In this document: in pieces, positions 1 to 64,000 of the stretch | Position numbering within the stretch: position 1 is the first letter of the stretch | How the letters are laid out: each line of letters starts with the position of its first letter | DNA from: an uncultured Smithella sp. | Lineage (GTDB): Bacteria > Desulfobacterota > Syntrophia > Syntrophales > Smithellaceae | Direction of reading: 5' to 3' | NCBI GenBank assembly: GCA_964443625.1 | Contig: CAYUDM010000008.1 | Coordinates: 4,550-68,549 of the forward strand | Length of the DNA stretch: 64,000 nt | Position numbers and translations under genes: made by a program | The notes under the pieces: model-generated | Seen by the model: only the letters and a program-made list of their open reading frames with translations | Database searches by the model: none | Told to the model about the DNA's origin: nothing

Positions 1-1009
1 CGCCTTTGGTACAGCGCAGGTTACAGCCGGGGAAGCAGCCGTCCATGCCCTTGTGTTCGAAAAGACGCTCGGCGTAAGTTTTGCCGCAAATCTTTTCGGC
101 TTCGGGATGCGAACCCATCTGAAAATTGTGCACAGGCAGGGATTGATAGTCGGACTTGTTCATAAACGATACGACGCCCGCCGACCCTTTCAGGTGCATC
201 TGAAGCGCCTGCGGATCAATGTCTTTAATCACGCGGTGCAATTTGTGGCCGGCCTGCTTGGCCTTCTCCCAATCCGTCGCCCCGAAGGGATTGTCGCCGG
301 AGGGGAAATCGGCCAAAACAACGATGGCCGTAATGTTTTTGTGCCGCATGATGGAGCCCAAACCGGTGCGTCCGGCCTGCTTGGTGCGGAAAAGTCCCTT
401 TCCGGATTCCGTGGGTTTGGTAGCATCGTAATAGTGGCTGTTGATGCAGCCGTAAAGGGTATGGGCCGCGCCTGCGCCCGTTGTCAAAAACGCGATGGAT
501 TTTTTTTCATAGCCTTCGCCGGTAAAGCGCGCGATCAGTGCCGCTTCGAGATCGAAAACGTCCTTGGCGCGGGGCGGATCGGCCAGATAGACTTCTTTTT
601 TGAACCCGTCGATGACAATCATGGTCTCATCACCGGCGATGCCGGTGATGTCAAGCACGTCGAACCCCGCGTATTTCAAATAGGCGCCGAAGTAGCCGCC
701 GAAATTCGACACGCCGGGAATGCCGGTGAGCGGAGAGAGAGACACGGCCATGGATTTGCCCGATCCGGGAAACTGGGGAATGCCGCACAGCGGCCCCGGC
801 GAAAAGATCAGCGGGTTTTCCGGATCGAAGGGTTTGGTTCGTGTCGAAATTTTCTGATGGAGCAGGTAAAGCCCCAGCGCCCGGCCTCCGACAAAGAAGT
901 CGCGCGGCGCCGGATCGAGCGCCGCGACGTTCATTTGCCTCGAATCGAGGTCAACGGACAGGGTCTGATGGTTATATCCGCGCAAAAGAGCGTTTTTCGT
1001 ATATTTCAT
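1..1009 (-). CDS. aldehyde:ferredoxin oxidoreductase family protein (W/Mo), N-terminal part; runs off the window start
   Basis: Not in the ORF track. Manual translation from ATG at 1009: MKYTKNALLRGYNHQTLSVDL...FVGGRALG...DPENPLIFSPGPLCG...SPLTG...SNFGGYFGAYLKYAGFD...GCFPGCNLRC, which are AOR N-domain motifs. Confidence 0.9.
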   Translation of the reverse strand, partial: MKYTKNALLRGYNHQTLSVDLDSRQMNVAALDPAPRDFFVGGRALGLYLLHQKISTRTKPFDPENPLIFSPGPLCGIPQFPGSGKSMAVSLSPLTGIPGVSNFGGYFGAYLKYAGFDVLDITGIAGDETMIVIDGFKKEVYLADPPRAKDVFDLEAALIARFTGEGYEKKSIAFLTTGAGAAHTLYGCINSHYYDATKPTESGKGLFRTKQAGRTGLGSIMRHKNITAIVVLADFPSGDNPFGATDWEKAKQAGHKLHRVIKDIDPQALQMHLKGSAGVVSFMNKSDYQSLPVHNFQMGSHPEAEKICGKTYAERLFEHKGMDGCFPGCNLRCTKG

Positions 1010-1247
1010 GCATCATCCTTAAAAAATATGTCCGGGCACGTTAAAGCAAACAGCGCTGAAAATCAATGGGAATTCGCCTTATCTGCGCCATTGTAAGCCG
1101 TTTTAAAATGTGCTATCAGGGCCATACTAAGACACTAAGACGCATAGGCAACCCGGATCAACCCGAATTGAACACCCGACGCATCCCCGACCGGCGCCGC
1201 CGTAAAGACCCGATCCGGATGGAAGCGGCAAACATGGAGACGCCCCC

Positions 1248-2132
1248 TTGAATATTCAAAAAATTCTCGAACACTTCGACATTCGACCGCTTCTGACGGC
1301 GCGCAACGGCCTGTTTATGCTTTTTGCGGCCATTGCCTTCATTTTGGCCTACACGCCGATCACGGCGCTTCGGGCGTCAGGCAGAAGCGAATATTATTCG
1401 CACATTCCGCTCATCCCCCTGGTGAGTCTCTATCTTTTGTACCTCAAACGAAAAGAAATCACGGACTGCGCGGCCTATGCCCTCCGCCTGGGCATTGCGG
1501 TTGTGGTCGTCGCTTTGGCGCTTTTTGTCTCAGGAAAACTCTGGGCAACCGGGCTGGATCAAAACAACTATTCCTCGCTGATCGCTTTTTCGTTGTTTCT
1601 TTTCGTTCATGGCGGCTTTCTTTTAACTTATGGGTTTGCGGCCTATCGCAAGGCCCTTTTCCCTTTGTGGTTTCTGCTGTTTATGATTCCCATTCCGACG
1701 GCGGCAATGGACGGCATCATTTACCTGCTTCAGGTCGGGTCAACGGAATTCACCAATCTGCTGTTTACGATTTCCGGCGTTCCTTTCATCCGCGACGGGT
1801 TTGTTTTCCATCTGCCCAACGTCAGTGTTGAAGTCGCCAAGCAATGCAGCGGCATCCGTTCGGGTCTTGCGCTTTTCATCACGGCCCTTCTGGCCGGACA
1901 CCTTTTTTTGAAAACCTGGTGGAAGGTCGCCCTTCTGGCCGCGGTCGCCATAGTCATCGCCATGTTCAAAAACGGCATCCGGATCATCACCCTGTCGCTT
2001 CTGGGCAACTATGTCGATGTGCGGATTCTGGAAAGTTCGCTGCACCGCGAGGGGGGAATTCCTTTTTTTATTGTAGCGCTGCTGCTTCTGGCGCCGGTGC
2101 TTTTTTTCTTACGGAAGACGGAAAAAAAGTAG
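1248..2132 (+). CDS. exosortase (EpsH/XrtA-like)
   Basis: Multi-TM protein with YYSHIP, VAKQCSGIRS (Cys), NGIRI (Arg) and SSLH (His); adjacent to prsK/prsR. Confidence 0.9.
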   Translation: MNIQKILEHFDIRPLLTARNGLFMLFAAIAFILAYTPITALRASGRSEYYSHIPLIPLVSLYLLYLKRKEITDCAAYALRLGIAVVVVALALFVSGKLWATGLDQNNYSSLIAFSLFLFVHGGFLLTYGFAAYRKALFPLWFLLFMIPIPTAAMDGIIYLLQVGSTEFTNLLFTISGVPFIRDGFVFHLPNVSVEVAKQCSGIRSGLALFITALLAGHLFLKTWWKVALLAAVAIVIAMFKNGIRIITLSLLGNYVDVRILESSLHREGGIPFFIVALLLLAPVLFFLRKTEKK

Positions 2133-2167
2133 AAAATCTCAACACCCTATTTCTGGTTTAACAGACG

Positions 2168-4285
2168 ATGAACTACAACGGGATTTTTGCATACGCCGTC
2201 GCTCTCGTTACAGTCGCTGTCGTGGCGGTCGCCCTGTACCGGGGCCGCAAGTCATTGGTGCAGGGGGTTTTCGCTCTGGGGCTTTTTTTATTCGCCCTGG
2301 AAGCTGCGCTTACCGGGTATGTCTATTTTTCCGCAACCCTCGACGACTTTTTGTTGCGTCAGAAAATCCGTTTCATCGTCTCATCGCTCGTGCCGTCGGT
2401 CTGGCTTTTGTTCAGCGTGAGCTTCGCCCGCACCAATTATCTTGAACAGATTTCGAAATGGAAATGGGTGCTGGGACTTTCCGTGGTCGCGCCGCTTGCC
2501 CTGACAACGGTTTTTTCCGATTCGTTTATCGCCCTGGTTCTTTCACCCCAGAACGCCTCGACCCTGTTTATCCGCATCGGCTGGGCGGGATTCGCCTGGC
2601 ACATGGTCTGGATGCTGGTTTCGATCGGCATTTTAATGAATCTGGAAAGAACGTTTCGTCATTCAACGGGACACGCCCGCTGGCAGACTAAATTCATCTT
2701 CATCGGCGCGGCGGGCATTTTCGGCATCCGTCTTTTTACGCAAAGCCAGACGGTTCTTTTCTCCGGCGTGGACACCAGCCTTTTCGTCGTCAACCTGGGC
2801 GCGCTTTTGGTGGCCGACCTGTTTATCCTGCGCGCGTTGTTCCGCGGACGCCCCATGAGCGTGGGCGTCCAACTGTCCCACCAGTTTCTCTATACATCCT
2901 TTACCATCCTGATCGTCGGCGCCTACTTCATCGCGCTGGGCGTGATCGCCTGGATCTCCATCCGCTTTGAATGGCTGCGCAATATCAATCTGATCATCTT
3001 CCTGATCTTTCTGACCATCATCGGCCTGGCGGCCGTTTTGCTCTCGGATAGGCTGCGCATGAAAAGAAAGCGTTTCATCAGCCGTCATCTGAAGCGCCCG
3101 TACTACGATTACCAGAAAATCTGGGAAAACTTCACCGAACGCACCACCTCGGTCACGAATACCGGAGATCTTTGCCGCATTATCGTCACCATGGTTTCCG
3201 AAACGATGGAAATCCTCTCGGTGAGCATCTGGCTGACCGACGAAAAGCTCGAACGGTTGACCTTCGGCGCGTCCACCGTCTTTACCGCAAAACAAGTCGA
3301 TGAACTCAACCTCTTTAAAGACGGCGGCACCGATTTGATCCGGGCCATGGCGGATCAGAATCTGCCGGTCGATCTCAAAGGCCGGGAAGACGACTGGGCC
3401 GCGGATTTGATGAGCACCTACGACGTGGAAACCCGCGAATCGCGCATCCGCTACTGCGTGCCGCTTGTCGCGGCGGGCCAGCTCATCGGCGTCATGACGC
3501 TGGGCGACAAGGTCTTCTACGAGGCGCTGACGTTTGAAGAAACGGAACTCATCAAGACCATTTCCGATCAGGCGGCTGTAAATCTTCTGCATCTTCGCCT
3601 GTCGGAAAAACTGCGCCAGACCAGGGAACTGGAAGCGTTTCAAACCATGTCGGCCTTTTTCATGCACGATCTGAAAAATCTCGCCTCCAAACTGTCGTTG
3701 GTCACACAGAATCTGCCTTTGCACATCGACAATCCGGAATTTCGCGCCGACGCGCTCAAGGCCATTTCCCAAAGCGTGGAGAAGATCAACGGCATGAGCG
3801 GCCGGCTGGCCCTGTTAAACCGCAAAATCGATCTGGTTTTAAGCGACACGCAAATCAACGACCTTCTGGACTCGGCCGTTAACGACGCCAGAAGATCCGG
3901 TCATGCCAATATCAACCCAGACCTCGACCCGGCGCTCCCGCCCGTGTCCGCCGATTCGGACCAGATGCATAAAGTCTTTGAAAATTTATTAATGAACGCC
4001 GTGGATGCGGCGGGACCGGACGGAACCATCACCGTCTCCTCGCGGCGAAAGGATCACTGGGTGGTGGCAACCGTGTCGGACAACGGCTGCGGCATGTCGC
4101 AAGGCTATATCGACAACCATCTGTTCCGCCCCTTCCAGACCACCAAGAAAAAGGGCATGGGCATCGGCCTGTATCACTGCAAGACGATTGTGGACGCGCA
4201 CGGCGGAAAATTGCAGGTGAGCAGCGAAGAAGGCAAAGGGTCCTCCTTCAATGTTCTGCTGCCGGTTGCCAACCGAAATGACTGA
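2168..4285 (+). CDS. prsK: PEP-CTERM system sensor histidine kinase
   Basis: Multi-TM N-terminus, GAF, FFMHDLKN H-box and HATPase (GMGIGLY); lies between the exosortase and a sigma54 response regulator. Confidence 0.9.
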   Translation: MNYNGIFAYAVALVTVAVVAVALYRGRKSLVQGVFALGLFLFALEAALTGYVYFSATLDDFLLRQKIRFIVSSLVPSVWLLFSVSFARTNYLEQISKWKWVLGLSVVAPLALTTVFSDSFIALVLSPQNASTLFIRIGWAGFAWHMVWMLVSIGILMNLERTFRHSTGHARWQTKFIFIGAAGIFGIRLFTQSQTVLFSGVDTSLFVVNLGALLVADLFILRALFRGRPMSVGVQLSHQFLYTSFTILIVGAYFIALGVIAWISIRFEWLRNINLIIFLIFLTIIGLAAVLLSDRLRMKRKRFISRHLKRPYYDYQKIWENFTERTTSVTNTGDLCRIIVTMVSETMEILSVSIWLTDEKLERLTFGASTVFTAKQVDELNLFKDGGTDLIRAMADQNLPVDLKGREDDWAADLMSTYDVETRESRIRYCVPLVAAGQLIGVMTLGDKVFYEALTFEETELIKTISDQAAVNLLHLRLSEKLRQTRELEAFQTMSAFFMHDLKNLASKLSLVTQNLPLHIDNPEFRADALKAISQSVEKINGMSGRLALLNRKIDLVLSDTQINDLLDSAVNDARRSGHANINPDLDPALPPVSADSDQMHKVFENLLMNAVDAAGPDGTITVSSRRKDHWVVATVSDNGCGMSQGYIDNHLFRPFQTTKKKGMGIGLYHCKTIVDAHGGKLQVSSEEGKGSSFNVLLPVANRND

Positions 4286-4304
4286 ATAACGAGAGGACAG
4301 ACCA

Positions 4305-5660
4305 TTGCGAAAACATAAACTCCTGATTGTTGAAGATGATGAGGATCTGCGCACACAGATGAAGTGGGCGCTGGCTTCCGACTATGACGTCTTTCTGGCG
4401 GAAGACCGTTCGGCCGCGGCCGCACTCATTGCCAGGGAACATCCCGCCGTGGTGACGCTCGATCTGGGTCTGCCGCCGCAGCCGGCGGGCGTCGAGGAAG
4501 GGTTTGCCGTTCTTGATGAAATCCTGAGCGACGCGCCCGACACGAAAGTCATTATCGTCACGGGACGCGGCGAACGGGACTGCGCGCTTAAAGCGGTGGA
4601 CAAAGGCGCGTACGACTATTTCTACAAACCCATTCAGATCGACGAGCTTAAAATCGTCCTCAAGCGCGCTTTTCACTTATCTGAAATCGAGCAGGAACAA
4701 AAGGCGCTCCGGCAGAAGCTGGGCGTGGATCATTTTGAAGGCATGATCGGCATCAGCCAGAAAATGCAGGATGTTTTCTCCAGCATCCGCAAAGTGTCCA
4801 CCACCGATGAGCCGGTGCTGATCACCGGTGAATCCGGCACGGGCAAGGAACTCGTCGCGCGGGCGATCCACGCGATAAGCCTTCGACGCGACGCGAAATT
4901 CATTCCCATCAACTGCGGCGCGATTCCCGAAAACCTCATCGAAAGCGAACTGTTCGGCCATGAAAAAGGCGCGTTTACCGGCGCGCATATCCAGCGCAAA
5001 GGAAAATTTGAAATGGCGCACGGCGGCACGCTGTTTTTGGATGAAATCGGCGAGCTGCCGTCGGGGCTGCAAGTCAAGCTGTTGCGCTTCCTCCAGGACG
5101 GCGTCGTCGAGCGCATCGGCGGACGCGAGCAGATCTCCATAGATGCCCGCGTGCTGGCCGCCACCAACCGCGATTTGAAAGAAGCCATGCGCACCGGCGG
5201 ATTCCGGGAAGATTTGTTTTTTCGCCTGGGTGTTATCGCCATTGCGCTTCCGCCGCTTCGTGAACGCCAGGAAGACATCCTTCTTTTGTCGAAGGTGTTT
5301 CTGGAACGCTACGCCAAAGCCAATAAAAAGAAGATCAAAGGCTTCACCCAGCAGGCACTGGACGCCATCGAGGAATATCCCTGGCCCGGCAATGTCCGCG
5401 AGCTGGAAAACCGCATCAAGCGGGCGGTTATCATGACCGACGAGAAGAAAATCAGGCCCGAAGATATGGAAATCACCCCCAGCGGCACGCCCCGCGAACG
5501 CCTGGGTCTCAAAGAGGCCCGCGACCTCCTGGAAAAAGAACTGGTTGTCAAATCCATCGCCCGCAATGAAGGCAACCTGACCCGCGCCGCCACTGAACTG
5601 GGTATCAGCCGCCCGACCCTTTACGACCTGATGCAGAAATTCGGAATCCCGAAGGAATAG
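4305..5660 (+). CDS. prsR: PEP-CTERM-box sigma54-dependent response regulator
   Basis: REC (KLLIVEDD...QMKW), AAA+ GESGTGKE and GAFTGA, Fis HTH (LGISRPTLY). Confidence 0.9.
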   Translation: MRKHKLLIVEDDEDLRTQMKWALASDYDVFLAEDRSAAAALIAREHPAVVTLDLGLPPQPAGVEEGFAVLDEILSDAPDTKVIIVTGRGERDCALKAVDKGAYDYFYKPIQIDELKIVLKRAFHLSEIEQEQKALRQKLGVDHFEGMIGISQKMQDVFSSIRKVSTTDEPVLITGESGTGKELVARAIHAISLRRDAKFIPINCGAIPENLIESELFGHEKGAFTGAHIQRKGKFEMAHGGTLFLDEIGELPSGLQVKLLRFLQDGVVERIGGREQISIDARVLAATNRDLKEAMRTGGFREDLFFRLGVIAIALPPLRERQEDILLLSKVFLERYAKANKKKIKGFTQQALDAIEEYPWPGNVRELENRIKRAVIMTDEKKIRPEDMEITPSGTPRERLGLKEARDLLEKELVVKSIARNEGNLTRAATELGISRPTLYDLMQKFGIPKE

Positions 5661-5664
5661 AAGA

Positions 5665-5705
5665 CGGTTTCAAGTTTCTAGTTAAAGGTTTAATGTTTCA
5701 AGTCA
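5665..5705. repeat. degenerate heptamer tandem repeat (GTTTCAA-like) between convergent genes
   Basis: gtttcaa gtttcta gttaaag gtttaat gtttcaa gtcaaat. Confidence 0.55.
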
Positions 5706-5756
5706 AATACCGGCGGCTGCGCGTTTTTTATCAGGACAAGCTCTCGCGAATAAACG

Positions 5757-6707
5757 CTACAGGCCGAAGAAGGTTTTGATGTTCGCCGCGGTGCAGGACA
5801 TGAGGCGGCATCTGGCCTCGCGGCTCGCCCAGGCGATGTGAGGCGTCATGAACAGTTTGTCTTGATTTTGGATTTTCAAAAGCGGGTTGTCCGCCGCAAT
5901 GGGCTCGTTTGAAAACACATCGAGCGCCGCTCCGGCCAGGCGGTTTTCGTCAAGCGCTTGCGCCAGTGCCGCTTCGTCCACAATTCCGCCACGGCCCATG
6001 TTGACCAGATAGGCCGTCGGCTTCATCAATTGCAACCGGGATGCGTCAAGCAGGTTTCGGGTTGAATCGTTTAACGGGCAGTGAATAGAAACCACATCGG
6101 CCGCGGCAAGCAGCCCCTGAAGCGGCAGATGCGGATAGCCCGCGTCCAGATTGTTTCCCGACGTTGAGGTGTAGACGACTTTCGCGCCGAAGGCCTCGGC
6201 CACCTGCGCCACACGCCGCCCGATCGTTCCCATCCCGATAATGCCGAAAGTCTTTCCGGAAAGTTCGCCAAAAGGGCGGTCCAGGTGCGTGAAGATCGGG
6301 CTTTCGGCGTAACGGCCCGAGCGGACATAGTCGTCGTAATACCGGCAGGCGTTCATGACATAAAAAAGCATGCTGAATGTGCATTGCGCCACGGATTCCG
6401 TGGAGTAGCCCGCGACATTTTTCACGGCGATGCCTTTATGCGAGGCGTAGTCGAGATCGACGTTGTTCATGCCGGTGGCGACGATGCAGATGAGTTTGAG
6501 CTCCGGGCAGGCGTCCATCACCTCGCGGTCGATCACGACTTTGTTGGTGATGACGACATCGCAACCCCGAATGCGGCCGATGCGCTCGCCCGGCGCGGTG
6601 AGATCAAAGCTCCGGTAATCGCCCAGCGCGGAGATTTCATGTAGATTATCAACATCCCCGACGCTCGCCGCGTCGAGAAAGACGATTTTCAACGTTGTCA
6701 TGTTCAT
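5757..6707 (-). CDS. D-2-hydroxyacid dehydrogenase (glycerate dehydrogenase-like)
   Basis: GIIGMGTIG, IHCPLN, NMGRG, DVFSNEP, TPHIAW; start moved to MNMTTLK at 6707. Confidence 0.9.
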   Translation of the reverse strand: MNMTTLKIVFLDAASVGDVDNLHEISALGDYRSFDLTAPGERIGRIRGCDVVITNKVVIDREVMDACPELKLICIVATGMNNVDLDYASHKGIAVKNVAGYSTESVAQCTFSMLFYVMNACRYYDDYVRSGRYAESPIFTHLDRPFGELSGKTFGIIGMGTIGRRVAQVAEAFGAKVVYTSTSGNNLDAGYPHLPLQGLLAAADVVSIHCPLNDSTRNLLDASRLQLMKPTAYLVNMGRGGIVDEAALAQALDENRLAGAALDVFSNEPIAADNPLLKIQNQDKLFMTPHIAWASREARCRLMSCTAANIKTFFGL

Positions 6708-6723
6708 GGGCTCGCCTTTTTTT

Positions 6724-7518
6724 TCATATTTCCAGGCGCATATACCACGGATAGCGCGTGACTTCTTCAAAGCCCATCTTCCGGTACAGGGGCTCCCCGT
6801 ATTTGCTGGCTTGCAAAACGATGCACCTCGCGCCGCGGCGGAAGGCTTCGTTAACAGCCAAGGACACACAAGCCCAAGCCAGGCCGCAGCCGCGCGCCTC
6901 CGGCACGGTGCCCACCCAGTAAAGGCCCGCGATGCCGTGCGAAAAAAGGGTCATCACGGCGGATACCGGGCGATTGTTTTTGAAGGCGGCAAGAAGCGCG
7001 ATGTGAGGAACGAGCAATCGCTCCGGCGAGGAGAACATTTTCTCCCCCACAACAGCCGGCATTCCGAGACTCAGGTAACTTGCCCGAACGATCTCGCGAA
7101 AATCGACCACACCGGAAACCTCTCGAATCGGACGAATCTCCACCCCGATCGGAACGGCTCTTTCAGGCAGCGGCCTTTCGAGAATCATGCCCGGAGCATC
7201 GGAAATCAGCGTCATTTTTTCACGCAGGCAGATCTTCTCGAGATTGGCGTCGGCGTGCCGGCGAAGATGGATGCTGAATGACGAACCCCGTTCGGAATAA
7301 AATGACCGGATGCGCTCGAATGTCTTCTCGGCGTCCCTGTCCGTTTCACCAGTCAGGACCATCGCCTCGCAGGTGGTGGGAAACCGGCTGAAGCTTTTCG
7401 TCAAGAGCAGATCGCCGGCCTCGACGATCTCGCCTTTTCCATTCCAGCGCGCGGTTTCACGGATGCTTTCAGCCAGACTCAGATCGCTGTGTAGAATTTT
7501 TTCTTCAGGATCCATCAT
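6724..7518 (-). CDS. GNAT family N-acetyltransferase
   Basis: C-terminal GNAT motif A VGTVPEARGCGLA, plus LQASKYGEPLYRKMGF. Confidence 0.8.
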   Translation of the reverse strand: MMDPEEKILHSDLSLAESIRETARWNGKGEIVEAGDLLLTKSFSRFPTTCEAMVLTGETDRDAEKTFERIRSFYSERGSSFSIHLRRHADANLEKICLREKMTLISDAPGMILERPLPERAVPIGVEIRPIREVSGVVDFREIVRASYLSLGMPAVVGEKMFSSPERLLVPHIALLAAFKNNRPVSAVMTLFSHGIAGLYWVGTVPEARGCGLAWACVSLAVNEAFRRGARCIVLQASKYGEPLYRKMGFEEVTRYPWYMRLEI

Positions 7519-7539
7519 CGGACAAACCGCTTTCTCAGG

Positions 7540-8919
7540 TCATCGGTTCTCAGCAACATGCTTGAGCGGCTTGACCATCTGCTCGGTCAGGATTTTCAGA
7601 AATTTCTTCCGCACCGGCGGAATCTTCGTCAAAAGCGTCATCAAAGCGTTCATGCGGCGCGCCTTGTAGTTTTTCTGCGGAAAGTCATACAGGCCGTGCT
7701 TTTTGTAGTAGCGATGATCCGACTGAAAGACAAACCGCAGCATGCCCCAAACTTCGTCGCGGAAAATTCTGCGGCCGCCGACGCCCAGAAAGGTCATGGG
7801 TGGCGCGACACTTTCGGTTACGGGGCGCACAAGTTCCCGCGCCAGATCGGCCAAAAGTGCGTCGATCTGTTGGGCATCCCCCGATTCATCCGTGATGATG
7901 CCCGCGAGGTTGCATTCCTGAAATTCTCCGTAGGCCGTGAGAATCTGCCGCAAATTGGCAAGCTGCCCCAGCGGCCCGGAAATGAGAAAAGCGATCTGTT
8001 TGCCGATGAGCGTGGGCACATGCGTGTTGAAAAACGACCGGTCGAAATACATTTTCCAGCGCGACGACAGGTAGCGGTCGAAAATCGCGCCTGCGAAGAC
8101 GACGACATCCGCCTTTTTCACCTTTTCATTATAAAAGTCGATGTATCCGTCTTTGCCCCGATACTGGCAGATGTTGTCCAGGCCGCACCGACAGCAGCCC
8201 AGGCAGCCCCCCTTGATGTCCACATCCATCAGGTTGACCACTTCCGCCGCGGAGCCGAAATGCGCGGCAAGCGCCTCGACCATCGCATCGGTGTTACCGG
8301 AGGGCGCCTGGCCGTCTTTCAGAATCAGAACTTTCTTTCCCGAGGCATTTACCCGCGCCGGGGCGGGTCCCGGCGAATAGACGAACTCCGACCGGGTCAG
8401 AGGAGGATAGACTTTTGCCACGGGAACCTTTCTGGAAACCGAGTCGATAAACCGGCTGACAAAATTCAGCCAGCGAGCCCGCTCCGGCTTTTTCATCAGA
8501 TCGTACATGGCGGGCGAATAAGCCCCCAGGTAGTTCATCCCCAGATCATCGCAGACGGCGTGGATATAGTTGTGCGCCGTGTGATCGAAAAAATGAATGG
8601 AGGTGGAAAGCGACGCCGTGTATTTACCGGCAAAGGCGTTATGACATTTTCTTTCAAAGAGAAGTTCGATGAAGCGCTTATACTGAGAGCAGACCAACAA
8701 AAAATATAAAGGAAACGACCACAACACCGCGTCGGCCTTTTTCACCGCCTCTAAAACCTCTTCAAAGGCTTTGGAATCTTTTTCGAGTTTGCGGATAGTT
8801 TGCGCGATATGGAATGTTTCAAAAGAGTGGTCCGTAAACTTCCGTGCCGCAAAACGGACGTACTGGAGCGTGACGCTTAAATCCCCCTTGGGTGAACCGT
8901 TCAAAACAACGATCTTCAT
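7540..8919 (-). CDS. tandem-domain NAD(P)H-dependent FMN reductase / iron-sulfur flavoprotein family protein
   Basis: MKIVVLNGSPKG flavodoxin-like N-domain; second domain with GNTDAM and CLGCCRC...C. Confidence 0.75.
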   Translation of the reverse strand: MKIVVLNGSPKGDLSVTLQYVRFAARKFTDHSFETFHIAQTIRKLEKDSKAFEEVLEAVKKADAVLWSFPLYFLLVCSQYKRFIELLFERKCHNAFAGKYTASLSTSIHFFDHTAHNYIHAVCDDLGMNYLGAYSPAMYDLMKKPERARWLNFVSRFIDSVSRKVPVAKVYPPLTRSEFVYSPGPAPARVNASGKKVLILKDGQAPSGNTDAMVEALAAHFGSAAEVVNLMDVDIKGGCLGCCRCGLDNICQYRGKDGYIDFYNEKVKKADVVVFAGAIFDRYLSSRWKMYFDRSFFNTHVPTLIGKQIAFLISGPLGQLANLRQILTAYGEFQECNLAGIITDESGDAQQIDALLADLARELVRPVTESVAPPMTFLGVGGRRIFRDEVWGMLRFVFQSDHRYYKKHGLYDFPQKNYKARRMNALMTLLTKIPPVRKKFLKILTEQMVKPLKHVAENR

Positions 8920-9071
8920 GAGTCCTTCCCCTTTCCCGATCAACGACGTTTATTCAAGCCGGACGCGGGTGTCACTTTCGCACGCCTGCGGCCAAAAATC
9001 AACCGTGTCTTGGGACACGTGTCTTAGGACGCATCTTGTCACAGACGGCACAATCGGATATAGCATGCCCC

Positions 9072-10175
9072 ATGACACAAACCTCACAAACGATTCGCCA
9101 TGACCTGGCACGGAAGCTTTTGACCTGGTATCGCAAAAAGCGTCGGGCTCTCCCCTGGCGCGAAACGCCCGATCCCTATGCCATCTGGATTTCCGAAGTC
9201 ATGCTTCAGCAGACGCAGGTGGACACGGTGATCCCCTACTATCTGCGATTTTTAAAAACCTTTCCGGATGTTGTATCGCTTGCCCGCGCGCCTTTGCCCA
9301 AAGTGCTCAAAACCTGGGAGAATCTGGGCTATTACTCGCGGGCCAGACATCTTCATGCCGCAGCCCGAATGATCGTTTCCGAATTCGGCGGCCGCCTGCC
9401 CGACCTTGTGGACGATCTGCGCAGGCTGCCCGGCGTGGGCGCCTACACTGCGGGCGCGATCGCCAGCATCGCCTATGGCCGGGCTGTCGCGGCGGTGGAT
9501 GGAAATGTGAAACGAGTCTTGTGCCGGATTTTTGCTGTGGACACGCCGCTTTCAAATCCGCAGACGCTCAGGCACCTGGACGAAATCGCGCAGGGACTGG
9601 TGCCCGCCAAAGCGCCGGGCGATTTCAATTCGGCGCTTATGGATCTGGGCGCGACGGTCTGCCGGCCGAAAGGCCCGTTATGCGCCGACTGTCCTTTAGC
9701 GAAACTTTGCCTGGCCCGGCAAAACGCTCGTGAAAACGCTCTGCCGGTCGTCATCCGTCGCGTAAAAACGCCGCACCGGTATGCCGCCGCCGCGGTTCTG
9801 CTTGACGGGCAGGGTCGATTGCTTATGACGCAAAGGCCGCCCGCCGGCCTTCTGGCGTCGTTTTGGAAACTGCCCGGCGGCATTCCGACGGCCAAAGCCC
9901 CTTCCTCAAAAGATATGGCGGACGACGTACGAAAGGAATTGGGCATTGAGGTTGAGGTGGGGAAAAAAATCGCGTCGGTCGATCACGTCTACACGCATTT
10001 TCGCCTGACGCTTGCAGCCTTTACGGCAAGGCGAATTTCGGGCCGGCCCCAGGCGCTGGGATGCCAGGCCTTTGCCTGGGTTAAATCCGCTGATTTGGCC
10101 CAATTGCCTCTTTCAAAAATCGACCGGCTGATCCTGGCCGCGGCCACCGGCCTGGCGAAAAAAAAGGGCCGGTAA
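9072..10175 (+). CDS. mutY: A/G-specific adenine glycosylase
   Basis: LPWR, SEVMLQQTQV, WENLGYYSRAR, HhH LPGVGAYTA, VDGNVKRV, [4Fe-4S] Cys motif, NUDIX-like C-terminus. Confidence 0.97.
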   Translation: MTQTSQTIRHDLARKLLTWYRKKRRALPWRETPDPYAIWISEVMLQQTQVDTVIPYYLRFLKTFPDVVSLARAPLPKVLKTWENLGYYSRARHLHAAARMIVSEFGGRLPDLVDDLRRLPGVGAYTAGAIASIAYGRAVAAVDGNVKRVLCRIFAVDTPLSNPQTLRHLDEIAQGLVPAKAPGDFNSALMDLGATVCRPKGPLCADCPLAKLCLARQNARENALPVVIRRVKTPHRYAAAAVLLDGQGRLLMTQRPPAGLLASFWKLPGGIPTAKAPSSKDMADDVRKELGIEVEVGKKIASVDHVYTHFRLTLAAFTARRISGRPQALGCQAFAWVKSADLAQLPLSKIDRLILAAATGLAKKKGR

Positions 10176-10187
10176 TCCGGCCCTTTT
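10162..10187. terminator. bidirectional intrinsic terminator
   Basis: aaaagggccgg-taat-ccggccctttt between convergent mutY and bfr. Confidence 0.85.
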
Positions 10188-10214
10188 CAATAGATCCTTT
10201 TTGAAGCCCCGCAA

Positions 10215-10763
10215 TTATGCAGCACCGCCTTCGCCCGCCCCCGCTACGAATCCCTTGGAAGGGGGTCCCGTGTCCGCGGGCGTTCCGGCAATCTGGGCCA
10301 GGTAGGCCGCGCCCAGTTTTTTGATGTGGTCGGACACATTGTCGAAATAGTTGAAATGGGCCTGCTCTTCGTCGGTAATGGTTTCAAAAAGTTTCATGCT
10401 GATGCTGTCGCCGTTTTCCCGGCACACCAGCAGAAACTGGTTGTAGGCGTCGATCGTGTCGTCTTCGAGTTTGGCGTCAAACGGAAACACGATGTCGAAT
10501 TTCTGGGCCTTTTGCACTTTGTCGTCCAGATCCGACGTGGGTTCGCCGCCCAGTTCCTTGATGCGTTCGGCAAACATCTCCGCGTGCCGCATCTCATCGA
10601 TGGCGATGAGTTTAACTTTGGCCGCCAGATCGCCGTAGTCCATGTCGTCAAGGTTGTAATGCTGGTTCATGTACTGATGGATCGCGTAGAGCTCCATCGA
10701 CCGGGCCTTGTTTAAAACATCAATGACTTTTTTTCTTCTTCCTTCTTTAGAATTTTGCGCCAT
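10215..10763 (-). CDS. bfr: bacterioferritin
   Basis: Ferroxidase motifs MELYAIHQY, DEMRHAE (heme-ligand Met retained) and DEEQAH. Confidence 0.85.
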   Translation of the reverse strand: MAQNSKEGRRKKVIDVLNKARSMELYAIHQYMNQHYNLDDMDYGDLAAKVKLIAIDEMRHAEMFAERIKELGGEPTSDLDDKVQKAQKFDIVFPFDAKLEDDTIDAYNQFLLVCRENGDSISMKLFETITDEEQAHFNYFDNVSDHIKKLGAAYLAQIAGTPADTGPPSKGFVAGAGEGGAA

Positions 10764-10869
10764 GCCTGTCCTCCTTCCTCAAAACGCTGGAACCTGTTTT
10801 GATCCCGCAGGGCGGATTATCGTCACGCCGCCGGGACTTTGCCAGATTTTTTCCGTATCCGCAGATTTC

Positions 10870-11637
10870 CTATTCACCTTTAAAAACCGGCGGGCGTTTT
10901 TCCAGAAACGCCGTCATGCCTTCGAAGGCGTCATGGCTTTTGCCGAGTTTTTCCGACCAGGCGCGATCGACTTTCAGCCCTTCCTGAACGCCTTTTTCCA
11001 GACCCACGGCCATGCCTTCGAGCGTGGCGCGCACAGCCAAGGGCGGACGGGCGGCCAGAGCTTTGGCAAATGCCAGCGCTTCGCTGAGCAAGTCCGTCGC
11101 GGGAACAACCTTGTCCACAAGCCCCGCGGCCAGAGCCTCGGCAGGGGACAATCTCTTGCTGAACAAAATCATGTCGAGCGCTTTGGATTTACCCACCACA
11201 AGCGGCAGCCTCTGAATTCCGCCCCAGCCCGGCGTAATGCCCAGATTGACTTCCGGACAGCCGATGAGCGCTTTGGGATTGTCGGTCATGAACCGGAAGT
11301 GGCACACGAGCGAAATCTCACAGCCGCCGCCCAGAGCATGTCCGTTGATCGCGGCGATATAGGGCTTCCCGGAGCGCTCGATTTTGTTAAGCACGTCGTT
11401 GCCGTTGGGGCCTTTGGTGATGTTGGCAAGGTCGCTCACATCCATCCCCGCGCAAAAGCCTTTTTCCCCCGCGCCGGTGATGATGATGACGCGCGTGTCT
11501 TTGCTTTGCTCCAGTTCATCGACAGCGCGGTCGAGCTCCTCACGGATGCCCAGATTCACGGAATTCATCGGCGGACGGTTGAGTGTAATCGTGGTGACAA
11601 AATCGCTTGTGGACACCAAAATATTTTCGTATCCCAT
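10870..11637 (-). CDS. enoyl-CoA hydratase/isomerase
   Basis: FCAGMD, AAINGHALGGGCE, PEVNLGITPGWGG (both catalytic Glu present). Confidence 0.93.
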   Translation of the reverse strand: MGYENILVSTSDFVTTITLNRPPMNSVNLGIREELDRAVDELEQSKDTRVIIITGAGEKGFCAGMDVSDLANITKGPNGNDVLNKIERSGKPYIAAINGHALGGGCEISLVCHFRFMTDNPKALIGCPEVNLGITPGWGGIQRLPLVVGKSKALDMILFSKRLSPAEALAAGLVDKVVPATDLLSEALAFAKALAARPPLAVRATLEGMAVGLEKGVQEGLKVDRAWSEKLGKSHDAFEGMTAFLEKRPPVFKGE

Positions 11638-11720
11638 CAGACTTCCTCCCTTCGACGTTGATGTGTTTTCGGATCTTTTTCACGAAAAACCGTGCATCGG
11701 GTTTTCCGCACCTGATTTTT

Positions 11721-13094
11721 TCAGTCTTCGGGGTGTTGATCCCCGTCGTTCTTCTCCTTGATCTTTTTATTGCGCGGCGCCTTCTTTCGCGACGCGGATT
11801 TGTCGTACGTTGAATAACGGTTTCTTCCCTGACCCTTGGCCCGATACATGGCCGCGTCGGCCTTTTTAATGAGGCTGTCAAAGTCCTCTCCATGATCGGG
11901 AAAGACAGACACGCCCACGCTTGCGGTAATGGTCACGGTCCGGTTTTCGAAGGAAAACGGCCGGCGCAGCGCGGTGACAATCTTGGCGGCCAGCTGTTCC
12001 GCGTCGTCCCGGCTTGACAGTGGCGACAGGACCAAGGCAAATTCGTCTCCTCCGTGGCGACCAACGGTGTCGGTGTCGCGAACCAGCGAGAGCAGCCGGT
12101 GCGCCACCTGATTGAGCAGCGCGTCGCCCGCCGCATGCCCCCATTGATCGTTGATGTCCTTGAAATGGTCCAGATCCAGAATCATGATCGCTACTTTCTG
12201 CCCGGAACGGATCGCTCTTTTGATGGTCATAAGCACCCGGTCGCTGAAAAGAATACGGTTGGCCAGCCCGGTCAGCGGATCGTGAAAGGCCTGGCGGCGA
12301 ATAGCTTCTTCCGCCTTGTGACGGGCGGTGATATCGCTGATGATGCCGCGGAATCCCGCAGGCCGGCAAAGCGCGTCGCATACAAGACTGACGGACAGTT
12401 CCACATGGCGGACTTCCCCGTTTTTGTGAAGGACCTCCCATTCCATCCGTTCAAGGGGTTTGCCCGTCTTGAAGACGCCGCTAAAGGCACGAAATGCGAT
12501 GGCGGCATTTTTCTTGTCCACATAGGATTTGTAGTTCATGCCCTGCATTTCGTCTGCGCTGTAGCCGAAGAGTTTCAGGTAAGGCAGATTGAAAATCAGC
12601 AAATTGCCGGCCAGATCGACTTCGTAATAGGCGTCGGCGATGCTGTCGATAATGGTCCGGGAGCGCTCCTCGCTCAGCCGCAGAGCGTCTTCGGCCTGCT
12701 TCTGGCGGGAGATATCCATCTGAATGCCCAGGGTCGCCCGACTGTCTTGATACTCAAACGGCGTCACTGTGCCGACATTCCAGGTAATCCGGCCGTTTTT
12801 CGTCACCAGGCGGTATTCATAAGGCGAGTCCGGTTCGCCGCGCAGCATCGCCCGGACGCTGGCCTCGACAAACGCGCGGTCATCGGGATGAACCAGAAAC
12901 AACGAGGGTTTCCCGACCAACTCGTCGATCCGGTAGCCGGTGTTGTCCTGAAAGCGGAGGTTCGCCCACTGAAACATCTGATTCTGAATAAGAAAAATGC
13001 CGACGGGAGATTTTTCGGCCAACGCCTTAAACAGATCCGTTGCGGCCGCGCCGTCTGCAAAGGGTCCCTTCTTGTCAGGAGTTTTATGAGCCAA
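11721..13094 (-). CDS. PAS-PAS diguanylate cyclase
   Basis: Two PAS/PAC domains, HDPLTGLANR, DLDHFK, RDTD I-site, GGDEF; start reassigned to TTG at 13094 behind a GGAGG RBS. Confidence 0.9.
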   Translation of the reverse strand: MAHKTPDKKGPFADGAAATDLFKALAEKSPVGIFLIQNQMFQWANLRFQDNTGYRIDELVGKPSLFLVHPDDRAFVEASVRAMLRGEPDSPYEYRLVTKNGRITWNVGTVTPFEYQDSRATLGIQMDISRQKQAEDALRLSEERSRTIIDSIADAYYEVDLAGNLLIFNLPYLKLFGYSADEMQGMNYKSYVDKKNAAIAFRAFSGVFKTGKPLERMEWEVLHKNGEVRHVELSVSLVCDALCRPAGFRGIISDITARHKAEEAIRRQAFHDPLTGLANRILFSDRVLMTIKRAIRSGQKVAIMILDLDHFKDINDQWGHAAGDALLNQVAHRLLSLVRDTDTVGRHGGDEFALVLSPLSSRDDAEQLAAKIVTALRRPFSFENRTVTITASVGVSVFPDHGEDFDSLIKKADAAMYRAKGQGRNRYSTYDKSASRKKAPRNKKIKEKNDGDQHPED

Positions 13095-13180
13095 AGCGCC
13101 TCCCGGGCAAAACCATGATATTTTCGACTGACCGCTGATCCGGCTGAATTTGTGTGGCCTCTCCAAAAAGATGAGTCGAG

Positions 13181-13210
13181 AGTATATTCAAGGTGCGGCG
13201 GATGTGTCAA
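13181..13210 (-). promoter_or_regulatory. sigma70-type promoter for the diguanylate cyclase
   Basis: TTGACA-N18-TATACT on the minus strand. Confidence 0.6.
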
Positions 13211-13293
13211 GTATCATTCAAAATCCCTCCGCCACGCAGACAACCTCTCGACGGACGGGCAAAACCCCTTTATCGATTCGATCCAGAAACTCA

Positions 13294-13322
13294 TTGACAT
13301 CGGCAGATCAATTTCTTATAAT
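13294..13322 (+). promoter_or_regulatory. consensus sigma70 promoter for the USP gene
   Basis: Exact TTGACA-N17-TATAAT. Confidence 0.8.
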
Positions 13323-13386
13323 CGCGCGCGGTTGAGGGAATATCTGTTCGGACAATAAAAAAATCAGAATATGGGGGATAAATTTC

Positions 13387-13782
13387 ATGAAGATACTGGT
13401 CGCATACGTCGGCGGATTGGATGTGGATAAAGCGGTTCTGGAAGTGGCAAAAGCTCACGCCAAGGCATTCGGCGCAACGTTGTACGTTGCCAGTTCGATG
13501 GAAAAGGTTTCCGAGCGTGAAAGAACCGGCCTGGAAAAAACGGAAAAACAGCTGGCCTATGTAAAAGAATCGCTTGAAGCGGAAGGCATCGCCTGTGAAA
13601 CCCATGTCCTGGTGCGCGGCTTGACACCCGGCGAAGATATCGTCGATTTCGCCAACGACAAGCAGGTTGACGAAATCATCATCGGCATTGAAAAGAAATC
13701 CAAAGTCGGGAAACTTCTTTTCGGTTCCAACGCGCAGTATATTATTCTCGAATCGTCCTGCCCGGTTGTTGCCGTTAAATAA
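13387..13782 (+). CDS. universal stress protein
   Basis: MKILVAY...D...IIIG...LLFGSNAQYIILESSCPVVAVK. Confidence 0.93.
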   Translation: MKILVAYVGGLDVDKAVLEVAKAHAKAFGATLYVASSMEKVSERERTGLEKTEKQLAYVKESLEAEGIACETHVLVRGLTPGEDIVDFANDKQVDEIIIGIEKKSKVGKLLFGSNAQYIILESSCPVVAVK

Positions 13783-13805
13783 GCAATCCGTCTCCATAAA
13801 AAATC

Positions 13806-13845
13806 AAGGCCTGCTTTCCATCGAAATGGGAAGCAGGCCTTTTTT
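13806..13845. terminator. intrinsic terminator (bidirectional)
   Basis: aaggcctgcttt-ccat-cgaa-atgg-gaagcaggcc followed by a T tract. Confidence 0.85.
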
Positions 13846-13865
13846 ATGGGTTGCCTGGTTGGATA

Positions 13866-15566
13866 CTATTTCTTTCTTTTGGCCAGTTCCTCGGCGCGCA
13901 GTTCCTTTCGCAGAACCTTGCCGACGGTCGATTTGGGCAGCTCCTTGCGGAATTCGACTTCCGAAGGCAGCTTGTAGGTGGCAAGCTTTGTCTTGCCGTA
14001 TTCAACCATCTCTTCGGCCGTCGCCGTTTCGCCTTCCTTCAAAACGAGGAACAGCTTGATATTCTCTCCGCGTTTCGGGTCGGGAATGCCGATAGCGCAG
14101 GCTTCCATCACTTTGGGATGCTCATAGTACACTTCATCGACGTCGCGCGGATAGACGTTGAACCCGCCGGTAATGATCATGTCCTTCTTGCGATCCACAA
14201 TGTAGAAGTAGCCGTCTTCGTCCATCGTGGCGATATCGCCCGTATAGCACCACCCGTCGCGCAGCAGCATGGCGGTCTCTTCGGGTTTGTTCAGATAGCC
14301 CTTGGTTACCTGAGGTCCGCGGATGATCATTTCACCCGGCTCTCCGATGGGCATATCCTTCTCGCCTTTGTCCAGATCCACGATCCGGCACTCCGTATCG
14401 GAAACGGGCAGACCGATCGACCCGATTTTCCGCACGCCGCCGAAGGGGTTGGTATGCGTCACGGGGGTCGTTTCCGTCATGCCGAATCCTTCCACGATCA
14501 CCGCGCCGGTGGCTTTTTCAAAGTCATGGATGACTTCGACAGGCAGCGGCGCACTGCCGGAGAAGAATCCCTTGAAGCAGGTCACATCGGTGTTTTTGAA
14601 ATCGGGGTGGTTGAGAATGCCGATGTACATTGTGGGAACCAAAGCCCCGAAGGTCGGCTTATACTTCTTAATGGCCTGCAAGAGGGGATCGGGCTGGGGT
14701 TTCGGAATCAGAATATCGCCCCACCCTTTGTAAACGGACAGGTTCATCGCGCAGGTCATGCCGAAGACATGGAAGAAAGGCAGCGCGCCCAAGTTATTGC
14801 CGTGAATGTTGGCAAACATTGGAAACCAGGCATCGCACTGCTGGACCTGCTTGCTGATGTTGCCGTGCGTCAAAATGACACCTTTGGAAACACCGGTCGT
14901 GCCGCCCGTATACTGATACATGGCCGTATCGTCGAAGGTCAGTTTGGCTTTCGGCGGATTGGGACCGTTTTTGGCAATGCAATCTTTCCAGTCATAGACA
15001 TCATTGGCCTGTTTTCTCGGAACGGAAGGCAGAAGGCCCTTTTTCTTTCCGACCAACGGAAATAACAGATTGACCGGGAACGGCAGATAGTCGCCGATCG
15101 AGGAGATCACGATTTGTTTGACTTTGGTTTTGGGTCGAAGATCGATCATCCGGTTGGCCAGAAGATCGATGGTGACTAAAACTTTGGACCCCGAGTCGTT
15201 GAGCTGATGCTCAAGTTCGCGGTCGGAGTAAGTGGGATTGTTGAGAACGACGATGGCGCCCAGGCGGTGAATCGCGTAGTAGGCCACCACGCACTGAATC
15301 ATGTTGGGCAGGATGATCGCAACGGCATCACCCTTTTTAATGCCGAAGCCGGCCAGACAGGTCGCGAAACGGTCGACCATCTCTTTGAGCGCCTTGTAGG
15401 ACATTTTGTAGCCCTGGAAATTGAGCGCCATCCGATCAGGATATTTACTGGCGCTTCGATCCAGAAAATCGGGCATACAAATTTCTTCGTACTGGATTTT
15501 TTCAGGAACACCTTTGTCGTAAGATTTTAACCACGGTTTTGACGCATAAGTAACTTCTCCAGCCAT
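13866..15566 (-). CDS. long-chain fatty acid--CoA ligase
   Basis: YTGGTTGVSKG, EGFGMTE, TGDIATMDEDGY, RKKDMII, PKSTVGK. Confidence 0.95.
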   Translation of the reverse strand: MAGEVTYASKPWLKSYDKGVPEKIQYEEICMPDFLDRSASKYPDRMALNFQGYKMSYKALKEMVDRFATCLAGFGIKKGDAVAIILPNMIQCVVAYYAIHRLGAIVVLNNPTYSDRELEHQLNDSGSKVLVTIDLLANRMIDLRPKTKVKQIVISSIGDYLPFPVNLLFPLVGKKKGLLPSVPRKQANDVYDWKDCIAKNGPNPPKAKLTFDDTAMYQYTGGTTGVSKGVILTHGNISKQVQQCDAWFPMFANIHGNNLGALPFFHVFGMTCAMNLSVYKGWGDILIPKPQPDPLLQAIKKYKPTFGALVPTMYIGILNHPDFKNTDVTCFKGFFSGSAPLPVEVIHDFEKATGAVIVEGFGMTETTPVTHTNPFGGVRKIGSIGLPVSDTECRIVDLDKGEKDMPIGEPGEMIIRGPQVTKGYLNKPEETAMLLRDGWCYTGDIATMDEDGYFYIVDRKKDMIITGGFNVYPRDVDEVYYEHPKVMEACAIGIPDPKRGENIKLFLVLKEGETATAEEMVEYGKTKLATYKLPSEVEFRKELPKSTVGKVLRKELRAEELAKRKK

Positions 15567-15933
15567 TGTAACTTCCCTCCTATTTTGGTTAAGTCGATGG
15601 AAATGAAGAAACTATGTCCTGCCGTACCTCATGGTAATGATGCTGCCTGTAAGATGAGCCCTCCTTTGTGAAAGTGAATTTCGACGGCGCGGATGTTGAA
15701 ATACTTCCGGCTGAACGACCGCAGCCCTTTTACCAATTTTTCCCCTGAAATTCCACAAAATTATCCTTCCGGCAGCCACATTCCCGATACAACTGTTTTT
15801 TCAAGTGTTTAAGCGAGAGATGGAGCCGCCCGAACGGATGGCGGGAGGCGAGCACCCAAACGCCAGGCGCTTGACAATCCGGCCTTTTTGGAGATAAGGA
15901 CAGGCAAAAAGTACGACCACCCACGGACATTCA

Positions 15934-16581
15934 ATGACCGCCTTTGACATTCATATTCATACCCGCCGTTATTCCGGCTGTTCATTTATTCAGTATGAAG
16001 ACATCATCGCCCAGGCTCTTGCGGCCGGTCTTTCGGGTTTTGCGCTCACCGAACACGGCATGCGCTGGCCGGATGAAGAAATTGAAATCCTCCGTCGTCA
16101 AGCCGCGGCGAGGGACCTTGTCGTCATCAACGGCCAGGAAATTCACGCCCGGGACGCCCGGGGAAAATCTGAAGGGGAATATCTGATTTTCGGAGTCCAC
16201 CGAAGCGTTACCGAAACTTTAAGCGCCCGGGAAATGGCGAAAACAGTCCATGAAGAAGGCGGCATCCTGATTGCCGCGCATCCCTATAAACTATCGCGCG
16301 GCGGCCGGTCTCATTATTACGGAGCGGGCGATCTCATCTACAGCCTCGAACTCGACGGCATCGAATATTGCCATCCCGACCACAATGAAGCGGCGATGAA
16401 GAAAGTCCGGCGCGCGATGGAGAAAACCGGACTGCCCGGCACGGGCGGCAGTGACGCGCACAAAATTCTCAACATCGGCTCGTGTGTCACAATCTTCGAT
16501 CATCCGGTGACCTGTGAAGAGGATTTCGTCCGAGAAATCCGCGCCGGACGAATCCGGGCGGAGAGAAGGAATCAGGATTGA
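15934..16581 (+). CDS. PHP domain metal-dependent phosphoesterase
   Basis: DIHIHT, LTEH, AAHPY, GGSDAH. Confidence 0.9.
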   Translation: MTAFDIHIHTRRYSGCSFIQYEDIIAQALAAGLSGFALTEHGMRWPDEEIEILRRQAAARDLVVINGQEIHARDARGKSEGEYLIFGVHRSVTETLSAREMAKTVHEEGGILIAAHPYKLSRGGRSHYYGAGDLIYSLELDGIEYCHPDHNEAAMKKVRRAMEKTGLPGTGGSDAHKILNIGSCVTIFDHPVTCEEDFVREIRAGRIRAERRNQD

Positions 16582-16807
16582 GGCTACAAGGTACAAGGCT
16601 AAAGGCTAAAGGCCAAAGGCACAAGTCCAGGGGCGATGGGTGATAGGAGGCAAAAAGCGCAGCTCGTGGATGGTGGATCGTTTGCAGGGGACGGTCGCGA
16701 CCGTTCCCTGCAAGTGTAATGTTGCTGCGCTAAACCTTTATCTTCGTGCCTTGATCCTTGATCCTTTGGCCTTTAGCCCTGCCCCTTTTGCCTTGTCCCT
16801 TGCACCT
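16581..16807. repeat. composite palindromic element: inverted AAGGCWM heptamer arrays around a 32-bp REP-like palindrome
   Basis: Left arm aaggtac/aaggcta/aaggcta/aaggcca/aaggcac; inner gcgcagc...gctgcgc; core ttgcaggggacggtcgcgaccgttccctgcaa (16682-16713); right arm gtgcctt/gatcctt/tggcctt... Confidence 0.8.
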
Positions 16808-16812
16808 GTTTT

Positions 16813-17685
16813 CTATTTCTGATGCACAAGCCGCATTCCCGGATGCTCAACGTCAAAAAAGGGAATATTGTTGCCGCCCAGGCTTCCGATAAAAGCGGTC
16901 CGGCGATCCTTTCCGCCGAAACAAATATTGGCCGGTCGCCGGATGACCGCCCCTTCGGGATCTTCGACCACGATCTGTAAGCGTCCCTGCGGATCGATAA
17001 ACCCCACGGCATTGGCAACCGGAAACGTCACCCAGAGATTTCCCGCTTCATCAAAGGCGATACCGTCGGGAAATCCCAACCGGCCCAATGTTTCGGGACC
17101 GTAAACCTCTTTGGGTCCCGCCGTATTGCCTTCGAGGATTTCAAAACGCAGCACCCGACGCTGCATGGTTTCGGCCACATAAACATATTCTTCTTTGGCA
17201 TCCACCGCCACGCCGTTGGCAAAGTAAATGCCGTCGGCAACGATTTTCGGCGCGGCGCCCGGCGCGACCACAACCAGGCAGCCGTCATCAACGGGTCTTT
17301 GCAGGGCAGCATCGACATCGGGATTGTCCGTGGAATTGGACACCCACAGCCGCCCTGCAAAATCAAAAAACGGAAAGTTGGGTGTCGGCATTTTCCGGCC
17401 CTGCGCCTCGGTTAATAGCACGGTATGCGCGCCGTCAGGTGAAACGGACTGAACTTCGCCGTTGCCGATATTGGCCACGATGCAGTTTTGCCGGGGATCA
17501 ACACAGAGGCCGTTGGGAACACCGCCGATTTTTCCGAGAAACGCCGTCGCACCGTCAGGGTCAATGTGCGCCACGCACCCGCGGGCGTCCGCTGCATAAA
17601 GGCTTCCATCATCGAGCGCCATCACGCCTTCCGGCCGGAGCAGTCCGGCGCCGACCGTTCGTACTGCGCTTAAATCAATTTTCAT
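16813..17685 (-). CDS. SMP-30/gluconolactonase/LRE family protein
   Basis: RPEGV, PNG, FANGVA, FPDGIAFDEAGNLWV, PANICFGG; start at MKIDLS. Confidence 0.9.
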   Translation of the reverse strand: MKIDLSAVRTVGAGLLRPEGVMALDDGSLYAADARGCVAHIDPDGATAFLGKIGGVPNGLCVDPRQNCIVANIGNGEVQSVSPDGAHTVLLTEAQGRKMPTPNFPFFDFAGRLWVSNSTDNPDVDAALQRPVDDGCLVVVAPGAAPKIVADGIYFANGVAVDAKEEYVYVAETMQRRVLRFEILEGNTAGPKEVYGPETLGRLGFPDGIAFDEAGNLWVTFPVANAVGFIDPQGRLQIVVEDPEGAVIRRPANICFGGKDRRTAFIGSLGGNNIPFFDVEHPGMRLVHQK

Positions 17686-17743
17686 GACCCCTCCTGAAAA
17701 AAAAATAAATAGTCGATAGTCGCGCGGCCGACAGACGCCGAAG

Positions 17744-18856
17744 CTATTCCCGTTCCTCCAGCACAACACAGTGAAGCGGCACCCCCCGATGCAGCGCTTC
17801 CAGGCACTTGTTACACGAGACGCATTTCGGTTTTTTTCGGGGATCGTGTCGCCAGGTGTTGATGAGATCCGGCTCGGCAATCAGAGGTCGGCACAAAGCG
17901 ACGAAATCCGCATGCCCACCCGCGATGATATTTTCCATCATCTCAAACGACCGGAAACCGCCCACGGCGAGAACAGGAACCTTCACACGTTTTTTGATCT
18001 CGCAGGCCCAGTTAAGGAAATATCCTTCACGCAAAGGTTTGTTGAGCCGGGTTTTATATTCCGTCCCCTCATAGCTTTCTCCCCGAACGCCGGAACTGAT
18101 CTCAAGGGCGTCATATCCGGTCTGTGCCAGCATTTTTGCCGCTTTCACGCCGTCGGTCAGCGAAAGGCCTCCGTCAAAGCCGTCCTCCACGCCCAGCTTG
18201 ATAAAGAGCGGATAGTCCTCACCCGCTTTCCGCCGCATGGCGCTATAGACTTCACGGTGCAGACGCAGCCGGTTGTCTAAAGACCCGCCCCAACGGTCGT
18301 CTCGTCGGTTGGTGAAAGGCGAAAGAAACTGGGAAAACAAATAGCCGTGTGCGCCGTGGATCTGAACCGCATCGAAACCGGCCGCGCGGGCTCTTCGCGC
18401 CGCCTGACCGAAGGCGTCCACCACGTCCATAATTTCATCTTGAGTGATTTCACGGTAGCCGCCCTTATAGTAGGGGTCCTGCGCGATCACGGAAGGCGCC
18501 ATCGGAAGCTGCTTGCGGGTTTTGACAAACCGCGCCTCACGTCCGCCGTGGTAGAGTTGAACGGCGATTTTCGCGCCGCTTTCGTGCGCCGCGCGGGTGA
18601 GCCTTTTGAGTCCATCAATCATCGTGTCATCCGCGATGGAATTCATGAAAGACGACACCTGACCTGAAGGATGGACATACATGATGGCGGAAATAATCAA
18701 TCCCACGCCGCCTTGAGCCAGCGCGGAGACGAGTTGAATCTGGCGGTCGGTAACCATCCCCGTGGCGTCCGACAGGCCATCGTAGGTGGCCGATCGGACG
18801 AACCGGTTGGGCAGATGCATCGCGGCGATTCTGCCCGGCTCATAAACACTGTCCAT
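17744..18856 (-). CDS. NADH:flavin oxidoreductase (old yellow enzyme family)
   Basis: NRFVRSAT, QLYHGG, QIHGAHGYLFSQFLSP, WGGSLDNR, C-terminal CVSCNKC. Confidence 0.92.
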   Translation of the reverse strand: MDSVYEPGRIAAMHLPNRFVRSATYDGLSDATGMVTDRQIQLVSALAQGGVGLIISAIMYVHPSGQVSSFMNSIADDTMIDGLKRLTRAAHESGAKIAVQLYHGGREARFVKTRKQLPMAPSVIAQDPYYKGGYREITQDEIMDVVDAFGQAARRARAAGFDAVQIHGAHGYLFSQFLSPFTNRRDDRWGGSLDNRLRLHREVYSAMRRKAGEDYPLFIKLGVEDGFDGGLSLTDGVKAAKMLAQTGYDALEISSGVRGESYEGTEYKTRLNKPLREGYFLNWACEIKKRVKVPVLAVGGFRSFEMMENIIAGGHADFVALCRPLIAEPDLINTWRHDPRKKPKCVSCNKCLEALHRGVPLHCVVLEERE

Positions 18857-18951
18857 GATCCCCTCTGTCGTTCTTCCTCGATGCGCGGCCATGTCCGCTT
18901 TACGCTTCAGTGCGCTCATTTACCAGATCAAGGCATTTTTATGAAGTTTTT

Positions 18952-21861
18952 TCAGACCTGTGTCATCAACTCCTTGATGCGACGGGCCAGTTCGCTCATG
19001 GAAAAAGGTTTTTGAATGAACTGCACGCCTTCTTCGAGAACGCCGTGATGGAGAATCACATTGGACGTGTAGCCGGACATGAAAAGAACCTTCAGCTCGG
19101 GACGGATGACCCTCAAACGGTCGCGCAGCTCTCTGCCGCCCATCTGAGGCATGACCACATCGGAAAGGACCAGGTCGATCGGCGCGGATCCTTTTTCACA
19201 AATCGACAAGGCTTCAACGGCGGAGGCTGCGGCAATGACCATATAGCCCATCGCCTCGAGCATATCCGTCACCATTTTAAGGACCATTTCGTCGTCTTCA
19301 ACCAGAAGAATCGTGCCGGTTCCCGGTTTGACCGGCTCGGACACGACGGGTTGAATCTCGGCGGGTCCGTCGATTTTCGGCAGGTAGATCTTAAAGGCAC
19401 TGCCTTGCCCGGGTTCGCTGTACACGCTGATGAATCCATTATTCTGCTTCACAATCCCGTAAACGGTGGCCAGCCCCAGACCGGTTCCCTTGCCGATATC
19501 CTTTGTGGTGAAAAAAGGTTCGAATACGTAAGGAAGATTGCGGTTGTCGATCCCCGTTCCGTTGTCCGTCACGGTCAAAAGCACATAGGCGCCCGGTTCG
19601 CACTCAAGATGCTGCCGGCAAAACGCTTCGTCTAAAAAGGCGTTGGACGTTTCCACCGTCAGCTTGCCCCCGGTCGGCATCGCGTCGCGGGCATTGACGG
19701 CCAGATTCATCAAGATCTGTTCGGCCTGCAGCGGATCGAATTTGATCGTCCAGAGATCGGGGGCCGGATAAAACGCAAACTCGATGTGCTCGCCGATCAG
19801 ACGGGCAATCGCTTTTTGCGCTTCCATAATCAGGCGGTTGAGGTTGACGGGGCGGGGAGAAATAATCTGCTTTCGGGAAAAGGCCAGAAGCTGAGCGGTG
19901 AGATCCCGGGAGCGTTCGGCGGCCTTTCCGATCTCCAGAATATCTCCGTAGAGCGTCTGATCCGGAGTCAGACGGAGCTTGCCCAGATCAACATACCCCA
20001 GGATCACGTTGAGCATGTTGTTGAAATCATGCGCCACGCCGCCGGCCAGGCGTCCTACGGTTTCGAGTCTTTGCATCTGAAGGAGCTGTTTTTCAAGATG
20101 CTCCTTTTCCAGGGCCGCCTTCTTTCGTTCACTGATATTTCGCCCGGCCAGCAAAATGCTCATCGGCCGGCCGGCTTCATCCCGGTTAAAGCTGGCCGTC
20201 ATCTCCAGCCATACCGTGCCGCCGTCCTTGCGGTAGATCTCAACCTCGAAAGTCCGGCTGCGATTCGGATCGACCGGCTCGCCGCTTTGCTCTTTCGACA
20301 ACTCTTCGGCTAAAATAGCGGCGGTTCGCTCGAGAGATTCGGGGGTGAGCTGCCGGTCAATCGGAATACGCATGATCTCTTCCGGCGTGTAACCGGTTAT
20401 CTTGATTTCCGAAGGACTCTGATATAGATAATTCAAGTTCATATCGAGCACGGAAATCGTATCCTGCATATTTTCCACGATCATGCGGTAGCGCCGTTCG
20501 CTTTCCCGAAGGGCCTCCTCCACTTTTTTGCGCTGTGTGATGTCCCGGCCGATGAACATGATTTCCTGCGGCCTGCCCTGATCATCCCGATTAAATGAAG
20601 CCGTGACTTCCTGCCAGATATTGTGCCCGCGCTTATGACGCATTTCCAGTTCCAGCGTCACGGAGCGATTCGGATCGACCGGCTCGCCGCTTTGCTCCCG
20701 CTCGAGTTCTCTTGCTAAAACGCCGAAGGCACGTTCAAAGGATTCGGGGGTGAGAACTTCCTGAAGCGGCAGATGCATGATTTCTTCCGGCGTGTAACCG
20801 GTGACCCGGATTTCCGAAGGACTCTGATAGGTGTAGTTGAGATTTAAATCCATCGTCCAGATCGTGTCGTGCATATTTTCCACGATCATGCGGTATCTGG
20901 CCTCGCTTTCGCGCAGGGCGTCGAGCGTTCGCTTTTTCTGCGTGACATCCCAGGTGAGAACCCTGAAGCCGCAAGCGGCGCCCGCCTCGTCGCGTTTGAG
21001 CGCGGCGTTGATTTGATAAGACCGGATCTCGCCGTTTTTGAGCATAATGTCGTGATCGAGTCGGAGGTGGGGGCGACCGGATTCATAAATGTGCCGAAAC
21101 ACCCGGTAGGCTTCTTCCGCCTCAGTGGGAAAATGATACTCCCGATAATTCAGACCGATCAATTCGTCGAGCCGGCAGTCAAACATTTTGCAGGCTGCTT
21201 CATTGGCAAATGTGATGTTTCCTTTGAGGTCGTATTCGAAATAAGCCTCCTCCATGATGTCGAGAATCGTCCGGTAGCGTTCCTCGCTTTCACGAAGCTC
21301 CCGCTCCGTGCGCTTCCGGTCCGAAATATTCCGCACGACACCGCGGAATCCCACCGGACGCCCGTCGTCATCGCACAGCAACGCCACGGACGACTCGACG
21401 TCCATCAGGCTTTGATCCTTTCGCAGGAAGCGCCATTCCAGACCCGTGACGGGATTGCCGGTCTCATAGACGCGATGGAACGCCTCGAGAACTTTGCCGG
21501 CGTTTTCCACGTCCATAAAGTTACGGAAATTGCCTCCGCGCAGGTCATCGCTTTGGTAACCAAGCTCCCGGCTGGCACGGTCGTTGAAGAAGAGAATATT
21601 CCCTTTAAGGTCGACTTCGAAATAGGATTCCTGAATACTGTCGAGAATGTTGCGGTAACGTCTTTGCCCGTCGTCGGGTTTCGGGCAGGCAACCGACCCG
21701 GAGACGCACAGGCCGATCAGATCGTTGACGGCAAGAGCCAGCGCGTCGAGTTCATCGTGGCGATCGGAAAGCTCAACCGTTGCCGTGGCGTCGCCCGTTG
21801 CAGCCCGCCGCACCGAGTCGATCATGGAGGTGATGCGTTGTTTTTGAGTTTTTGAAGTCAT
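18952..21861 (-). CDS. cytoplasmic hybrid histidine kinase (HAMP-like, 4xPAS, HisKA, HATPase, REC)
   Basis: GGVAHDFNN H-box, NLAVNARDAM, GTGLGLA, C-terminal REC (LLVEDD, SDVVMP, QKPF). Confidence 0.93.
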   Translation of the reverse strand: MTSKTQKQRITSMIDSVRRAATGDATATVELSDRHDELDALALAVNDLIGLCVSGSVACPKPDDGQRRYRNILDSIQESYFEVDLKGNILFFNDRASRELGYQSDDLRGGNFRNFMDVENAGKVLEAFHRVYETGNPVTGLEWRFLRKDQSLMDVESSVALLCDDDGRPVGFRGVVRNISDRKRTERELRESEERYRTILDIMEEAYFEYDLKGNITFANEAACKMFDCRLDELIGLNYREYHFPTEAEEAYRVFRHIYESGRPHLRLDHDIMLKNGEIRSYQINAALKRDEAGAACGFRVLTWDVTQKKRTLDALRESEARYRMIVENMHDTIWTMDLNLNYTYQSPSEIRVTGYTPEEIMHLPLQEVLTPESFERAFGVLARELEREQSGEPVDPNRSVTLELEMRHKRGHNIWQEVTASFNRDDQGRPQEIMFIGRDITQRKKVEEALRESERRYRMIVENMQDTISVLDMNLNYLYQSPSEIKITGYTPEEIMRIPIDRQLTPESLERTAAILAEELSKEQSGEPVDPNRSRTFEVEIYRKDGGTVWLEMTASFNRDEAGRPMSILLAGRNISERKKAALEKEHLEKQLLQMQRLETVGRLAGGVAHDFNNMLNVILGYVDLGKLRLTPDQTLYGDILEIGKAAERSRDLTAQLLAFSRKQIISPRPVNLNRLIMEAQKAIARLIGEHIEFAFYPAPDLWTIKFDPLQAEQILMNLAVNARDAMPTGGKLTVETSNAFLDEAFCRQHLECEPGAYVLLTVTDNGTGIDNRNLPYVFEPFFTTKDIGKGTGLGLATVYGIVKQNNGFISVYSEPGQGSAFKIYLPKIDGPAEIQPVVSEPVKPGTGTILLVEDDEMVLKMVTDMLEAMGYMVIAAASAVEALSICEKGSAPIDLVLSDVVMPQMGGRELRDRLRVIRPELKVLFMSGYTSNVILHHGVLEEGVQFIQKPFSMSELARRIKELMTQV

Positions 21862-22103
21862 TCGGTCACATCCGTCGCCGGAGTTGAGGTTTCTTGCGAC
21901 AGGAAGCACCTGAGGGCCAGGACGTCCGTGTCACTGCATCGTGTGGTTCCGGTTGATTTATAGTCCGTTCCCCGGATACTGTCAAGCCCCCAAGCTGCAG
22001 TCGGCCGCCTGAGTATGCAATATCCATTTGACAGGTCGAATGCGTCCGCCTATACTTGACCAAAAAAGCGGTCCGGCCACCGGCCGGATCCCGGAAAGAT
22101 TTC

Positions 22104-22865
22104 ATGTTCAATCGTCTGGTCAGCGTTTTATTCCTGGTTATCGTGGCGATCACCTCCATCCCTTTTTATCTGATCGCTTTGTTGATCCGCGGCGTCACTT
22201 TTCCTTTCGACCGCAAGCTCAGGGCGCTTCATCTTTTCACCTGCTTCTGGGCGTCTGTTTACACCTGGCTCATGCCGGCCTGGCACATCCGCATAGAGGG
22301 ACGGGAAAACGTCCGCCGGGACGCGGCCTACGTGGTGGTCTCCAACCATCAGTCGCAGTTGGATATCCTGGTGGCCTTCCGGCTGTTTTTCCATTTCAAA
22401 TGGGTTTCTAAAATCGAGATGTTTCGCGTTCCGCTCATCGGCTGGAACATGAGGCTCAACCGCTACATCGGGCTCAAGCGCGGCGATCGCAAAAGCGTCG
22501 AACAAATGCTCGAGGAGTGCAAAAGACGGCTCCGAGAAGGCAGCTCCATCTTCATGTTTCCCGAGGGCACCCGTTCACCCGATGGAGAGGTTAAGGCCTT
22601 TAAGCCCGGCGCCTTTCAACTGGCCCTGGAACAAAAAGCGCCCATCCTGCCCGTCGTCATCAGCGGCACCAACCGCGCGCTGCCGAAATACACGATGAAC
22701 TTCACCGGAGTAAAAAAAATCTACATCAGAATTTTCGAGGAGATTCCCTACTCGTCTTTCGCGGGTTTAAGCGTGGAGGAACTGTCCGACCGCGTTCGCG
22801 CTCTGATTATGGACAAACTGCAGGAAATGAATACCTACACGGAGCCGGATGAACAGGGCCGTTAA
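22104..22865 (+). CDS. plsC: 1-acyl-sn-glycerol-3-phosphate acyltransferase family
   Basis: NHQSQLD and FPEGTRS motifs. Confidence 0.85.
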   Translation: MFNRLVSVLFLVIVAITSIPFYLIALLIRGVTFPFDRKLRALHLFTCFWASVYTWLMPAWHIRIEGRENVRRDAAYVVVSNHQSQLDILVAFRLFFHFKWVSKIEMFRVPLIGWNMRLNRYIGLKRGDRKSVEQMLEECKRRLREGSSIFMFPEGTRSPDGEVKAFKPGAFQLALEQKAPILPVVISGTNRALPKYTMNFTGVKKIYIRIFEEIPYSSFAGLSVEELSDRVRALIMDKLQEMNTYTEPDEQGR

Positions 22866-23986
22866 CTGCTTTTCATCACCAACGCACCCAATTTTTCCTG
22901 TCGAATCTGCATCAGACGTTTTTTGAGCGATACGATCGTCACCGCATCCCGATGAAGGTCGGCGTACTCGGCAGGCGGCGCGATGCCTCTCGCTTCGAAG
23001 AAATGATCGACATTGGCCAGAAAATCGGCCGCCAGGCGCACGAAAGTCACCAAAAGCCCCATGGAGGAAGCTCTGCCGCGGTCGAGCCGCTGGGCGGCCT
23101 CGTAAGCCATCGCCCGCAGGGTTTGCAGGCTCGCGCTCAGGGTTCCGATTTCGGAAAGAAGGGTGTTGTCGGGCTCGCCGGTTTGACGGCGCACGGTTGC
23201 AACCAGCATGGACAGTTCCGCGGCCATCGCCCCCACTGCGGCTCCCATCATGACGACGTCTTCCATATCGCCGACCGGAACGACCATGTCGCGCCAGGCG
23301 CTTCCGACTTCACCGAGAATGGATCGCTTCGACACCACGCAATCCTGAAGCACGATGCCGCCGTGCGGCGAGGGTTTCAAAAAATTCATGGGCATCTGCC
23401 GGGTCACCGCCAGACCGTCGATATTGCGTGGAACGATAAAGGCGGTGAATTTCTTCTGCGCCGGCTCGGGGTCCGTCACAGCCACGACGATGAACACGCC
23501 GGCGATGGGTCCATTGGTGAGATAGGTTTTTTCGCCGTTTAGCACATAGACGCGATCTTTCTTTTCCGCCCGGGTGGCAAGCATCTTGGGATGCGCGCCC
23601 CGTCCCGGTTCGGACACGGCAAACGATAAAGTGATTTTGCCATCCGCCAACGCCCGCAGGTATTGTTTTCTCTGATTGGGAGTCCCGAAGACGCTCAGCA
23701 GATAATGGGCCAGTATCTGCTGATACAGCCATGAGACGGCCAGTCCCAGATTGAACCCGTTTTTTACAAAGACTTCGCCCGCCTGCGACAGGGCCAGATA
23801 GCCGCCGTCGACGCCGCCGTACATCTCAGTGATGCCGATTTTGAACAGCCCCGCTTCGCCCATCTTCCGCCAGATGTCGGCGGGAAAGTCCTGTCCGGTC
23901 TGCAGATCGGGACGGCCGGCGACATGCGTGGACGCGAACGCGGCAATATTCGCCAAGACTTCATCCTGGAGATTCTTCTTCATCAT
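22862..23986 (-). CDS. acyl-CoA dehydrogenase family protein (atypical C-terminus)
   Basis: FAVSEPGRGAH, LNGEKTYLTNG; the usual C-terminal GGxG and IxEG motifs are not recognisable. Confidence 0.75.
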   Translation of the reverse strand: MMKKNLQDEVLANIAAFASTHVAGRPDLQTGQDFPADIWRKMGEAGLFKIGITEMYGGVDGGYLALSQAGEVFVKNGFNLGLAVSWLYQQILAHYLLSVFGTPNQRKQYLRALADGKITLSFAVSEPGRGAHPKMLATRAEKKDRVYVLNGEKTYLTNGPIAGVFIVVAVTDPEPAQKKFTAFIVPRNIDGLAVTRQMPMNFLKPSPHGGIVLQDCVVSKRSILGEVGSAWRDMVVPVGDMEDVVMMGAAVGAMAAELSMLVATVRRQTGEPDNTLLSEIGTLSASLQTLRAMAYEAAQRLDRGRASSMGLLVTFVRLAADFLANVDHFFEARGIAPPAEYADLHRDAVTIVSLKKRLMQIRQEKLGALVMKSS

Positions 23987-23988
23987 CC

Positions 23989-25377
23989 TTATACAACCAG
24001 TTCTTCGATAAACGTCAAAAGTTGATTCACATTGCCGCACGACCGCACTTCATGGCAATGCGGCATATAGGCCTTCATTTCGCTGTCGCCGGTCCCCCAC
24101 AGATGATCCGGTTCGGGGTTGAGCCAGATCACGCGCCGGCACCGCTCCCGCATTTTACCCAGAAGGGCATCTTCGGGGTGCATATAATTTGAACGGCCGT
24201 CCCCGACGATGATCAGCGTGGTTTTGGGCGTGAGCAAGTGCATATAGTCTCTTTGAAAATGACGCAACGTCTCACCGTAATCGGTCGGCGCGGAAAAATG
24301 GATGTCCGCCTCTTCCATGATGATCCGGATGGCATCGGCGATGTCATGTTCGTCGAAAATTCCTCCCACATCCGTCAGGGCGTCCACAAACACAAAACTC
24401 TCCACGCGGTCAAAACAGTCCTGCAGCGAGTACAGAAGATTCAGCAAAAACCTCGCCGCGGCCCAGACGGAGCCTGACACATCGCACAGGGTGACGATCC
24501 GGCTCTTGCGCCGGACCTTTTTGCGGCAGCGGATATCCAAAGGTACGCCGCCAAATCGTGCCGAGGCTCTCAGCGTTTTTTTCACATCCAGCGCGCCCCG
24601 GTCGCGCACCGCGTATCGGCGGCTGATGATGTCTTTGAGTTTACGCACCAGTCTGTCGATGGCTTCGCGCATCTGTTCCAGTTCGGCCTGTGTAAAAGAC
24701 GAAAACGATCTGTCTCCGAGTTCCCGCAGATGCTGCTGATAGGTTTTCACCCGGGGCGACACGGGGACGGGCGCCTGACCTTCGAGCATCAGCAGATAGC
24801 GGGCGACGTCCAGACGCCGGCTGAAATCCGTCAGCACATCGCTTTGGTTTTGCCGGTCCAGATCGGACATGCTTTCCTGTCGGAGCAGATCAAGCGCCTG
24901 GCCGGCCTGCGTGATCTGCATCAGAATATTGAAGCGCACCGCCAGCGGTCCGAAATTAAAACGGCTGGCCGCGCCCTGCCCGTCAGAGGCCTCGTCAATC
25001 CGCTGCAGCTCCCGAAGATACTGCTGCGGTGAACCGCCGAGGAAATCGGCAACCGCGTCGAAAACGGGTGACTCATTGGAGAAACGCTTTTTGAGAATCT
25101 CCGCGGCGCGGGCGGCGGCCGCGGCCCGCTCGGGCGTCTGAACACCAAGATGCGCATCGAGCCGCATCTGATGAAAAAAAAGATCATACACCCGCTCGAA
25201 AAGCGCATCCTCCTTCACGCTTTTGGCGAAGTTCGCCTTGAGCGCGGCGCGAAATTGTCTTTCATTCAACGGATCGATCAGGCGCAACTGCTTTAAAGCA
25301 TCGAGCACTTCCGCCGTGGAAACCCGCATCCCCGAGGCCCGCAGACAAGAGGCAAACTGCCGCGTCAGCTCAAGCAT
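23989..25377 (-). CDS. VWA domain protein (CoxE-like)
   Basis: LRASGMRVS N-terminus, DVSGS MIDAS, TDYG, GDGRSN, WLNPEP. Confidence 0.9.
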   Translation of the reverse strand: MLELTRQFASCLRASGMRVSTAEVLDALKQLRLIDPLNERQFRAALKANFAKSVKEDALFERVYDLFFHQMRLDAHLGVQTPERAAAAARAAEILKKRFSNESPVFDAVADFLGGSPQQYLRELQRIDEASDGQGAASRFNFGPLAVRFNILMQITQAGQALDLLRQESMSDLDRQNQSDVLTDFSRRLDVARYLLMLEGQAPVPVSPRVKTYQQHLRELGDRSFSSFTQAELEQMREAIDRLVRKLKDIISRRYAVRDRGALDVKKTLRASARFGGVPLDIRCRKKVRRKSRIVTLCDVSGSVWAAARFLLNLLYSLQDCFDRVESFVFVDALTDVGGIFDEHDIADAIRIIMEEADIHFSAPTDYGETLRHFQRDYMHLLTPKTTLIIVGDGRSNYMHPEDALLGKMRERCRRVIWLNPEPDHLWGTGDSEMKAYMPHCHEVRSCGNVNQLLTFIEELVV

Positions 25378-25417
25378 GGCTTTGTCAATCCGGTACGCAT
25401 TCGTCTTCCTCCGCCGG

Positions 25418-26326
25418 TCAACCGGCCGTCGCGAACAGTTTACTTTTCACCTTTTCCAGATCCTGCTGATACTTGCAGACGACATTGAGCGTCGAGACGA
25501 TCATCTCCGGCGACAGATCATGCACCTGAAGGGCCAGAAGCGATTGAGCCCAGTCGAGCGTTTCGGAAATGCTGGGACTTTTTTTCAAATCCAGCTTGCG
25601 GATCTTGCCGATAGCGTCCAAAAGCGAGCCGAGCAGCGCTTCTTCAATGTCCGGTATTTTCAACCGGACGATGGCCATCTCGGTGTCCCGTTCCGGATAA
25701 TCGATGTACAGATGCACACAGCGCCTTTTCAGCGCGTCGCTCATATCCCGGTAATTATTCGACGTTAACAGCACAAAAGGAATATGCACCGCGCGGCGCG
25801 TTCCCAACTCCGGGATGGACACCTGAAAGTCGCTCAGGAGCTCCAGCAGAAACGCTTCAAATTCGGGATCGGACTTGTCCACTTCATCAAGCAGCAAGAC
25901 GACGGGTCGCTCCGAACTGATGGCCTTCAGAAGCGGCCTGGCCACGATGAAACGCTCGGAAAAGAAAGCGTCTTCCTGCGCGGCAATGGCATCGACCGCT
26001 TCGGTGAGCGTCGCGGTGGTGCAGATAATGTCATGAATGCGGTCCTTGACCATCTGCGTATAAAGAAGCTGTTTGGCGTATTCCCATTCATAGAGCGCCT
26101 TGGATTCATCAAGCCCTTCGTAGCACTGCAGGCGAATCAGCTCGCGATCAAGGCTTCTGGCCACGGCTTTGGCCAGTTCGGTCTTTCCGACCCCGGCCGG
26201 ACCTTCTACTAAAACGGGTTTTTGCGTGGCCTGGGCCAGAAACACAACAGTGGCAATTTCCTGCGAGGGTATGTAGCCTGCCCCGATCAGTTTGCGCCGT
26301 GTGTCTTCCACATCACGGTAGTCCAT
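25418..26326 (-). CDS. MoxR family AAA+ ATPase (CoxD-like)
   Basis: EGPAGVGKTE, RLQCYEG, LLLDEVDK, DALKRRC; start at MDYRD. Confidence 0.92.
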   Translation of the reverse strand: MDYRDVEDTRRKLIGAGYIPSQEIATVVFLAQATQKPVLVEGPAGVGKTELAKAVARSLDRELIRLQCYEGLDESKALYEWEYAKQLLYTQMVKDRIHDIICTTATLTEAVDAIAAQEDAFFSERFIVARPLLKAISSERPVVLLLDEVDKSDPEFEAFLLELLSDFQVSIPELGTRRAVHIPFVLLTSNNYRDMSDALKRRCVHLYIDYPERDTEMAIVRLKIPDIEEALLGSLLDAIGKIRKLDLKKSPSISETLDWAQSLLALQVHDLSPEMIVSTLNVVCKYQQDLEKVKSKLFATAG

Positions 26327-26412
26327 AGACGATGCCTTCCTTCCTTGATTTATGCCATATACCAATCGCAAAGCATTATCAAGGACGGCCATGCCCCGTG
26401 CCGGAAAAACCA

Positions 26413-26442
26413 TTGACATGATAAAAATATCCGTGCTAGGGG
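26413..26442 (+). promoter_or_regulatory. possible sigma70 promoter for the decarboxylase gamma/beta genes
   Basis: Perfect TTGACA at 26413-26418, but only a weak -10 (TG-C-TAGGGG). Confidence 0.4.
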
Positions 26443-26573
26443 CTCATGGAAGTTTAATCACTTGCTTTTTTGCATACGCCGTCACCTGATAAGCGCGGCA
26501 GTCACGCCCCCTAGCTTCACTTAACAGTTGCCCACGTTTGCACGACGCCCACGAAAGGAGGCTCCTTTTAGCG

Positions 26574-26711
26574 ATGATCGACACAGGCTTGGCTTTAAAA
26601 ATTGCCGGCGGTGGGTTCGGCGTGGTTTTCATGCTCCTGATCCTGCTTTGGTTTTCCATCTGGCTGACTAAGGTCGTCACGGAAAAAATTACAAAAATGA
26701 AGAACAACTAA
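26574..26711 (+). CDS. OadG/GcdD-like single-TM subunit of a Na+-translocating decarboxylase (45 aa)
   Basis: Below the ORF-track cutoff. MIDTGLALKIAGGGFGVVFMLLILLWFSIWLTKVVTEKITKMKNN; AGGAGG upstream; GFGVVFxxL pattern; directly precedes the beta subunit. Confidence 0.8.
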   Translation: MIDTGLALKIAGGGFGVVFMLLILLWFSIWLTKVVTEKITKMKNN

Positions 26712-26745
26712 GACAGACGGCTCAAGCGGTCTGTCTTTATTTTAT
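26711..26745 (+). terminator. terminator-like hairpin between the gamma-like and beta genes
   Basis: agacagac-g-gc-tcaa-gc-g-gtctgtct followed by ttatttta. Confidence 0.6.
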
Positions 26746-26758
26746 CGGAGGAACCCGC

Positions 26759-28102
26759 GTGTTTGGCCTTTTAGAAAGTGGATTTCAGTTTTTTACCTGG
26801 GGCAATGCCCTGATGCTGGTGATCGGCCTTGTGCTGATCTATCTCGCCATCGGAAAGAAAATGGAGCCTCTTTTGCTCTTGCCCATCGGATTTGCCATCA
26901 TGCTGGTGAATCTGCCGATGGGTGGCCTGATGGACTATGAGTACGAACTCAAGGCCACCCAACCGGGCGTGATCCAAAGCGTCGCCGTCTCAGAAGGCCG
27001 TCCGTTTGATACGGAGGCCGTTATCGTCCAGATGGATTCCGGCCCTGTCACGTCACCCGTTCACGGGCGCGTCAAAGATCTGAAAATCCGCGACGGACAG
27101 GCCGTCCAACCCGGCGACGTCATCGCCGTCATCCTGACGACTCAGCAGACCAATCAAACGGAAATCCCCACGAAACCCGTCGGACTGCTCTCCATCTTCT
27201 TCTCATTCGGCATTATGTGGCAGATTCTGCCGCCCCTCATCTTTCTGTGTTTGGGCGCGCTCACGGACTTCGGCCCCATGCTGGCCAATCCCAAAACGCT
27301 TCTTCTGGGCGCGGCGGCCCAATTCGGCGTGTACTTTGCGTTCTTTTTGTCTATTTTGGTCGGCTTTTCCCTTCCGGAGGCCGCCTCCATCGGTATCATC
27401 GGAGGCGCCGAAGGACCGACGACGATCTATGTGACGGCACAGCTGGCGCCGCATATCATCGGGGCCACGGCGGTGGCCTGTTACTCCTACATGGCTTTGG
27501 TCCCGGTTATCCTGCCGCCCGTTATCAAATTGCTGACAACAAAAAAAGAGCGGGCCATTTACATGAAACCCAAGCTTCGGGAGGTATCGAAGATTGAAAG
27601 GATTCTGTTCCCGATCGTCTCCGCCGTGGTGGTGATCATCTTCGTTCCGGCATCGGCGCCGCTGATCGGATGCTTGATGCTGGGAAACCTTTTCCGGGAA
27701 AGCGGCGTCGTCGAGCGTCTGAGCGCTACCGCCCAGACCGTTTTCATCGACGTCATGACCATCATCCTGACGCTCGCCATCGGCGGCACGATGGCAGCGG
27801 AAAATTTCCTTCAGGTCAAAACCTTGATGATTCTAGGGCTGGGAGTGGTTTCGTTTGCCAGTGCGGCGGCGGCCGGTATTCTGCTTGCAAAAATCATGAA
27901 TCTGTTTTTGAAGGAGAAAATTAATCCCATGATCGGCGCGGCGGGCGTTTCGGCAGTGCCGATGTCCGCGCGGGTGGTCCAGGTTCTGGGTCAGAAAGAA
28001 AACAAGAAAAACTTTCTGCTGATGCACGCCATGGGCCCCAATGTCGCAGGCGCGATCGGCGCGGCGATCGCAGGCGGCGTGTTCATCGGAATTCTCGGCT
28101 AA
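26759..28102 (+). CDS. Na+-translocating decarboxylase beta subunit (OadB/GcdB/MmdB family) with an inserted biotinyl-fold-like domain
   Basis: EPLLLLPIGF, TDFGP, IGIIGGA(E)GPT, YSYM, NPMIGAAGVSAVPMSAR, MHAMGPNVAG; GTG start with GGAGG RBS. Confidence 0.93.
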   Translation: MFGLLESGFQFFTWGNALMLVIGLVLIYLAIGKKMEPLLLLPIGFAIMLVNLPMGGLMDYEYELKATQPGVIQSVAVSEGRPFDTEAVIVQMDSGPVTSPVHGRVKDLKIRDGQAVQPGDVIAVILTTQQTNQTEIPTKPVGLLSIFFSFGIMWQILPPLIFLCLGALTDFGPMLANPKTLLLGAAAQFGVYFAFFLSILVGFSLPEAASIGIIGGAEGPTTIYVTAQLAPHIIGATAVACYSYMALVPVILPPVIKLLTTKKERAIYMKPKLREVSKIERILFPIVSAVVVIIFVPASAPLIGCLMLGNLFRESGVVERLSATAQTVFIDVMTIILTLAIGGTMAAENFLQVKTLMILGLGVVSFASAAAAGILLAKIMNLFLKEKINPMIGAAGVSAVPMSARVVQVLGQKENKKNFLLMHAMGPNVAGAIGAAIAGGVFIGILG

Positions 28103-28123
28103 GACAAAAGCGCTTGTGCGCCT

Positions 28124-28173
28124 TCATCAAAAAGGGGTTTGGCAACCTGTGTTTCCAAATCCCTTTTTGATGA
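28124..28173. terminator. bidirectional intrinsic terminator
   Basis: catcaaaaaggggtttgg ... ccaaatccctttttgatg, 18-bp stem with one G-U pair. Confidence 0.85.
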
Positions 28174-28197
28174 TCCGGTCCATTCCGGCACATACAG

Positions 28198-28992
28198 TCA
28201 GGGACGCAGCCGTGCCGTTAAATCCCGAATCTGGGCCAGTTGGTCGCTGATGGTTTTTCGAAGCGCCTGATTTTCCAGCGCCATGCCCGCTTCCCCCAGC
28301 ATAATGGACAGCACCCGCTCATCCTCGCGGGTAAAAACGCTTCCGTCTTGCTTGTTGGCCAGGTTCAAAACGGCAAGCACTTTGCGGTTGTTGCAGATGG
28401 GAAGGCTGATGAATGAAGGCGAACCGTATTTGGGATCGTTGGTTTTCATCGTGCGCGGATCGTGTTCGATATCCGTCACGACGAGCGATTTTCCGGTTTC
28501 AATCACTGTTCTTACAAAGGAGTGACGGCAAGATCTCCCGTCGTTGTTTTTCAAAACCAACTCCGGCCTGGCCGCGACAAACCGCAGGCCTTCCGGTTCG
28601 GTGGAATCGACGGCGAACACGGATCCGTTTTTAACTCCAACCGCCTGCATGGCCTGATCCAACACACTCCGGTAGAGGGCTTCCGCATCTGCGGCCTTGT
28701 GCACATGATCCGCCATGTCCCGGATCAAATCCATTTCCCTTTCACGCCGGCGCAGATCCTGTGACCGTTGCGCGGCCTCGCAAGCCGCTTTTTTACGGGC
28801 CAGACGATAAAGATAAATCATCCCCGCCGGAAGAGCGATATACAAAATCAACGCCACCACCCAAAAGACAGGCTGACTTTCGCCCGATATTCGGTCCATC
28901 GGACGAACACCCGCCGCCCAGGCCAATACGGGAACGAAGGCCGTCAGCACAGCCAACACGATAAATCCTGCACCGGAGTTGTTTTTGTCCAT
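28198..28992 (-). CDS. membrane-anchored GAF domain protein with no output domain
   Basis: Two hydrophobic N-terminal segments, then a GAF (SFISLPI, VLAVLNLANK, FTREDERVL). Confidence 0.75.
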   Translation of the reverse strand: MDKNNSGAGFIVLAVLTAFVPVLAWAAGVRPMDRISGESQPVFWVVALILYIALPAGMIYLYRLARKKAACEAAQRSQDLRRREREMDLIRDMADHVHKAADAEALYRSVLDQAMQAVGVKNGSVFAVDSTEPEGLRFVAARPELVLKNNDGRSCRHSFVRTVIETGKSLVVTDIEHDPRTMKTNDPKYGSPSFISLPICNNRKVLAVLNLANKQDGSVFTREDERVLSIMLGEAGMALENQALRKTISDQLAQIRDLTARLRP

Positions 28993-29203
28993 AAAAGCTC
29001 CCCCATGGAAGTGTCAAATGAGCTGCGCGAATCTGAACTCAATAAAATAAACGCTTTATGTCGTTGTAGTGGTCGTCCGAACAATGGTGGCGTCTTCTAT
29101 AATGAGGAATGATTTTTTTCAAGATGAATTTTAAAGCCCGACCCGCGCCTGTTTTAATGCGTTTCGTCTCACCCGCCAGCCGGCGGGCATCGGACTTTAT
29201 CGT

Positions 29204-31195
29204 TTAGCTATTTTCCGTTTTCTCCTCGAGGGCCTGCCTGGCCTCTTCTTTCGTCTGGAAAATATGCGGCGCCAGACGACGTCTTTTGAGCTCATCGCCC
29301 AGCTTCATGCGCAAGAAAGCGCTGGTCGTGTAGCGGGTCACATCACTGTAATATTTTGACACAACGTATTTGACCATCTTGATGTAGTCATCTTCCAACT
29401 CGGGCGCAAGAGAGAAATTATCGTAGTTGACGATGGTTTTGACGCGCTTGCCCAGCGGTGTGCAGATTTCACCGACGCGCGCGCGGATCTCCTCAATATC
29501 CTCCTTGCTGCGGACGTTGAGACCTTCGAAGTTGACATAGAAGATATTGGTCGCAGGATCATAGCTCAGGCGCTGACTGATCGGAATACTCAAAAGGTCG
29601 TCCTTGAGCCCCATTAGAACGTTCTTGAAAATCCTCGAATCCATCAACCGCAGATGCCGAATGACGGGTTTGAATTCCATCTGTTGGAGAACATCCTTTT
29701 CCAGATCGATGCCGGGCGCGATTTCAATGAGTTCCACGCCCTCCCGGGTCAATTCAAAGACACAGCGCTCCGTCACATAGTAAACTTTCTGCGACCCGCT
29801 TTGCGCGACTTTTCCGCTGAAGGTGATCTGCTCGACGTCGCGGACGATTTTTTTGAGACTGCCCTCCCGCACGATCCGAAGCTGTCCGTCTTCGAAGACC
29901 AGCTCGGTTCCGGAGGCGGTGAAGGTTCCGGCGAAGACAATCTTTCTGGCATTTTGCGAAATATCGATGAATCCGCCGCAGCCGGCAAGCTTCGGGCCGA
30001 AGCGACTGACGTTGACGTTGCCGTGCGAATCCATCTGGGCCATGCCCAGACACGCCAGGTCCAATCCTCCGCCGTCGTAGAAATCAAACTGCTGATGCAT
30101 GCTGATGAGGCAGTCCATATTCGTGGCTGTGCCGAAATTCAGACCGCCCGATGGAATACCGCCGATGGTGCCCGCCTCCGCGGTCAGCGTGATGTAATCA
30201 AAGACGCCTTCTTCATTGGCGACGTTGGCCAACCCTTCGGGCATCCCGATGCCGAGGTTGACCACCATGTTGGGGCTCAGTTCAAAAGCCGCCCGCCGTG
30301 CGATGATTTTTCGCTCGTCGAGCGGCAAAGCCTCGACCGTTGCCGTGGGAATCTTGAATTCTCCGCTGAAAGCCGGATTGTATGGCGTCGCGAACGTCTG
30401 CCAGTGGTTTTCCGGTTTTGCCACCACAACGCAATCCACTAAAATACCCGGGAGCTTCACCTGCCGGGGATTAAGCGCGTGGCGGTCGGCGATGCGCTCC
30501 ACCTGCACAATGACCAGACCGCCTGAATTTTTCGCCGCCATGGCAAGCGGCAGAATCTCCAGCGTGAGGGGCTCCTTTTCCATGGTGATGTTGCCGTCCA
30601 TGTCCGCGGTGGTCCCGCGCAGAAGCGCAACGTGAATGGGCAGAGTCTTGTAAGCCAGATACTCCTGCTCGTCGAAATGGATGAGCTCCACGAAGTCTTC
30701 CCGGGTTTGGTCATTCACCTTGCCGCCGCCCAGACGCGGATCGACATAGGTGCCCAGCCCCACGGCCGAAATCGTCCGCGGTTGATGCATGGCAATGTCG
30801 CGGTACATGTGGGTGATGACACCCTGCGGAAAATTATAGCACTCGATTTTGCCTGAAAGCGCGAGCTTCTGCAGACCGGGTGCAAGTCCCAGATGACCGG
30901 CTATCACCCGTTTCAGAAGTCCCTCGTGCGCCAGACGGGTCATGCCCCGCTGCCGGCTGTCACCGATGCCGGCGGCAAAAATCAGTGTCAGATTTTTGGG
31001 TTCGCCTGTTTGCAGAAATCGCTCCTCAAGTCCGCAGAGCAATTCTTCGGGAGAATAGCCGACAAATCCGTCAATCGCCACCGTGTCGCCGTCGCGGATC
31101 ACCCGCAGGGCGTCTTCGACAGACACCACTTTTCCGCGTTTCATGCCGGCGCGGATATCCGCGATCACCGGACTGACAATGCTTTTGCCGTTCAT
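29204..31195 (-). CDS. acyl-CoA:acetate/3-ketoacid CoA transferase (YdiF/Pct-like) with a C-terminal extension
   Basis: FAAGIGD, NFPQG, VNLGIGMPE, catalytic E in TAEAG, GGFIDISQ, TERCVF. Confidence 0.92.
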   Translation of the reverse strand: MNGKSIVSPVIADIRAGMKRGKVVSVEDALRVIRDGDTVAIDGFVGYSPEELLCGLEERFLQTGEPKNLTLIFAAGIGDSRQRGMTRLAHEGLLKRVIAGHLGLAPGLQKLALSGKIECYNFPQGVITHMYRDIAMHQPRTISAVGLGTYVDPRLGGGKVNDQTREDFVELIHFDEQEYLAYKTLPIHVALLRGTTADMDGNITMEKEPLTLEILPLAMAAKNSGGLVIVQVERIADRHALNPRQVKLPGILVDCVVVAKPENHWQTFATPYNPAFSGEFKIPTATVEALPLDERKIIARRAAFELSPNMVVNLGIGMPEGLANVANEEGVFDYITLTAEAGTIGGIPSGGLNFGTATNMDCLISMHQQFDFYDGGGLDLACLGMAQMDSHGNVNVSRFGPKLAGCGGFIDISQNARKIVFAGTFTASGTELVFEDGQLRIVREGSLKKIVRDVEQITFSGKVAQSGSQKVYYVTERCVFELTREGVELIEIAPGIDLEKDVLQQMEFKPVIRHLRLMDSRIFKNVLMGLKDDLLSIPISQRLSYDPATNIFYVNFEGLNVRSKEDIEEIRARVGEICTPLGKRVKTIVNYDNFSLAPELEDDYIKMVKYVVSKYYSDVTRYTTSAFLRMKLGDELKRRRLAPHIFQTKEEARQALEEKTENS

Positions 31196-31260
31196 CCTTC
31201 CCTCCCGGTCGCCGATCGTACCGGCGTGATAAAAGTATCCTCTAAAATGGACGATGCGTG

Positions 31261-32022
31261 TCAGCTCGTCATGGTTCCACCGTCCACATAGATCGTATTG
31301 CCTGTGATGTAGTCCGCCGCCGGCGAGGCCAGAAACAGCACCGCCCCGACCACATCATCCGGCTCAGCGATTTTGCCTTTGGGAATCACCTGACAAATCA
31401 TCTTCTCCACGTCGGGATTCGACCAGATGGGCTGGCTGAATTCCGTTCGGGTGAAGCCGGGAGCGACCGCGTTGACATTGATTCCCAGAGAGGCCCATTC
31501 TTTAGCCATACAGCGGGTCAGATGTTTGAGCGCCGCCTTGCTGCATCCGTAGGCGGCCATGCCGGCTTCCGCCTTGTCCGCGCCGACCGTGGTGATGTTG
31601 ATGATCTTGCCGCTTTTTTGTTCGATCATTTTACGCGCGACCAGGCGGCTCAACAGCCAGACGGCGCGAACGTTGGTGCTGAAGCATTTATCCCACCCGT
31701 CTTCACGCAGATCCAGAAGGCTGCGCAGGAAACTGCGGGCGGCGTTGTTGACCAGAATGTCGATCCGCCCGAACTCCCCGACGGCGGCATTGACCAGATT
31801 CTCCAGTTGCGCGGAATCGGTCAGATCGGTCGGGACGGCGAGCGCTTTGCCCCCGGCGGCGCGAATTTCATCCGCTACGGCATCAAGCTGAGCCGACGTC
31901 CGGCTGCATAGAACAATATTCGCTCCAGACGCGGCCAGGCCCAACGCGATAACACGACCGATACCGCGTCCGGCGCCCGTCACCATTGCCGTTTTCCCGG
32001 TAAAATCGAAAAGGTTTCCCAT
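31261..32022 (-). CDS. short-chain dehydrogenase/reductase
   Basis: TGAGRGIG, NNAA, YGCSK, NAVAPG. Confidence 0.92.
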   Translation of the reverse strand: MGNLFDFTGKTAMVTGAGRGIGRVIALGLAASGANIVLCSRTSAQLDAVADEIRAAGGKALAVPTDLTDSAQLENLVNAAVGEFGRIDILVNNAARSFLRSLLDLREDGWDKCFSTNVRAVWLLSRLVARKMIEQKSGKIINITTVGADKAEAGMAAYGCSKAALKHLTRCMAKEWASLGINVNAVAPGFTRTEFSQPIWSNPDVEKMICQVIPKGKIAEPDDVVGAVLFLASPAADYITGNTIYVDGGTMTS

Positions 32023-32227
32023 GATTTCAGCCTCCCAGAATATTTTGACATCTTGTTGAATGACGTTCTTTTATAATCTTTTGAAAAGACCTTTGCAAGC
32101 GGTGAATGACGCGACGCTCCTCCCTATGATTGCACAAATGACGGCAATGGAGTATGATGCCTTTCACCGACGTCGCATCAACGTCCGGAACAACGAGCCG
32201 TTGCAACCGGTTCCCCGGTCAATATAG

Positions 32228-34387
32228 ATGAAGGAGTCTCAAATCGTGTCGAACAAACATCCTCACTTCAAAAAATGGAAAGAAGCCGCCCTGAAAGAAC
32301 TCAAAGGCAGGCCTCTGGAATCCCTCGACTGGGAAACGCCGGAAGGCATTCGCGTCAAACCGATCTATACGGCTGAAGATCTGGCCGGGCTCGACACCGT
32401 CAACACGCTGTCTGGCCTTGCCCCCTATCTGCGGGGGCCGACGGCCACGATGTACGCCAACCAGCCCTGGACCGTCCGTCAGTACGCAGGCTTTGCCACA
32501 GCCAAGGAATCCAATGAGTTCTACCGCAAAAATCTGGCGGCGGGACAAACCGGCCTGTCGGTGGCCTTTGATCTGGCCACGCACCGGGGATATGACTCCG
32601 ACCATCCCCGCGTGGCGGGCGACGTAGGCAAGGCAGGCGTCGCCATCGACTCCGTCGAGGACATGAAAATTCTGTTTGACAAGATTCCACTGGACAAGGT
32701 TTCCGTTTCCATGACGATGAACGGGGCGGTTCTTCCGGTGCTGGCAGGCTACATTGTCGCCGCCGAGGAACAGGGAGTCACGCAAAAACAACTGGCCGGC
32801 ACGATTCAAAACGACATCCTCAAAGAATTTCTCACCCGCAACACCTATATATACCCCCCTCGCCCCTCCATGCGGATCGTCTCGGACATCATCGCCTACT
32901 GTTCGCAATCCATGCCGCGTTACAACACCGTCTCCATCAGCGGCTATCACATCATGGAAGCGGGCGCCGATTCCGTTTTGCAAGTCGCCTTTACACTGGC
33001 CGACGGCCGGGAATACATTCGCGCCGCCATCGACGGCGGCCTCAAGATCGACGACTTCGCGCCACGTCTGTCTTTTTTCTTCGGCGTGGGCATGAATTTT
33101 TTTATGGAAATCGCCATGCTGCGGGCGGCACGCTACCTGTGGAACGACATCGTAAGCGAATTCAAACCGGAAAATCCGCGCTCTTCGGTGCTGCGCACGC
33201 ACGTGCAAACCTCCGGTTGGAGCCTCACGGCACAGGACCCTTACAATAACATCATCCGCACGACGCTTGAAGCCCTGGCCGCCGCGCTCGGAGGGACCCA
33301 GTCGCTGCATACCAATTCCTTCGATGAAGCGGTGAGTCTTCCCACGCAGCTTTCAGCCCGGATCGCGCGCAACACGCAGATCATTCTGCAGGAGGAATCC
33401 CAGATCTGCCACGTGGTCGATCCTCTGGGCGGCTCCTACTATATCGAATCGCTGACCGCCTCGATCATCCGCGAAGCAAAAAAGATCATCGACGAAATCG
33501 AGGAACTGGGCGGCATGGCGCGCGCGATCGAAACGGGCATGCCGAAACTTCGTATTGAAGAATCCGCCGCGCGCCGTCAGGCCCGCATCGACCACGGAAA
33601 AGATGTCATCGTCGGCGTCAACAAATATAAAGTCAAAGAGGAAACGCCTATCGACGTGCTGGAGGTTTCCGCCTCCGTGCGCGACGAACAAATCGCGCGC
33701 CTCAAAGACATTCGGGGCAAACGTGACAATGCGGCCGTGCGTCAGGCGCTTTCGAAATTGACGCTCACCGCCGAAAAAGGCGGAAATCTTCTGGAAGCGA
33801 CCATCGCGGCCGTCCGGCTGCGCGCCACGGTGGGAGAAGTGTCCGACGCGCTGGAAAAGGTCTTCGGCCGTTACGCCGCCACGACGCAGATGATTTCGGG
33901 GGCCTATGCCTCGGAATACGGCGAGGACGAAGTCATCGCGGCCTTGCGCAAACGCATCGGAGAATTCATTAATAAAACCGGCCGACGTCCGCGCATGATG
34001 GTCACCAAGATGGGCCAGGACGGCCATGACCGGGGCATCAAAGTCGTCGCGACCGCTTATGCCGACTTGGGTTTTGACGTGGATATCAGCCCGATGTTTC
34101 AAACACCGGAAGAAGCGGCGAAAATGGCCATCGAAAACGACGTGCATCTTGTCGGCGCCTCGAGTCTCGCGGCGGGGCACAAAACGCTCATCCCCGAACT
34201 GATCAGCAAACTCAAGGTCATGGGTGGAGAAGACATTCTGGTCATCGCAGGCGGCGTTATTCCACCCGCCGACTACGACTTTTTGTATTCCCGCGGTGTC
34301 AAAGGCATCTTCGGCCCCGGCACGGCCATCACCGACTCGGCGGATCAGGTCTTGCAACTGCTCGAAGAAAAGTATCTCAAAGCGTGA
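32228..34387 (+). CDS. scpA: methylmalonyl-CoA mutase (single-chain, B12-binding)
   Basis: [10 protein letters not shown] (specificity Tyr), [21 protein letters not shown]12 motif. Confidence 0.97.
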
Positions 34388-34453
34388 TTCCGGTCCGACC
34401 GGAATGGACCTTCTTAAGTTTTGCGGCGCCAACAACACAACGGAGCCAGGCCT

Positions 34454-35440
34454 ATGGAGAAATTTAAAATCCGGGATTACATTCAAGGCGTTTTGGAAAA
34501 AGATCGACGAATGCTTGCCAAAACCATCACGCTTCTCGAAAGTTCGCTGCCGGAAGACCAGGAGTGGTCGCGTCGGATTCTCGACGAGCTGATGCCGCAC
34601 ACCGGCCGGGCGCTGCGCGTGGGCATCACAGGCCTTCCGGGCGCGGGCAAAAGCACGTTTATTGAAAGTTTCGGCACGCTTTTGACACAAAAAGATCGGC
34701 GTGTCGCGGTCCTGGCGGTTGATCCCAGTTCTCCGAAAACCGGCGGATCCATCCTGGCCGATAAAACCCGGATGGAAAAACTCGCCGTGAACGACCGGGC
34801 TTTTATTCGTCCGTCGCCTTCCGGCAAGACGCTGGGCGGCGTCGCCCGCAAGACCCGTGAAACCATGCTGGTGTGCGAGGCGGCCGGTTTTGACGTCGTC
34901 ATGATCGAAACTGTCGGCGTCGGCCAGTCTGAAGTGGCGGTGGCCTCGATGGTCGATTTTTTCATGGTGCTGATGATCGCGGGCGGCGGCGACGAACTTC
35001 AGGGCATTAAAAAAGGCGTTCTGGAGCTGGCCGATCTAGTCGCCGTCAACAAGGCCGACGGGGACAACGTTGAACGGGCCAAACAGGCGCAGAGGCAGTA
35101 TGAGATGGCGTTTCATCTTTTGAGTTCGCCCTCGCGCAACTGGACGCCGCCGGTCGTCACCTGCAGTTCCATCACGGGCGCCGGTCTTGAAAACATTCTA
35201 AACAATATTCATGAGCATAGAGAAAAACTGACGATCAGCGGTGAATTTCAAAAAAAACGTCAGGAACAAAACAAAGAGTGGTTCCGTTTTCTGGTGCGTG
35301 AAGGCGTCCAGGAATGGTTTTACGCAAGTTCCGCGGGCGCCATGATGCCGGAGTTGATTGAAGCGGTCGGAAACGGCGCCATGACGCCGACCACAGCCGC
35401 GTTAAAAATTCTCGAACGGCTCAAAGGCAGCACCTTTTAA
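34454..35440 (+). CDS. meaB: methylmalonyl-CoA mutase-associated GTPase
   Basis: GITGLPGAGKST, AVDPSS, GDKTRM-like ADKTRM, ETVGVGQSE, NKADG. Confidence 0.96.
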   Translation: MEKFKIRDYIQGVLEKDRRMLAKTITLLESSLPEDQEWSRRILDELMPHTGRALRVGITGLPGAGKSTFIESFGTLLTQKDRRVAVLAVDPSSPKTGGSILADKTRMEKLAVNDRAFIRPSPSGKTLGGVARKTRETMLVCEAAGFDVVMIETVGVGQSEVAVASMVDFFMVLMIAGGGDELQGIKKGVLELADLVAVNKADGDNVERAKQAQRQYEMAFHLLSSPSRNWTPPVVTCSSITGAGLENILNNIHEHREKLTISGEFQKKRQEQNKEWFRFLVREGVQEWFYASSAGAMMPELIEAVGNGAMTPTTAALKILERLKGSTF

Positions 35441-35452
35441 AAACCGGCAGGC

Positions 35453-35511
35453 GTTAGGTGTCAGGTGTGAGGAACTTGAAACTTAAAACTTGAAACCTGA
35501 AACCTAAAACA
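35453..35511. repeat. heptamer arrays in opposed orientation
   Basis: gttaggt gtcaggt gtgagga followed by acttgaa acttaaa acttgaa acctgaa acctaaa. Confidence 0.65.
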
Positions 35512-35525
35512 TAAAGAGGTCTTCC

Positions 35526-35927
35526 ATGAAAATTTTAAAAGTGGATCATATCGGCATCGCAGTCAGAAGTCTGGCCGAAAGCGCGAAACTCTACGAGCTT
35601 CTGGGAATCGAACCGGCCGGCACGGAGGACGTGACGGAGCAAAAGGTGAAGGTCGCCTTCTATCCGCTGGGCGACACGGAAATCGAACTTCTGGAATCGA
35701 CATCGCCCGACGGACCCATCGCCCGGTATATTGAAAAAAACGGCGAAGGCCTTCAGCATCTGGCGCTGCGCGTGGATAATCTGGAAGAGGCGCTTGCCGA
35801 ACTGAAAGCCAAAGGCGTGCGCCTGATCGACGAAAAACCACGCTACGGCGCGGGCGGCGCGAAGATCGCCTTTGTCCACCCTAAATCCACCGGAGGCATT
35901 CTGCTTGAATTAAGCGAGAGAACCTAA
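35526..35927 (+). CDS. mce: methylmalonyl-CoA epimerase
   Basis: [38 protein letters not shown]; follows scpA-meaB. Confidence 0.95.
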
Positions 35928-36037
35928 CGCGAAGCGCATCGTCTGCGGCTTTTGCCGGGCCGCCACAGGAATTCGTGGCGGCGCGTTTTTCTTTTGCAGA
36001 CGATCAGGACGAGCCGAAGCTCCAGTTTGCAAAATTT

Positions 36038-36658
36038 TCAGTTGCGCAAACTATCGAGAAAACGTTCCACCGCCTCGAGGTAGAGCGATTTATACTCATC
36101 CTTGACCAAAATAGTCTTTTCCAATTTTTTAAGATGGATGATGCCGTTGAAGGCGCTCCATAGAATGATGGCCTGTCTGCGGGGATCCAGCGGTTTAAAG
36201 ATCCCGGCGTCAATTCCTTCGCGTATCGCCGAGGCGAGTGTATAGATACTGGCATTGCCCTGTTCATCGATTTTCAGTTTCAAATCAGGTGAAAAGACGG
36301 TCCCGGGAGACGTCAGAAAATAGTTGATGATATCGTAATAATTTTTATGCTCCTCACTGAAGCGCAGATAGGCCCCCGCAATCGACCGTATTTTTTCATC
36401 CGGCGAACATTCGGGGCGGATGGACGCACTGATGCTTTGACGCAGCAGATCCAGCCCTTCGAGTTGAAGGGCGGCAAAAAGCTCTTCCTTGTCCTTAAAG
36501 TAAAAATAGATCGCCCCGACACTCAATTCGGAATGCTTGGCGATCTGATTGATGGACGTTGCGGCCAGACCTTTTTCCAGAAGTAGTTTTCTGGCCGTGT
36601 CGAGGATGTGTTCCTTGCGTTGCTCTTTTTCTCTTTCCCTTCGCTCCTTGGCACCCAT
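36038..36658 (-). CDS. TetR/AcrR family transcriptional regulator
   Basis: HTH TSINQIAKHSELSVGAIYFYFKDKEELF. Confidence 0.93.
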   Translation of the reverse strand: MGAKERREREKEQRKEHILDTARKLLLEKGLAATSINQIAKHSELSVGAIYFYFKDKEELFAALQLEGLDLLRQSISASIRPECSPDEKIRSIAGAYLRFSEEHKNYYDIINYFLTSPGTVFSPDLKLKIDEQGNASIYTLASAIREGIDAGIFKPLDPRRQAIILWSAFNGIIHLKKLEKTILVKDEYKSLYLEAVERFLDSLRN

Positions 36659-36752
36659 AATTCTTTACATTCCCTCAGTATCGTGATCTTCGTGATTAAA
36701 AGTTTTTGTTCCCTACCACCCAAAACCGATTAAATCAAAAAAAATATACCCT

Positions 36753-37028
36753 TCAGCGCACAGTCATCCGGTCCGGCCCTCCGTTTTGGGAAGACTCCCT
36801 GATGACGCGAACATCAAACCACGGTTTCTGCCGCTTTAAGGGACACAAGGCCGCCTTACAAAAACGGATCGGGTCCTCGGGAGGCGCTTTGATGTATTGA
36901 AAAGGCGCCTCCCGATTTTTCAAAAGCCAGGCTTCGGCTTCTGTGCGCGAATTGACGAAGCCGGCCGAATACGTTGTTCTGCCGCGGCAGTGAACAAAGC
37001 CGTATATGAGTTCATAGCGCTCACACAT
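36753..37028 (-). CDS. hypothetical protein (91 aa, 4 Cys)
   Basis: Fills the gap 12 nt after the Zn-dehydrogenase stop, on the same strand; no family recognised. Confidence 0.55.
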   Translation of the reverse strand: MCERYELIYGFVHCRGRTTYSAGFVNSRTEAEAWLLKNREAPFQYIKAPPEDPIRFCKAALCPLKRQKPWFDVRVIRESSQNGGPDRMTVR

Positions 37029-37040
37029 TCCAGCCCAACC

Positions 37041-38063
37041 CTAAAACTCCTCACCGATTTGCAAAAGCACCTTCACGGCCAGACCGGCATCGATTCTCTC
37101 CTTGTAAACAACCGGCAGACGCGACAGCGGTTCATAATCGGAGATGAGCGGCCTCGCGTCAATTTTCCCTTCGGCCATCCACTGCAGACACTGAATGTTC
37201 TCCGCATGTGTGTTGGAGTTCGATGCCGTCAGATGGATTTCCTTGAGATTGACCAAAAAAGGCGCGTCAATCGTCAGCGGCGTAAAAATCATACTGACGA
37301 TGCAGACTTCTCCGCCGTCAGCAGATAAAAGTATTGCGCGATTGATATTGTCCTTCACACCGGAACATTCAAAGATCTTCCGAAATCCTCCCGGAACAAG
37401 GGCCATCGCCTGCTCGTCCGCATCTTTTTCCAAGGGATTCAATACGTAATCCGCGCCATAGCGCAAAGCAATGTCCCGTTTGGCGGCTATCGGCTCGTAT
37501 AAAACGACCGGTCCGTATCCGAGAATTTTAAGGATGCGCACCGCGCACAGCCCGATCGGTCCGCCGCCCATCACCAGCACGGAACCCTGCGCGTCGCTTG
37601 TACAATTGATACCATGCAGTGCCGCGGCAAATGTCTCCGCGAGCGCCGCGTTTCGCGAATCGACGCCCGCGGGAATCTCGATGAGCATTTGGGGAAAAAC
37701 TTTGACGTATTCCGCAAAGCCGCCCGGCAAATCTCCGATGCCTGTGGTGCGCCGGTGAACACGGCAAAGCTGCTGCCTACCGTTTTTACAGTTCACGCAC
37801 TTCCCGCAGTAGGTGGGACGGATGCAAACCCTTGTCCCCACCGGCGGCCCGCCGGCCTTTGCGCCTTTTTCGACGATGCCGGCGCTGATTTCGTGCCCGA
37901 GGATGTAGCCCTCGGCCAGATGACCGCCCGCCACCAGAGAATGATCGGATCCGCAGAATCCCGTATTGGCGACTTTCACCAGGACTTCGTCTTCGGCTAC
38001 CGAATAGTCGGGGACGTCTTCATAAACCAATCCACTCTCTTTTCGAAACACAACAGCTTTCAT
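37041..38063 (-). CDS. Zn-dependent alcohol/polyol dehydrogenase (MDR)
   Basis: GFCGSDH, GHE, structural Zn site CGKCVNC...C, GGGPIG. Confidence 0.93.
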   Translation of the reverse strand: MKAVVFRKESGLVYEDVPDYSVAEDEVLVKVANTGFCGSDHSLVAGGHLAEGYILGHEISAGIVEKGAKAGGPPVGTRVCIRPTYCGKCVNCKNGRQQLCRVHRRTTGIGDLPGGFAEYVKVFPQMLIEIPAGVDSRNAALAETFAAALHGINCTSDAQGSVLVMGGGPIGLCAVRILKILGYGPVVLYEPIAAKRDIALRYGADYVLNPLEKDADEQAMALVPGGFRKIFECSGVKDNINRAILLSADGGEVCIVSMIFTPLTIDAPFLVNLKEIHLTASNSNTHAENIQCLQWMAEGKIDARPLISDYEPLSRLPVVYKERIDAGLAVKVLLQIGEEF

Positions 38064-38088
38064 CGTCTCCTCACCTTGTACCTTCTTT

Positions 38089-39387
38089 TCAATCCTCACA
38101 CACCAACGTAATTTTTTCCACCTTGCTTAAGTCCTTCTCGTAAAAGAAGGAGCCGGCAAAAAACATCAGAGCGGAAACCACCAGAAAAACGGGCAAAATC
38201 GACATGGCCATCTGGATGCCGTGAAGGTCGGACAATTTGCCGATCACAATGGGCGCAAGCGACGCTCCCAAAAGGTTCTGAACCACGACGCACACAGAGT
38301 AGGAAATAGCCCGCAGTCCCGGATGGATGACCTCCTGCGTGGCGGTAATGGCGGCCGGGGCGAACGCGGACGCAAGAACCCCCATCCCCAGAAGGGTAAA
38401 ATATTGCGCCTGGCCGGAAAGATACGAAATCGCGATAAAAATGACTGCGGCATTGAGCGCAGTTGTGATCGCAGGAAACAGCAGACGGGCTCTTTGCCGT
38501 TTTTTAAACCACAAATCAGCCAGCCAGCCGCCCAGCGGCAGACCGACAAGCGCCAGGATCATCAGCAGGCTGACTTTCATGCCCGCATCACTCATGGGGA
38601 TGCCTGTCGTTCGATGCAGGTACGGAGGCATCCACATAATAATGGCATTATTGACGAAGATGCAGCCGACAAACCCGAGGTTGGTAAAAATCAGGGAGGG
38701 CGTTCGCAGAAACTCCCGGACAATATCCATTTTCCCCATCTTGATTTTTACGGAAGGGTCTGCGCAGGACGCATCGGTTTTGACCAGCTCCACCGTCTTG
38801 TAATCCTTGATGAAGAAGAAAAGGATCGCGACCAGCGCGCCGGGAATCGCCACCAGGCCGAAAGCATGCCGCCAGCCCCAGTGCGTGGCGATAAAACCAC
38901 CCAGCCCCATCCCGACGGCAATGCCCAGCGGGATGGAAATGTTCCAAAGCCCCATCATGCGGGATCGCTTTTCCGGAGGGAACAATCCGGAGAGCATCGC
39001 CGTGCCTGCCGGGGCATAGCCGGCTTCGCCGATCCCGATGCAGGCGCGGGCCACGAGCAACTGGGGAAAGGTCCGGGTGAAAGCGCAGGCGGCCGTCGCC
39101 AGGCTCCAAAACAGAGCCATCACGCCCACCGTCTTTTTCCGGCTCCAGCGATCCACGATGATGGAAATGGGAAACACCAGAGCCACAATGGACCAGTAAA
39201 CGACCGACATTAAAAGTCCGGCCTGAAAGTCTGAAAGCCCCCACTCCTCTTGAATAAAAGGAGCAAGGGACGCCACAATCGTTCGATCGACGTAATCAAA
39301 GAAATACAAAAGAAACAGCAGCGCGAAAATGTAATAGGTGCTGGCCTTGGACAGTTTGTACTCCCTGGGTGCAGTTTCGTTATTCAT
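38089..39387 (-). CDS. MFS transporter (spinster/ACS-like)
   Basis: DYVDRTIV, DRWSRKK, RACIGIGEA, about 12 TM segments. Confidence 0.93.
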   Translation of the reverse strand: MNNETAPREYKLSKASTYYIFALLFLLYFFDYVDRTIVASLAPFIQEEWGLSDFQAGLLMSVVYWSIVALVFPISIIVDRWSRKKTVGVMALFWSLATAACAFTRTFPQLLVARACIGIGEAGYAPAGTAMLSGLFPPEKRSRMMGLWNISIPLGIAVGMGLGGFIATHWGWRHAFGLVAIPGALVAILFFFIKDYKTVELVKTDASCADPSVKIKMGKMDIVREFLRTPSLIFTNLGFVGCIFVNNAIIMWMPPYLHRTTGIPMSDAGMKVSLLMILALVGLPLGGWLADLWFKKRQRARLLFPAITTALNAAVIFIAISYLSGQAQYFTLLGMGVLASAFAPAAITATQEVIHPGLRAISYSVCVVVQNLLGASLAPIVIGKLSDLHGIQMAMSILPVFLVVSALMFFAGSFFYEKDLSKVEKITLVCED

Positions 39388-39461
39388 AGGAACCCCTTAT
39401 CTCGTGAGAAAAGGCGCAACTTGTCGGACCGTTCCTGAAAGCGGCAACGAGAAATTGTACC

Positions 39462-41159
39462 TTAATTACATTTGTATCCTCCCAGATTGGCCAGGGCGAC
39501 ACTGCCGGGGCTGATCACAGAGGGATCCACTTTAACATTAATACAGGCGGTTTTGCCGGAGGCAAATGCCGCTTCCAAAGCCGGAGCAATATCATCCGGT
39601 TTTTCCACGTACGCGCCGAATCCGCCCAACACCTCCACCATCTTGTGGTAATCCACCCAGCCCAACTCCGTTCCGTTGGGAATGTTGTGACCCAACCGAA
39701 GTGTCTGGCTGTGCGCGATCATCCCCCAGGACGCATCATTGGCAACAACGACCACAATGGGAAGCTTCTTGCGGATGGCCGTGTGGAATTCCATGAAATT
39801 GAAACCGGTTGCCCCATCGCCGATAATCAATAAAACACGCTGATCCGGATGTTTGAGTTTGGCCGCGTTGGCGTAGGGAATACCGACGGCCAGACATCCG
39901 TAAAGACCATAGTCGAGATAGGTGCCTCCTTTGACGACCGTCCGCGTCATACCCATCCACGTGGAGGTATCGCCGCCGTCGGCAACGACGATATCATCGG
40001 GCCGGTTCATGAATTTGTTGACTTCATGGGCCAATCGCATGGGATGCATGGGCAGGGTTTCGCATTCCCACATGGCCTTGGCATCATTCTTCCCGGCTTC
40101 ATGCGCAGCGCGCACAGTCTCCACCCAGGGCGAATACTGCGCCCAGAGCGCATCGCCGATTTTCTGTTCGTCGATCACCGCGTTGAGCTCCTTCAGGAAG
40201 GATTTGATGTCGCTGACAATCGGCAGATCGACGGTGCGGTTGCGTCCGATTTCATCCGGCGCGATATCGACCTGAATAAATTTTGCCGCAGGCGGAAAAA
40301 TGTCGCCGAAGATATAGAAAAGACTCAAACGGCCGCCCAGGAAAAGCACCAGATCGGTGGTCATGAGCGTGATCATGGCCGAGCCGGGCCGGATCGCCAG
40401 GGAGGATTCAAAGCAAAGCGGATGGGTGTCGGGAAGAACGCCGCGCCCCGCGCCGCCCGTGTAAACCGGAATACCGATCTTTTCCACGAATTCGATCATT
40501 TCTTTTTCTGCGTCCGAGTACCACAGACCGCTGCCGCCGATCACGATGGGATTTTTGGCCGCTTTCAGAAGATCAACAACCTTGCGTGTGTTTTCACGGT
40601 CGACCGGTTTGGAGTCGATCGTTGTGCTGGGCTTTCTAACCAGGCTCATGTCCACTTTGGCGTTGAGAATATTGCAGGGAAACTCCAGATAGACGGGTCC
40701 CGGCCGACCGCTCATCGCCGCTCGAAACGCCATATCGACATACTCGGGAATGCGTTCCGGCACATGGCAGACAAAGGCCTTCTTCACCATCGGTTCAATC
40801 ACGGGAAGTTGCGTCATATCCTGAAGGTCCAGCTTTTCGGTGGCCTCGGTGCCCACGCAGCCGGCAATGAGCACCACGGGCGCATTGGAAAGTCGCGCGC
40901 TGGCGATGCCGGTTAAGGCATTGGTGAAACCGGGGCCGGCCGTAACCATCGCCACCGCCGGCTTTCGGGTCATCCGGGCCGACGCTTCGGCCATGAAAAC
41001 GGCCGCCTGTTCGTGACGCACATCAAAAAGGGTGATGTTTGTTTTTTCCAGATACTGATAAATGGGCGTAATGTGCCCGCCGCTTAAGGAATAAATATAA
41101 TCCACGCCCCGGTCGACCAGGGCGTCCGCAACAAGTTTTCCGCCGATAATGTTATCCAT
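39462..41159 (-). CDS. ThDP-dependent enzyme, HACL2/ILVBL/benzaldehyde-lyase-like
   Basis: SGGHI, DVRHE, TAGPG, LQD, ADGGDT, GDG...NDASWG ThDP motif. Confidence 0.85.
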   Translation of the reverse strand: MDNIIGGKLVADALVDRGVDYIYSLSGGHITPIYQYLEKTNITLFDVRHEQAAVFMAEASARMTRKPAVAMVTAGPGFTNALTGIASARLSNAPVVLIAGCVGTEATEKLDLQDMTQLPVIEPMVKKAFVCHVPERIPEYVDMAFRAAMSGRPGPVYLEFPCNILNAKVDMSLVRKPSTTIDSKPVDRENTRKVVDLLKAAKNPIVIGGSGLWYSDAEKEMIEFVEKIGIPVYTGGAGRGVLPDTHPLCFESSLAIRPGSAMITLMTTDLVLFLGGRLSLFYIFGDIFPPAAKFIQVDIAPDEIGRNRTVDLPIVSDIKSFLKELNAVIDEQKIGDALWAQYSPWVETVRAAHEAGKNDAKAMWECETLPMHPMRLAHEVNKFMNRPDDIVVADGGDTSTWMGMTRTVVKGGTYLDYGLYGCLAVGIPYANAAKLKHPDQRVLLIIGDGATGFNFMEFHTAIRKKLPIVVVVANDASWGMIAHSQTLRLGHNIPNGTELGWVDYHKMVEVLGGFGAYVEKPDDIAPALEAAFASGKTACINVKVDPSVISPGSVALANLGGYKCN

Positions 41160-41186
41160 AATAAATCCTCCTAAAACAAATTGATT

Positions 41187-42026
41187 TTATAACTCCATAC
41201 ATTGACCGCCATCGATGTTGATCGCTTGGCCGGTCATATATTTTGACGCATCCGACGCCAGGAAAGCCACCAGGTCGCCCGCTTCGGAAGGCGCGCCGAT
41301 GTAGCCCAGCGGGATCGTCTTGCACATTTCCTTTTCGCGCTCCTCAACCGTTGTGCCAAAGAAGGATGCCTCCAGGCCGAAGCGCCACTTTTCCAGATCG
41401 GTGGCGATCTGCCCCGGACAGATGGCGTTTACCCTTATGCCGTTTCCGCCCAGTTCCTTGGCCATCGTTTTGGTCAGCATGATCACCCCCGCCTTCGCCA
41501 CCGCATAGGCGCTGTTGAAAAGCGGCGGAACTTTTCCGGCCCGGGATGCCGTATTGATGATGACGGCGGGCTTGCCCATCATCAAAGGGATGACGGCTCT
41601 TGAGATGCGGAAGACGGAAAACAGGTTCACATCGATGGTTCTGATCCAGGCCGCCTCGTCATATCCCAAAACTGTATTGGGCACGCCGAAAGACGCGCCC
41701 GCGTTATTGCACAGAATGTCGATGCGGTCGAAGGTCGCTTTGATGGTTTCCACCATGGCGCCGATGGCCTGATTGTCCGTCACGTCCACGGTCACGGCCA
41801 GAGTTTTTACGCCATAGGTCTTGGCAAGCTCCGCGGCGATGGCTTCCATTTCCCCGCTGGTGGCGGATTTCAGGGATTCGCCCGGAACCGGCGGTTGGCC
41901 CAGATCGGCAATCACGATGTTGCATCCGTTTGCGGCCAGTTTTTCGGCAATGGCGTAGCCGATGCCGGTTTTTTTGCCGGCCCCTGTCACGATGGCTGTT
42001 TTTCCTTTCAAATCACTATAAATCAT
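41187..42026 (-). CDS. short-chain dehydrogenase/reductase (likely NAD-dependent)
   Basis: [23 protein letters not shown]; start overlaps the xsc stop, RBS GAAGGAGG. Confidence 0.92.
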
Positions 42027-43779
42027 CTGCTCCTCCTTCATCATACCAACGACGATAGTCCAGGTGCGCGTACTTGGGAAGCATGCGCGTCGGCAGCGCG
42101 AGCGCATCCTTGCGGAAAGGCGGCGCCAGCTGTTTTCCGTCTACCAGGAATTCCAGCACGGTGGGTTTGCGGCTCTTGATGCAGGCAAGGAATGCCTCCC
42201 GGATATCCTGCGGACGGCTGACCTGCATGCTGTTGGCCCCCATAGCTTTCGCGACCGGCACAAAACTTTCAGGATTCGGAATATCCACGCCGACGAAGCG
42301 GTTATTGTAGAAATCGACCTGGTTTTTGGCCTCCGCGCCCCACCACATATTGCGGAAGACGCAGGCGATCACGGGCAGATTGTGCTCCACGGCCGTGCTG
42401 ACTTCGTGCAGGCTCATTCCCCAGGCGCCGTCACCGATGATGGCGACAACCGGCGACTTGGGCTTGGCAATCTGCGCGCCGAGCGCCGCCGGATAGGCAA
42501 AGCCCGTGTTGCCGAAGGTGAGCGCCGCGATATGCCGGCGGGGATGGTTGAACTTCAGATAGCTGTTGGCTGTTGAGGAAACATTGCCGATATCGGTGGT
42601 CACGATGGCGTCATCTGGAAGCGCCCGTGCGATTTCCAGCAAAACCCGGCGCGGATTCATGGGGTTTCCGTCCACCATCGCCAGATCGACAAGTTCCTTT
42701 TCCCATTTCTTCTTCTCTCGGGCCACCGCCGTCAGCCTCTTTTCATCCGGCTTGCGTTTACCGTCTTTCGCTTTCAGGCGCTTCAGAATTTCCGCGGAGG
42801 CTTCCTTGGCATCCCCGATAATGCCCACGGAAATGGGGTGCGTGCGGGCGATGTGCTTGGGATTGATATCGACCTGGATGATCTTCGCGTTTTCGGGGAA
42901 GTAGTTGATGTCATATTGCGGCAAGGTGCCGAAAACGGACAGCCTGGTGCCGATGGCCAGCATGACGTCGGCTTTCGCCAGCGTCTTCATGGCCGCCTTG
43001 GACCCCATGTAGCCGATGGGCCCGACAGAAAGGGGATGGTTGCCGTAAAACGCATCGTTGTGCAGGTAGGTCACCGCCACCGGCGCCGTCAGATGTTCGG
43101 CGATCGCTTTGACAATGTCCAGCGCGTCGGCGTCCACCACGCCCCGTCCCGAAACAATGACCGGATTTTTCGCCTGCGACAAAAGCTCGGCCGCGCGATC
43201 AAGCTGCTCAATGGCGCCGCAGCCGCGCGCATCCACCCGGTATTGTGACGGCTGCAGAATTCTTTCTTCCAGTTCACCGTAGAAATAGTCGCGGGGAATG
43301 TCATAGAGCACAGCGCCGCGGTCGGCATAGGCGATGCGGAAAGCCGTTCTCAAACAATCAGCCGCCCTCTTCGGATGAGGCACTCGGACAACGGCTTTGG
43401 TGATGGCCCGGAAAACCGACATCTGGTCGCATTCCTGAAAACCGTCCCAGCCGATCGTCGGCGTTCCGGCCGAAGGCGAGAGAATGACCAGCGGCGTATG
43501 CCCCATATTGGCGGCGGCGACCGACGTGACCATATTGGTGATGCCGGGACCGTTTTGCCCGGTGACGACGCCGCAACGCCCCGATACGCGGCAGTAGGCG
43601 TCTTCCATATGCGCGGCGCTCTGTTCGTGGCGGACGGGAATGAATTTTATTCCCGCCGTCGGAAAGAGATCCAGCATGTCCATAAAGGCCGAGCCGACGA
43701 TGCCGCAGACATGATCCACGCCTTCGGCCAGCAGGGTCTCCACAATCGCTTCACTGGGCGTCATTTTGATTTTTTTCAT
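42016..43779 (-). CDS. xsc: sulfoacetaldehyde acetyltransferase
   Basis: [84 protein letters not shown]. Confidence 0.93.
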
Positions 43780-43850
43780 TTTTAAACCTCCAATGCATTC
43801 AAACGTTAATGATCTTCACGAGAAAACGCTTCTTTTCCGAAGGAGCTTTT

Positions 43851-45056
43851 TCACGACTGATTTTGCAAAACCGACCCTGTCTCCCGGGCAATCATCTTCT
43901 CCTCGTCTGTCGGCACGACAAAAACCTTGATCTTCGATTCCGGCGCGGAGATGTCTCTTTCCGGCAAACCGGCCTTGTTTTGATCTTCATCCAGAACAAT
44001 CCCCAACCATGCCAGAAAGGCGCAGATCCGGCCACGCATCGGCGGCGAATTTTCACCGACTCCCGCCGTGAACGCCAGCGCGTCGAGTCCGCCTGCGGCC
44101 GGAATCATAGATCCCACGCCGCGCGCCACGCTGTAGGCGAAAACATTGAGTGCAAGCGTCGCTCTTTCGTTGCCTCGTGCCGCTTCCTTTTCCAAATCCC
44201 GGAAGTCCGGAGAGATGCCGGAAATTCCGAAAACACCGCTTTGCCGGTTCAGAATATCGAGGGCTCCGTCAATCGAACAATGCTCTTTTGCCATCATGTA
44301 GGACACGACCGCCGGGTCAATATCTCCCGAGCGTGTGCCCATGACCAGCCCCGAAAGGGGTGTGAACCCCATCGACGTATCCAGAGACTTGCCTGCCGCC
44401 ACGGCGCAGAGGCTCGATCCCGCCCCGAGGTGACAGGTGATGATTCGGGGCGCATGGATTTTGCCTTGCAGAAGTTCGGCGACGCGGACCGCCACGTAGC
44501 GGTGCGAGGTGCCGTGAAAACCGTAGCGGCGGACAGCATCCTCGCTGTAGTAACGGTAAGGAATCGCGTAGGTATAGGCATAAGGCGGCATAGTGGAATG
44601 GAAGGCCGTATCGAAGACCGCAACTTGCGGCACGCCGGGCATCAATTTCGTGCAGACATCGATGCCCATCAGATTCGGCGGATTGTGCAGTGGCGCAAGC
44701 GCTTTTGTTTTTTCCAGGATTGTCCGGACAGGACCATCGACGATAACGGATGACCGAAACTGTTCACCACCGTGAACGACCCGGTGTCCGACACCGGCAA
44801 TTTCACGGATGTCGGACAAGACACCGTGCTTGGGATCGGCCAGAAAAGACAACAGAACAAGGACCGCCCGCGAATGATCGGGGAGGTCCACGACGGTTTC
44901 CCCGGCTTGCCCCCCGACTGACTCATAGCGAAACCGCGCATCGGAAAGTCCGATCCGGTCGGCCTGACCCGACGCCAGAACCCGGCCTGTTTCCATCTCA
45001 AAGAGTTTGTATTTGAGTGATGAGCTGCCGCAATTTAAAACCAGAATCTTCATCAT
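43851..45056 (-). CDS. ackA: acetate kinase
   Basis: ILVLNCGSSSLKY, GHRVVHGG, APLHNP, FDTAFH, YGFHGTSH, HLGAGSS, FTAGVGEN, PTDEE. Confidence 0.97.
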   Translation of the reverse strand: MMKILVLNCGSSSLKYKLFEMETGRVLASGQADRIGLSDARFRYESVGGQAGETVVDLPDHSRAVLVLLSFLADPKHGVLSDIREIAGVGHRVVHGGEQFRSSVIVDGPVRTILEKTKALAPLHNPPNLMGIDVCTKLMPGVPQVAVFDTAFHSTMPPYAYTYAIPYRYYSEDAVRRYGFHGTSHRYVAVRVAELLQGKIHAPRIITCHLGAGSSLCAVAAGKSLDTSMGFTPLSGLVMGTRSGDIDPAVVSYMMAKEHCSIDGALDILNRQSGVFGISGISPDFRDLEKEAARGNERATLALNVFAYSVARGVGSMIPAAGGLDALAFTAGVGENSPPMRGRICAFLAWLGIVLDEDQNKAGLPERDISAPESKIKVFVVPTDEEKMIARETGSVLQNQS

Positions 45057-45063
45057 GAAAGCC

Positions 45064-46764
45064 TCAATCCAGATCTTCTTTCTCCGGCCACAAATACATG
45101 CCGCCTTCCAGGGTGCGGACATCCGGAAAACCCGCCGCATCCAACACGCGTTGAGCGGAAAACCCTCTCAGCCCGAGAAGACAGACACAGACAATCTTTT
45201 TGTCTTTGGGCAGTTCAGAGAGTCTCGAACGCAGTTCATCAAGCGGAATATTAATCACTTTGGGACTGCTGATGTGAGCGCGCCGAAATTCCCGATCCGA
45301 TCGAACGTCCACCATCAAGACATCGTCGTCATGATCCAGAAGCTCTCTGGCCGCGAGCGCCGTTATCGGTTTCATCAAGCCGGCTGTGACATTTTCCGCA
45401 ACATGAAGCGCCGTGATGAAAACATCCACCGCCTGCGAAAAAGGCGGCGCATAGGCCATATCCAGAGAAGCGATATCCTGAATGGTCGCGCCAAGCCGTA
45501 TGGCGGTCGCGGCCACATCGATACGGCGGACGATATCGCCCTTCCCCACGGCCTGCATTCCCAGAAGCTTGTGAGTGCCGTTTTCCAGGACCAGTTTCAA
45601 TCCCAGAATCTGGCTGTCGGGGTAATAATGGGCCTTATCAAATCCGCATACGGACAGCGCAAAGGCATCGAGGCCCTCTCGCTTTGCCTGCATCTCCGTA
45701 ACACCGGTGGCGCCGACAGAGTAATCAAAGGCCTTGCAGATGAAGGTGCCCTGCACACCGGGAAACTCCGAAGGAATGCCGCAGATGTTGTCGGCAATCA
45801 CCCTGCCGTGTTTGTTGGCGGTGGAGCCCAGCGGAATGTAACAAGGCTTGCCCGTCATGATATGCGTGCTTTCCACCAGGTCTCCGCCGGCATAAATATC
45901 CGGATCGCCGGTCTGCAAACGGGCATTGACCCGAAGCGCGCGAGTTTCGCCCAGGTCCAAACCCGCGGCCACAGCCATCTCCGTATTGGGCTGCAAACCG
46001 GCGGCGACAAGAACAAGGTCGGCGGAATATTCGTTCGTTCGGGTCATAACGCGGCCGATCTTTCCGCTTTGTCCCGCAAAGGAGAGGATCTCAGCGTTCA
46101 ATTCACATTCCACGAGGTTTTCAAAGAAATGCTCCCGGATCATCGCCGAGATTTCATAGTCGAGCATTCCCGGAAAAAGCTGCCCTTCACGTTCCAGAAG
46201 CGTCACGTCCCATTTTCTGGCGCGCAGGGCTTCTGCCATCTCCACTCCGATAAAGCCTCCACCGACGATCACGGCGGCGCCGGGCTTGCGCTTTTCGATC
46301 TCGCTCGCCAGGGCATTGGCATCTTCCATGCGGGTCAGATGGTATATCCCTTTTAAATCCGATCCCGGAATCGGAGGCATCTTAGGCCTTGCGCCCATCG
46401 CGAGCACCAGAGCATCATATTCAAATGAGAGCAATTCCCCTGTGACCATGTTCGTCGCACCGACCGTGCGATGTTTCCGGTCGATGGAGAGAACCCTGAT
46501 CTGCGTGCAAATGGTCGTATCCTTGAGATCCTTAAAATACTGGACGTCGCGAATCCGGCCATACGTGGTTTTCATCAGATCGTCCCGCTCGCGGATTTTT
46601 CCTTCCAGATAGTACGGCATGCCGCAGGCGGCATAGGATATAAACCGGCTCTGGTCCAAAATGGTAACCGCATAGTCGGGACGCAGGCGTTTGATGCGCG
46701 AGGCGGCTTTCGCGCCGCAGGCGGATGCTCCGATGATCAGAATTTGCTTTGAATCATTCATCAT
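45064..46764 (-). CDS. CoA-disulfide/persulfide reductase-rhodanese flavoprotein (CoADR-RHD/Npsr-like)
   Basis: IIGASACG FAD site, SYAACGMPY redox Cys, GGGFIGVE NADH site, YAPPF, C-terminal rhodanese DVRS...CLLGLRG. Confidence 0.88.
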   Translation of the reverse strand: MMNDSKQILIIGASACGAKAASRIKRLRPDYAVTILDQSRFISYAACGMPYYLEGKIRERDDLMKTTYGRIRDVQYFKDLKDTTICTQIRVLSIDRKHRTVGATNMVTGELLSFEYDALVLAMGARPKMPPIPGSDLKGIYHLTRMEDANALASEIEKRKPGAAVIVGGGFIGVEMAEALRARKWDVTLLEREGQLFPGMLDYEISAMIREHFFENLVECELNAEILSFAGQSGKIGRVMTRTNEYSADLVLVAAGLQPNTEMAVAAGLDLGETRALRVNARLQTGDPDIYAGGDLVESTHIMTGKPCYIPLGSTANKHGRVIADNICGIPSEFPGVQGTFICKAFDYSVGATGVTEMQAKREGLDAFALSVCGFDKAHYYPDSQILGLKLVLENGTHKLLGMQAVGKGDIVRRIDVAATAIRLGATIQDIASLDMAYAPPFSQAVDVFITALHVAENVTAGLMKPITALAARELLDHDDDVLMVDVRSDREFRRAHISSPKVINIPLDELRSRLSELPKDKKIVCVCLLGLRGFSAQRVLDAAGFPDVRTLEGGMYLWPEKEDLD

Positions 46765-47945
46765 TTTATGCCTTTGTTTTCGCACCTGACGTTGTCTACA
46801 TCCTTGCGGACGGCGACAAAAATCCGGTACAGTAAGGTCAGAATCAAAAGTCCCACCGCCCAGATGCCCAGTGTGATGGCGATTTCCGGTCCCGTCGGGT
46901 GATATTCGGAAATGGCTTCCAGCGGCGATGGAATAAACCCGGTAATGACCAGACCCAGGCCCTTTTCAATCCAGAGCGAGACAAAGACGGCGACGCAGGC
47001 CAGAGCCAGCCACCCTTCATTATGCCGGATCTTTGGAATAACCAGCATGAGCAGCGCAGCAAACGCCAGCAAGGCAGAGGCCCACATCCAGGGGACCAGG
47101 TTGTCATAGCCGTGCAGGCCGGCAAACAAATAGATGAAGTGAGCCTCATGCTCCGGCAGACCGCTGTAAAAGACCGTGAAGATTTCCACCCCGACGAAAA
47201 AGATACTGATGGCCAGCGCGTAGGCGACGATTTTCGATAACGTCCGGATCGCTTTTTGACCCGCGTCGAAACGGCCGAGATACTTCAGAATCAGGCAAAT
47301 CAGAATCAATAGCGCCGGGCCCGAGGCAAACGCGGAGGCCAGAAACCGAGGCGCCATGATGGCGGTGAGCCAGAAGCTCCGCCCCGGAAGGCCTGCATAG
47401 ATGAAGGCTGTTACCGTATGGATGCTGATCGCCCAGGGAATCGACAGGTAGATGATCGGCTTGACCCAGGAAGGCGGCGGGATTTCTTTTTTTGTACAGG
47501 ACAAAACAACCCAGCCGGTGATCAGATTGATCAACAAATACCCCGACAGGACCACCATATCCCAAAAAAGAATGGATGCCGGCTGCGGATGCAGAAGCAC
47601 GTTCATCACACGGGAGGGCTGGCCCAGATCAACAACAACAAACAGGATGCACATCACAACGGCGGCGACGGCGAGAAACTCGCCCAGGACGGTGATCCTG
47701 CCGAATGCCTTGTAGTCGTGCAGGTAGTAGGGCAAAACCAGCATCACGGCCGAGGCGGCCACGCCGACCAGAAAGGTGAACTGGGCGATGTAGAGTCCCC
47801 AGGAAACATCCCGGCTCATCCCCGTGATTCCCAGGCCGTAGTCCAGCTGCTGAAGATAAAAGAAGAAACCGGTTGCGGCAAGTCCCAGCAGAAAGGCGAT
47901 CCAGACCCAGTAAACGCGGCTGCCTTTTAAGGCTTTTTCCAGCAT
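46761..47945 (-). CDS. dsrP: DsrP (NrfD/PsrC family membrane subunit)
   Basis: GITGMSRDVSWGLYIAQFTFLVGVAASA, DLGQP, SILFWD, SIHTVTAF, PRFLASAF. Confidence 0.95.
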   Translation of the reverse strand: MLEKALKGSRVYWVWIAFLLGLAATGFFFYLQQLDYGLGITGMSRDVSWGLYIAQFTFLVGVAASAVMLVLPYYLHDYKAFGRITVLGEFLAVAAVVMCILFVVVDLGQPSRVMNVLLHPQPASILFWDMVVLSGYLLINLITGWVVLSCTKKEIPPPSWVKPIIYLSIPWAISIHTVTAFIYAGLPGRSFWLTAIMAPRFLASAFASGPALLILICLILKYLGRFDAGQKAIRTLSKIVAYALAISIFFVGVEIFTVFYSGLPEHEAHFIYLFAGLHGYDNLVPWMWASALLAFAALLMLVIPKIRHNEGWLALACVAVFVSLWIEKGLGLVITGFIPSPLEAISEYHPTGPEIAITLGIWAVGLLILTLLYRIFVAVRKDVDNVRCENKGIK

Positions 47946-47952
47946 GGCATCC

Positions 47953-48729
47953 TCACAGGATATAATAGATCTGCGGCGCGGTGCCTAAGTGGGGCCGCCT
48001 TCGCAGGTTAAAACGTGTTTCCAGAAGTTTGCGGATTTCCGAGCTCGGATCCTCCAGATCACCGAACACGATGGCTTTGTGTTTGCAAGCCAGGACACAG
48101 GCCGGAAGCTGTCCTTTGGCCAGCCGCTCTTCACAGAAGTTGCACTTCTCCACGACGCCTCTGGCGCGTGTCGGAAAGTCCGGATGGAGCTTCGCGATAA
48201 ACGGGCGCGGGTCGCGGAAATTCATGCTCCGCGCGCCGTAGGGACAGGCGGCCATGCAAAGCCGGCAGCCGATGCAGCGGTGGTAATCCATCATGACGAT
48301 GCCGTCTTGCCGTTTAAACGTCGCCTGCGTCGGGCAGACCCGGACACAGGGAGGATTTTCGCACTGATTGCACAAAACGGGAATTCTGAGATTCTGAATC
48401 GCTTTTCCCTGGTAGGGGTGATCCTCCGCCGGAAAAACGGAAGAAAAAGGCTCGGTCCAGATCCACTTGACTTCATCTTTGGGATTGCTGAAGTCGGGGA
48501 CATTATGCACCGCGTGGCAGGCGGTGATGCAGTCGGTGCAGTCGGTGCTGCATCGGGACATATCAATCGCCATGGCCCAACGCTTGGCCGAAAGCGAGTT
48601 GACGGACAAAGAAGTCTGCCCCGGAATCGGGAAGTTTTCGCCCGCCCGGGCCGGAAGAAGGGGGAACGTGATCAACGTCAAGGCGGACGCTCCGGCAATT
48701 TTCAAAAAGTCTCTGCGGTTCGTCGTCAT
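47953..48729 (-). CDS. dsrO: DsrO, Tat-exported 4Fe-4S protein
   Basis: RRDFLK Tat motif, CxxCxxxC clusters, CIGCRLCMAACP, VEKCNFC. Confidence 0.95.
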   Translation of the reverse strand: MTTNRRDFLKIAGASALTLITFPLLPARAGENFPIPGQTSLSVNSLSAKRWAMAIDMSRCSTDCTDCITACHAVHNVPDFSNPKDEVKWIWTEPFSSVFPAEDHPYQGKAIQNLRIPVLCNQCENPPCVRVCPTQATFKRQDGIVMMDYHRCIGCRLCMAACPYGARSMNFRDPRPFIAKLHPDFPTRARGVVEKCNFCEERLAKGQLPACVLACKHKAIVFGDLEDPSSEIRKLLETRFNLRRRPHLGTAPQIYYIL

Positions 48730-49136
48730 TTTTTCACCTCTTCCGGAACAAGATGACAGCTATAGCAGGTGGGTTTGGCGCCCACGTAATCATGACAGCG
48801 GTCGCAGAATTGTTCCTTGTTGCTGTGGCAGCGAAGGCAGGAATGGGTCAGGCTTTTTTCGAACTTGCGGCCGTCTTTCGCGGTGTACTGGCGTTTGCCT
48901 TCTCGAACGGCCTCATCGCGCCAGCCCTTGAGCATCTTCATATGATCCGTGCGCATCACGGCCGTATCTTCGACGCATTTTTTGTCCTGCATTGACTGAA
49001 TAACGGGCGTATCCAGACTGAGCACAGGCGCCGGCGCTGATTGAATCGCGCCGTACCAGAAGGGAAAAGTAGCCCCGAGAAGGAAGATTCCCAAACCCAG
49101 AAGAATTAAACCCCATTTATATTGTTTCATCTTCAC
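48726..49136 (-). CDS. dsrJ: DsrJ triheme cytochrome c
   Basis: N-terminal TM, CVE...MRTDHM, CLRCH, CDRCH, CYSCH. Confidence 0.95.
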   Translation of the reverse strand: MKMKQYKWGLILLGLGIFLLGATFPFWYGAIQSAPAPVLSLDTPVIQSMQDKKCVEDTAVMRTDHMKMLKGWRDEAVREGKRQYTAKDGRKFEKSLTHSCLRCHSNKEQFCDRCHDYVGAKPTCYSCHLVPEEVKK

Positions 49137-49160
49137 ACGTTCCGTAATATGTTTACGTTC

Positions 49161-49291
49161 AGCTATGAGCTATGAGCTGCGAGCTGCACCCCATTCACCC
49201 TCCCCCTGCCCCTCCCATCAAGGGAGGGGAGGTGATTCAATTATTCGTGCTATTCCCTCTCCCCACGTGGGAGAGGGTCAGGATGAGGGGG
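49161..49291. repeat. heptamer array plus an inverted pair of CCCTC(T)CCC-N5-GGGAG(A)GGG REP-like hairpins
   Basis: agctatg x2, agctgcg, agctgca (49161-49188); unit A 49189-49230; unit B 49253-49291 in the opposite orientation. Confidence 0.8.
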
Positions 49292-50888
49292 CTGATATCT
49301 CCTCGCCTCTCAAATCCGTCGTCCTTTCCTTCTCGCCTCTCATCACCAGGGCATTGCCGACCAGTTCATGAACGCCCATGACCGAGACGCCCGGCACCCA
49401 GTAGTCCATGAGCGTCGAAAGCGTCGCCCGATCGATGGCGCAGATGCAGCCCAGCCGGTTGACGCTGTGCTTTTTCACGACGTCACGCACGGCCATGGCT
49501 CTGGGCATCCCGCCACGCATCCGCATTTCCAGATTCTCATCGTTGCCCAATCCCGCGCCCGCGCCGCAGCAGAAGGTTTTTTCGCGGATCGTGTCTTCCG
49601 CCATTTCATAAAAATTCCGGCAAGTGTTTTCAATGATGTATCGCGGCTCTTCAAGCAGGCCCATGGCTCGCGCCGGGTTGCATGAATCATGAAACGTCAG
49701 TCTGACATGATTGTTACGCCGCGGGTCGAGTTTTAATTTGCCGTTCCGGATCAGGTCGGCTGTGAACTCGACGATATGCACCATTTTGGTGGAGCGCGCA
49801 TTTTCAAACCGCGTGCCGGTAATCGGCGAAAGCGGTTCGGAAAGGAAATCCGCCGGCCCGTTCATCGTATCCATGTATTGATGGATCACCCGCCACATGT
49901 GCCCGCATTCGCCGCCCAGAATCCATTTGACGCCCAGGCGTTTGGCTTCGGCGTAAATCTTGGCGTTGAGCCTTTTGATCATCTCATGCGAGGTAAAAAG
50001 GCCGAAGTTGCCGCCTTCCGAGGCATACGTGCTGAAGGTATAATTGAGGCCGATTTCATGGAAGAGCATCAGGTAGCCCATGCAGGTGTATGTGCCGGGA
50101 TCGGCGAAATAATCGGCCGACGGCGTGACAAACAAGATATCCGCGCCTTTTTTGTTGATCGGAACGTCCACGCGAACACCGGTGCTCTCTTCGATGTCGT
50201 CGGCCAGAAATTCCAGCATGTCCTTCATGCCGCCGGGCTGAATGCCCAGATGGTTGCCGGTCCGGAAACAGTTGGCTGCGGGTTCGAGTACCCAGTTGAT
50301 GTTACATCCCACCAGATTTAAAAGCTCGCGGCCGATCATGGTAATTTCCGCCTGGTCGATGCCGTAGGGGCAGAAAACAGAGCAGCGGCGGCATTCCGTG
50401 CACTGATAAAAATAGTAAAACCATTCCTTGAGAACATCCTCGGTCAGATCGCGCGCGCCGGCTAATGTTCCGAAGCATCGTCCCGCCGTCGTGAAATAGC
50501 GACGGTACACCGAGCGGATCAGCTCGGCGCGCAAGACCGGCATGTTTTTGGGATCGCCGGAACCGATATAGAAGTGACATTTGTCCGCGCAGGCGCCGCA
50601 ACGCACGCAGATATCCATAAACAGGCGGAAGGAGCGGTATTTTTCCAATCGTTCTTTCATGCCGTCCAGAATGATCTGTTTCCAGTTTTCCGGCAGCTTC
50701 CAGTCGGGATCGGTCGGCTGCCAGGCCCGCGGGTTGGGCATCTCCAGAGTCGTCACATTCTTTGCGGCGGCTGGGTAACTCCAGGTACCCGGACGGAAAT
50801 CAACGGGGGTTTTCATCCAGTCCGTTCCGGGAGGTGTATATTTGATATTGAGGAGTTCATCCGGTTTGGGAATCTTGGCAAAAGACAT
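49278..50888 (-). CDS. dsrK: DsrK (HdrD-like catalytic subunit)
   Basis: CVRCGACADKCH, CTECRRCSVFCPYGID, GGECGH, FHDSCN, CCGAGAG, CAIDRATL. Confidence 0.96.
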   Translation of the reverse strand: MSFAKIPKPDELLNIKYTPPGTDWMKTPVDFRPGTWSYPAAAKNVTTLEMPNPRAWQPTDPDWKLPENWKQIILDGMKERLEKYRSFRLFMDICVRCGACADKCHFYIGSGDPKNMPVLRAELIRSVYRRYFTTAGRCFGTLAGARDLTEDVLKEWFYYFYQCTECRRCSVFCPYGIDQAEITMIGRELLNLVGCNINWVLEPAANCFRTGNHLGIQPGGMKDMLEFLADDIEESTGVRVDVPINKKGADILFVTPSADYFADPGTYTCMGYLMLFHEIGLNYTFSTYASEGGNFGLFTSHEMIKRLNAKIYAEAKRLGVKWILGGECGHMWRVIHQYMDTMNGPADFLSEPLSPITGTRFENARSTKMVHIVEFTADLIRNGKLKLDPRRNNHVRLTFHDSCNPARAMGLLEEPRYIIENTCRNFYEMAEDTIREKTFCCGAGAGLGNDENLEMRMRGGMPRAMAVRDVVKKHSVNRLGCICAIDRATLSTLMDYWVPGVSVMGVHELVGNALVMRGEKERTTDLRGEEISAPSS

Positions 50889-50890
50889 GG

Positions 50891-51892
50891 CTACTCCTTC
50901 TCCACCGGCAGACCGGCCGCTTTCATTTTATCGCGGAATTCGTCTTCATATTCTTCATAGGTATGCACCTTCACGGGGCCGTTCCATGGATTGATGTGTC
51001 TTTGGCTGCGGTTGTTATTGATCATGTTGCGCGTGGGGCTCAAAAAGATGCCGCCCCAATGCATCAGTTTGCTCCACGGCAGCCAGACCATCAGCGTGAA
51101 GATCAAACATAAGTGCATATACAGGAAAGCGCCCGCTTCTTCGGGAACAACCGGCGTCAACGTCACCCAGCCGATCACCAGGGTTTTTACGGCATGCAGA
51201 TCGACGGCAAAGAAGTGCCTCATCATAAGTCCCGTTCCGGCAATTCCCGCAATCAAAAACAGGGCGAAATAATCGGTAAATAAAGAAATGTAACGCACCT
51301 GCGGCCCAACGACTCTTCGCAGGAGCAGAAAGGTCAATCCCGCCAGAAGCGCCGCGTCGCTTAAGTAAAGCGCCGGAGTGCCGATTTCCAGAAAACCGTC
51401 CAGCGAGGAAAGTCCGTTGATAAAAGGCGCGATGGGTTCCGTGAAAAAGCGCAGATGCCGAAGTGCTACGATAAGGAGCGATCCGTGAAACATCAGGCCG
51501 AAAAACCACAGCCATTTGGCGCTGCCGAACACCTGGCGACCATCGATCATCTGCACATCGGAATTACGAAAAAGCGACCGGAACAGGAAAATCTCGCCGG
51601 CCATTCTTCCGATAACACTCACCTTGCAGCAGGGATTTTCGAGCGGATTGTTTTGAATCCAGGGCAGGCTTTTTTGCTGGCCGCAGGTGGTCGGAATGCG
51701 GAAAGGAACCGGGGCCTTTGCCCATTTTACAACCCGGTACACAAAGCCGAACAGGAAAAGAACAAATACGGCATACGGGACAATCATCGCCAGAAGATAG
51801 CTTCCCGCAGGATTAGCCGAGATGGCCGCGGCCAGAAGGGCAATACCGAAAACCAGAATGAGGGGCAACAGTACCTTCATAAAGAATCTCAC
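50891..51892 (-). CDS. dsrM: DsrM (NarI-like diheme b membrane subunit)
   Basis: PVPFRIPTTCGQQKSLPWI, E.FLFRSLFRN, FHGSL...LRHLR, PWSKLMH...FLSPTRN. Confidence 0.96.
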   Translation of the reverse strand: MRFFMKVLLPLILVFGIALLAAAISANPAGSYLLAMIVPYAVFVLFLFGFVYRVVKWAKAPVPFRIPTTCGQQKSLPWIQNNPLENPCCKVSVIGRMAGEIFLFRSLFRNSDVQMIDGRQVFGSAKWLWFFGLMFHGSLLIVALRHLRFFTEPIAPFINGLSSLDGFLEIGTPALYLSDAALLAGLTFLLLRRVVGPQVRYISLFTDYFALFLIAGIAGTGLMMRHFFAVDLHAVKTLVIGWVTLTPVVPEEAGAFLYMHLCLIFTLMVWLPWSKLMHWGGIFLSPTRNMINNNRSQRHINPWNGPVKVHTYEEYEDEFRDKMKAAGLPVEKE

Positions 51893-53514
51893 TTATCCGA
51901 TAGGTCTTCCCACGACGGTTCTTCACCGAAGCGGATCATCGGTTTTTGCATGCCTTCGAGAGCATTGACGATCAACTCGACCAGTCCGCCGTAATGCAGG
52001 TTGCTTCGTGCTTCTGCGTCGTAATAGTGAATCAGATCACGGATCGCTCCCTTGCAGTTCGAGCAGGGGGCGCAGACGTATTTGGGCGTATCTTGCGGTT
52101 CGTTCTCAAAAGCTTTTAGAATCTGCAGAAACTTTTTGCGCGAGCTGACCAGGTTTCGCCAGTCGGTGAAATTATATCCCGACATGATGGCAAAGCCCGA
52201 TCCGCCGCCGCAGCAATAGTTATGAACGCCGTGCGGCGTCATTTCCCGGAAGCGCGGCGCGATTTTTCTTAAAATTCTTCTTTGCGGTTCGACAATGCCC
52301 ATTGAGCGCACGACATTGCAGGGATCATGCAGCGTGACGGGGAAATTGTTCTTCCGTGGATCGAATTTCAATCGGCCGCTCAGAACGATATTTTCCAGTG
52401 TGACCAGCGCCGACTCCCGCGGAATGTTCAGATCGCCCGTCAACAGCCGGTCGGCAATGACCGTCAGCGCCTTATGCGCGTGCCCGCACTCGCCGATCAC
52501 GATTTTTTTCACTTTGAGCCTGCGGGCAATGTCCGCATGTTTGACGGCAACGCGCGAGAATTGCACATCGTCGTACCACAGGCCGTAATTGACGGCATCA
52601 TAACCCACCGCTTCAGAAGACAAGGTCCACGAAAGGCCGGCCGCCTGGAAGAGAATCGCAAAAGCGCCTACGCTTTCCGGCCAGGCCAGCATTTCACCGG
52701 CATTGTGCAAAAGCAGAATATCCGCCCCTTCGACGTCCCAGGGAATCTCGACCGGATAGCCGGTAATTTCTTCCATCTCTTCCCTGATAAACTCAATGCT
52801 GTCTTTTGCCGCCGGAGGAGTCATCCCTGTTGAAGAACCGGACTTCAGATGCAAAACGGTACCCTTCTCATGGAGTTCTTTCGGAGCGATGCCCATTTCC
52901 TGCGAAAACAGTTTGCGGATTTCATGGTTGATCAGTCCGTTATCCACCCCGATGGGGCAGACCGAAGCGCAACGACGGCAAAGGGAGCAGCGGTAAGACA
53001 ACTCCGCCAAGCGCGCGATGGTTGTCCAGTTCAAATCGATATCGTAGCCCAGCCGGGCTGTAATTTTTCCGCCCGGTTTGAGATATTTTTTATAAATGCG
53101 GCGCAGGACTTCCGAACGAAAGACCGGCCGGTAAATCTCCTGACGTCCACTCATCTCAAAGACAGGACAAGCATCCGAACAGGTCTGGCATCGGGCGCAA
53201 TGCTCCATGGACAAAAGCAGAGGCTGCAAAAACGTCCAGTTGTTCTCTTTTTCGAAAAGCTTCTTCAGGCCGGAAAGGAAACGCAACACCAGTGCTTCCT
53301 CTTCCTCACGGCTGGCGGGCTTCGGAATGCCGATGGCGACGGTGTCATCAAGCGATGCTTCGATATTTTTTATTTTCTCGGCTTTGAGCGGCGCAGGCCC
53401 CCTGCCATTGAAATCTTCATACGGCGGAGGCAGAGGTGCAAGGTCTCCAGGCTCGATGCGGCTCAAGCGATCGGTCGCAGCGGCAATGTCGGACGGTTTC
53501 AGGAGGGGTTTCAT
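51889..53514 (-). CDS. second DsrK-like Fe-S/CCG protein (DsrK2)
   Basis: CARCQTCSDACP, CSLCRRCASVCP, GECGH, HDPCN, CCGGGSG, CAPCSNC. Confidence 0.85.
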   Translation of the reverse strand: MKPLLKPSDIAAATDRLSRIEPGDLAPLPPPYEDFNGRGPAPLKAEKIKNIEASLDDTVAIGIPKPASREEEEALVLRFLSGLKKLFEKENNWTFLQPLLLSMEHCARCQTCSDACPVFEMSGRQEIYRPVFRSEVLRRIYKKYLKPGGKITARLGYDIDLNWTTIARLAELSYRCSLCRRCASVCPIGVDNGLINHEIRKLFSQEMGIAPKELHEKGTVLHLKSGSSTGMTPPAAKDSIEFIREEMEEITGYPVEIPWDVEGADILLLHNAGEMLAWPESVGAFAILFQAAGLSWTLSSEAVGYDAVNYGLWYDDVQFSRVAVKHADIARRLKVKKIVIGECGHAHKALTVIADRLLTGDLNIPRESALVTLENIVLSGRLKFDPRKNNFPVTLHDPCNVVRSMGIVEPQRRILRKIAPRFREMTPHGVHNYCCGGGSGFAIMSGYNFTDWRNLVSSRKKFLQILKAFENEPQDTPKYVCAPCSNCKGAIRDLIHYYDAEARSNLHYGGLVELIVNALEGMQKPMIRFGEEPSWEDLSDK

Positions 53515-54467
53515 TTGACCTCCCTGGGCGTTGACGATGCAATGTCCTTCCAGGATTTACGCCCGTCCGCTTCGATGTGTTTGGCCTGCCACGTCGGACG
53601 ATAATTCAAATTCGTCAGCACAGCCGCCTCAATGTCATTGCCGCGCCGACTGGGCCTGTCGTCCCACTTGACCTGATGGTAAAGAAAATATTTCATAAAC
53701 ATGTGTGACATGTGGGTCAGCGGAATATAGGCGGCCAGCAGCGATCCGAGAAGAATCGTCAGCACACCGTAAAGCGTTTGCCCCGGCTGGTAACCGGACG
53801 CAAAGCTTCCCGCTGTCAAAAGGCCTGTGACGTAGGACGAGGCCGCATCAAAGGAAGGATCGGCCAGGGCCGCGGTTAGCAGTCCGCAGACAAAAAATGC
53901 CAGAAACAAGACGAGGTTGATATAATCCGCAGGCGTGGCATAGAGCTTCATCTCCCGGTCGACCAGGCGCGTAAACAGCAGGCCGAGCGAGCCGAAAAAG
54001 CCCGCGGCAAGTCCGATCCAGCCGCAGATGAAAGCAAGTCCGCCAAGCGCTGTTTTCAGAACGCTGCCTTCGGCAAAGATCGAAGGACCCCATACGGTCA
54101 AGCCGGCCGAAATCAGAAACAGGGCAAAGGTTGCCAGCACCAGATACAGCCCCAGGTGAAACGGAAAAGAAACCCACCAGAGTTTTTTGTTTTCTTTCCA
54201 AAGGCCTCTCAAAAGCAAGATTTCCGGCGCCATATATTTGAACTCATTTGCCCGGGATGTTTCATGAGAAGACTTCCACCAGTCCGGCTCTTCCAGGTAG
54301 GAGCCCCCGTAGGCCGCCTTGGCGGCCGTCTCATGCTGAACCGGATAAACCTCCCAACGAACATGCACAGGAAGCTTTAACTGTCTTACGACACGCCAGG
54401 CAACAGCCGCCGCAAAGACGATCAGGCAAACGTAGGTAAAAATATAAAATCCCATAAACAACACCAC
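53511..54467 (-). CDS. second DsrM-like NarI-family membrane protein (DsrM2)
   Basis: PVHVRWEVYPVQHE...GGSYLEE..WW, FPFHLG, YIPLTHMSHMF. Confidence 0.85.
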   Translation of the reverse strand: MVLFMGFYIFTYVCLIVFAAAVAWRVVRQLKLPVHVRWEVYPVQHETAAKAAYGGSYLEEPDWWKSSHETSRANEFKYMAPEILLLRGLWKENKKLWWVSFPFHLGLYLVLATFALFLISAGLTVWGPSIFAEGSVLKTALGGLAFICGWIGLAAGFFGSLGLLFTRLVDREMKLYATPADYINLVLFLAFFVCGLLTAALADPSFDAASSYVTGLLTAGSFASGYQPGQTLYGVLTILLGSLLAAYIPLTHMSHMFMKYFLYHQVKWDDRPSRRGNDIEAAVLTNLNYRPTWQAKHIEADGRKSWKDIASSTPREVK

Positions 54468-54586
54468 TACTTATTTCCATGGTGACGCCGCCGACAAAAC
54501 GACAGCGATAAATTGATACCCTAGCTAGAGCATCCGAGGCCACAAGACCGCTTAATCCCTGCCAGAAGCTGCTTCCACCACCTTCT

Positions 54587-54710
54587 ATTTCTTTTCCAAA
54601 TCAAGATGATACCGCGGCGGCAAGGAGGAGGCGCCGAAGGCGTATTATTAATACGTCGAGGACGCCGACGACGCTGCCAACAAAGGTAGCGCTTGATTTC
54701 GGAAAGAAAT
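54587..54710. repeat. 124-bp palindromic MITE/REP-like element
   Basis: 19-bp terminal inverted repeats (17/19 match: atttcttttccaaatcaag and cttgatttcggaaagaaat) with a nested internal stem ggcgtatta-t-taatacgtc. Confidence 0.7.
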
Positions 54711-55030
54711 CACACGCAGCCGGTCGGCTTGGATAATCCCGCCAGTTTGCAGGCCCCTTTGGCCGGACCGGTTGGAAAAAGCTCATAGAGTTTTTTCATA
54801 TCGATTTTCAAATCTTTGCAAATCTTTCGGATCATGGGCGCAATGCCGAACTGCTGGAAGTAATCCCGCAGATAGTTGATCACGCGCCAGTGCTCTTCCG
54901 TCAGGTCCCCCTCGATGTCTTCAGCGGACGCGTAAGCATTGGCAAATTCTTCGTTCCATTGGTCGAGATCCTGCAGGAACCCGTCTTCATCCACTTCATA
55001 CGTTTTACCGGCTAATTCGATTTGCGGCAT
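54710..55030 (-). CDS. dsrC: DsrC sulfur carrier
   Basis: VDEDGFL, LTEEHW, ELFPTGPAKGACKLAGLSKPTGCV with both C-terminal Cys (Cx10C). Confidence 0.97.
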   Translation of the reverse strand: MPQIELAGKTYEVDEDGFLQDLDQWNEEFANAYASAEDIEGDLTEEHWRVINYLRDYFQQFGIAPMIRKICKDLKIDMKKLYELFPTGPAKGACKLAGLSKPTGCV

Positions 55031-55064
55031 ACCTTATAACCTCCTGATTGATTCAATTTCCTTT

Positions 55065-56528
55065 TCATAATGATCTCCTGCTCTTGCCTGAAGTGCTCAC
55101 CGGAAGATCCCGGTTTGACAAAGCAGACTGATTTGTTTTCGATCGGCGGTAGGCATCAGCGGCGCTTACGAGCGCCCCGGCCCACTCGGGGGTTCCCAGG
55201 GCGTGCAGATGCGTAAAGCCCGCCAGAATATTATTTTTGCTCATGCCGTCGCGGCCGTTACCGATGCCTGTTCCGCGCAGAACATAGTAAGCGGTTTGAA
55301 TATCTTCATCGCCCGATGAAAAAATTCGGCAGTAATGAAACTCATGGCCGGTTAACGTCTGGCCGATGGGGAAGAAAGGGTTCTCCCGATCCACAACCAC
55401 GGTGGTGTAGCCGTGACCCTGAGGCTTATTTTCCAGGCGGAATGTTACGGGCAAGGCGCCGGCCATTGGATAGCGTTTGTCGCCGATCACCAGGGTTTCG
55501 CCCAGATAGATAAATCCTCCGCATTCGGCGTAAATCGGCAACCCGGCTTCCGCTGCGTCTTTGAGGGAACGACGAAAGGCTTCGTTTGCGGCCAGCTTCT
55601 CCGCCTGCGTTTCAGGAAATCCCCCGCCGATGTACAAGGCATCGACCGGCGGCAGGGCTTTTTCGGAAAGCGCGCTGATTTCGACGATCTTCGCCCCGCG
55701 GTCGGACAGGGCGAGAATATTGTCCGAATAATAAAATTGAAACGCCGCGTCTTTGAGGACACCGATTCGAACAGGTTCCGAAACCGTACGGCGCGAGCGG
55801 GGCGAATCGGGAAACGCGTCGATCGTCCAGGCCGGCGCGCCTTTGGCGACCTCAAGCAATCCGGCAACGTCCAGATAATCCTGGGCAATGGACTGCGCTT
55901 TTAGAAGCGCCTGCTCCATGCCGTCGTGTTCCTCGGGGGGAATCAGGCCCAGATGGCGCTGCATAAAAGGCAGGTCCGGCAGACGCGGCACAACCCCGAA
56001 AACAGGAAGGCCTGTTGATTCTTCGATGGCCCGGCGGATCACGGACGCATGGCGATTGCCGCTCACCCGGCTTAAGATCACGCCTTGAACGTTGACCGCG
56101 GAATCGAGATGAAGGCAACCCAGCACCATGGCCGCCGCCGTCCGCGTGACCTTGTCGCAGTCGACCACCAGGATCACAGGGGCAGCTAGCAGCTTGGCCA
56201 GTTCGGCCGTGCTGAAATCTCCCGTGGCGTTCACGCCGTCAAATAGACCGCGATTGCCTTCAATGAGCGAAATATCCGCGTGCGCACAGTGGCGCGCAAA
56301 AGACCGGGCCACCTGATCGGCGCCCATGAGGTATGTGTCCAGGTTGGAACAGGGACCGGATGCCGCCCGGGACAACCAGGCGGCGTCAATATAATCCGGT
56401 CCCTTTTTGAAAGGGGCGATTGTCAGACCCAGACGGCGCCAGGCAGCAATCAAGGCCACCGAGAGGGTTGTCTTTCCCGCTCCGCCTCGCAGGGCGGCCA
56501 TCACTAAACGCGGACATGATCGATTCAT
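55065..56528 (-). CDS. dsrN: DsrN siroheme amidase (cobyrinate a,c-diamide synthase family)
   Basis: GGAGKT, FKKGPDYID, IEGNRGLFDG, ERHLGL-like QRHLGL, AECGG, GHEFHY; position directly after dsrD. Confidence 0.92.
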   Translation of the reverse strand: MNRSCPRLVMAALRGGAGKTTLSVALIAAWRRLGLTIAPFKKGPDYIDAAWLSRAASGPCSNLDTYLMGADQVARSFARHCAHADISLIEGNRGLFDGVNATGDFSTAELAKLLAAPVILVVDCDKVTRTAAAMVLGCLHLDSAVNVQGVILSRVSGNRHASVIRRAIEESTGLPVFGVVPRLPDLPFMQRHLGLIPPEEHDGMEQALLKAQSIAQDYLDVAGLLEVAKGAPAWTIDAFPDSPRSRRTVSEPVRIGVLKDAAFQFYYSDNILALSDRGAKIVEISALSEKALPPVDALYIGGGFPETQAEKLAANEAFRRSLKDAAEAGLPIYAECGGFIYLGETLVIGDKRYPMAGALPVTFRLENKPQGHGYTTVVVDRENPFFPIGQTLTGHEFHYCRIFSSGDEDIQTAYYVLRGTGIGNGRDGMSKNNILAGFTHLHALGTPEWAGALVSAADAYRRSKTNQSALSNRDLPVSTSGKSRRSL

Positions 56529-56555
56529 ATCTTTCTACCTGATATCGTGCGACTC

Positions 56556-56780
56556 TTACTCTTTCGGAAAATACTCGGCCAGGATCAGATAGGTCGAACT
56601 TCCGCTGGACCAGTATTTCAGAACTTCTTCATCGAGAAGTTCTTTCACAACATTCTGAATGGCATGGCGATCCTCACCCGGAAGCCACTTCGTGACGTCC
56701 CGGATGTAGAACATTTTCTTGTCGCCCTTTGATTTTTCCCGAAACAACTCTGTGATTTTCGCTTTCAGATCGTCGCTCAT
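56556..56780 (-). CDS. dsrD: DsrD
   Basis: 74 aa, MFYIRD...YWSSGSSTY; 4 nt downstream of dsrB. Confidence 0.92.
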   Translation of the reverse strand: MSDDLKAKITELFREKSKGDKKMFYIRDVTKWLPGEDRHAIQNVVKELLDEEVLKYWSSGSSTYLILAEYFPKE

Positions 56781-56784
56781 TTTT

Positions 56785-57846
56785 TTACCTCCACTTAAAC
56801 TGCGCGGATGTCCGGAAAGTTTCCGTGGCCAGATCAAAGTCATCGATATGCTGGTCGGTAAAGGGAATTCCCGTCAGGGAGAAGAAGCGTTCCCAGCCGA
56901 CGCGCTCGATCCATTCGCCCACGCGTTCATGCTTTTTTGCGTGGCTTGCGTACACTTCAATGATGTTCTTGACGGCGTCGACCACTTCCGGCCAGCGCGG
57001 CGGATTGTTGGGCAGAAACGGAATCGCCAGTTTGGAAAACATTGGCTTGCTGCGGGCGTTGGAAACTTTTCCGCCCACCCAGATGGAAATTCCGTCGTTG
57101 TCCGGATCGGCAATCGGCATCGCCGGACAAACGGTGTAGCAGTTGCCGCAGTACATGCATTTCTCGTCATTGACGGTCAGCGTTTTATTTTTCATATCGC
57201 CGCGGATGGCGCCCGTCGGACACGAGGCCACCGTTGAGGGGATTTCACAGACATTGGGCACGCGGGAGTTATCGGTCTTTGGCACTGTCCGGTGAATGCC
57301 CAGAATGGCGATGTCCGAGCAATGCACCGCGCCGCACATGTTCAGACAGCAGGCGAGCGCAATCCGGACATGCGCGGGAAGTTTGGCTTCCACGAAGTGT
57401 TCGTAAATTTCGTCCATCAAGGCTTTGACCGGGCCGGAGGCGTCGGTGGCGGGCGTGTGGCAGTGGACCCAGCCTTGCGTGTGGACGATGTTGGAAATGG
57501 AGTGCCCTGTGCCGCCCACGGGATAGCCGCGTTTTGTCAACTCGGCAATCAGCGGTTCGAGTTGTTCCTTGTCGTCCAGCAGAAATTCGATGTTGTGGCG
57601 GCTGGTGAATCGCAGAAAGCCTTCGCAGTATTTTTCCGCGATGTCGCAGATCTCGCGGATGTGATCCGTCGAAACCAGGCGTGGAGAGCCGGCGCGCACG
57701 CTGTAGAGCGCTTCTCCCGATTCGCCCACGTGCATCAGGACGCCGGGTTTTACAATCTCATGATACATCCATTTGCCGTAATTTCGCTCGATCACGGGCG
57801 GCAGCATGGTCTTATAGTTGGGGGGTCCGATATCCGTTTTTGCCAT
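56785..57846 (-). CDS. dsrB: dissimilatory sulfite reductase beta subunit
   Basis: [50 protein letters not shown]. Confidence 0.98.
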
Positions 57847-57847
57847 T

Positions 57848-59035
57848 TTACTTTTCCTCCTTCTTGAGATCTTCGGGCCAGAAGAAGACATAGGGGTTGG
57901 TTCTGGGCGCTTTGACCATCTGCGGCACCGCGGGCAGGCCGACCGCTTTCAAAAAGACCCGCATCCCCAGGCGCTGAATCAGCTCACCCAGACGTTCACG
58001 CGATTTTCCGAACTCATCCCACCAATCCTGAATGCGTTCGATCAGATCTTTCAATTCATCATAAGGCGGTTCGAGTTTCATAAACGGCACAACCACCCAG
58101 GACAGAAGCGCCCCTTTCACAATCGGCGCTTTGCCGCCCACGAGAATGGACGCGCCGGTTTCTTTCCCCGGCCGCAGGGCTTTGGGCATGACGTTGATGC
58201 AGTGCATGCAGCGTGTGCAGTCTTCGTCGTAGATTTTGAGTTCTTTGCCGTTCCATTCCATGCAGCGTGTCGGGCACAGATCACAGACTTCCTTTTGGAT
58301 GTTGATGTTTTCCGCGTAGGCTAGCACTTCATCGGCATTGATCCGGATGGCGTCTTTCCAGGTGCCGATAATCGACAAATCGGATCGGGCAATCGATGCG
58401 ACACAATCATTGGCGCAGGCGGAAATCTTGATTTTGAATTTGTAGGGGAACATCGGGCGATGCATCTGATCCTGATAGGTCATGGTGAGATTGTAGCAAA
58501 GATCGAGGCTGTCGACACAGGCCCACTCGCAGCGCGCAGGGCCGACGCAGGCACTCGGCGTGCGCAGCGCCGAACCGGAACCGCCCAGATCGAAGCCGGC
58601 GTCCGACAGATCGTTGAAACAGGGCTGGAGATGCTCCGTGGTGGTTCCCAACAAAATGGCATCCCCTGTCGACCCGTGCATATTGGTGAGCCCGCTTCCA
58701 TGTTTGTCCCATATCTCGCACAGCTTGCGCAACGCGTCTGTTTTGTAAAACCATCCCGCGGGATGATTAACCCGCATGGTATGGAACGCCTGGACATTCG
58801 GGAATAGATCGGGGCGATCAGAATAGCGGCCGATGACGCCGGAACCGTAGCCCTTGACGCCGACTATGCCTCCATGTTTCCAGTGGCCGATTTTATCCTT
58901 GTAGGATAGTTCCAGCTGATGCAAAAGATCTTTGGCCATCGGATTCTTTCGGGCAGCCTCTTTCATGTCTTTGACGAAGCTCGGCCATTGGCCTTTTTCC
59001 AGTTCGTCTAATAAGGGAGTATCGAATTGCCCCAT
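57848..59035 (-). CDS. dsrA: dissimilatory sulfite reductase alpha subunit
   Basis: [59 protein letters not shown]. Confidence 0.98.
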
Positions 59036-59113
59036 CTTTTCCTCCTTGTTCGTTAACTATTTTTGTTTCTCAGGAGTATGTCTCCCAAAAACTGAATACC
59101 ATTCGTTAAGTGA

Positions 59114-59156
59114 ATGCTACTCTTTTCGTAATATGATGTCAATAGATTTTATCTAT
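59114..59156 (-). promoter_or_regulatory. sigma70 promoter of dsrA with an abutting palindrome
   Basis: TTGACA (59142-59137)-N17-TAGCAT (59119-59114); ATAGAT-TTT-ATCTAT at 59142-59156. Confidence 0.7.
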
Positions 59157-59357
59157 AATATATTCATATACATAAGTGCTCTGAATGGGTTTCACATAGT
59201 GATTCGTATTTCAATGTCAAATTTCAGATGATCCGGAGAGCTTACTTTTCAAAGCAATGAATACGGTACGGCAAAAAAATTATTTCTGGCAATGAAAAAC
59301 GGATTCATTATAGAAACATCCCATGGCCCCGCGCGGTCATGGGAAGGATATTTCGAT

Positions 59358-60644
59358 ATGTCTGACGTGCAATCCGCCGATTGCAAGCCCTGCGCTCTGC
59401 TGTGGGATGAATCTTATTTGTGGGGACTGATGGCCTGGAAGGCCCTGCGGCAGTCGGATCTACCCTTTGATCTTGTCCGTTCCGAAGAGATCCGGGCGGG
59501 CGCGCTATCATCTTACGCAATGATTTTTGTTCCCGGTGGATGGGCCGCCGCCAAAGTGTCCGCGTTGGGAAAAGCAGGGCTTACCGAAATTCGACGCTTT
59601 GTTCAAGACGGCGGAAGCTATCTGGGCATTTGCGGCGGCGCGGGACTGGCCACAGACTCTCATCTTGGGCTTCTACCGGTTTACCGCACACCCAACCTCG
59701 ATCGGGTTCCCAGCTTCAGCGGCCCGATCCGTCTTACGCTTTCCGATAATCCGTTCTGGAACACTGTCCCGAAACCTGGCTTTCATGCGTGGTGGCCCCC
59801 GCAGTTGGATGCAACGATCGAAAAAGATTTTCGCATTCTGGCCCGTTATGATGAAGCCCTGCCTCAGGCCATGAGTGCGGATATCCTCGTGGCGGACGGA
59901 CGTAAAACGGGCTGGGCCAAGCTGGAAAAAGCCTACGGAATTTTACTCGATCCCGACCGGCTCAAAGGCGAACCGGCGGTTGTGGAAGGGCTCTACGGCC
60001 GTGGAAAAGTTGTTTTGTCGCTTTTGCATTTCGACACACCAAATGACCCCAATAGTGCGCGCGTGTTGAAAAATCTGTGGCGCTATCTGATCGATGAAGC
60101 GCATTGCACCCTACGCATCAATCCGCCGTCTTCGGCGGATGTTCCTTGCGGAACTAATATTTTTCCGTTTGCAGATATACTTGATGACATCGCCAGGACA
60201 GTGTCTCACTTGATCGCCGAGGGCGAACGGCGTCATTTCTGGCGTCGTCGCAACGAACTGCTGCTGCAATGGCGTCGCGGCATAAGGGGCATGGAATATT
60301 CAACACTTTGCGCCATGACCCAAGACATCGCACAACGACTTTCCGTCCATAACGAATCATTCAAATCGCCTGCCTGGCCGGATCAGGCGCATCTGAAACA
60401 GAGTCTGGAACAGATAGGAAAACGATTGCATGAGTTTGCCGACGAATCAATACCGCTTCTGCGCCTAGAGCATGCCTTTGTAACCGACGCAGATGCGACG
60501 CGAGAGCCTTGCCGGGACGAAAAGATCAATCGTCTGCGCGAAGTATTATTCGGCGCATCAAGACAGTTCGGCGGAAAATTCAAAATCTTAATCGACGCCC
60601 TTGACTACCTGCTGTACCGACTGCTGAAATCGGATTCGCTGTAA
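59358..60644 (+). CDS. BPL-N / class I glutamine amidotransferase-like domain protein
   Basis: IFVPGG...FVQDGGSYLGICGGA nucleophile-elbow motif, LSLLHFD; start uncertain (59292 or 59358). Confidence 0.7.
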   Translation: MSDVQSADCKPCALLWDESYLWGLMAWKALRQSDLPFDLVRSEEIRAGALSSYAMIFVPGGWAAAKVSALGKAGLTEIRRFVQDGGSYLGICGGAGLATDSHLGLLPVYRTPNLDRVPSFSGPIRLTLSDNPFWNTVPKPGFHAWWPPQLDATIEKDFRILARYDEALPQAMSADILVADGRKTGWAKLEKAYGILLDPDRLKGEPAVVEGLYGRGKVVLSLLHFDTPNDPNSARVLKNLWRYLIDEAHCTLRINPPSSADVPCGTNIFPFADILDDIARTVSHLIAEGERRHFWRRRNELLLQWRRGIRGMEYSTLCAMTQDIAQRLSVHNESFKSPAWPDQAHLKQSLEQIGKRLHEFADESIPLLRLEHAFVTDADATREPCRDEKINRLREVLFGASRQFGGKFKILIDALDYLLYRLLKSDSL

Positions 60645-61059
60645 GAAATCTAATCCGGGCAACAGCCTTTTTGCAGCACGAGTCTCTAAGACGCTGCTTC
60701 TAAAAAAATACAGTGCATATCCCTCCGAAATGCGAACAGCGCTCCGGCACGAAAAAAGACATCGTTTTTGGATCCCGTAATCTATAAAAAATCACATGTA
60801 ATATAATATCCGTTGCTTACGCATCCATGACCCTTCTGAATCCAGGCAACGACATTATAAAATGAATACTATTATAATTTATAATATATATTTTTATATG
60901 AGACATATTTTGCTTGCGTCACGGCCCGCCTTGATTTATAGGGGTATCTCCAAGTAGCGATAAAACGTAGTAATTACAGAAAAACATCGCCTCGGGAAAA
61001 AGACATATTGACGAAAAACGAGAATTTTCAGCCCATTTGAAAGGTAAAAAAAGGCATCC

Positions 61060-61476
61060 ATGAGCTATTTCATATCTGAGTTGTGCAATGGTTGCGGAGT
61101 CTGCTCAAAGATCTGTCCGGTCGCAGCAATTTCCGGTGAAAAGAAGCAACGCCATCTGATCAGCGAAACGCTGTGCATTGAGTGCGGCGCCTGCGGAAGG
61201 GTTTGTTCAACATCGGCGGTTCTGGATGACAGGGGCCATACGGTTCAGAAATTAAAGAAATCGGAATGGCCACGGCCGCTTATCAACAAAGAGAGATGCA
61301 CGGCGTGCGAAAACTGTGTGGCGGTCTGTCCGACCTCCGCGCTGGCGATGGCGGACGAGGCACTGCCGCTTGCGGAAAACTACGCGGTTTTAGCGCTGCC
61401 GAACAAATGCGTCTCTTGTGGCTGGTGCAAAGACAACTGTCTGTTCGACGCGATTATTCTGGGGAGCGCATTATGA
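61060..61476 (+). CDS. polyferredoxin (4x CxxCxxCxxxC)
   Basis: CNGCGVCSKICP, CIECGACGRVC, CTACENCVAVCP, CVSCGWCKDNC. Confidence 0.93.
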   Translation: MSYFISELCNGCGVCSKICPVAAISGEKKQRHLISETLCIECGACGRVCSTSAVLDDRGHTVQKLKKSEWPRPLINKERCTACENCVAVCPTSALAMADEALPLAENYAVLALPNKCVSCGWCKDNCLFDAIILGSAL

Positions 61477-63347
61477 AAGAGATTCTCGGGACGAGCAATA
61501 AATTTCTGGATATCGATCTCACCAATCAAACCTGGAAGGTCCATCAGGCGTCAAAAGAGGATCTGAAAAATTATCTGGGCGGTAAAGGTCTGGGCCTTAA
61601 AATATTCTATGACCGGTTAAAAGACAAGCTGGCGGAGGTCGATCCGCTGGGCCCGGAGAATCTGCTGATCTTCGCCAACGGCGTGCTGCTCACCACCGGA
61701 GCCCCTTGTTCTGCGCGCTTTGAAGTCATCACCAAATCGCCTTTGACCGGCTATATGGTGGCCTCGTCATGCGGCGGACCTTTCGGCGAAGCCTGCAAAA
61801 CCGCGGGCTGGGACGGTGTGATTCTTTCAGGCCGCGCCGAAAAACCGGTGGTGATACGCTTTGACGACAAGGAAGTCTTCTTTGAGGATGCAGGCGATCT
61901 GTGGGGGGCGGGAACCCATCAAACACAGGACCGTTTACACATGACGCCAAAGGAAGGGGCGGCGGTGATCGGCCCGGCGGGAGAAAATAAAGTCCTGTAT
62001 GCCAATATTTGTTCCGGACACCGCTTTGTCGGCCGCGGCGGCATCGGCGCTGTGATGGGCGCTAAAAATCTCAAAGCCATCGTGGCCCGGGGCAAGGCAT
62101 ACAAATGCGTGCCGGTCAATCGCGAGAAATTCGACAAGACGGTAAGAAAAGCCCAAAAGCACATCCTGCGGAGCCCTTTCACGAAAGGCTATAAGGCATA
62201 CGGAACCAACATGAACACGCGCTACGGCATCGCAAGCGGATTCTCGCCGGTGCGGAATTTCCGCGACCGCTTCAGCCCCAAAACCGAAGCCATCACGGGA
62301 GAAGCCATGGCGGCGAAATACAAAACGAGGCACTCTACCTGCCGCTATTGCTCGATTTTATGCGGTCATAAGGGAATGTATCCGGACGGGCAGATGCGCC
62401 AGATTCCCGAGTACGAGACCATGGGACTCTTCGGCAGCAATATCGAAAATTACGACACGGATAAAATCGCCGTCTGGAACGACATCATGAACGAGATGGG
62501 CATGGATACGATCTCGGCGGGAGGAACGATCGCCTGGGCTATGGAAGCCGGAGAGAAAGGTCTGCGCAAGACGGACCTGTCTTTTGCCAATCACGACAAC
62601 ATCGGCCGCATTCTGGAAGACATCGCCTACCGGCGCCGTGAAGGCGCGGAACTGGCGGACGGGTCGAAGCGTTTGAGTGAAAAATACGGCGGCAAAGAAT
62701 TTGCCATCCACACCAAAGGCCTGGAAATTGCCGCCTATGATCCAAGAGCGTGCTGGGGGCACGGACTATCCTATGCCGTCCACAACAAAGGCGGCTGCCA
62801 TCTGGGCTCCTATCTGGTGTCGCTGGAGGTGCTCATGGGGTATATGCCGCCTATGACCACACTGGGCAAGGCCTCCTGGGTGGTCTTTTGCGAAGACATC
62901 TTCGCCGGCATCAACTCACTCCAGACCTGCCTGTTTACCGCATTGTCCATCATGACGGAGCCTTTGGTTCCCAAGTATCTGCCCAAAGCCGCATTGAATG
63001 TGGCGACGATTTTGAGTCCCAAAATGTCTCAGATGTTGATGAACTGGAGTGTTTACTCCGACTTCTTTTCCGCGATTACAGGCATTCCCATGAACCAGTG
63101 GCAGTTCAAGAGGGCGGGCGAACGCATCAACAAGCTGGAACGTTATATGAATGTAAAAATGGGGCAGAAGCCCGCTGAAGACACACTTCCGGAGAGATTC
63201 ACAAAAGAGGCGATCACAAAATATCCGGTGGCGTCCGCCGTGCCGATAGGCCCCATGGTCAAGACATACTATCGGATCAGAAAATATAACCCGTTAACCG
63301 CCGGACCGTCTGCGGAAAATCTAAAAAAGCTGGGGGTGGAAATCTGA
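61473..63347 (+). CDS. aldehyde:ferredoxin oxidoreductase family protein
   Basis: YLGGKGLG, DPLGPEN, KSPLTG, GRGGIGAVMGAKNLKAI, CRYCSILC, PEYET, GMDTIS, GGCH; ATGA overlap with the ferredoxin. Confidence 0.95.
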   Translation: MKEILGTSNKFLDIDLTNQTWKVHQASKEDLKNYLGGKGLGLKIFYDRLKDKLAEVDPLGPENLLIFANGVLLTTGAPCSARFEVITKSPLTGYMVASSCGGPFGEACKTAGWDGVILSGRAEKPVVIRFDDKEVFFEDAGDLWGAGTHQTQDRLHMTPKEGAAVIGPAGENKVLYANICSGHRFVGRGGIGAVMGAKNLKAIVARGKAYKCVPVNREKFDKTVRKAQKHILRSPFTKGYKAYGTNMNTRYGIASGFSPVRNFRDRFSPKTEAITGEAMAAKYKTRHSTCRYCSILCGHKGMYPDGQMRQIPEYETMGLFGSNIENYDTDKIAVWNDIMNEMGMDTISAGGTIAWAMEAGEKGLRKTDLSFANHDNIGRILEDIAYRRREGAELADGSKRLSEKYGGKEFAIHTKGLEIAAYDPRACWGHGLSYAVHNKGGCHLGSYLVSLEVLMGYMPPMTTLGKASWVVFCEDIFAGINSLQTCLFTALSIMTEPLVPKYLPKAALNVATILSPKMSQMLMNWSVYSDFFSAITGIPMNQWQFKRAGERINKLERYMNVKMGQKPAEDTLPERFTKEAITKYPVASAVPIGPMVKTYYRIRKYNPLTAGPSAENLKKLGVEI

Positions 63348-63373
63348 TCGGACGGCCCGCCGGTGGTTTGAAA

Positions 63374-63411
63374 TGACGAAACCCCGGATATTTTTTTGCC
63401 GGGCTTCGTCG
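63374..63411. terminator. imperfect hairpin between convergent genes
   Basis: gacgaaaccccgg ... ccgggcttcgtc. Confidence 0.5.
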
Positions 63412-63425
63412 TGATTGTTTTCTTT

Positions 63426-64000
63426 TTACACTGTCGCATCCGCCTCACGCTTTCGCCAGCGGGCCTTTACTCGTTCCGTCCAGGCAATGATGATCATATA
63501 GAGAATCGGAATGACAATGACGGCCAACGCGGTAGAGGCAAACAGCCCTCCCATGACGGCACGCGCCATGGGCGCCCAGGTTTCTCCGCCTTCGCCCAGG
63601 CCCAAAGCCAGCGGAAACATCGCCAGCACTGTGGTCAGGCCGGTCATCAGCACCGGGCGCAGGCGCAGTTTCGCGGCTTTCACAACAGCTTCTTCCAAGG
63701 CCATTCCATCGGCCCGCAATTGATTCATGAAATCGACCATAATAATGCCGTTATTGACGACAATGCCGGTGAGCATCACCATTCCGATAAGCGCCGTCAC
63801 GCTGATAATCGTGCCGGTAAGAAAAAGCGATCCGGCAACGCCGATGACCGAAAGCGGAACGGCCGTCATAATCACAAACGGATGCACAAGGGATTCAAAA
63901 ACCGCCGCCATCACCATGTAAACCACCGCAAAAGCGATCAGAATCGCTATGCCGAGGTACAGGAAGGATTCCTGCATGTCTTCAGCCGCGCCGCCCACTT
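63426..64000 (-). CDS. RND efflux permease (AcrB/AcrD/AcrF family), C-terminal part; runs off the window end
   Basis: FES..HP..I...VPLS..G, GIVVNNGI, RLRPVLMT.LTT...M.PLALG.GEG.E.WAPMA. Confidence 0.92.
   Translation of the reverse strand, partial: VGGAAEDMQESFLYLGIAILIAFAVVYMVMAAVFESLVHPFVIMTAVPLSVIGVAGSLFLTGTIISVTALIGMVMLTGIVVNNGIIMVDFMNQLRADGMALEEAVVKAAKLRLRPVLMTGLTTVLAMFPLALGLGEGGETWAPMARAVMGGLFASTALAVIVIPILYMIIIAWTERVKARWRKREADATV

Follow-up and report, generated by a model that had tools for sequence, protein, structure and literature searches.

Does a bacterium of the order Syntrophales whose dissimilatory sulfite reductase looks unlike that of Desulfovibrio owe this enzyme to another phylum? 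The question is raised by a dsr locus in a stretch of 64,000 nucleotides (the window) from an uncultured Smithella sp., for which an earlier note, made from the letters alone, had proposed the horizontal acquisition of a short, Nitrospirae/Firmicutes-like DsrABD. Our analysis points to another explanation, which we consider likely: the locus is a complete reductive dsr cluster, with the insertion-free DsrAB that is normal for the Syntrophales, inherited vertically at the level of genus and family and serving the respiration of sulfite. The foreign look is then explained because the Deltaproteobacteria supercluster is only one DsrAB clade, derived and insertion-bearing, and because the short, older form predominates in the wing of the Desulfobacterota to which the Syntrophales belong.

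Gene content and order of the dsr locus

All genes described here lie on the reverse strand. The alpha subunit of the dissimilatory sulfite reductase is encoded by dsrA (57848–59035), whose short, insertion-free product of 395 aa has K at position 61, as judged from the open reading frame (ORF), PDB alignments, an indel table and the NCBIfam model TIGR02064, against which it scores 564 bits (cut-off 393). The gene for the beta subunit, dsrB (56785–57846; 353 aa from MAKTDIGPP), is adjacent to dsrA, beginning one base past its stop, and its product scores 528 bits against TIGR02066 (cut-off 342). A longer dsrB ORF of 368 aa was discarded, since it overlaps dsrA, its start is unused in relatives, and the close relatives all have 353 aa. 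Right after dsrB lies dsrD (56556–56780), whose 74-aa product, with the C-terminus ...YWSSGSSTYLILAEYFPKE, matches PF08679 (56.7 bits) and D. vulgaris DsvD (1UCR, E = 6e-9); DsrD is a marker of the reductive direction.

The dsrN-like gene (55065–56528) encodes a homologue of cobyrinic/sirohydrochlorin a,c-diamide synthase (NF002204, 425.7 bits), and its place after dsrD is conserved in relatives. It is followed by dsrC (54710–55030; TIGR03342, 117.9 bits), for a protein of 106 aa that has both C-terminal cysteines and ends in CKLAGLSKPTGCV, and by a second, divergent DsrMK-like pair (51889–54467), formed by a NarI-type membrane protein (PF02665) and a CCG-domain protein that reaches 336 bits with the DsrK model, below the cut-off of 400. 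This pair occurs in two variants within the host genus. The dsrMKJOP block (46761–51892) comprises dsrM (50891–51892), dsrK (49278–50888), dsrJ (48726–49136), dsrO (47953–48729) and dsrP (46761–47945); DsrM, K, O and P all score above the cut-offs of their NCBIfam equivalogs, and DsrJ, with three CxxCH motifs, was identified as an ORF. The gene string continues with a CoADR-rhodanese flavoprotein (45064–46785; Pfam Pyr_redox and Rhodanese), ackA (43851–45140; AckA, 459 bits) and xsc, for sulfoacetaldehyde acetyltransferase (42016–43779), which is assigned by the Xsc model (853 bits, cut-off 676) and is co-distributed with short-type dsrA. By gene content and order, we read the locus as a complete reductive-type dsrABD-dsrN-dsrC-(dsrMK-like)-dsrMKJOP cluster.

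Short DsrAB compared with solved structures

The features that had suggested a foreign enzyme are real. Gene calls and alignments bear out the two subunit lengths, the lack of an N-terminal insertion and the WSSGSST ending of DsrD, and the Desulfovibrio comparators that the earlier note set against them are also correct: D. vulgaris DsrA and DsrB have 437 and 381 aa in the PDB, the insertion before the DLL motif and the HGGIVGVFGYG motif are seen in the PDB alignments of Desulfovibrio-type DsrA, and YWSSGSSTY of the window corresponds to YWSSGSTTM in D. vulgaris DsvD. The DsrAB(C) of D. vulgaris, D. gigas and Desulfomicrobium norvegicum (2V4J, 3OR1 and 2XSJ) are of the same family and subunit order and align end to end with the window (DsrA 469–501 bits, DsrB 450–502 bits). 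However, the Desulfovibrio-type subunits have 437 and 381–386 aa, against 395 and 353 aa here, they carry insertions at DsrA positions 24–36 and 238–252 and DsrB positions 103–112 that are absent from the window, they have F61 instead of K61, and they fall in a separate clade (AU p = 0.005); sat, apr and qmo are present in these organisms as well. In the alignments with Desulfovibrio and Desulfomicrobium DsrA the insertions appear as about 13 aa before DLL and 16 aa near residue 243. The best-scoring solved structure is that of Archaeoglobus fulgidus DsrAB (3MM5; 583 bits for DsrA and 510 bits for DsrB), whose DsrA, like that of the window, is without the 238–252 insertion, but has its own 12-aa N-terminal insertion and comes from an archaeal host with the full sulfate-reduction pathway.

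When indels and residues were compared over 153 DsrAB pairs, the DsrA of the canonical clade had a median length of 435 aa, with 11–12 additional aa at positions 24–36 and 16 at positions 238–252, accompanied by 7 additional aa in DsrB and by F at DsrA position 61 in 35 of 40 sequences. The clade of the window has none of these insertions, and K61 in 26/26. The insertions and residue 61 are diagnostic of the DsrAB clade, in the sense of being typical of the canonical clade rather than formally defining it. The length of DsrA alone was rejected as a test of a "non-deltaproteobacterial" enzyme, because short DsrA is found in several Desulfobacterota families.

Position of the window in the DsrAB tree

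As anchors of the canonical clade we took Desulfacinum, Desulfobulbia and a sequence of the Desulfovibrio type (872 bits against 2V4J), and the comparison used phylum samples centred on one Nitrospirota MAG and one Syntrophomonadaceae MAG, with named MAGs and PDB sequences as anchors. The non-deltaproteobacterial look of DsrAB is confirmed by the trees, in which the sequences of the window and of the canonical Desulfobacterota form separate clades, each at 100/99; their forced union is 59.6 lnL worse (p-AU 0.005), for a group that was defined after the first tree and a hypothesis that the earlier note had set beforehand. The insertion state separates the canonical Desulfobacterota (Desulfovibrio, Desulfacinum, Desulfobulbia) from all other DsrAB in the trees.

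The Syntrophales-short clade comprises 26 rows (support 99, and 100/100 in the careful tree) and, together with the Bacillota "Firmicutes group", belongs to a larger clade of 29 rows (100/99), which also holds named Syntrophomonadaceae and Eggerthellaceae MAGs. The Bacillota enzymes (Firmicutes group sensu lato, of the Desulfotomaculum/Desulfosporosinus type and from Gordonibacter-like Eggerthellaceae) resemble those of the window in their short subunits, lack of insertions and basic residue 61, but the identity is about 68–71%, and the Syntrophales sequences form a lineage of their own (100/100), not nested among them. Nitrospirota DsrAB are more distant from the window than the Bacillota group. 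The type-II DsrAB of Desulfobacterota are not monophyletic, with Bacillota, Planctomycetota and Acidobacteriota sequences interleaved, and therefore some inter-phylum transfer of DsrAB must have happened.

Such a transfer could in principle have occurred very early, if the ancestor of the Syntrophales and their neighbours obtained a Bacillota-like dsrAB and replaced or lost the canonical one. This scenario draws on the 100/99 clade shared with the Bacillota group and Planctomycetota, on the rejected union with the canonical Desulfobacterota, on the K/R61 common to the Syntrophales-short and Bacillota sequences, on a paralogue rooting that puts Bacillota sequences nearest the root, and on the count of Desulfobacterota among the taxa with multiple dsrAB transfers by Diao et al. 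(PMC10591310). We nevertheless hold it to be rather unlikely. In the RpoBC species tree, built from two linked genes (RpoB and RpoC) by quick searches, a 34-row clade (support 100) unites the Syntrophales with families f48, f52, f61, f74, f35, f25 and f81, and, among genomes from outside the order, 9/12 in this wing have type-II DsrAB versus 1/31 elsewhere (Fisher p = 3.6e-6); its presence in seven Desulfobacterota families of the same wing fits residency or outward donation as well as it fits reception. Moreover, the Syntrophales clade is not nested within Bacillota sequences, the node being a polytomy, and a common lack of insertions does not count as derived. The paralogue rooting makes the short form ancestral with a support of 57–83, and, at this weak support, the shared lack of insertions is probably the ancestral state. 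As for its deep origin, the short form could be native to the Syntrophales-containing wing, or could go back to a very ancient exchange, with Bacillota or with Planctomycetota as the partner.

Host lineage and distribution

The host had been taken for Syntrophales-like, and this agrees with the identity of its RpoB to named MAGs, which points to a Smithellaceae-like member of the order: among the matches listed, RpoB shares 91–93% identity with MAGs that carry the name Smithella sp. or Syntrophaceae, and the DsrA of these MAGs is 86–91% identical to that of the window. Across the order dsrA is present in 40/151 genomes, in 32 of these 40 as the short type, and every one of the 5 genomes sampled from the host genus has short-type DsrAB; within the host family, 7 of the 11 genomes have the cluster. 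The nearest DsrAB relatives are all Syntrophales; the best 120 database matches are all 77–91% identical, and the named ones are Syntrophales or "Deltaproteobacteria bacterium". The identity to the window drops with the distance of the host, from 88–92% within the genus to 87% in the family and 80–86% in the order.

The distribution, identity, tree placement, composition and monophyly tests refute the literal form of the proposal, in which this particular organism would recently have received the genes from Nitrospirota or Bacillota, and we give it next to no probability. Its appeal lies in a superficial resemblance, namely short subunits without insertions, whereas the best identity outside the Desulfobacterota is about 70%, compared with 80–92% across the host order, the gene is present in all 5 members of the genus with an ordinary composition, and the Nitrospirota sequences branch far away. 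A compositional anomaly, which the earlier note had suggested looking for, did not appear: the tetranucleotide distance of the dsr region is only at the 20th–41st percentile of the genome, its GC content is 0.545–0.551 (genome 0.530 ± 0.025), and the deviation in codon usage is at the 57th percentile for dsrA, the 78th for dsrB, the 8th for dsrN and the 22nd for dsrK.

The genome is an assembly of 104 contigs with an estimated contamination of 3.7%, which leaves room for the dsr contig (C8) to have been binned from another organism of the metagenome. We judge such an artefact to be extremely improbable, as the tetranucleotide profile of the contig is typical of the genome and the same cluster occurs in five independently assembled genomes of the genus, in one of which (G135) dsrA, xsc and rpoB are together on a single 3.48-Mb contig.

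Relation to published Syntrophales dsrAB

Diao et al. (2023, PMC10591310) place the "uncultured DsrAB lineage 6" of Mueller et al. (2015), a family-level lineage, in Desulfobacterota; Syntrophia; Syntrophales, and it lies within the Firmicutes group sensu lato (PMC6381063). In our trees DsrAB of the window clusters with that of Syntrophales genomes and with the Firmicutes group, and belongs to none of the three named superclusters. Lineage 6 and the window thus share the host order, the reductive bacterial type, a place beside the Firmicutes group that is not in the Deltaproteobacteria supercluster, and a dsrABD and dsrMKJOP gene set without sat, apr and qmo (their absence here being drawn from an AprA search and the literature). 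No difference between the two was found, in an equation that is based on the taxonomy in these papers (PMC10591310, PMC6381063) and not on reference sequences. The short DsrAB is the normal, already published type of the order Syntrophales, and therefore does not indicate a recent import.

A recent article (ISME Commun 2026, PMC13685792) describes dsrAB without sat or aprA in the Smithellaceae genera UBA8904 and MVRV01, and interprets the dsrAB of these sister genera of Smithella as ancestral and lost in Smithella. The nearest named relatives of our host are likewise Smithellaceae MAGs, and its GTDB genus is probably UBA8904. The main text of that article mentions neither xsc nor sulfonates, and in its available part no passage was found on the DsrAB type or on incongruence between families; lateral exchange inside this DsrAB lineage may be new.

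The practical message is a negative one: the odd look of DsrAB is a known property of the order, and no sign of recent gene import. This matters to environmental surveys, in which dsrAB serves as a marker for naming reducers of sulfate and sulfite. With a literal reading of "Firmicutes-group" dsrAB sequences, the Syntrophales sulfite reducers of digesters, peat and sediments are placed in the wrong phylum, and these abundant organisms are also scored as sulfate reducers despite having no sat or apr.

Predicted sulfite respiration

From what is known for the protein family, DsrAB would reduce sulfite, DsrC, with both cysteines present, would receive the sulfur as a trisulfide, and DsrMKJOP would reduce the DsrC trisulfide with menaquinol-derived electrons, with DsrD as the putative small activator typical of reductive systems. 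An AprA search gave no hit in the host genome and none in the 8 named relatives (0/8), and only 2 of the 151 genomes of the order scored above the cut-off, both with long-type DsrAB. In the literature Syntrophales have been reported that are positive for dsrABD-MKJOP with zero sat, aprAB and qmoABC. Since AprA is absent from the genome and the published relatives are without sat, apr and qmo, the enzyme is predicted to respire sulfite instead of sulfate. This sulfite would most likely come from Xsc, whose gene lies 14 kb downstream in the same string; xsc is carried by five family-level groups only.

Probable vertical descent, and exchange between families

The proposal of lateral acquisition is partly supported: DsrAB lies outside the Deltaproteobacteria supercluster, in a 100/99 clade with Bacillota, but an import by the host or its family from a Nitrospirota- or Firmicutes-like donor finds no support. 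In the suggested comparison with the host, the DsrAB tree is congruent at the genus, family and broad-clade level, which speaks against the proposal, although it does not place the window inside that supercluster. Monophyly of DsrAB is not rejected for the host genus (p-AU 0.40) nor for the host family (f1, p-AU 0.084), which the ML tree shows as a paraphyletic grade of weak support, and DsrAB has probably been inherited vertically at the scale of host genus and family. Between the Syntrophales families, the DsrAB tree rejects the two-gene species tree (dlnL 625, p-AU 4e-46), and tests also reject a monophyletic f16, a monophyletic f19, f5 at the base, and f18 and f1 as sisters (p = 1e-3 to 2e-7). 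The DsrAB/RpoBC distance ratio falls from about 1 within the genus to 0.5–0.7 between families. Because of this incongruence, vertical descent can be claimed only for the genus and family. The transfer that is demonstrable in this DsrAB lineage is between Syntrophales families and outward, not into the host from another phylum.

The same incongruence and falling ratios would be expected if another family of the Syntrophales, a close and compositionally similar donor, had passed the entire dsr(-ackA-xsc) island to the host family. The patchy distribution of dsrA (40/151), a genus (g57) that contains both DsrAB types, the two island variants within the host genus and the export of the island to a genome outside the order argue in the same direction. 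We regard this as possible but doubtful, as neither genus nor family monophyly is rejected, the identity to the window ranks genus over family over order, and the ORFs scanned at the borders include no mobile-element gene such as an integrase or transposase, with no tRNA anywhere in the 64-kb window. Composition cannot discriminate acquisition within the order. The context upstream of the dsr cluster is not conserved among relatives.

Alongside vertical inheritance in the genus and family, which we prefer for this DsrAB, we lean slightly towards regarding the stretch of about 16–23 kb with dsrABDNC-dsrMK-dsrMKJOP-ackA-xsc as a mobile "sulfonate-to-sulfide" respiration island, exchanged repeatedly between Syntrophales families, even as allelic variants within the host genus, and exported at least once to another order. 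If so, gains through transfer would have contributed to the patchy occurrence of dsrAB in the Syntrophales, in addition to the losses that published work has proposed. The remaining interest of the locus lies in the evidence for this movement of a whole dsr-xsc island between Syntrophales lineages, which bears on whether syntrophs gain or lose a respiratory option. A collinear dsr-ackA-xsc island is present in the genome outside the order (L010), whose RpoB is 60% identical to that of the host; its DsrA, which shares a contig with rpoB, branches in a nested position as the sister group of f16 (100/98).

Gene content of the dsr-xsc island

The interval named by an earlier note on this sequence consists of dsrA, dsrB and dsrD, all three on the minus strand. 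The dsrA gene (57848-59035) encodes 395 aa and scores 564 bits against its NCBIfam equivalog model (cut-off 393), and dsrB (56785-57846; 353 aa, 528 bits, cut-off 342) starts one base past the dsrA stop; dsrD (56556-56780; 74 aa) is matched by Pfam PF08679 and by D. vulgaris DsvD. The string continues with a dsrN-like amidase gene, a dsrC with both C-terminal cysteines, a divergent DsrMK-like pair (51889-54467) and a complete dsrMKJOP, in which dsrJ (48726-49136) has three CxxCH motifs. Between dsrP and ackA lies a minus-strand flavoprotein gene (45064-46785), CoA-disulfide-reductase-like with a C-terminal rhodanese domain, which is missing in the otherwise collinear islands of G135, a same-genus genome, and G447, a genome from outside the order. 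After ackA comes xsc (853 bits, cut-off 676), and beyond it genes for an SDR, a ThDP enzyme, an MFS transporter, a Zn-dehydrogenase and a TetR regulator. The window spans 4550-68549 of contig C8 in a host genome of 3.15 Mb and 104 contigs, which holds a single DsrAB.

Divergent from dsrA is a 450-aa ORF (59292-60644, plus strand) with a weak Pfam BPL_N match (biotin-protein ligase N-terminal, class-I glutamine-amidotransferase-like). Its homologues, 47-54% identical, lie upstream of dsrA on the opposite strand in three relatives (loci L003, L005 and L012), in which the AOR and polyferredoxin genes farther upstream of the window's dsrA are not conserved.

The DsrAB is of the short type and branches outside the canonical clade

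The earlier note described the DsrAB as short and insertion-free and the DsrD as differing at its end, and both descriptions hold, its comparators agreeing with the solved structures and with DsvD. In those structures DsrA of Desulfovibrio and Desulfomicrobium has 437 aa and D. vulgaris DsrB 381 aa, against 395 and 353 aa in the window. Relative to the window, the Desulfovibrio/Desulfomicrobium DsrA has about 13 additional residues ahead of the DLL motif, reads HGGIVGVFGYG, and near residue 243 contains an insertion of 16 residues; DsrB has insertions of its own; DsvD reads YWSSGSTTM where the window's DsrD reads YWSSGSSTY. In an alignment of 153 DsrAB pairs, length, insertions and residue 61 separate by clade: in the canonical clade the median length of DsrA is 435 aa, with 11-12 additional aa at 24-36 and 16 at 238-252, F61 in 35 of 40 sequences and 7 additional aa in DsrB, whereas the window's clade lacks these insertions and all 26 of its sequences (26/26) carry K61. 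In the Bacillota group this DsrA residue is R or K.

The DsrA+DsrB set comprised 40 host-order genomes, about 70 others of the host phylum, 30 from the phylum of a Syntrophomonadaceae MAG, 24 Nitrospirota genomes and 80 named MAGs (the best 80 matches). Trees were built with FastTree (153 rows) and IQ-TREE (LG+C20+F+G4; 82 rows, 752 columns), and both place the window's DsrAB outside a distinct canonical clade (support 100/99). The latter includes a Desulfovibrio-type sequence (family f65, 872 bits to PDB 2V4J), Desulfacinum, Desulfobulbia, the classical laterally acquired Bacillota sequences and the long-type DsrAB of a Syntrophales minority (families f2, f12, f15 and f24). The window's DsrAB falls within a Syntrophales clade of short sequences (100/100), to which FastTree joins another Desulfobacterota family, f61, as sister. 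A 29-row clade (100/99) unites this lineage with Desulfobacterota families f48, f52, f25 and f35, with some Planctomycetota and with the Bacillota 'Firmicutes group', to which the named Syntrophomonadaceae and Eggerthellaceae MAGs belong; Nitrospirota and an Acidobacteriota-rich cluster are more distant. Forcing the short Syntrophales and canonical clades together costs 59.6 log-likelihood units (p-AU 0.005), which bears out the claim that the enzyme is not of the Desulfovibrio-type supercluster.

This core point, a Syntrophales DsrAB outside the classical supercluster, is already known. Mueller's 'uncultured family-level lineage 6' was placed under the Firmicutes group by Woerner and Pester in 2019, on Mueller's scheme (PMC6381063), and is assigned to Desulfobacterota; Syntrophia; Syntrophales by Diao et al. 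2023 (PMC10591310); Mueller et al. stressed that DsrAB group names carry no taxonomic implication. In Table S1 of Diao et al., Syntrophales MAGs, Smithellaceae UBA8904 among them, are positive for dsrA, dsrB, dsrD and dsrJKMOP and negative for sat, aprAB and qmoABC (PMC10591310). A 2026 Smithellaceae study gives the same gene pattern, interpreted as ancestral presence with loss in Smithella (PMC13685792).

Origin of the dsr genes in the host

Among the best 80 species-representative matches, the nearest DsrA (80-91% identity) belong to MAGs named Smithella sp., Syntrophaceae bacterium, Syntrophus sp. or 'Deltaproteobacteria bacterium'. The host RpoB is 91-93% identical to that of six of these MAGs, against 76-78% for other Syntrophales, 66% for Desulfacinum and 58-60% for remoter Desulfobacterota. 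This makes the host a Smithellaceae-like member of Syntrophales, the order that the earlier note had supposed. Its GTDB genus is probably UBA8904, judging from PMC13685792, which reports dsrAB in UBA8904 and MVRV01 and its absence from Smithella proper.

Across 151 genomes sampled from the order, dsrA is present in 40, in 32 of these as the short type; it occurs in 5/5 host-genus and 7/11 host-family genomes. DsrAB identity to the window declines with host distance, from 88-92% in the genus to 87% in the family and 80-86% in the order, reaching about 70% only outside the lineage, and RpoB identity over the same steps is 90-92%, 84-88% and 70-79%. Neither the host genus (p-AU 0.40) nor the host family (p-AU 0.084) is rejected as a monophyletic group by DsrAB. 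The composition checks proposed earlier revealed no anomaly: tetranucleotide distances of 5-kb segments spanning the dsr genes rank at the 20th-41st percentile genome-wide, codon-usage distances of the dsr genes at the 8th-78th, and the GC of the region is 0.545-0.551 compared with 0.530 ± 0.025. We thus see no sign of lateral acquisition of dsr by this host. A binning artefact was ruled out, dsrA, xsc and rpoB being together on one 3.48-Mb contig of G135.

The short type is probably not foreign to Desulfobacterota either. In a species tree of RpoB+RpoC from 65 Desulfobacterota, Syntrophales form a 34-row clade (SH-aLRT 100) with families f48, f52, f80, f69, f61, f74, f35, f25 and f81. Among genomes outside the order, non-canonical (type-II) DsrAB occurs in 9/12 within this clade versus 1/31 elsewhere in the phylum (Fisher p = 3.6e-6), which makes the short type the DsrAB normally met in this wing of Desulfobacterota. 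When DsrA is rooted by DsrB and vice versa, the root falls close to f25/f35 and the Bacillota group, and the insertion-bearing canonical clade comes out as derived (support no higher than 57-83); on that reading, the features noted earlier are shared ancestral states and not a mark of kinship with Nitrospirota or Firmicutes. In the DsrAB tree, other phyla branch among the type-II Desulfobacterota, and old inter-phylum transfers must therefore have happened. The earlier interpretation, non-deltaproteobacterial and laterally acquired, is partly supported: the position outside the classical supercluster stands, whereas a recent import, or one from Nitrospirota or Firmicutes, does not.

Proposed sulfite respiration

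AprA scores above the cut-off in 2/151 order genomes (G011:C30 and G032:C3, family f12), where aprA and a long canonical-type dsrA are 11-12 kb apart on one contig, and these two are probably true sulfate reducers within Syntrophales. No AprA above the cut-off was found in the host genome or in eight named relatives. A divergent AprA-like flavoprotein with full model coverage (386-388 bits, cut-off 642) is encoded at G018:C7:56584-58260 and G038:C29:12732-14408 (family f18, genus g21), in G018 about 4 kb from a short-type dsrA.

The xsc gene is found in 16/151 order genomes, all 16 with short-type dsrA (one a broken copy), at a spacing of 13-15 kb wherever contigs permit comparison, and also in six named same-genus MAGs. 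From gene content and this co-distribution, both directly observed, we infer a pathway in which Xsc would release sulfite from sulfoacetaldehyde, AckA would conserve ATP from acetyl phosphate, and DsrAB, DsrC and DsrMKJOP would respire the sulfite.

Probable transfer of the island between Syntrophales lineages and beyond the order

If anything here is new, it is the mobility of the dsr-xsc island, both inside Syntrophales and outward from the order. At the level of Syntrophales families, the DsrAB tree is in strong conflict with the RpoBC tree and with taxonomy: the DsrAB data reject the species topology (dlnL 625, p-AU 4e-46). They also reject f16 (p = 9e-4) and f19 (p = 1e-3) as monophyletic families, a basal position for f5 (p = 2e-7), and a sister relationship of f18 and f1, the host family (p = 1e-4). 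Both DsrAB types occur within one genus, g57 of family f15 (L111 in G123 versus L089 in G144). Members of family f48 also differ, with short type-II at L159 (G214) versus long canonical type-I at L133 (G340). Such differences within one genus or family imply replacement by transfer at shallow taxonomic depth.

The host genus has two island variants, judged by identity to the window's DsrMK-like pair at 51889-54467 (loci compared: L331, L008 and L330): M 30% and K 60-62% in one, M 56-64% and K 82-86% in the other. Variants so different suggest cassette exchange inside the island. The dsrABDNC-MK-MKJOP-ackA-xsc string, at 42016-59035 in the window, is collinear in same-genus G135:C2 (L331) and in G447:C7 (L330). 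G447 carries the label 'Desulfomonilia bacterium', has an RpoB 60% identical to the host's and falls outside Syntrophales in the RpoBC tree; its DsrA (L010) has 84% identity to that of the window and nests within the short Syntrophales clade as sister of family f16 (f16g19; 100/98), and dsrA, xsc and rpoB share one contig (the 1.04-Mb contig_7). This is the clearest of the cases and appears to be an evident inter-order transfer of the island.

The G447 dsrB is apparently disrupted, its alignment covering residues 189-353 only. At L122 (G007:C1:1906500-1909800; a complete 2.9-Mb genome, family f8, genus g11) dsrA is truncated with an in-frame TAG and dsrB is split in two; the gene pair appears to be decaying in this closed Syntrophales genome, and its congeners retain intact copies. 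In G100 (family f19), dsrA is fragmented and xsc is intact.
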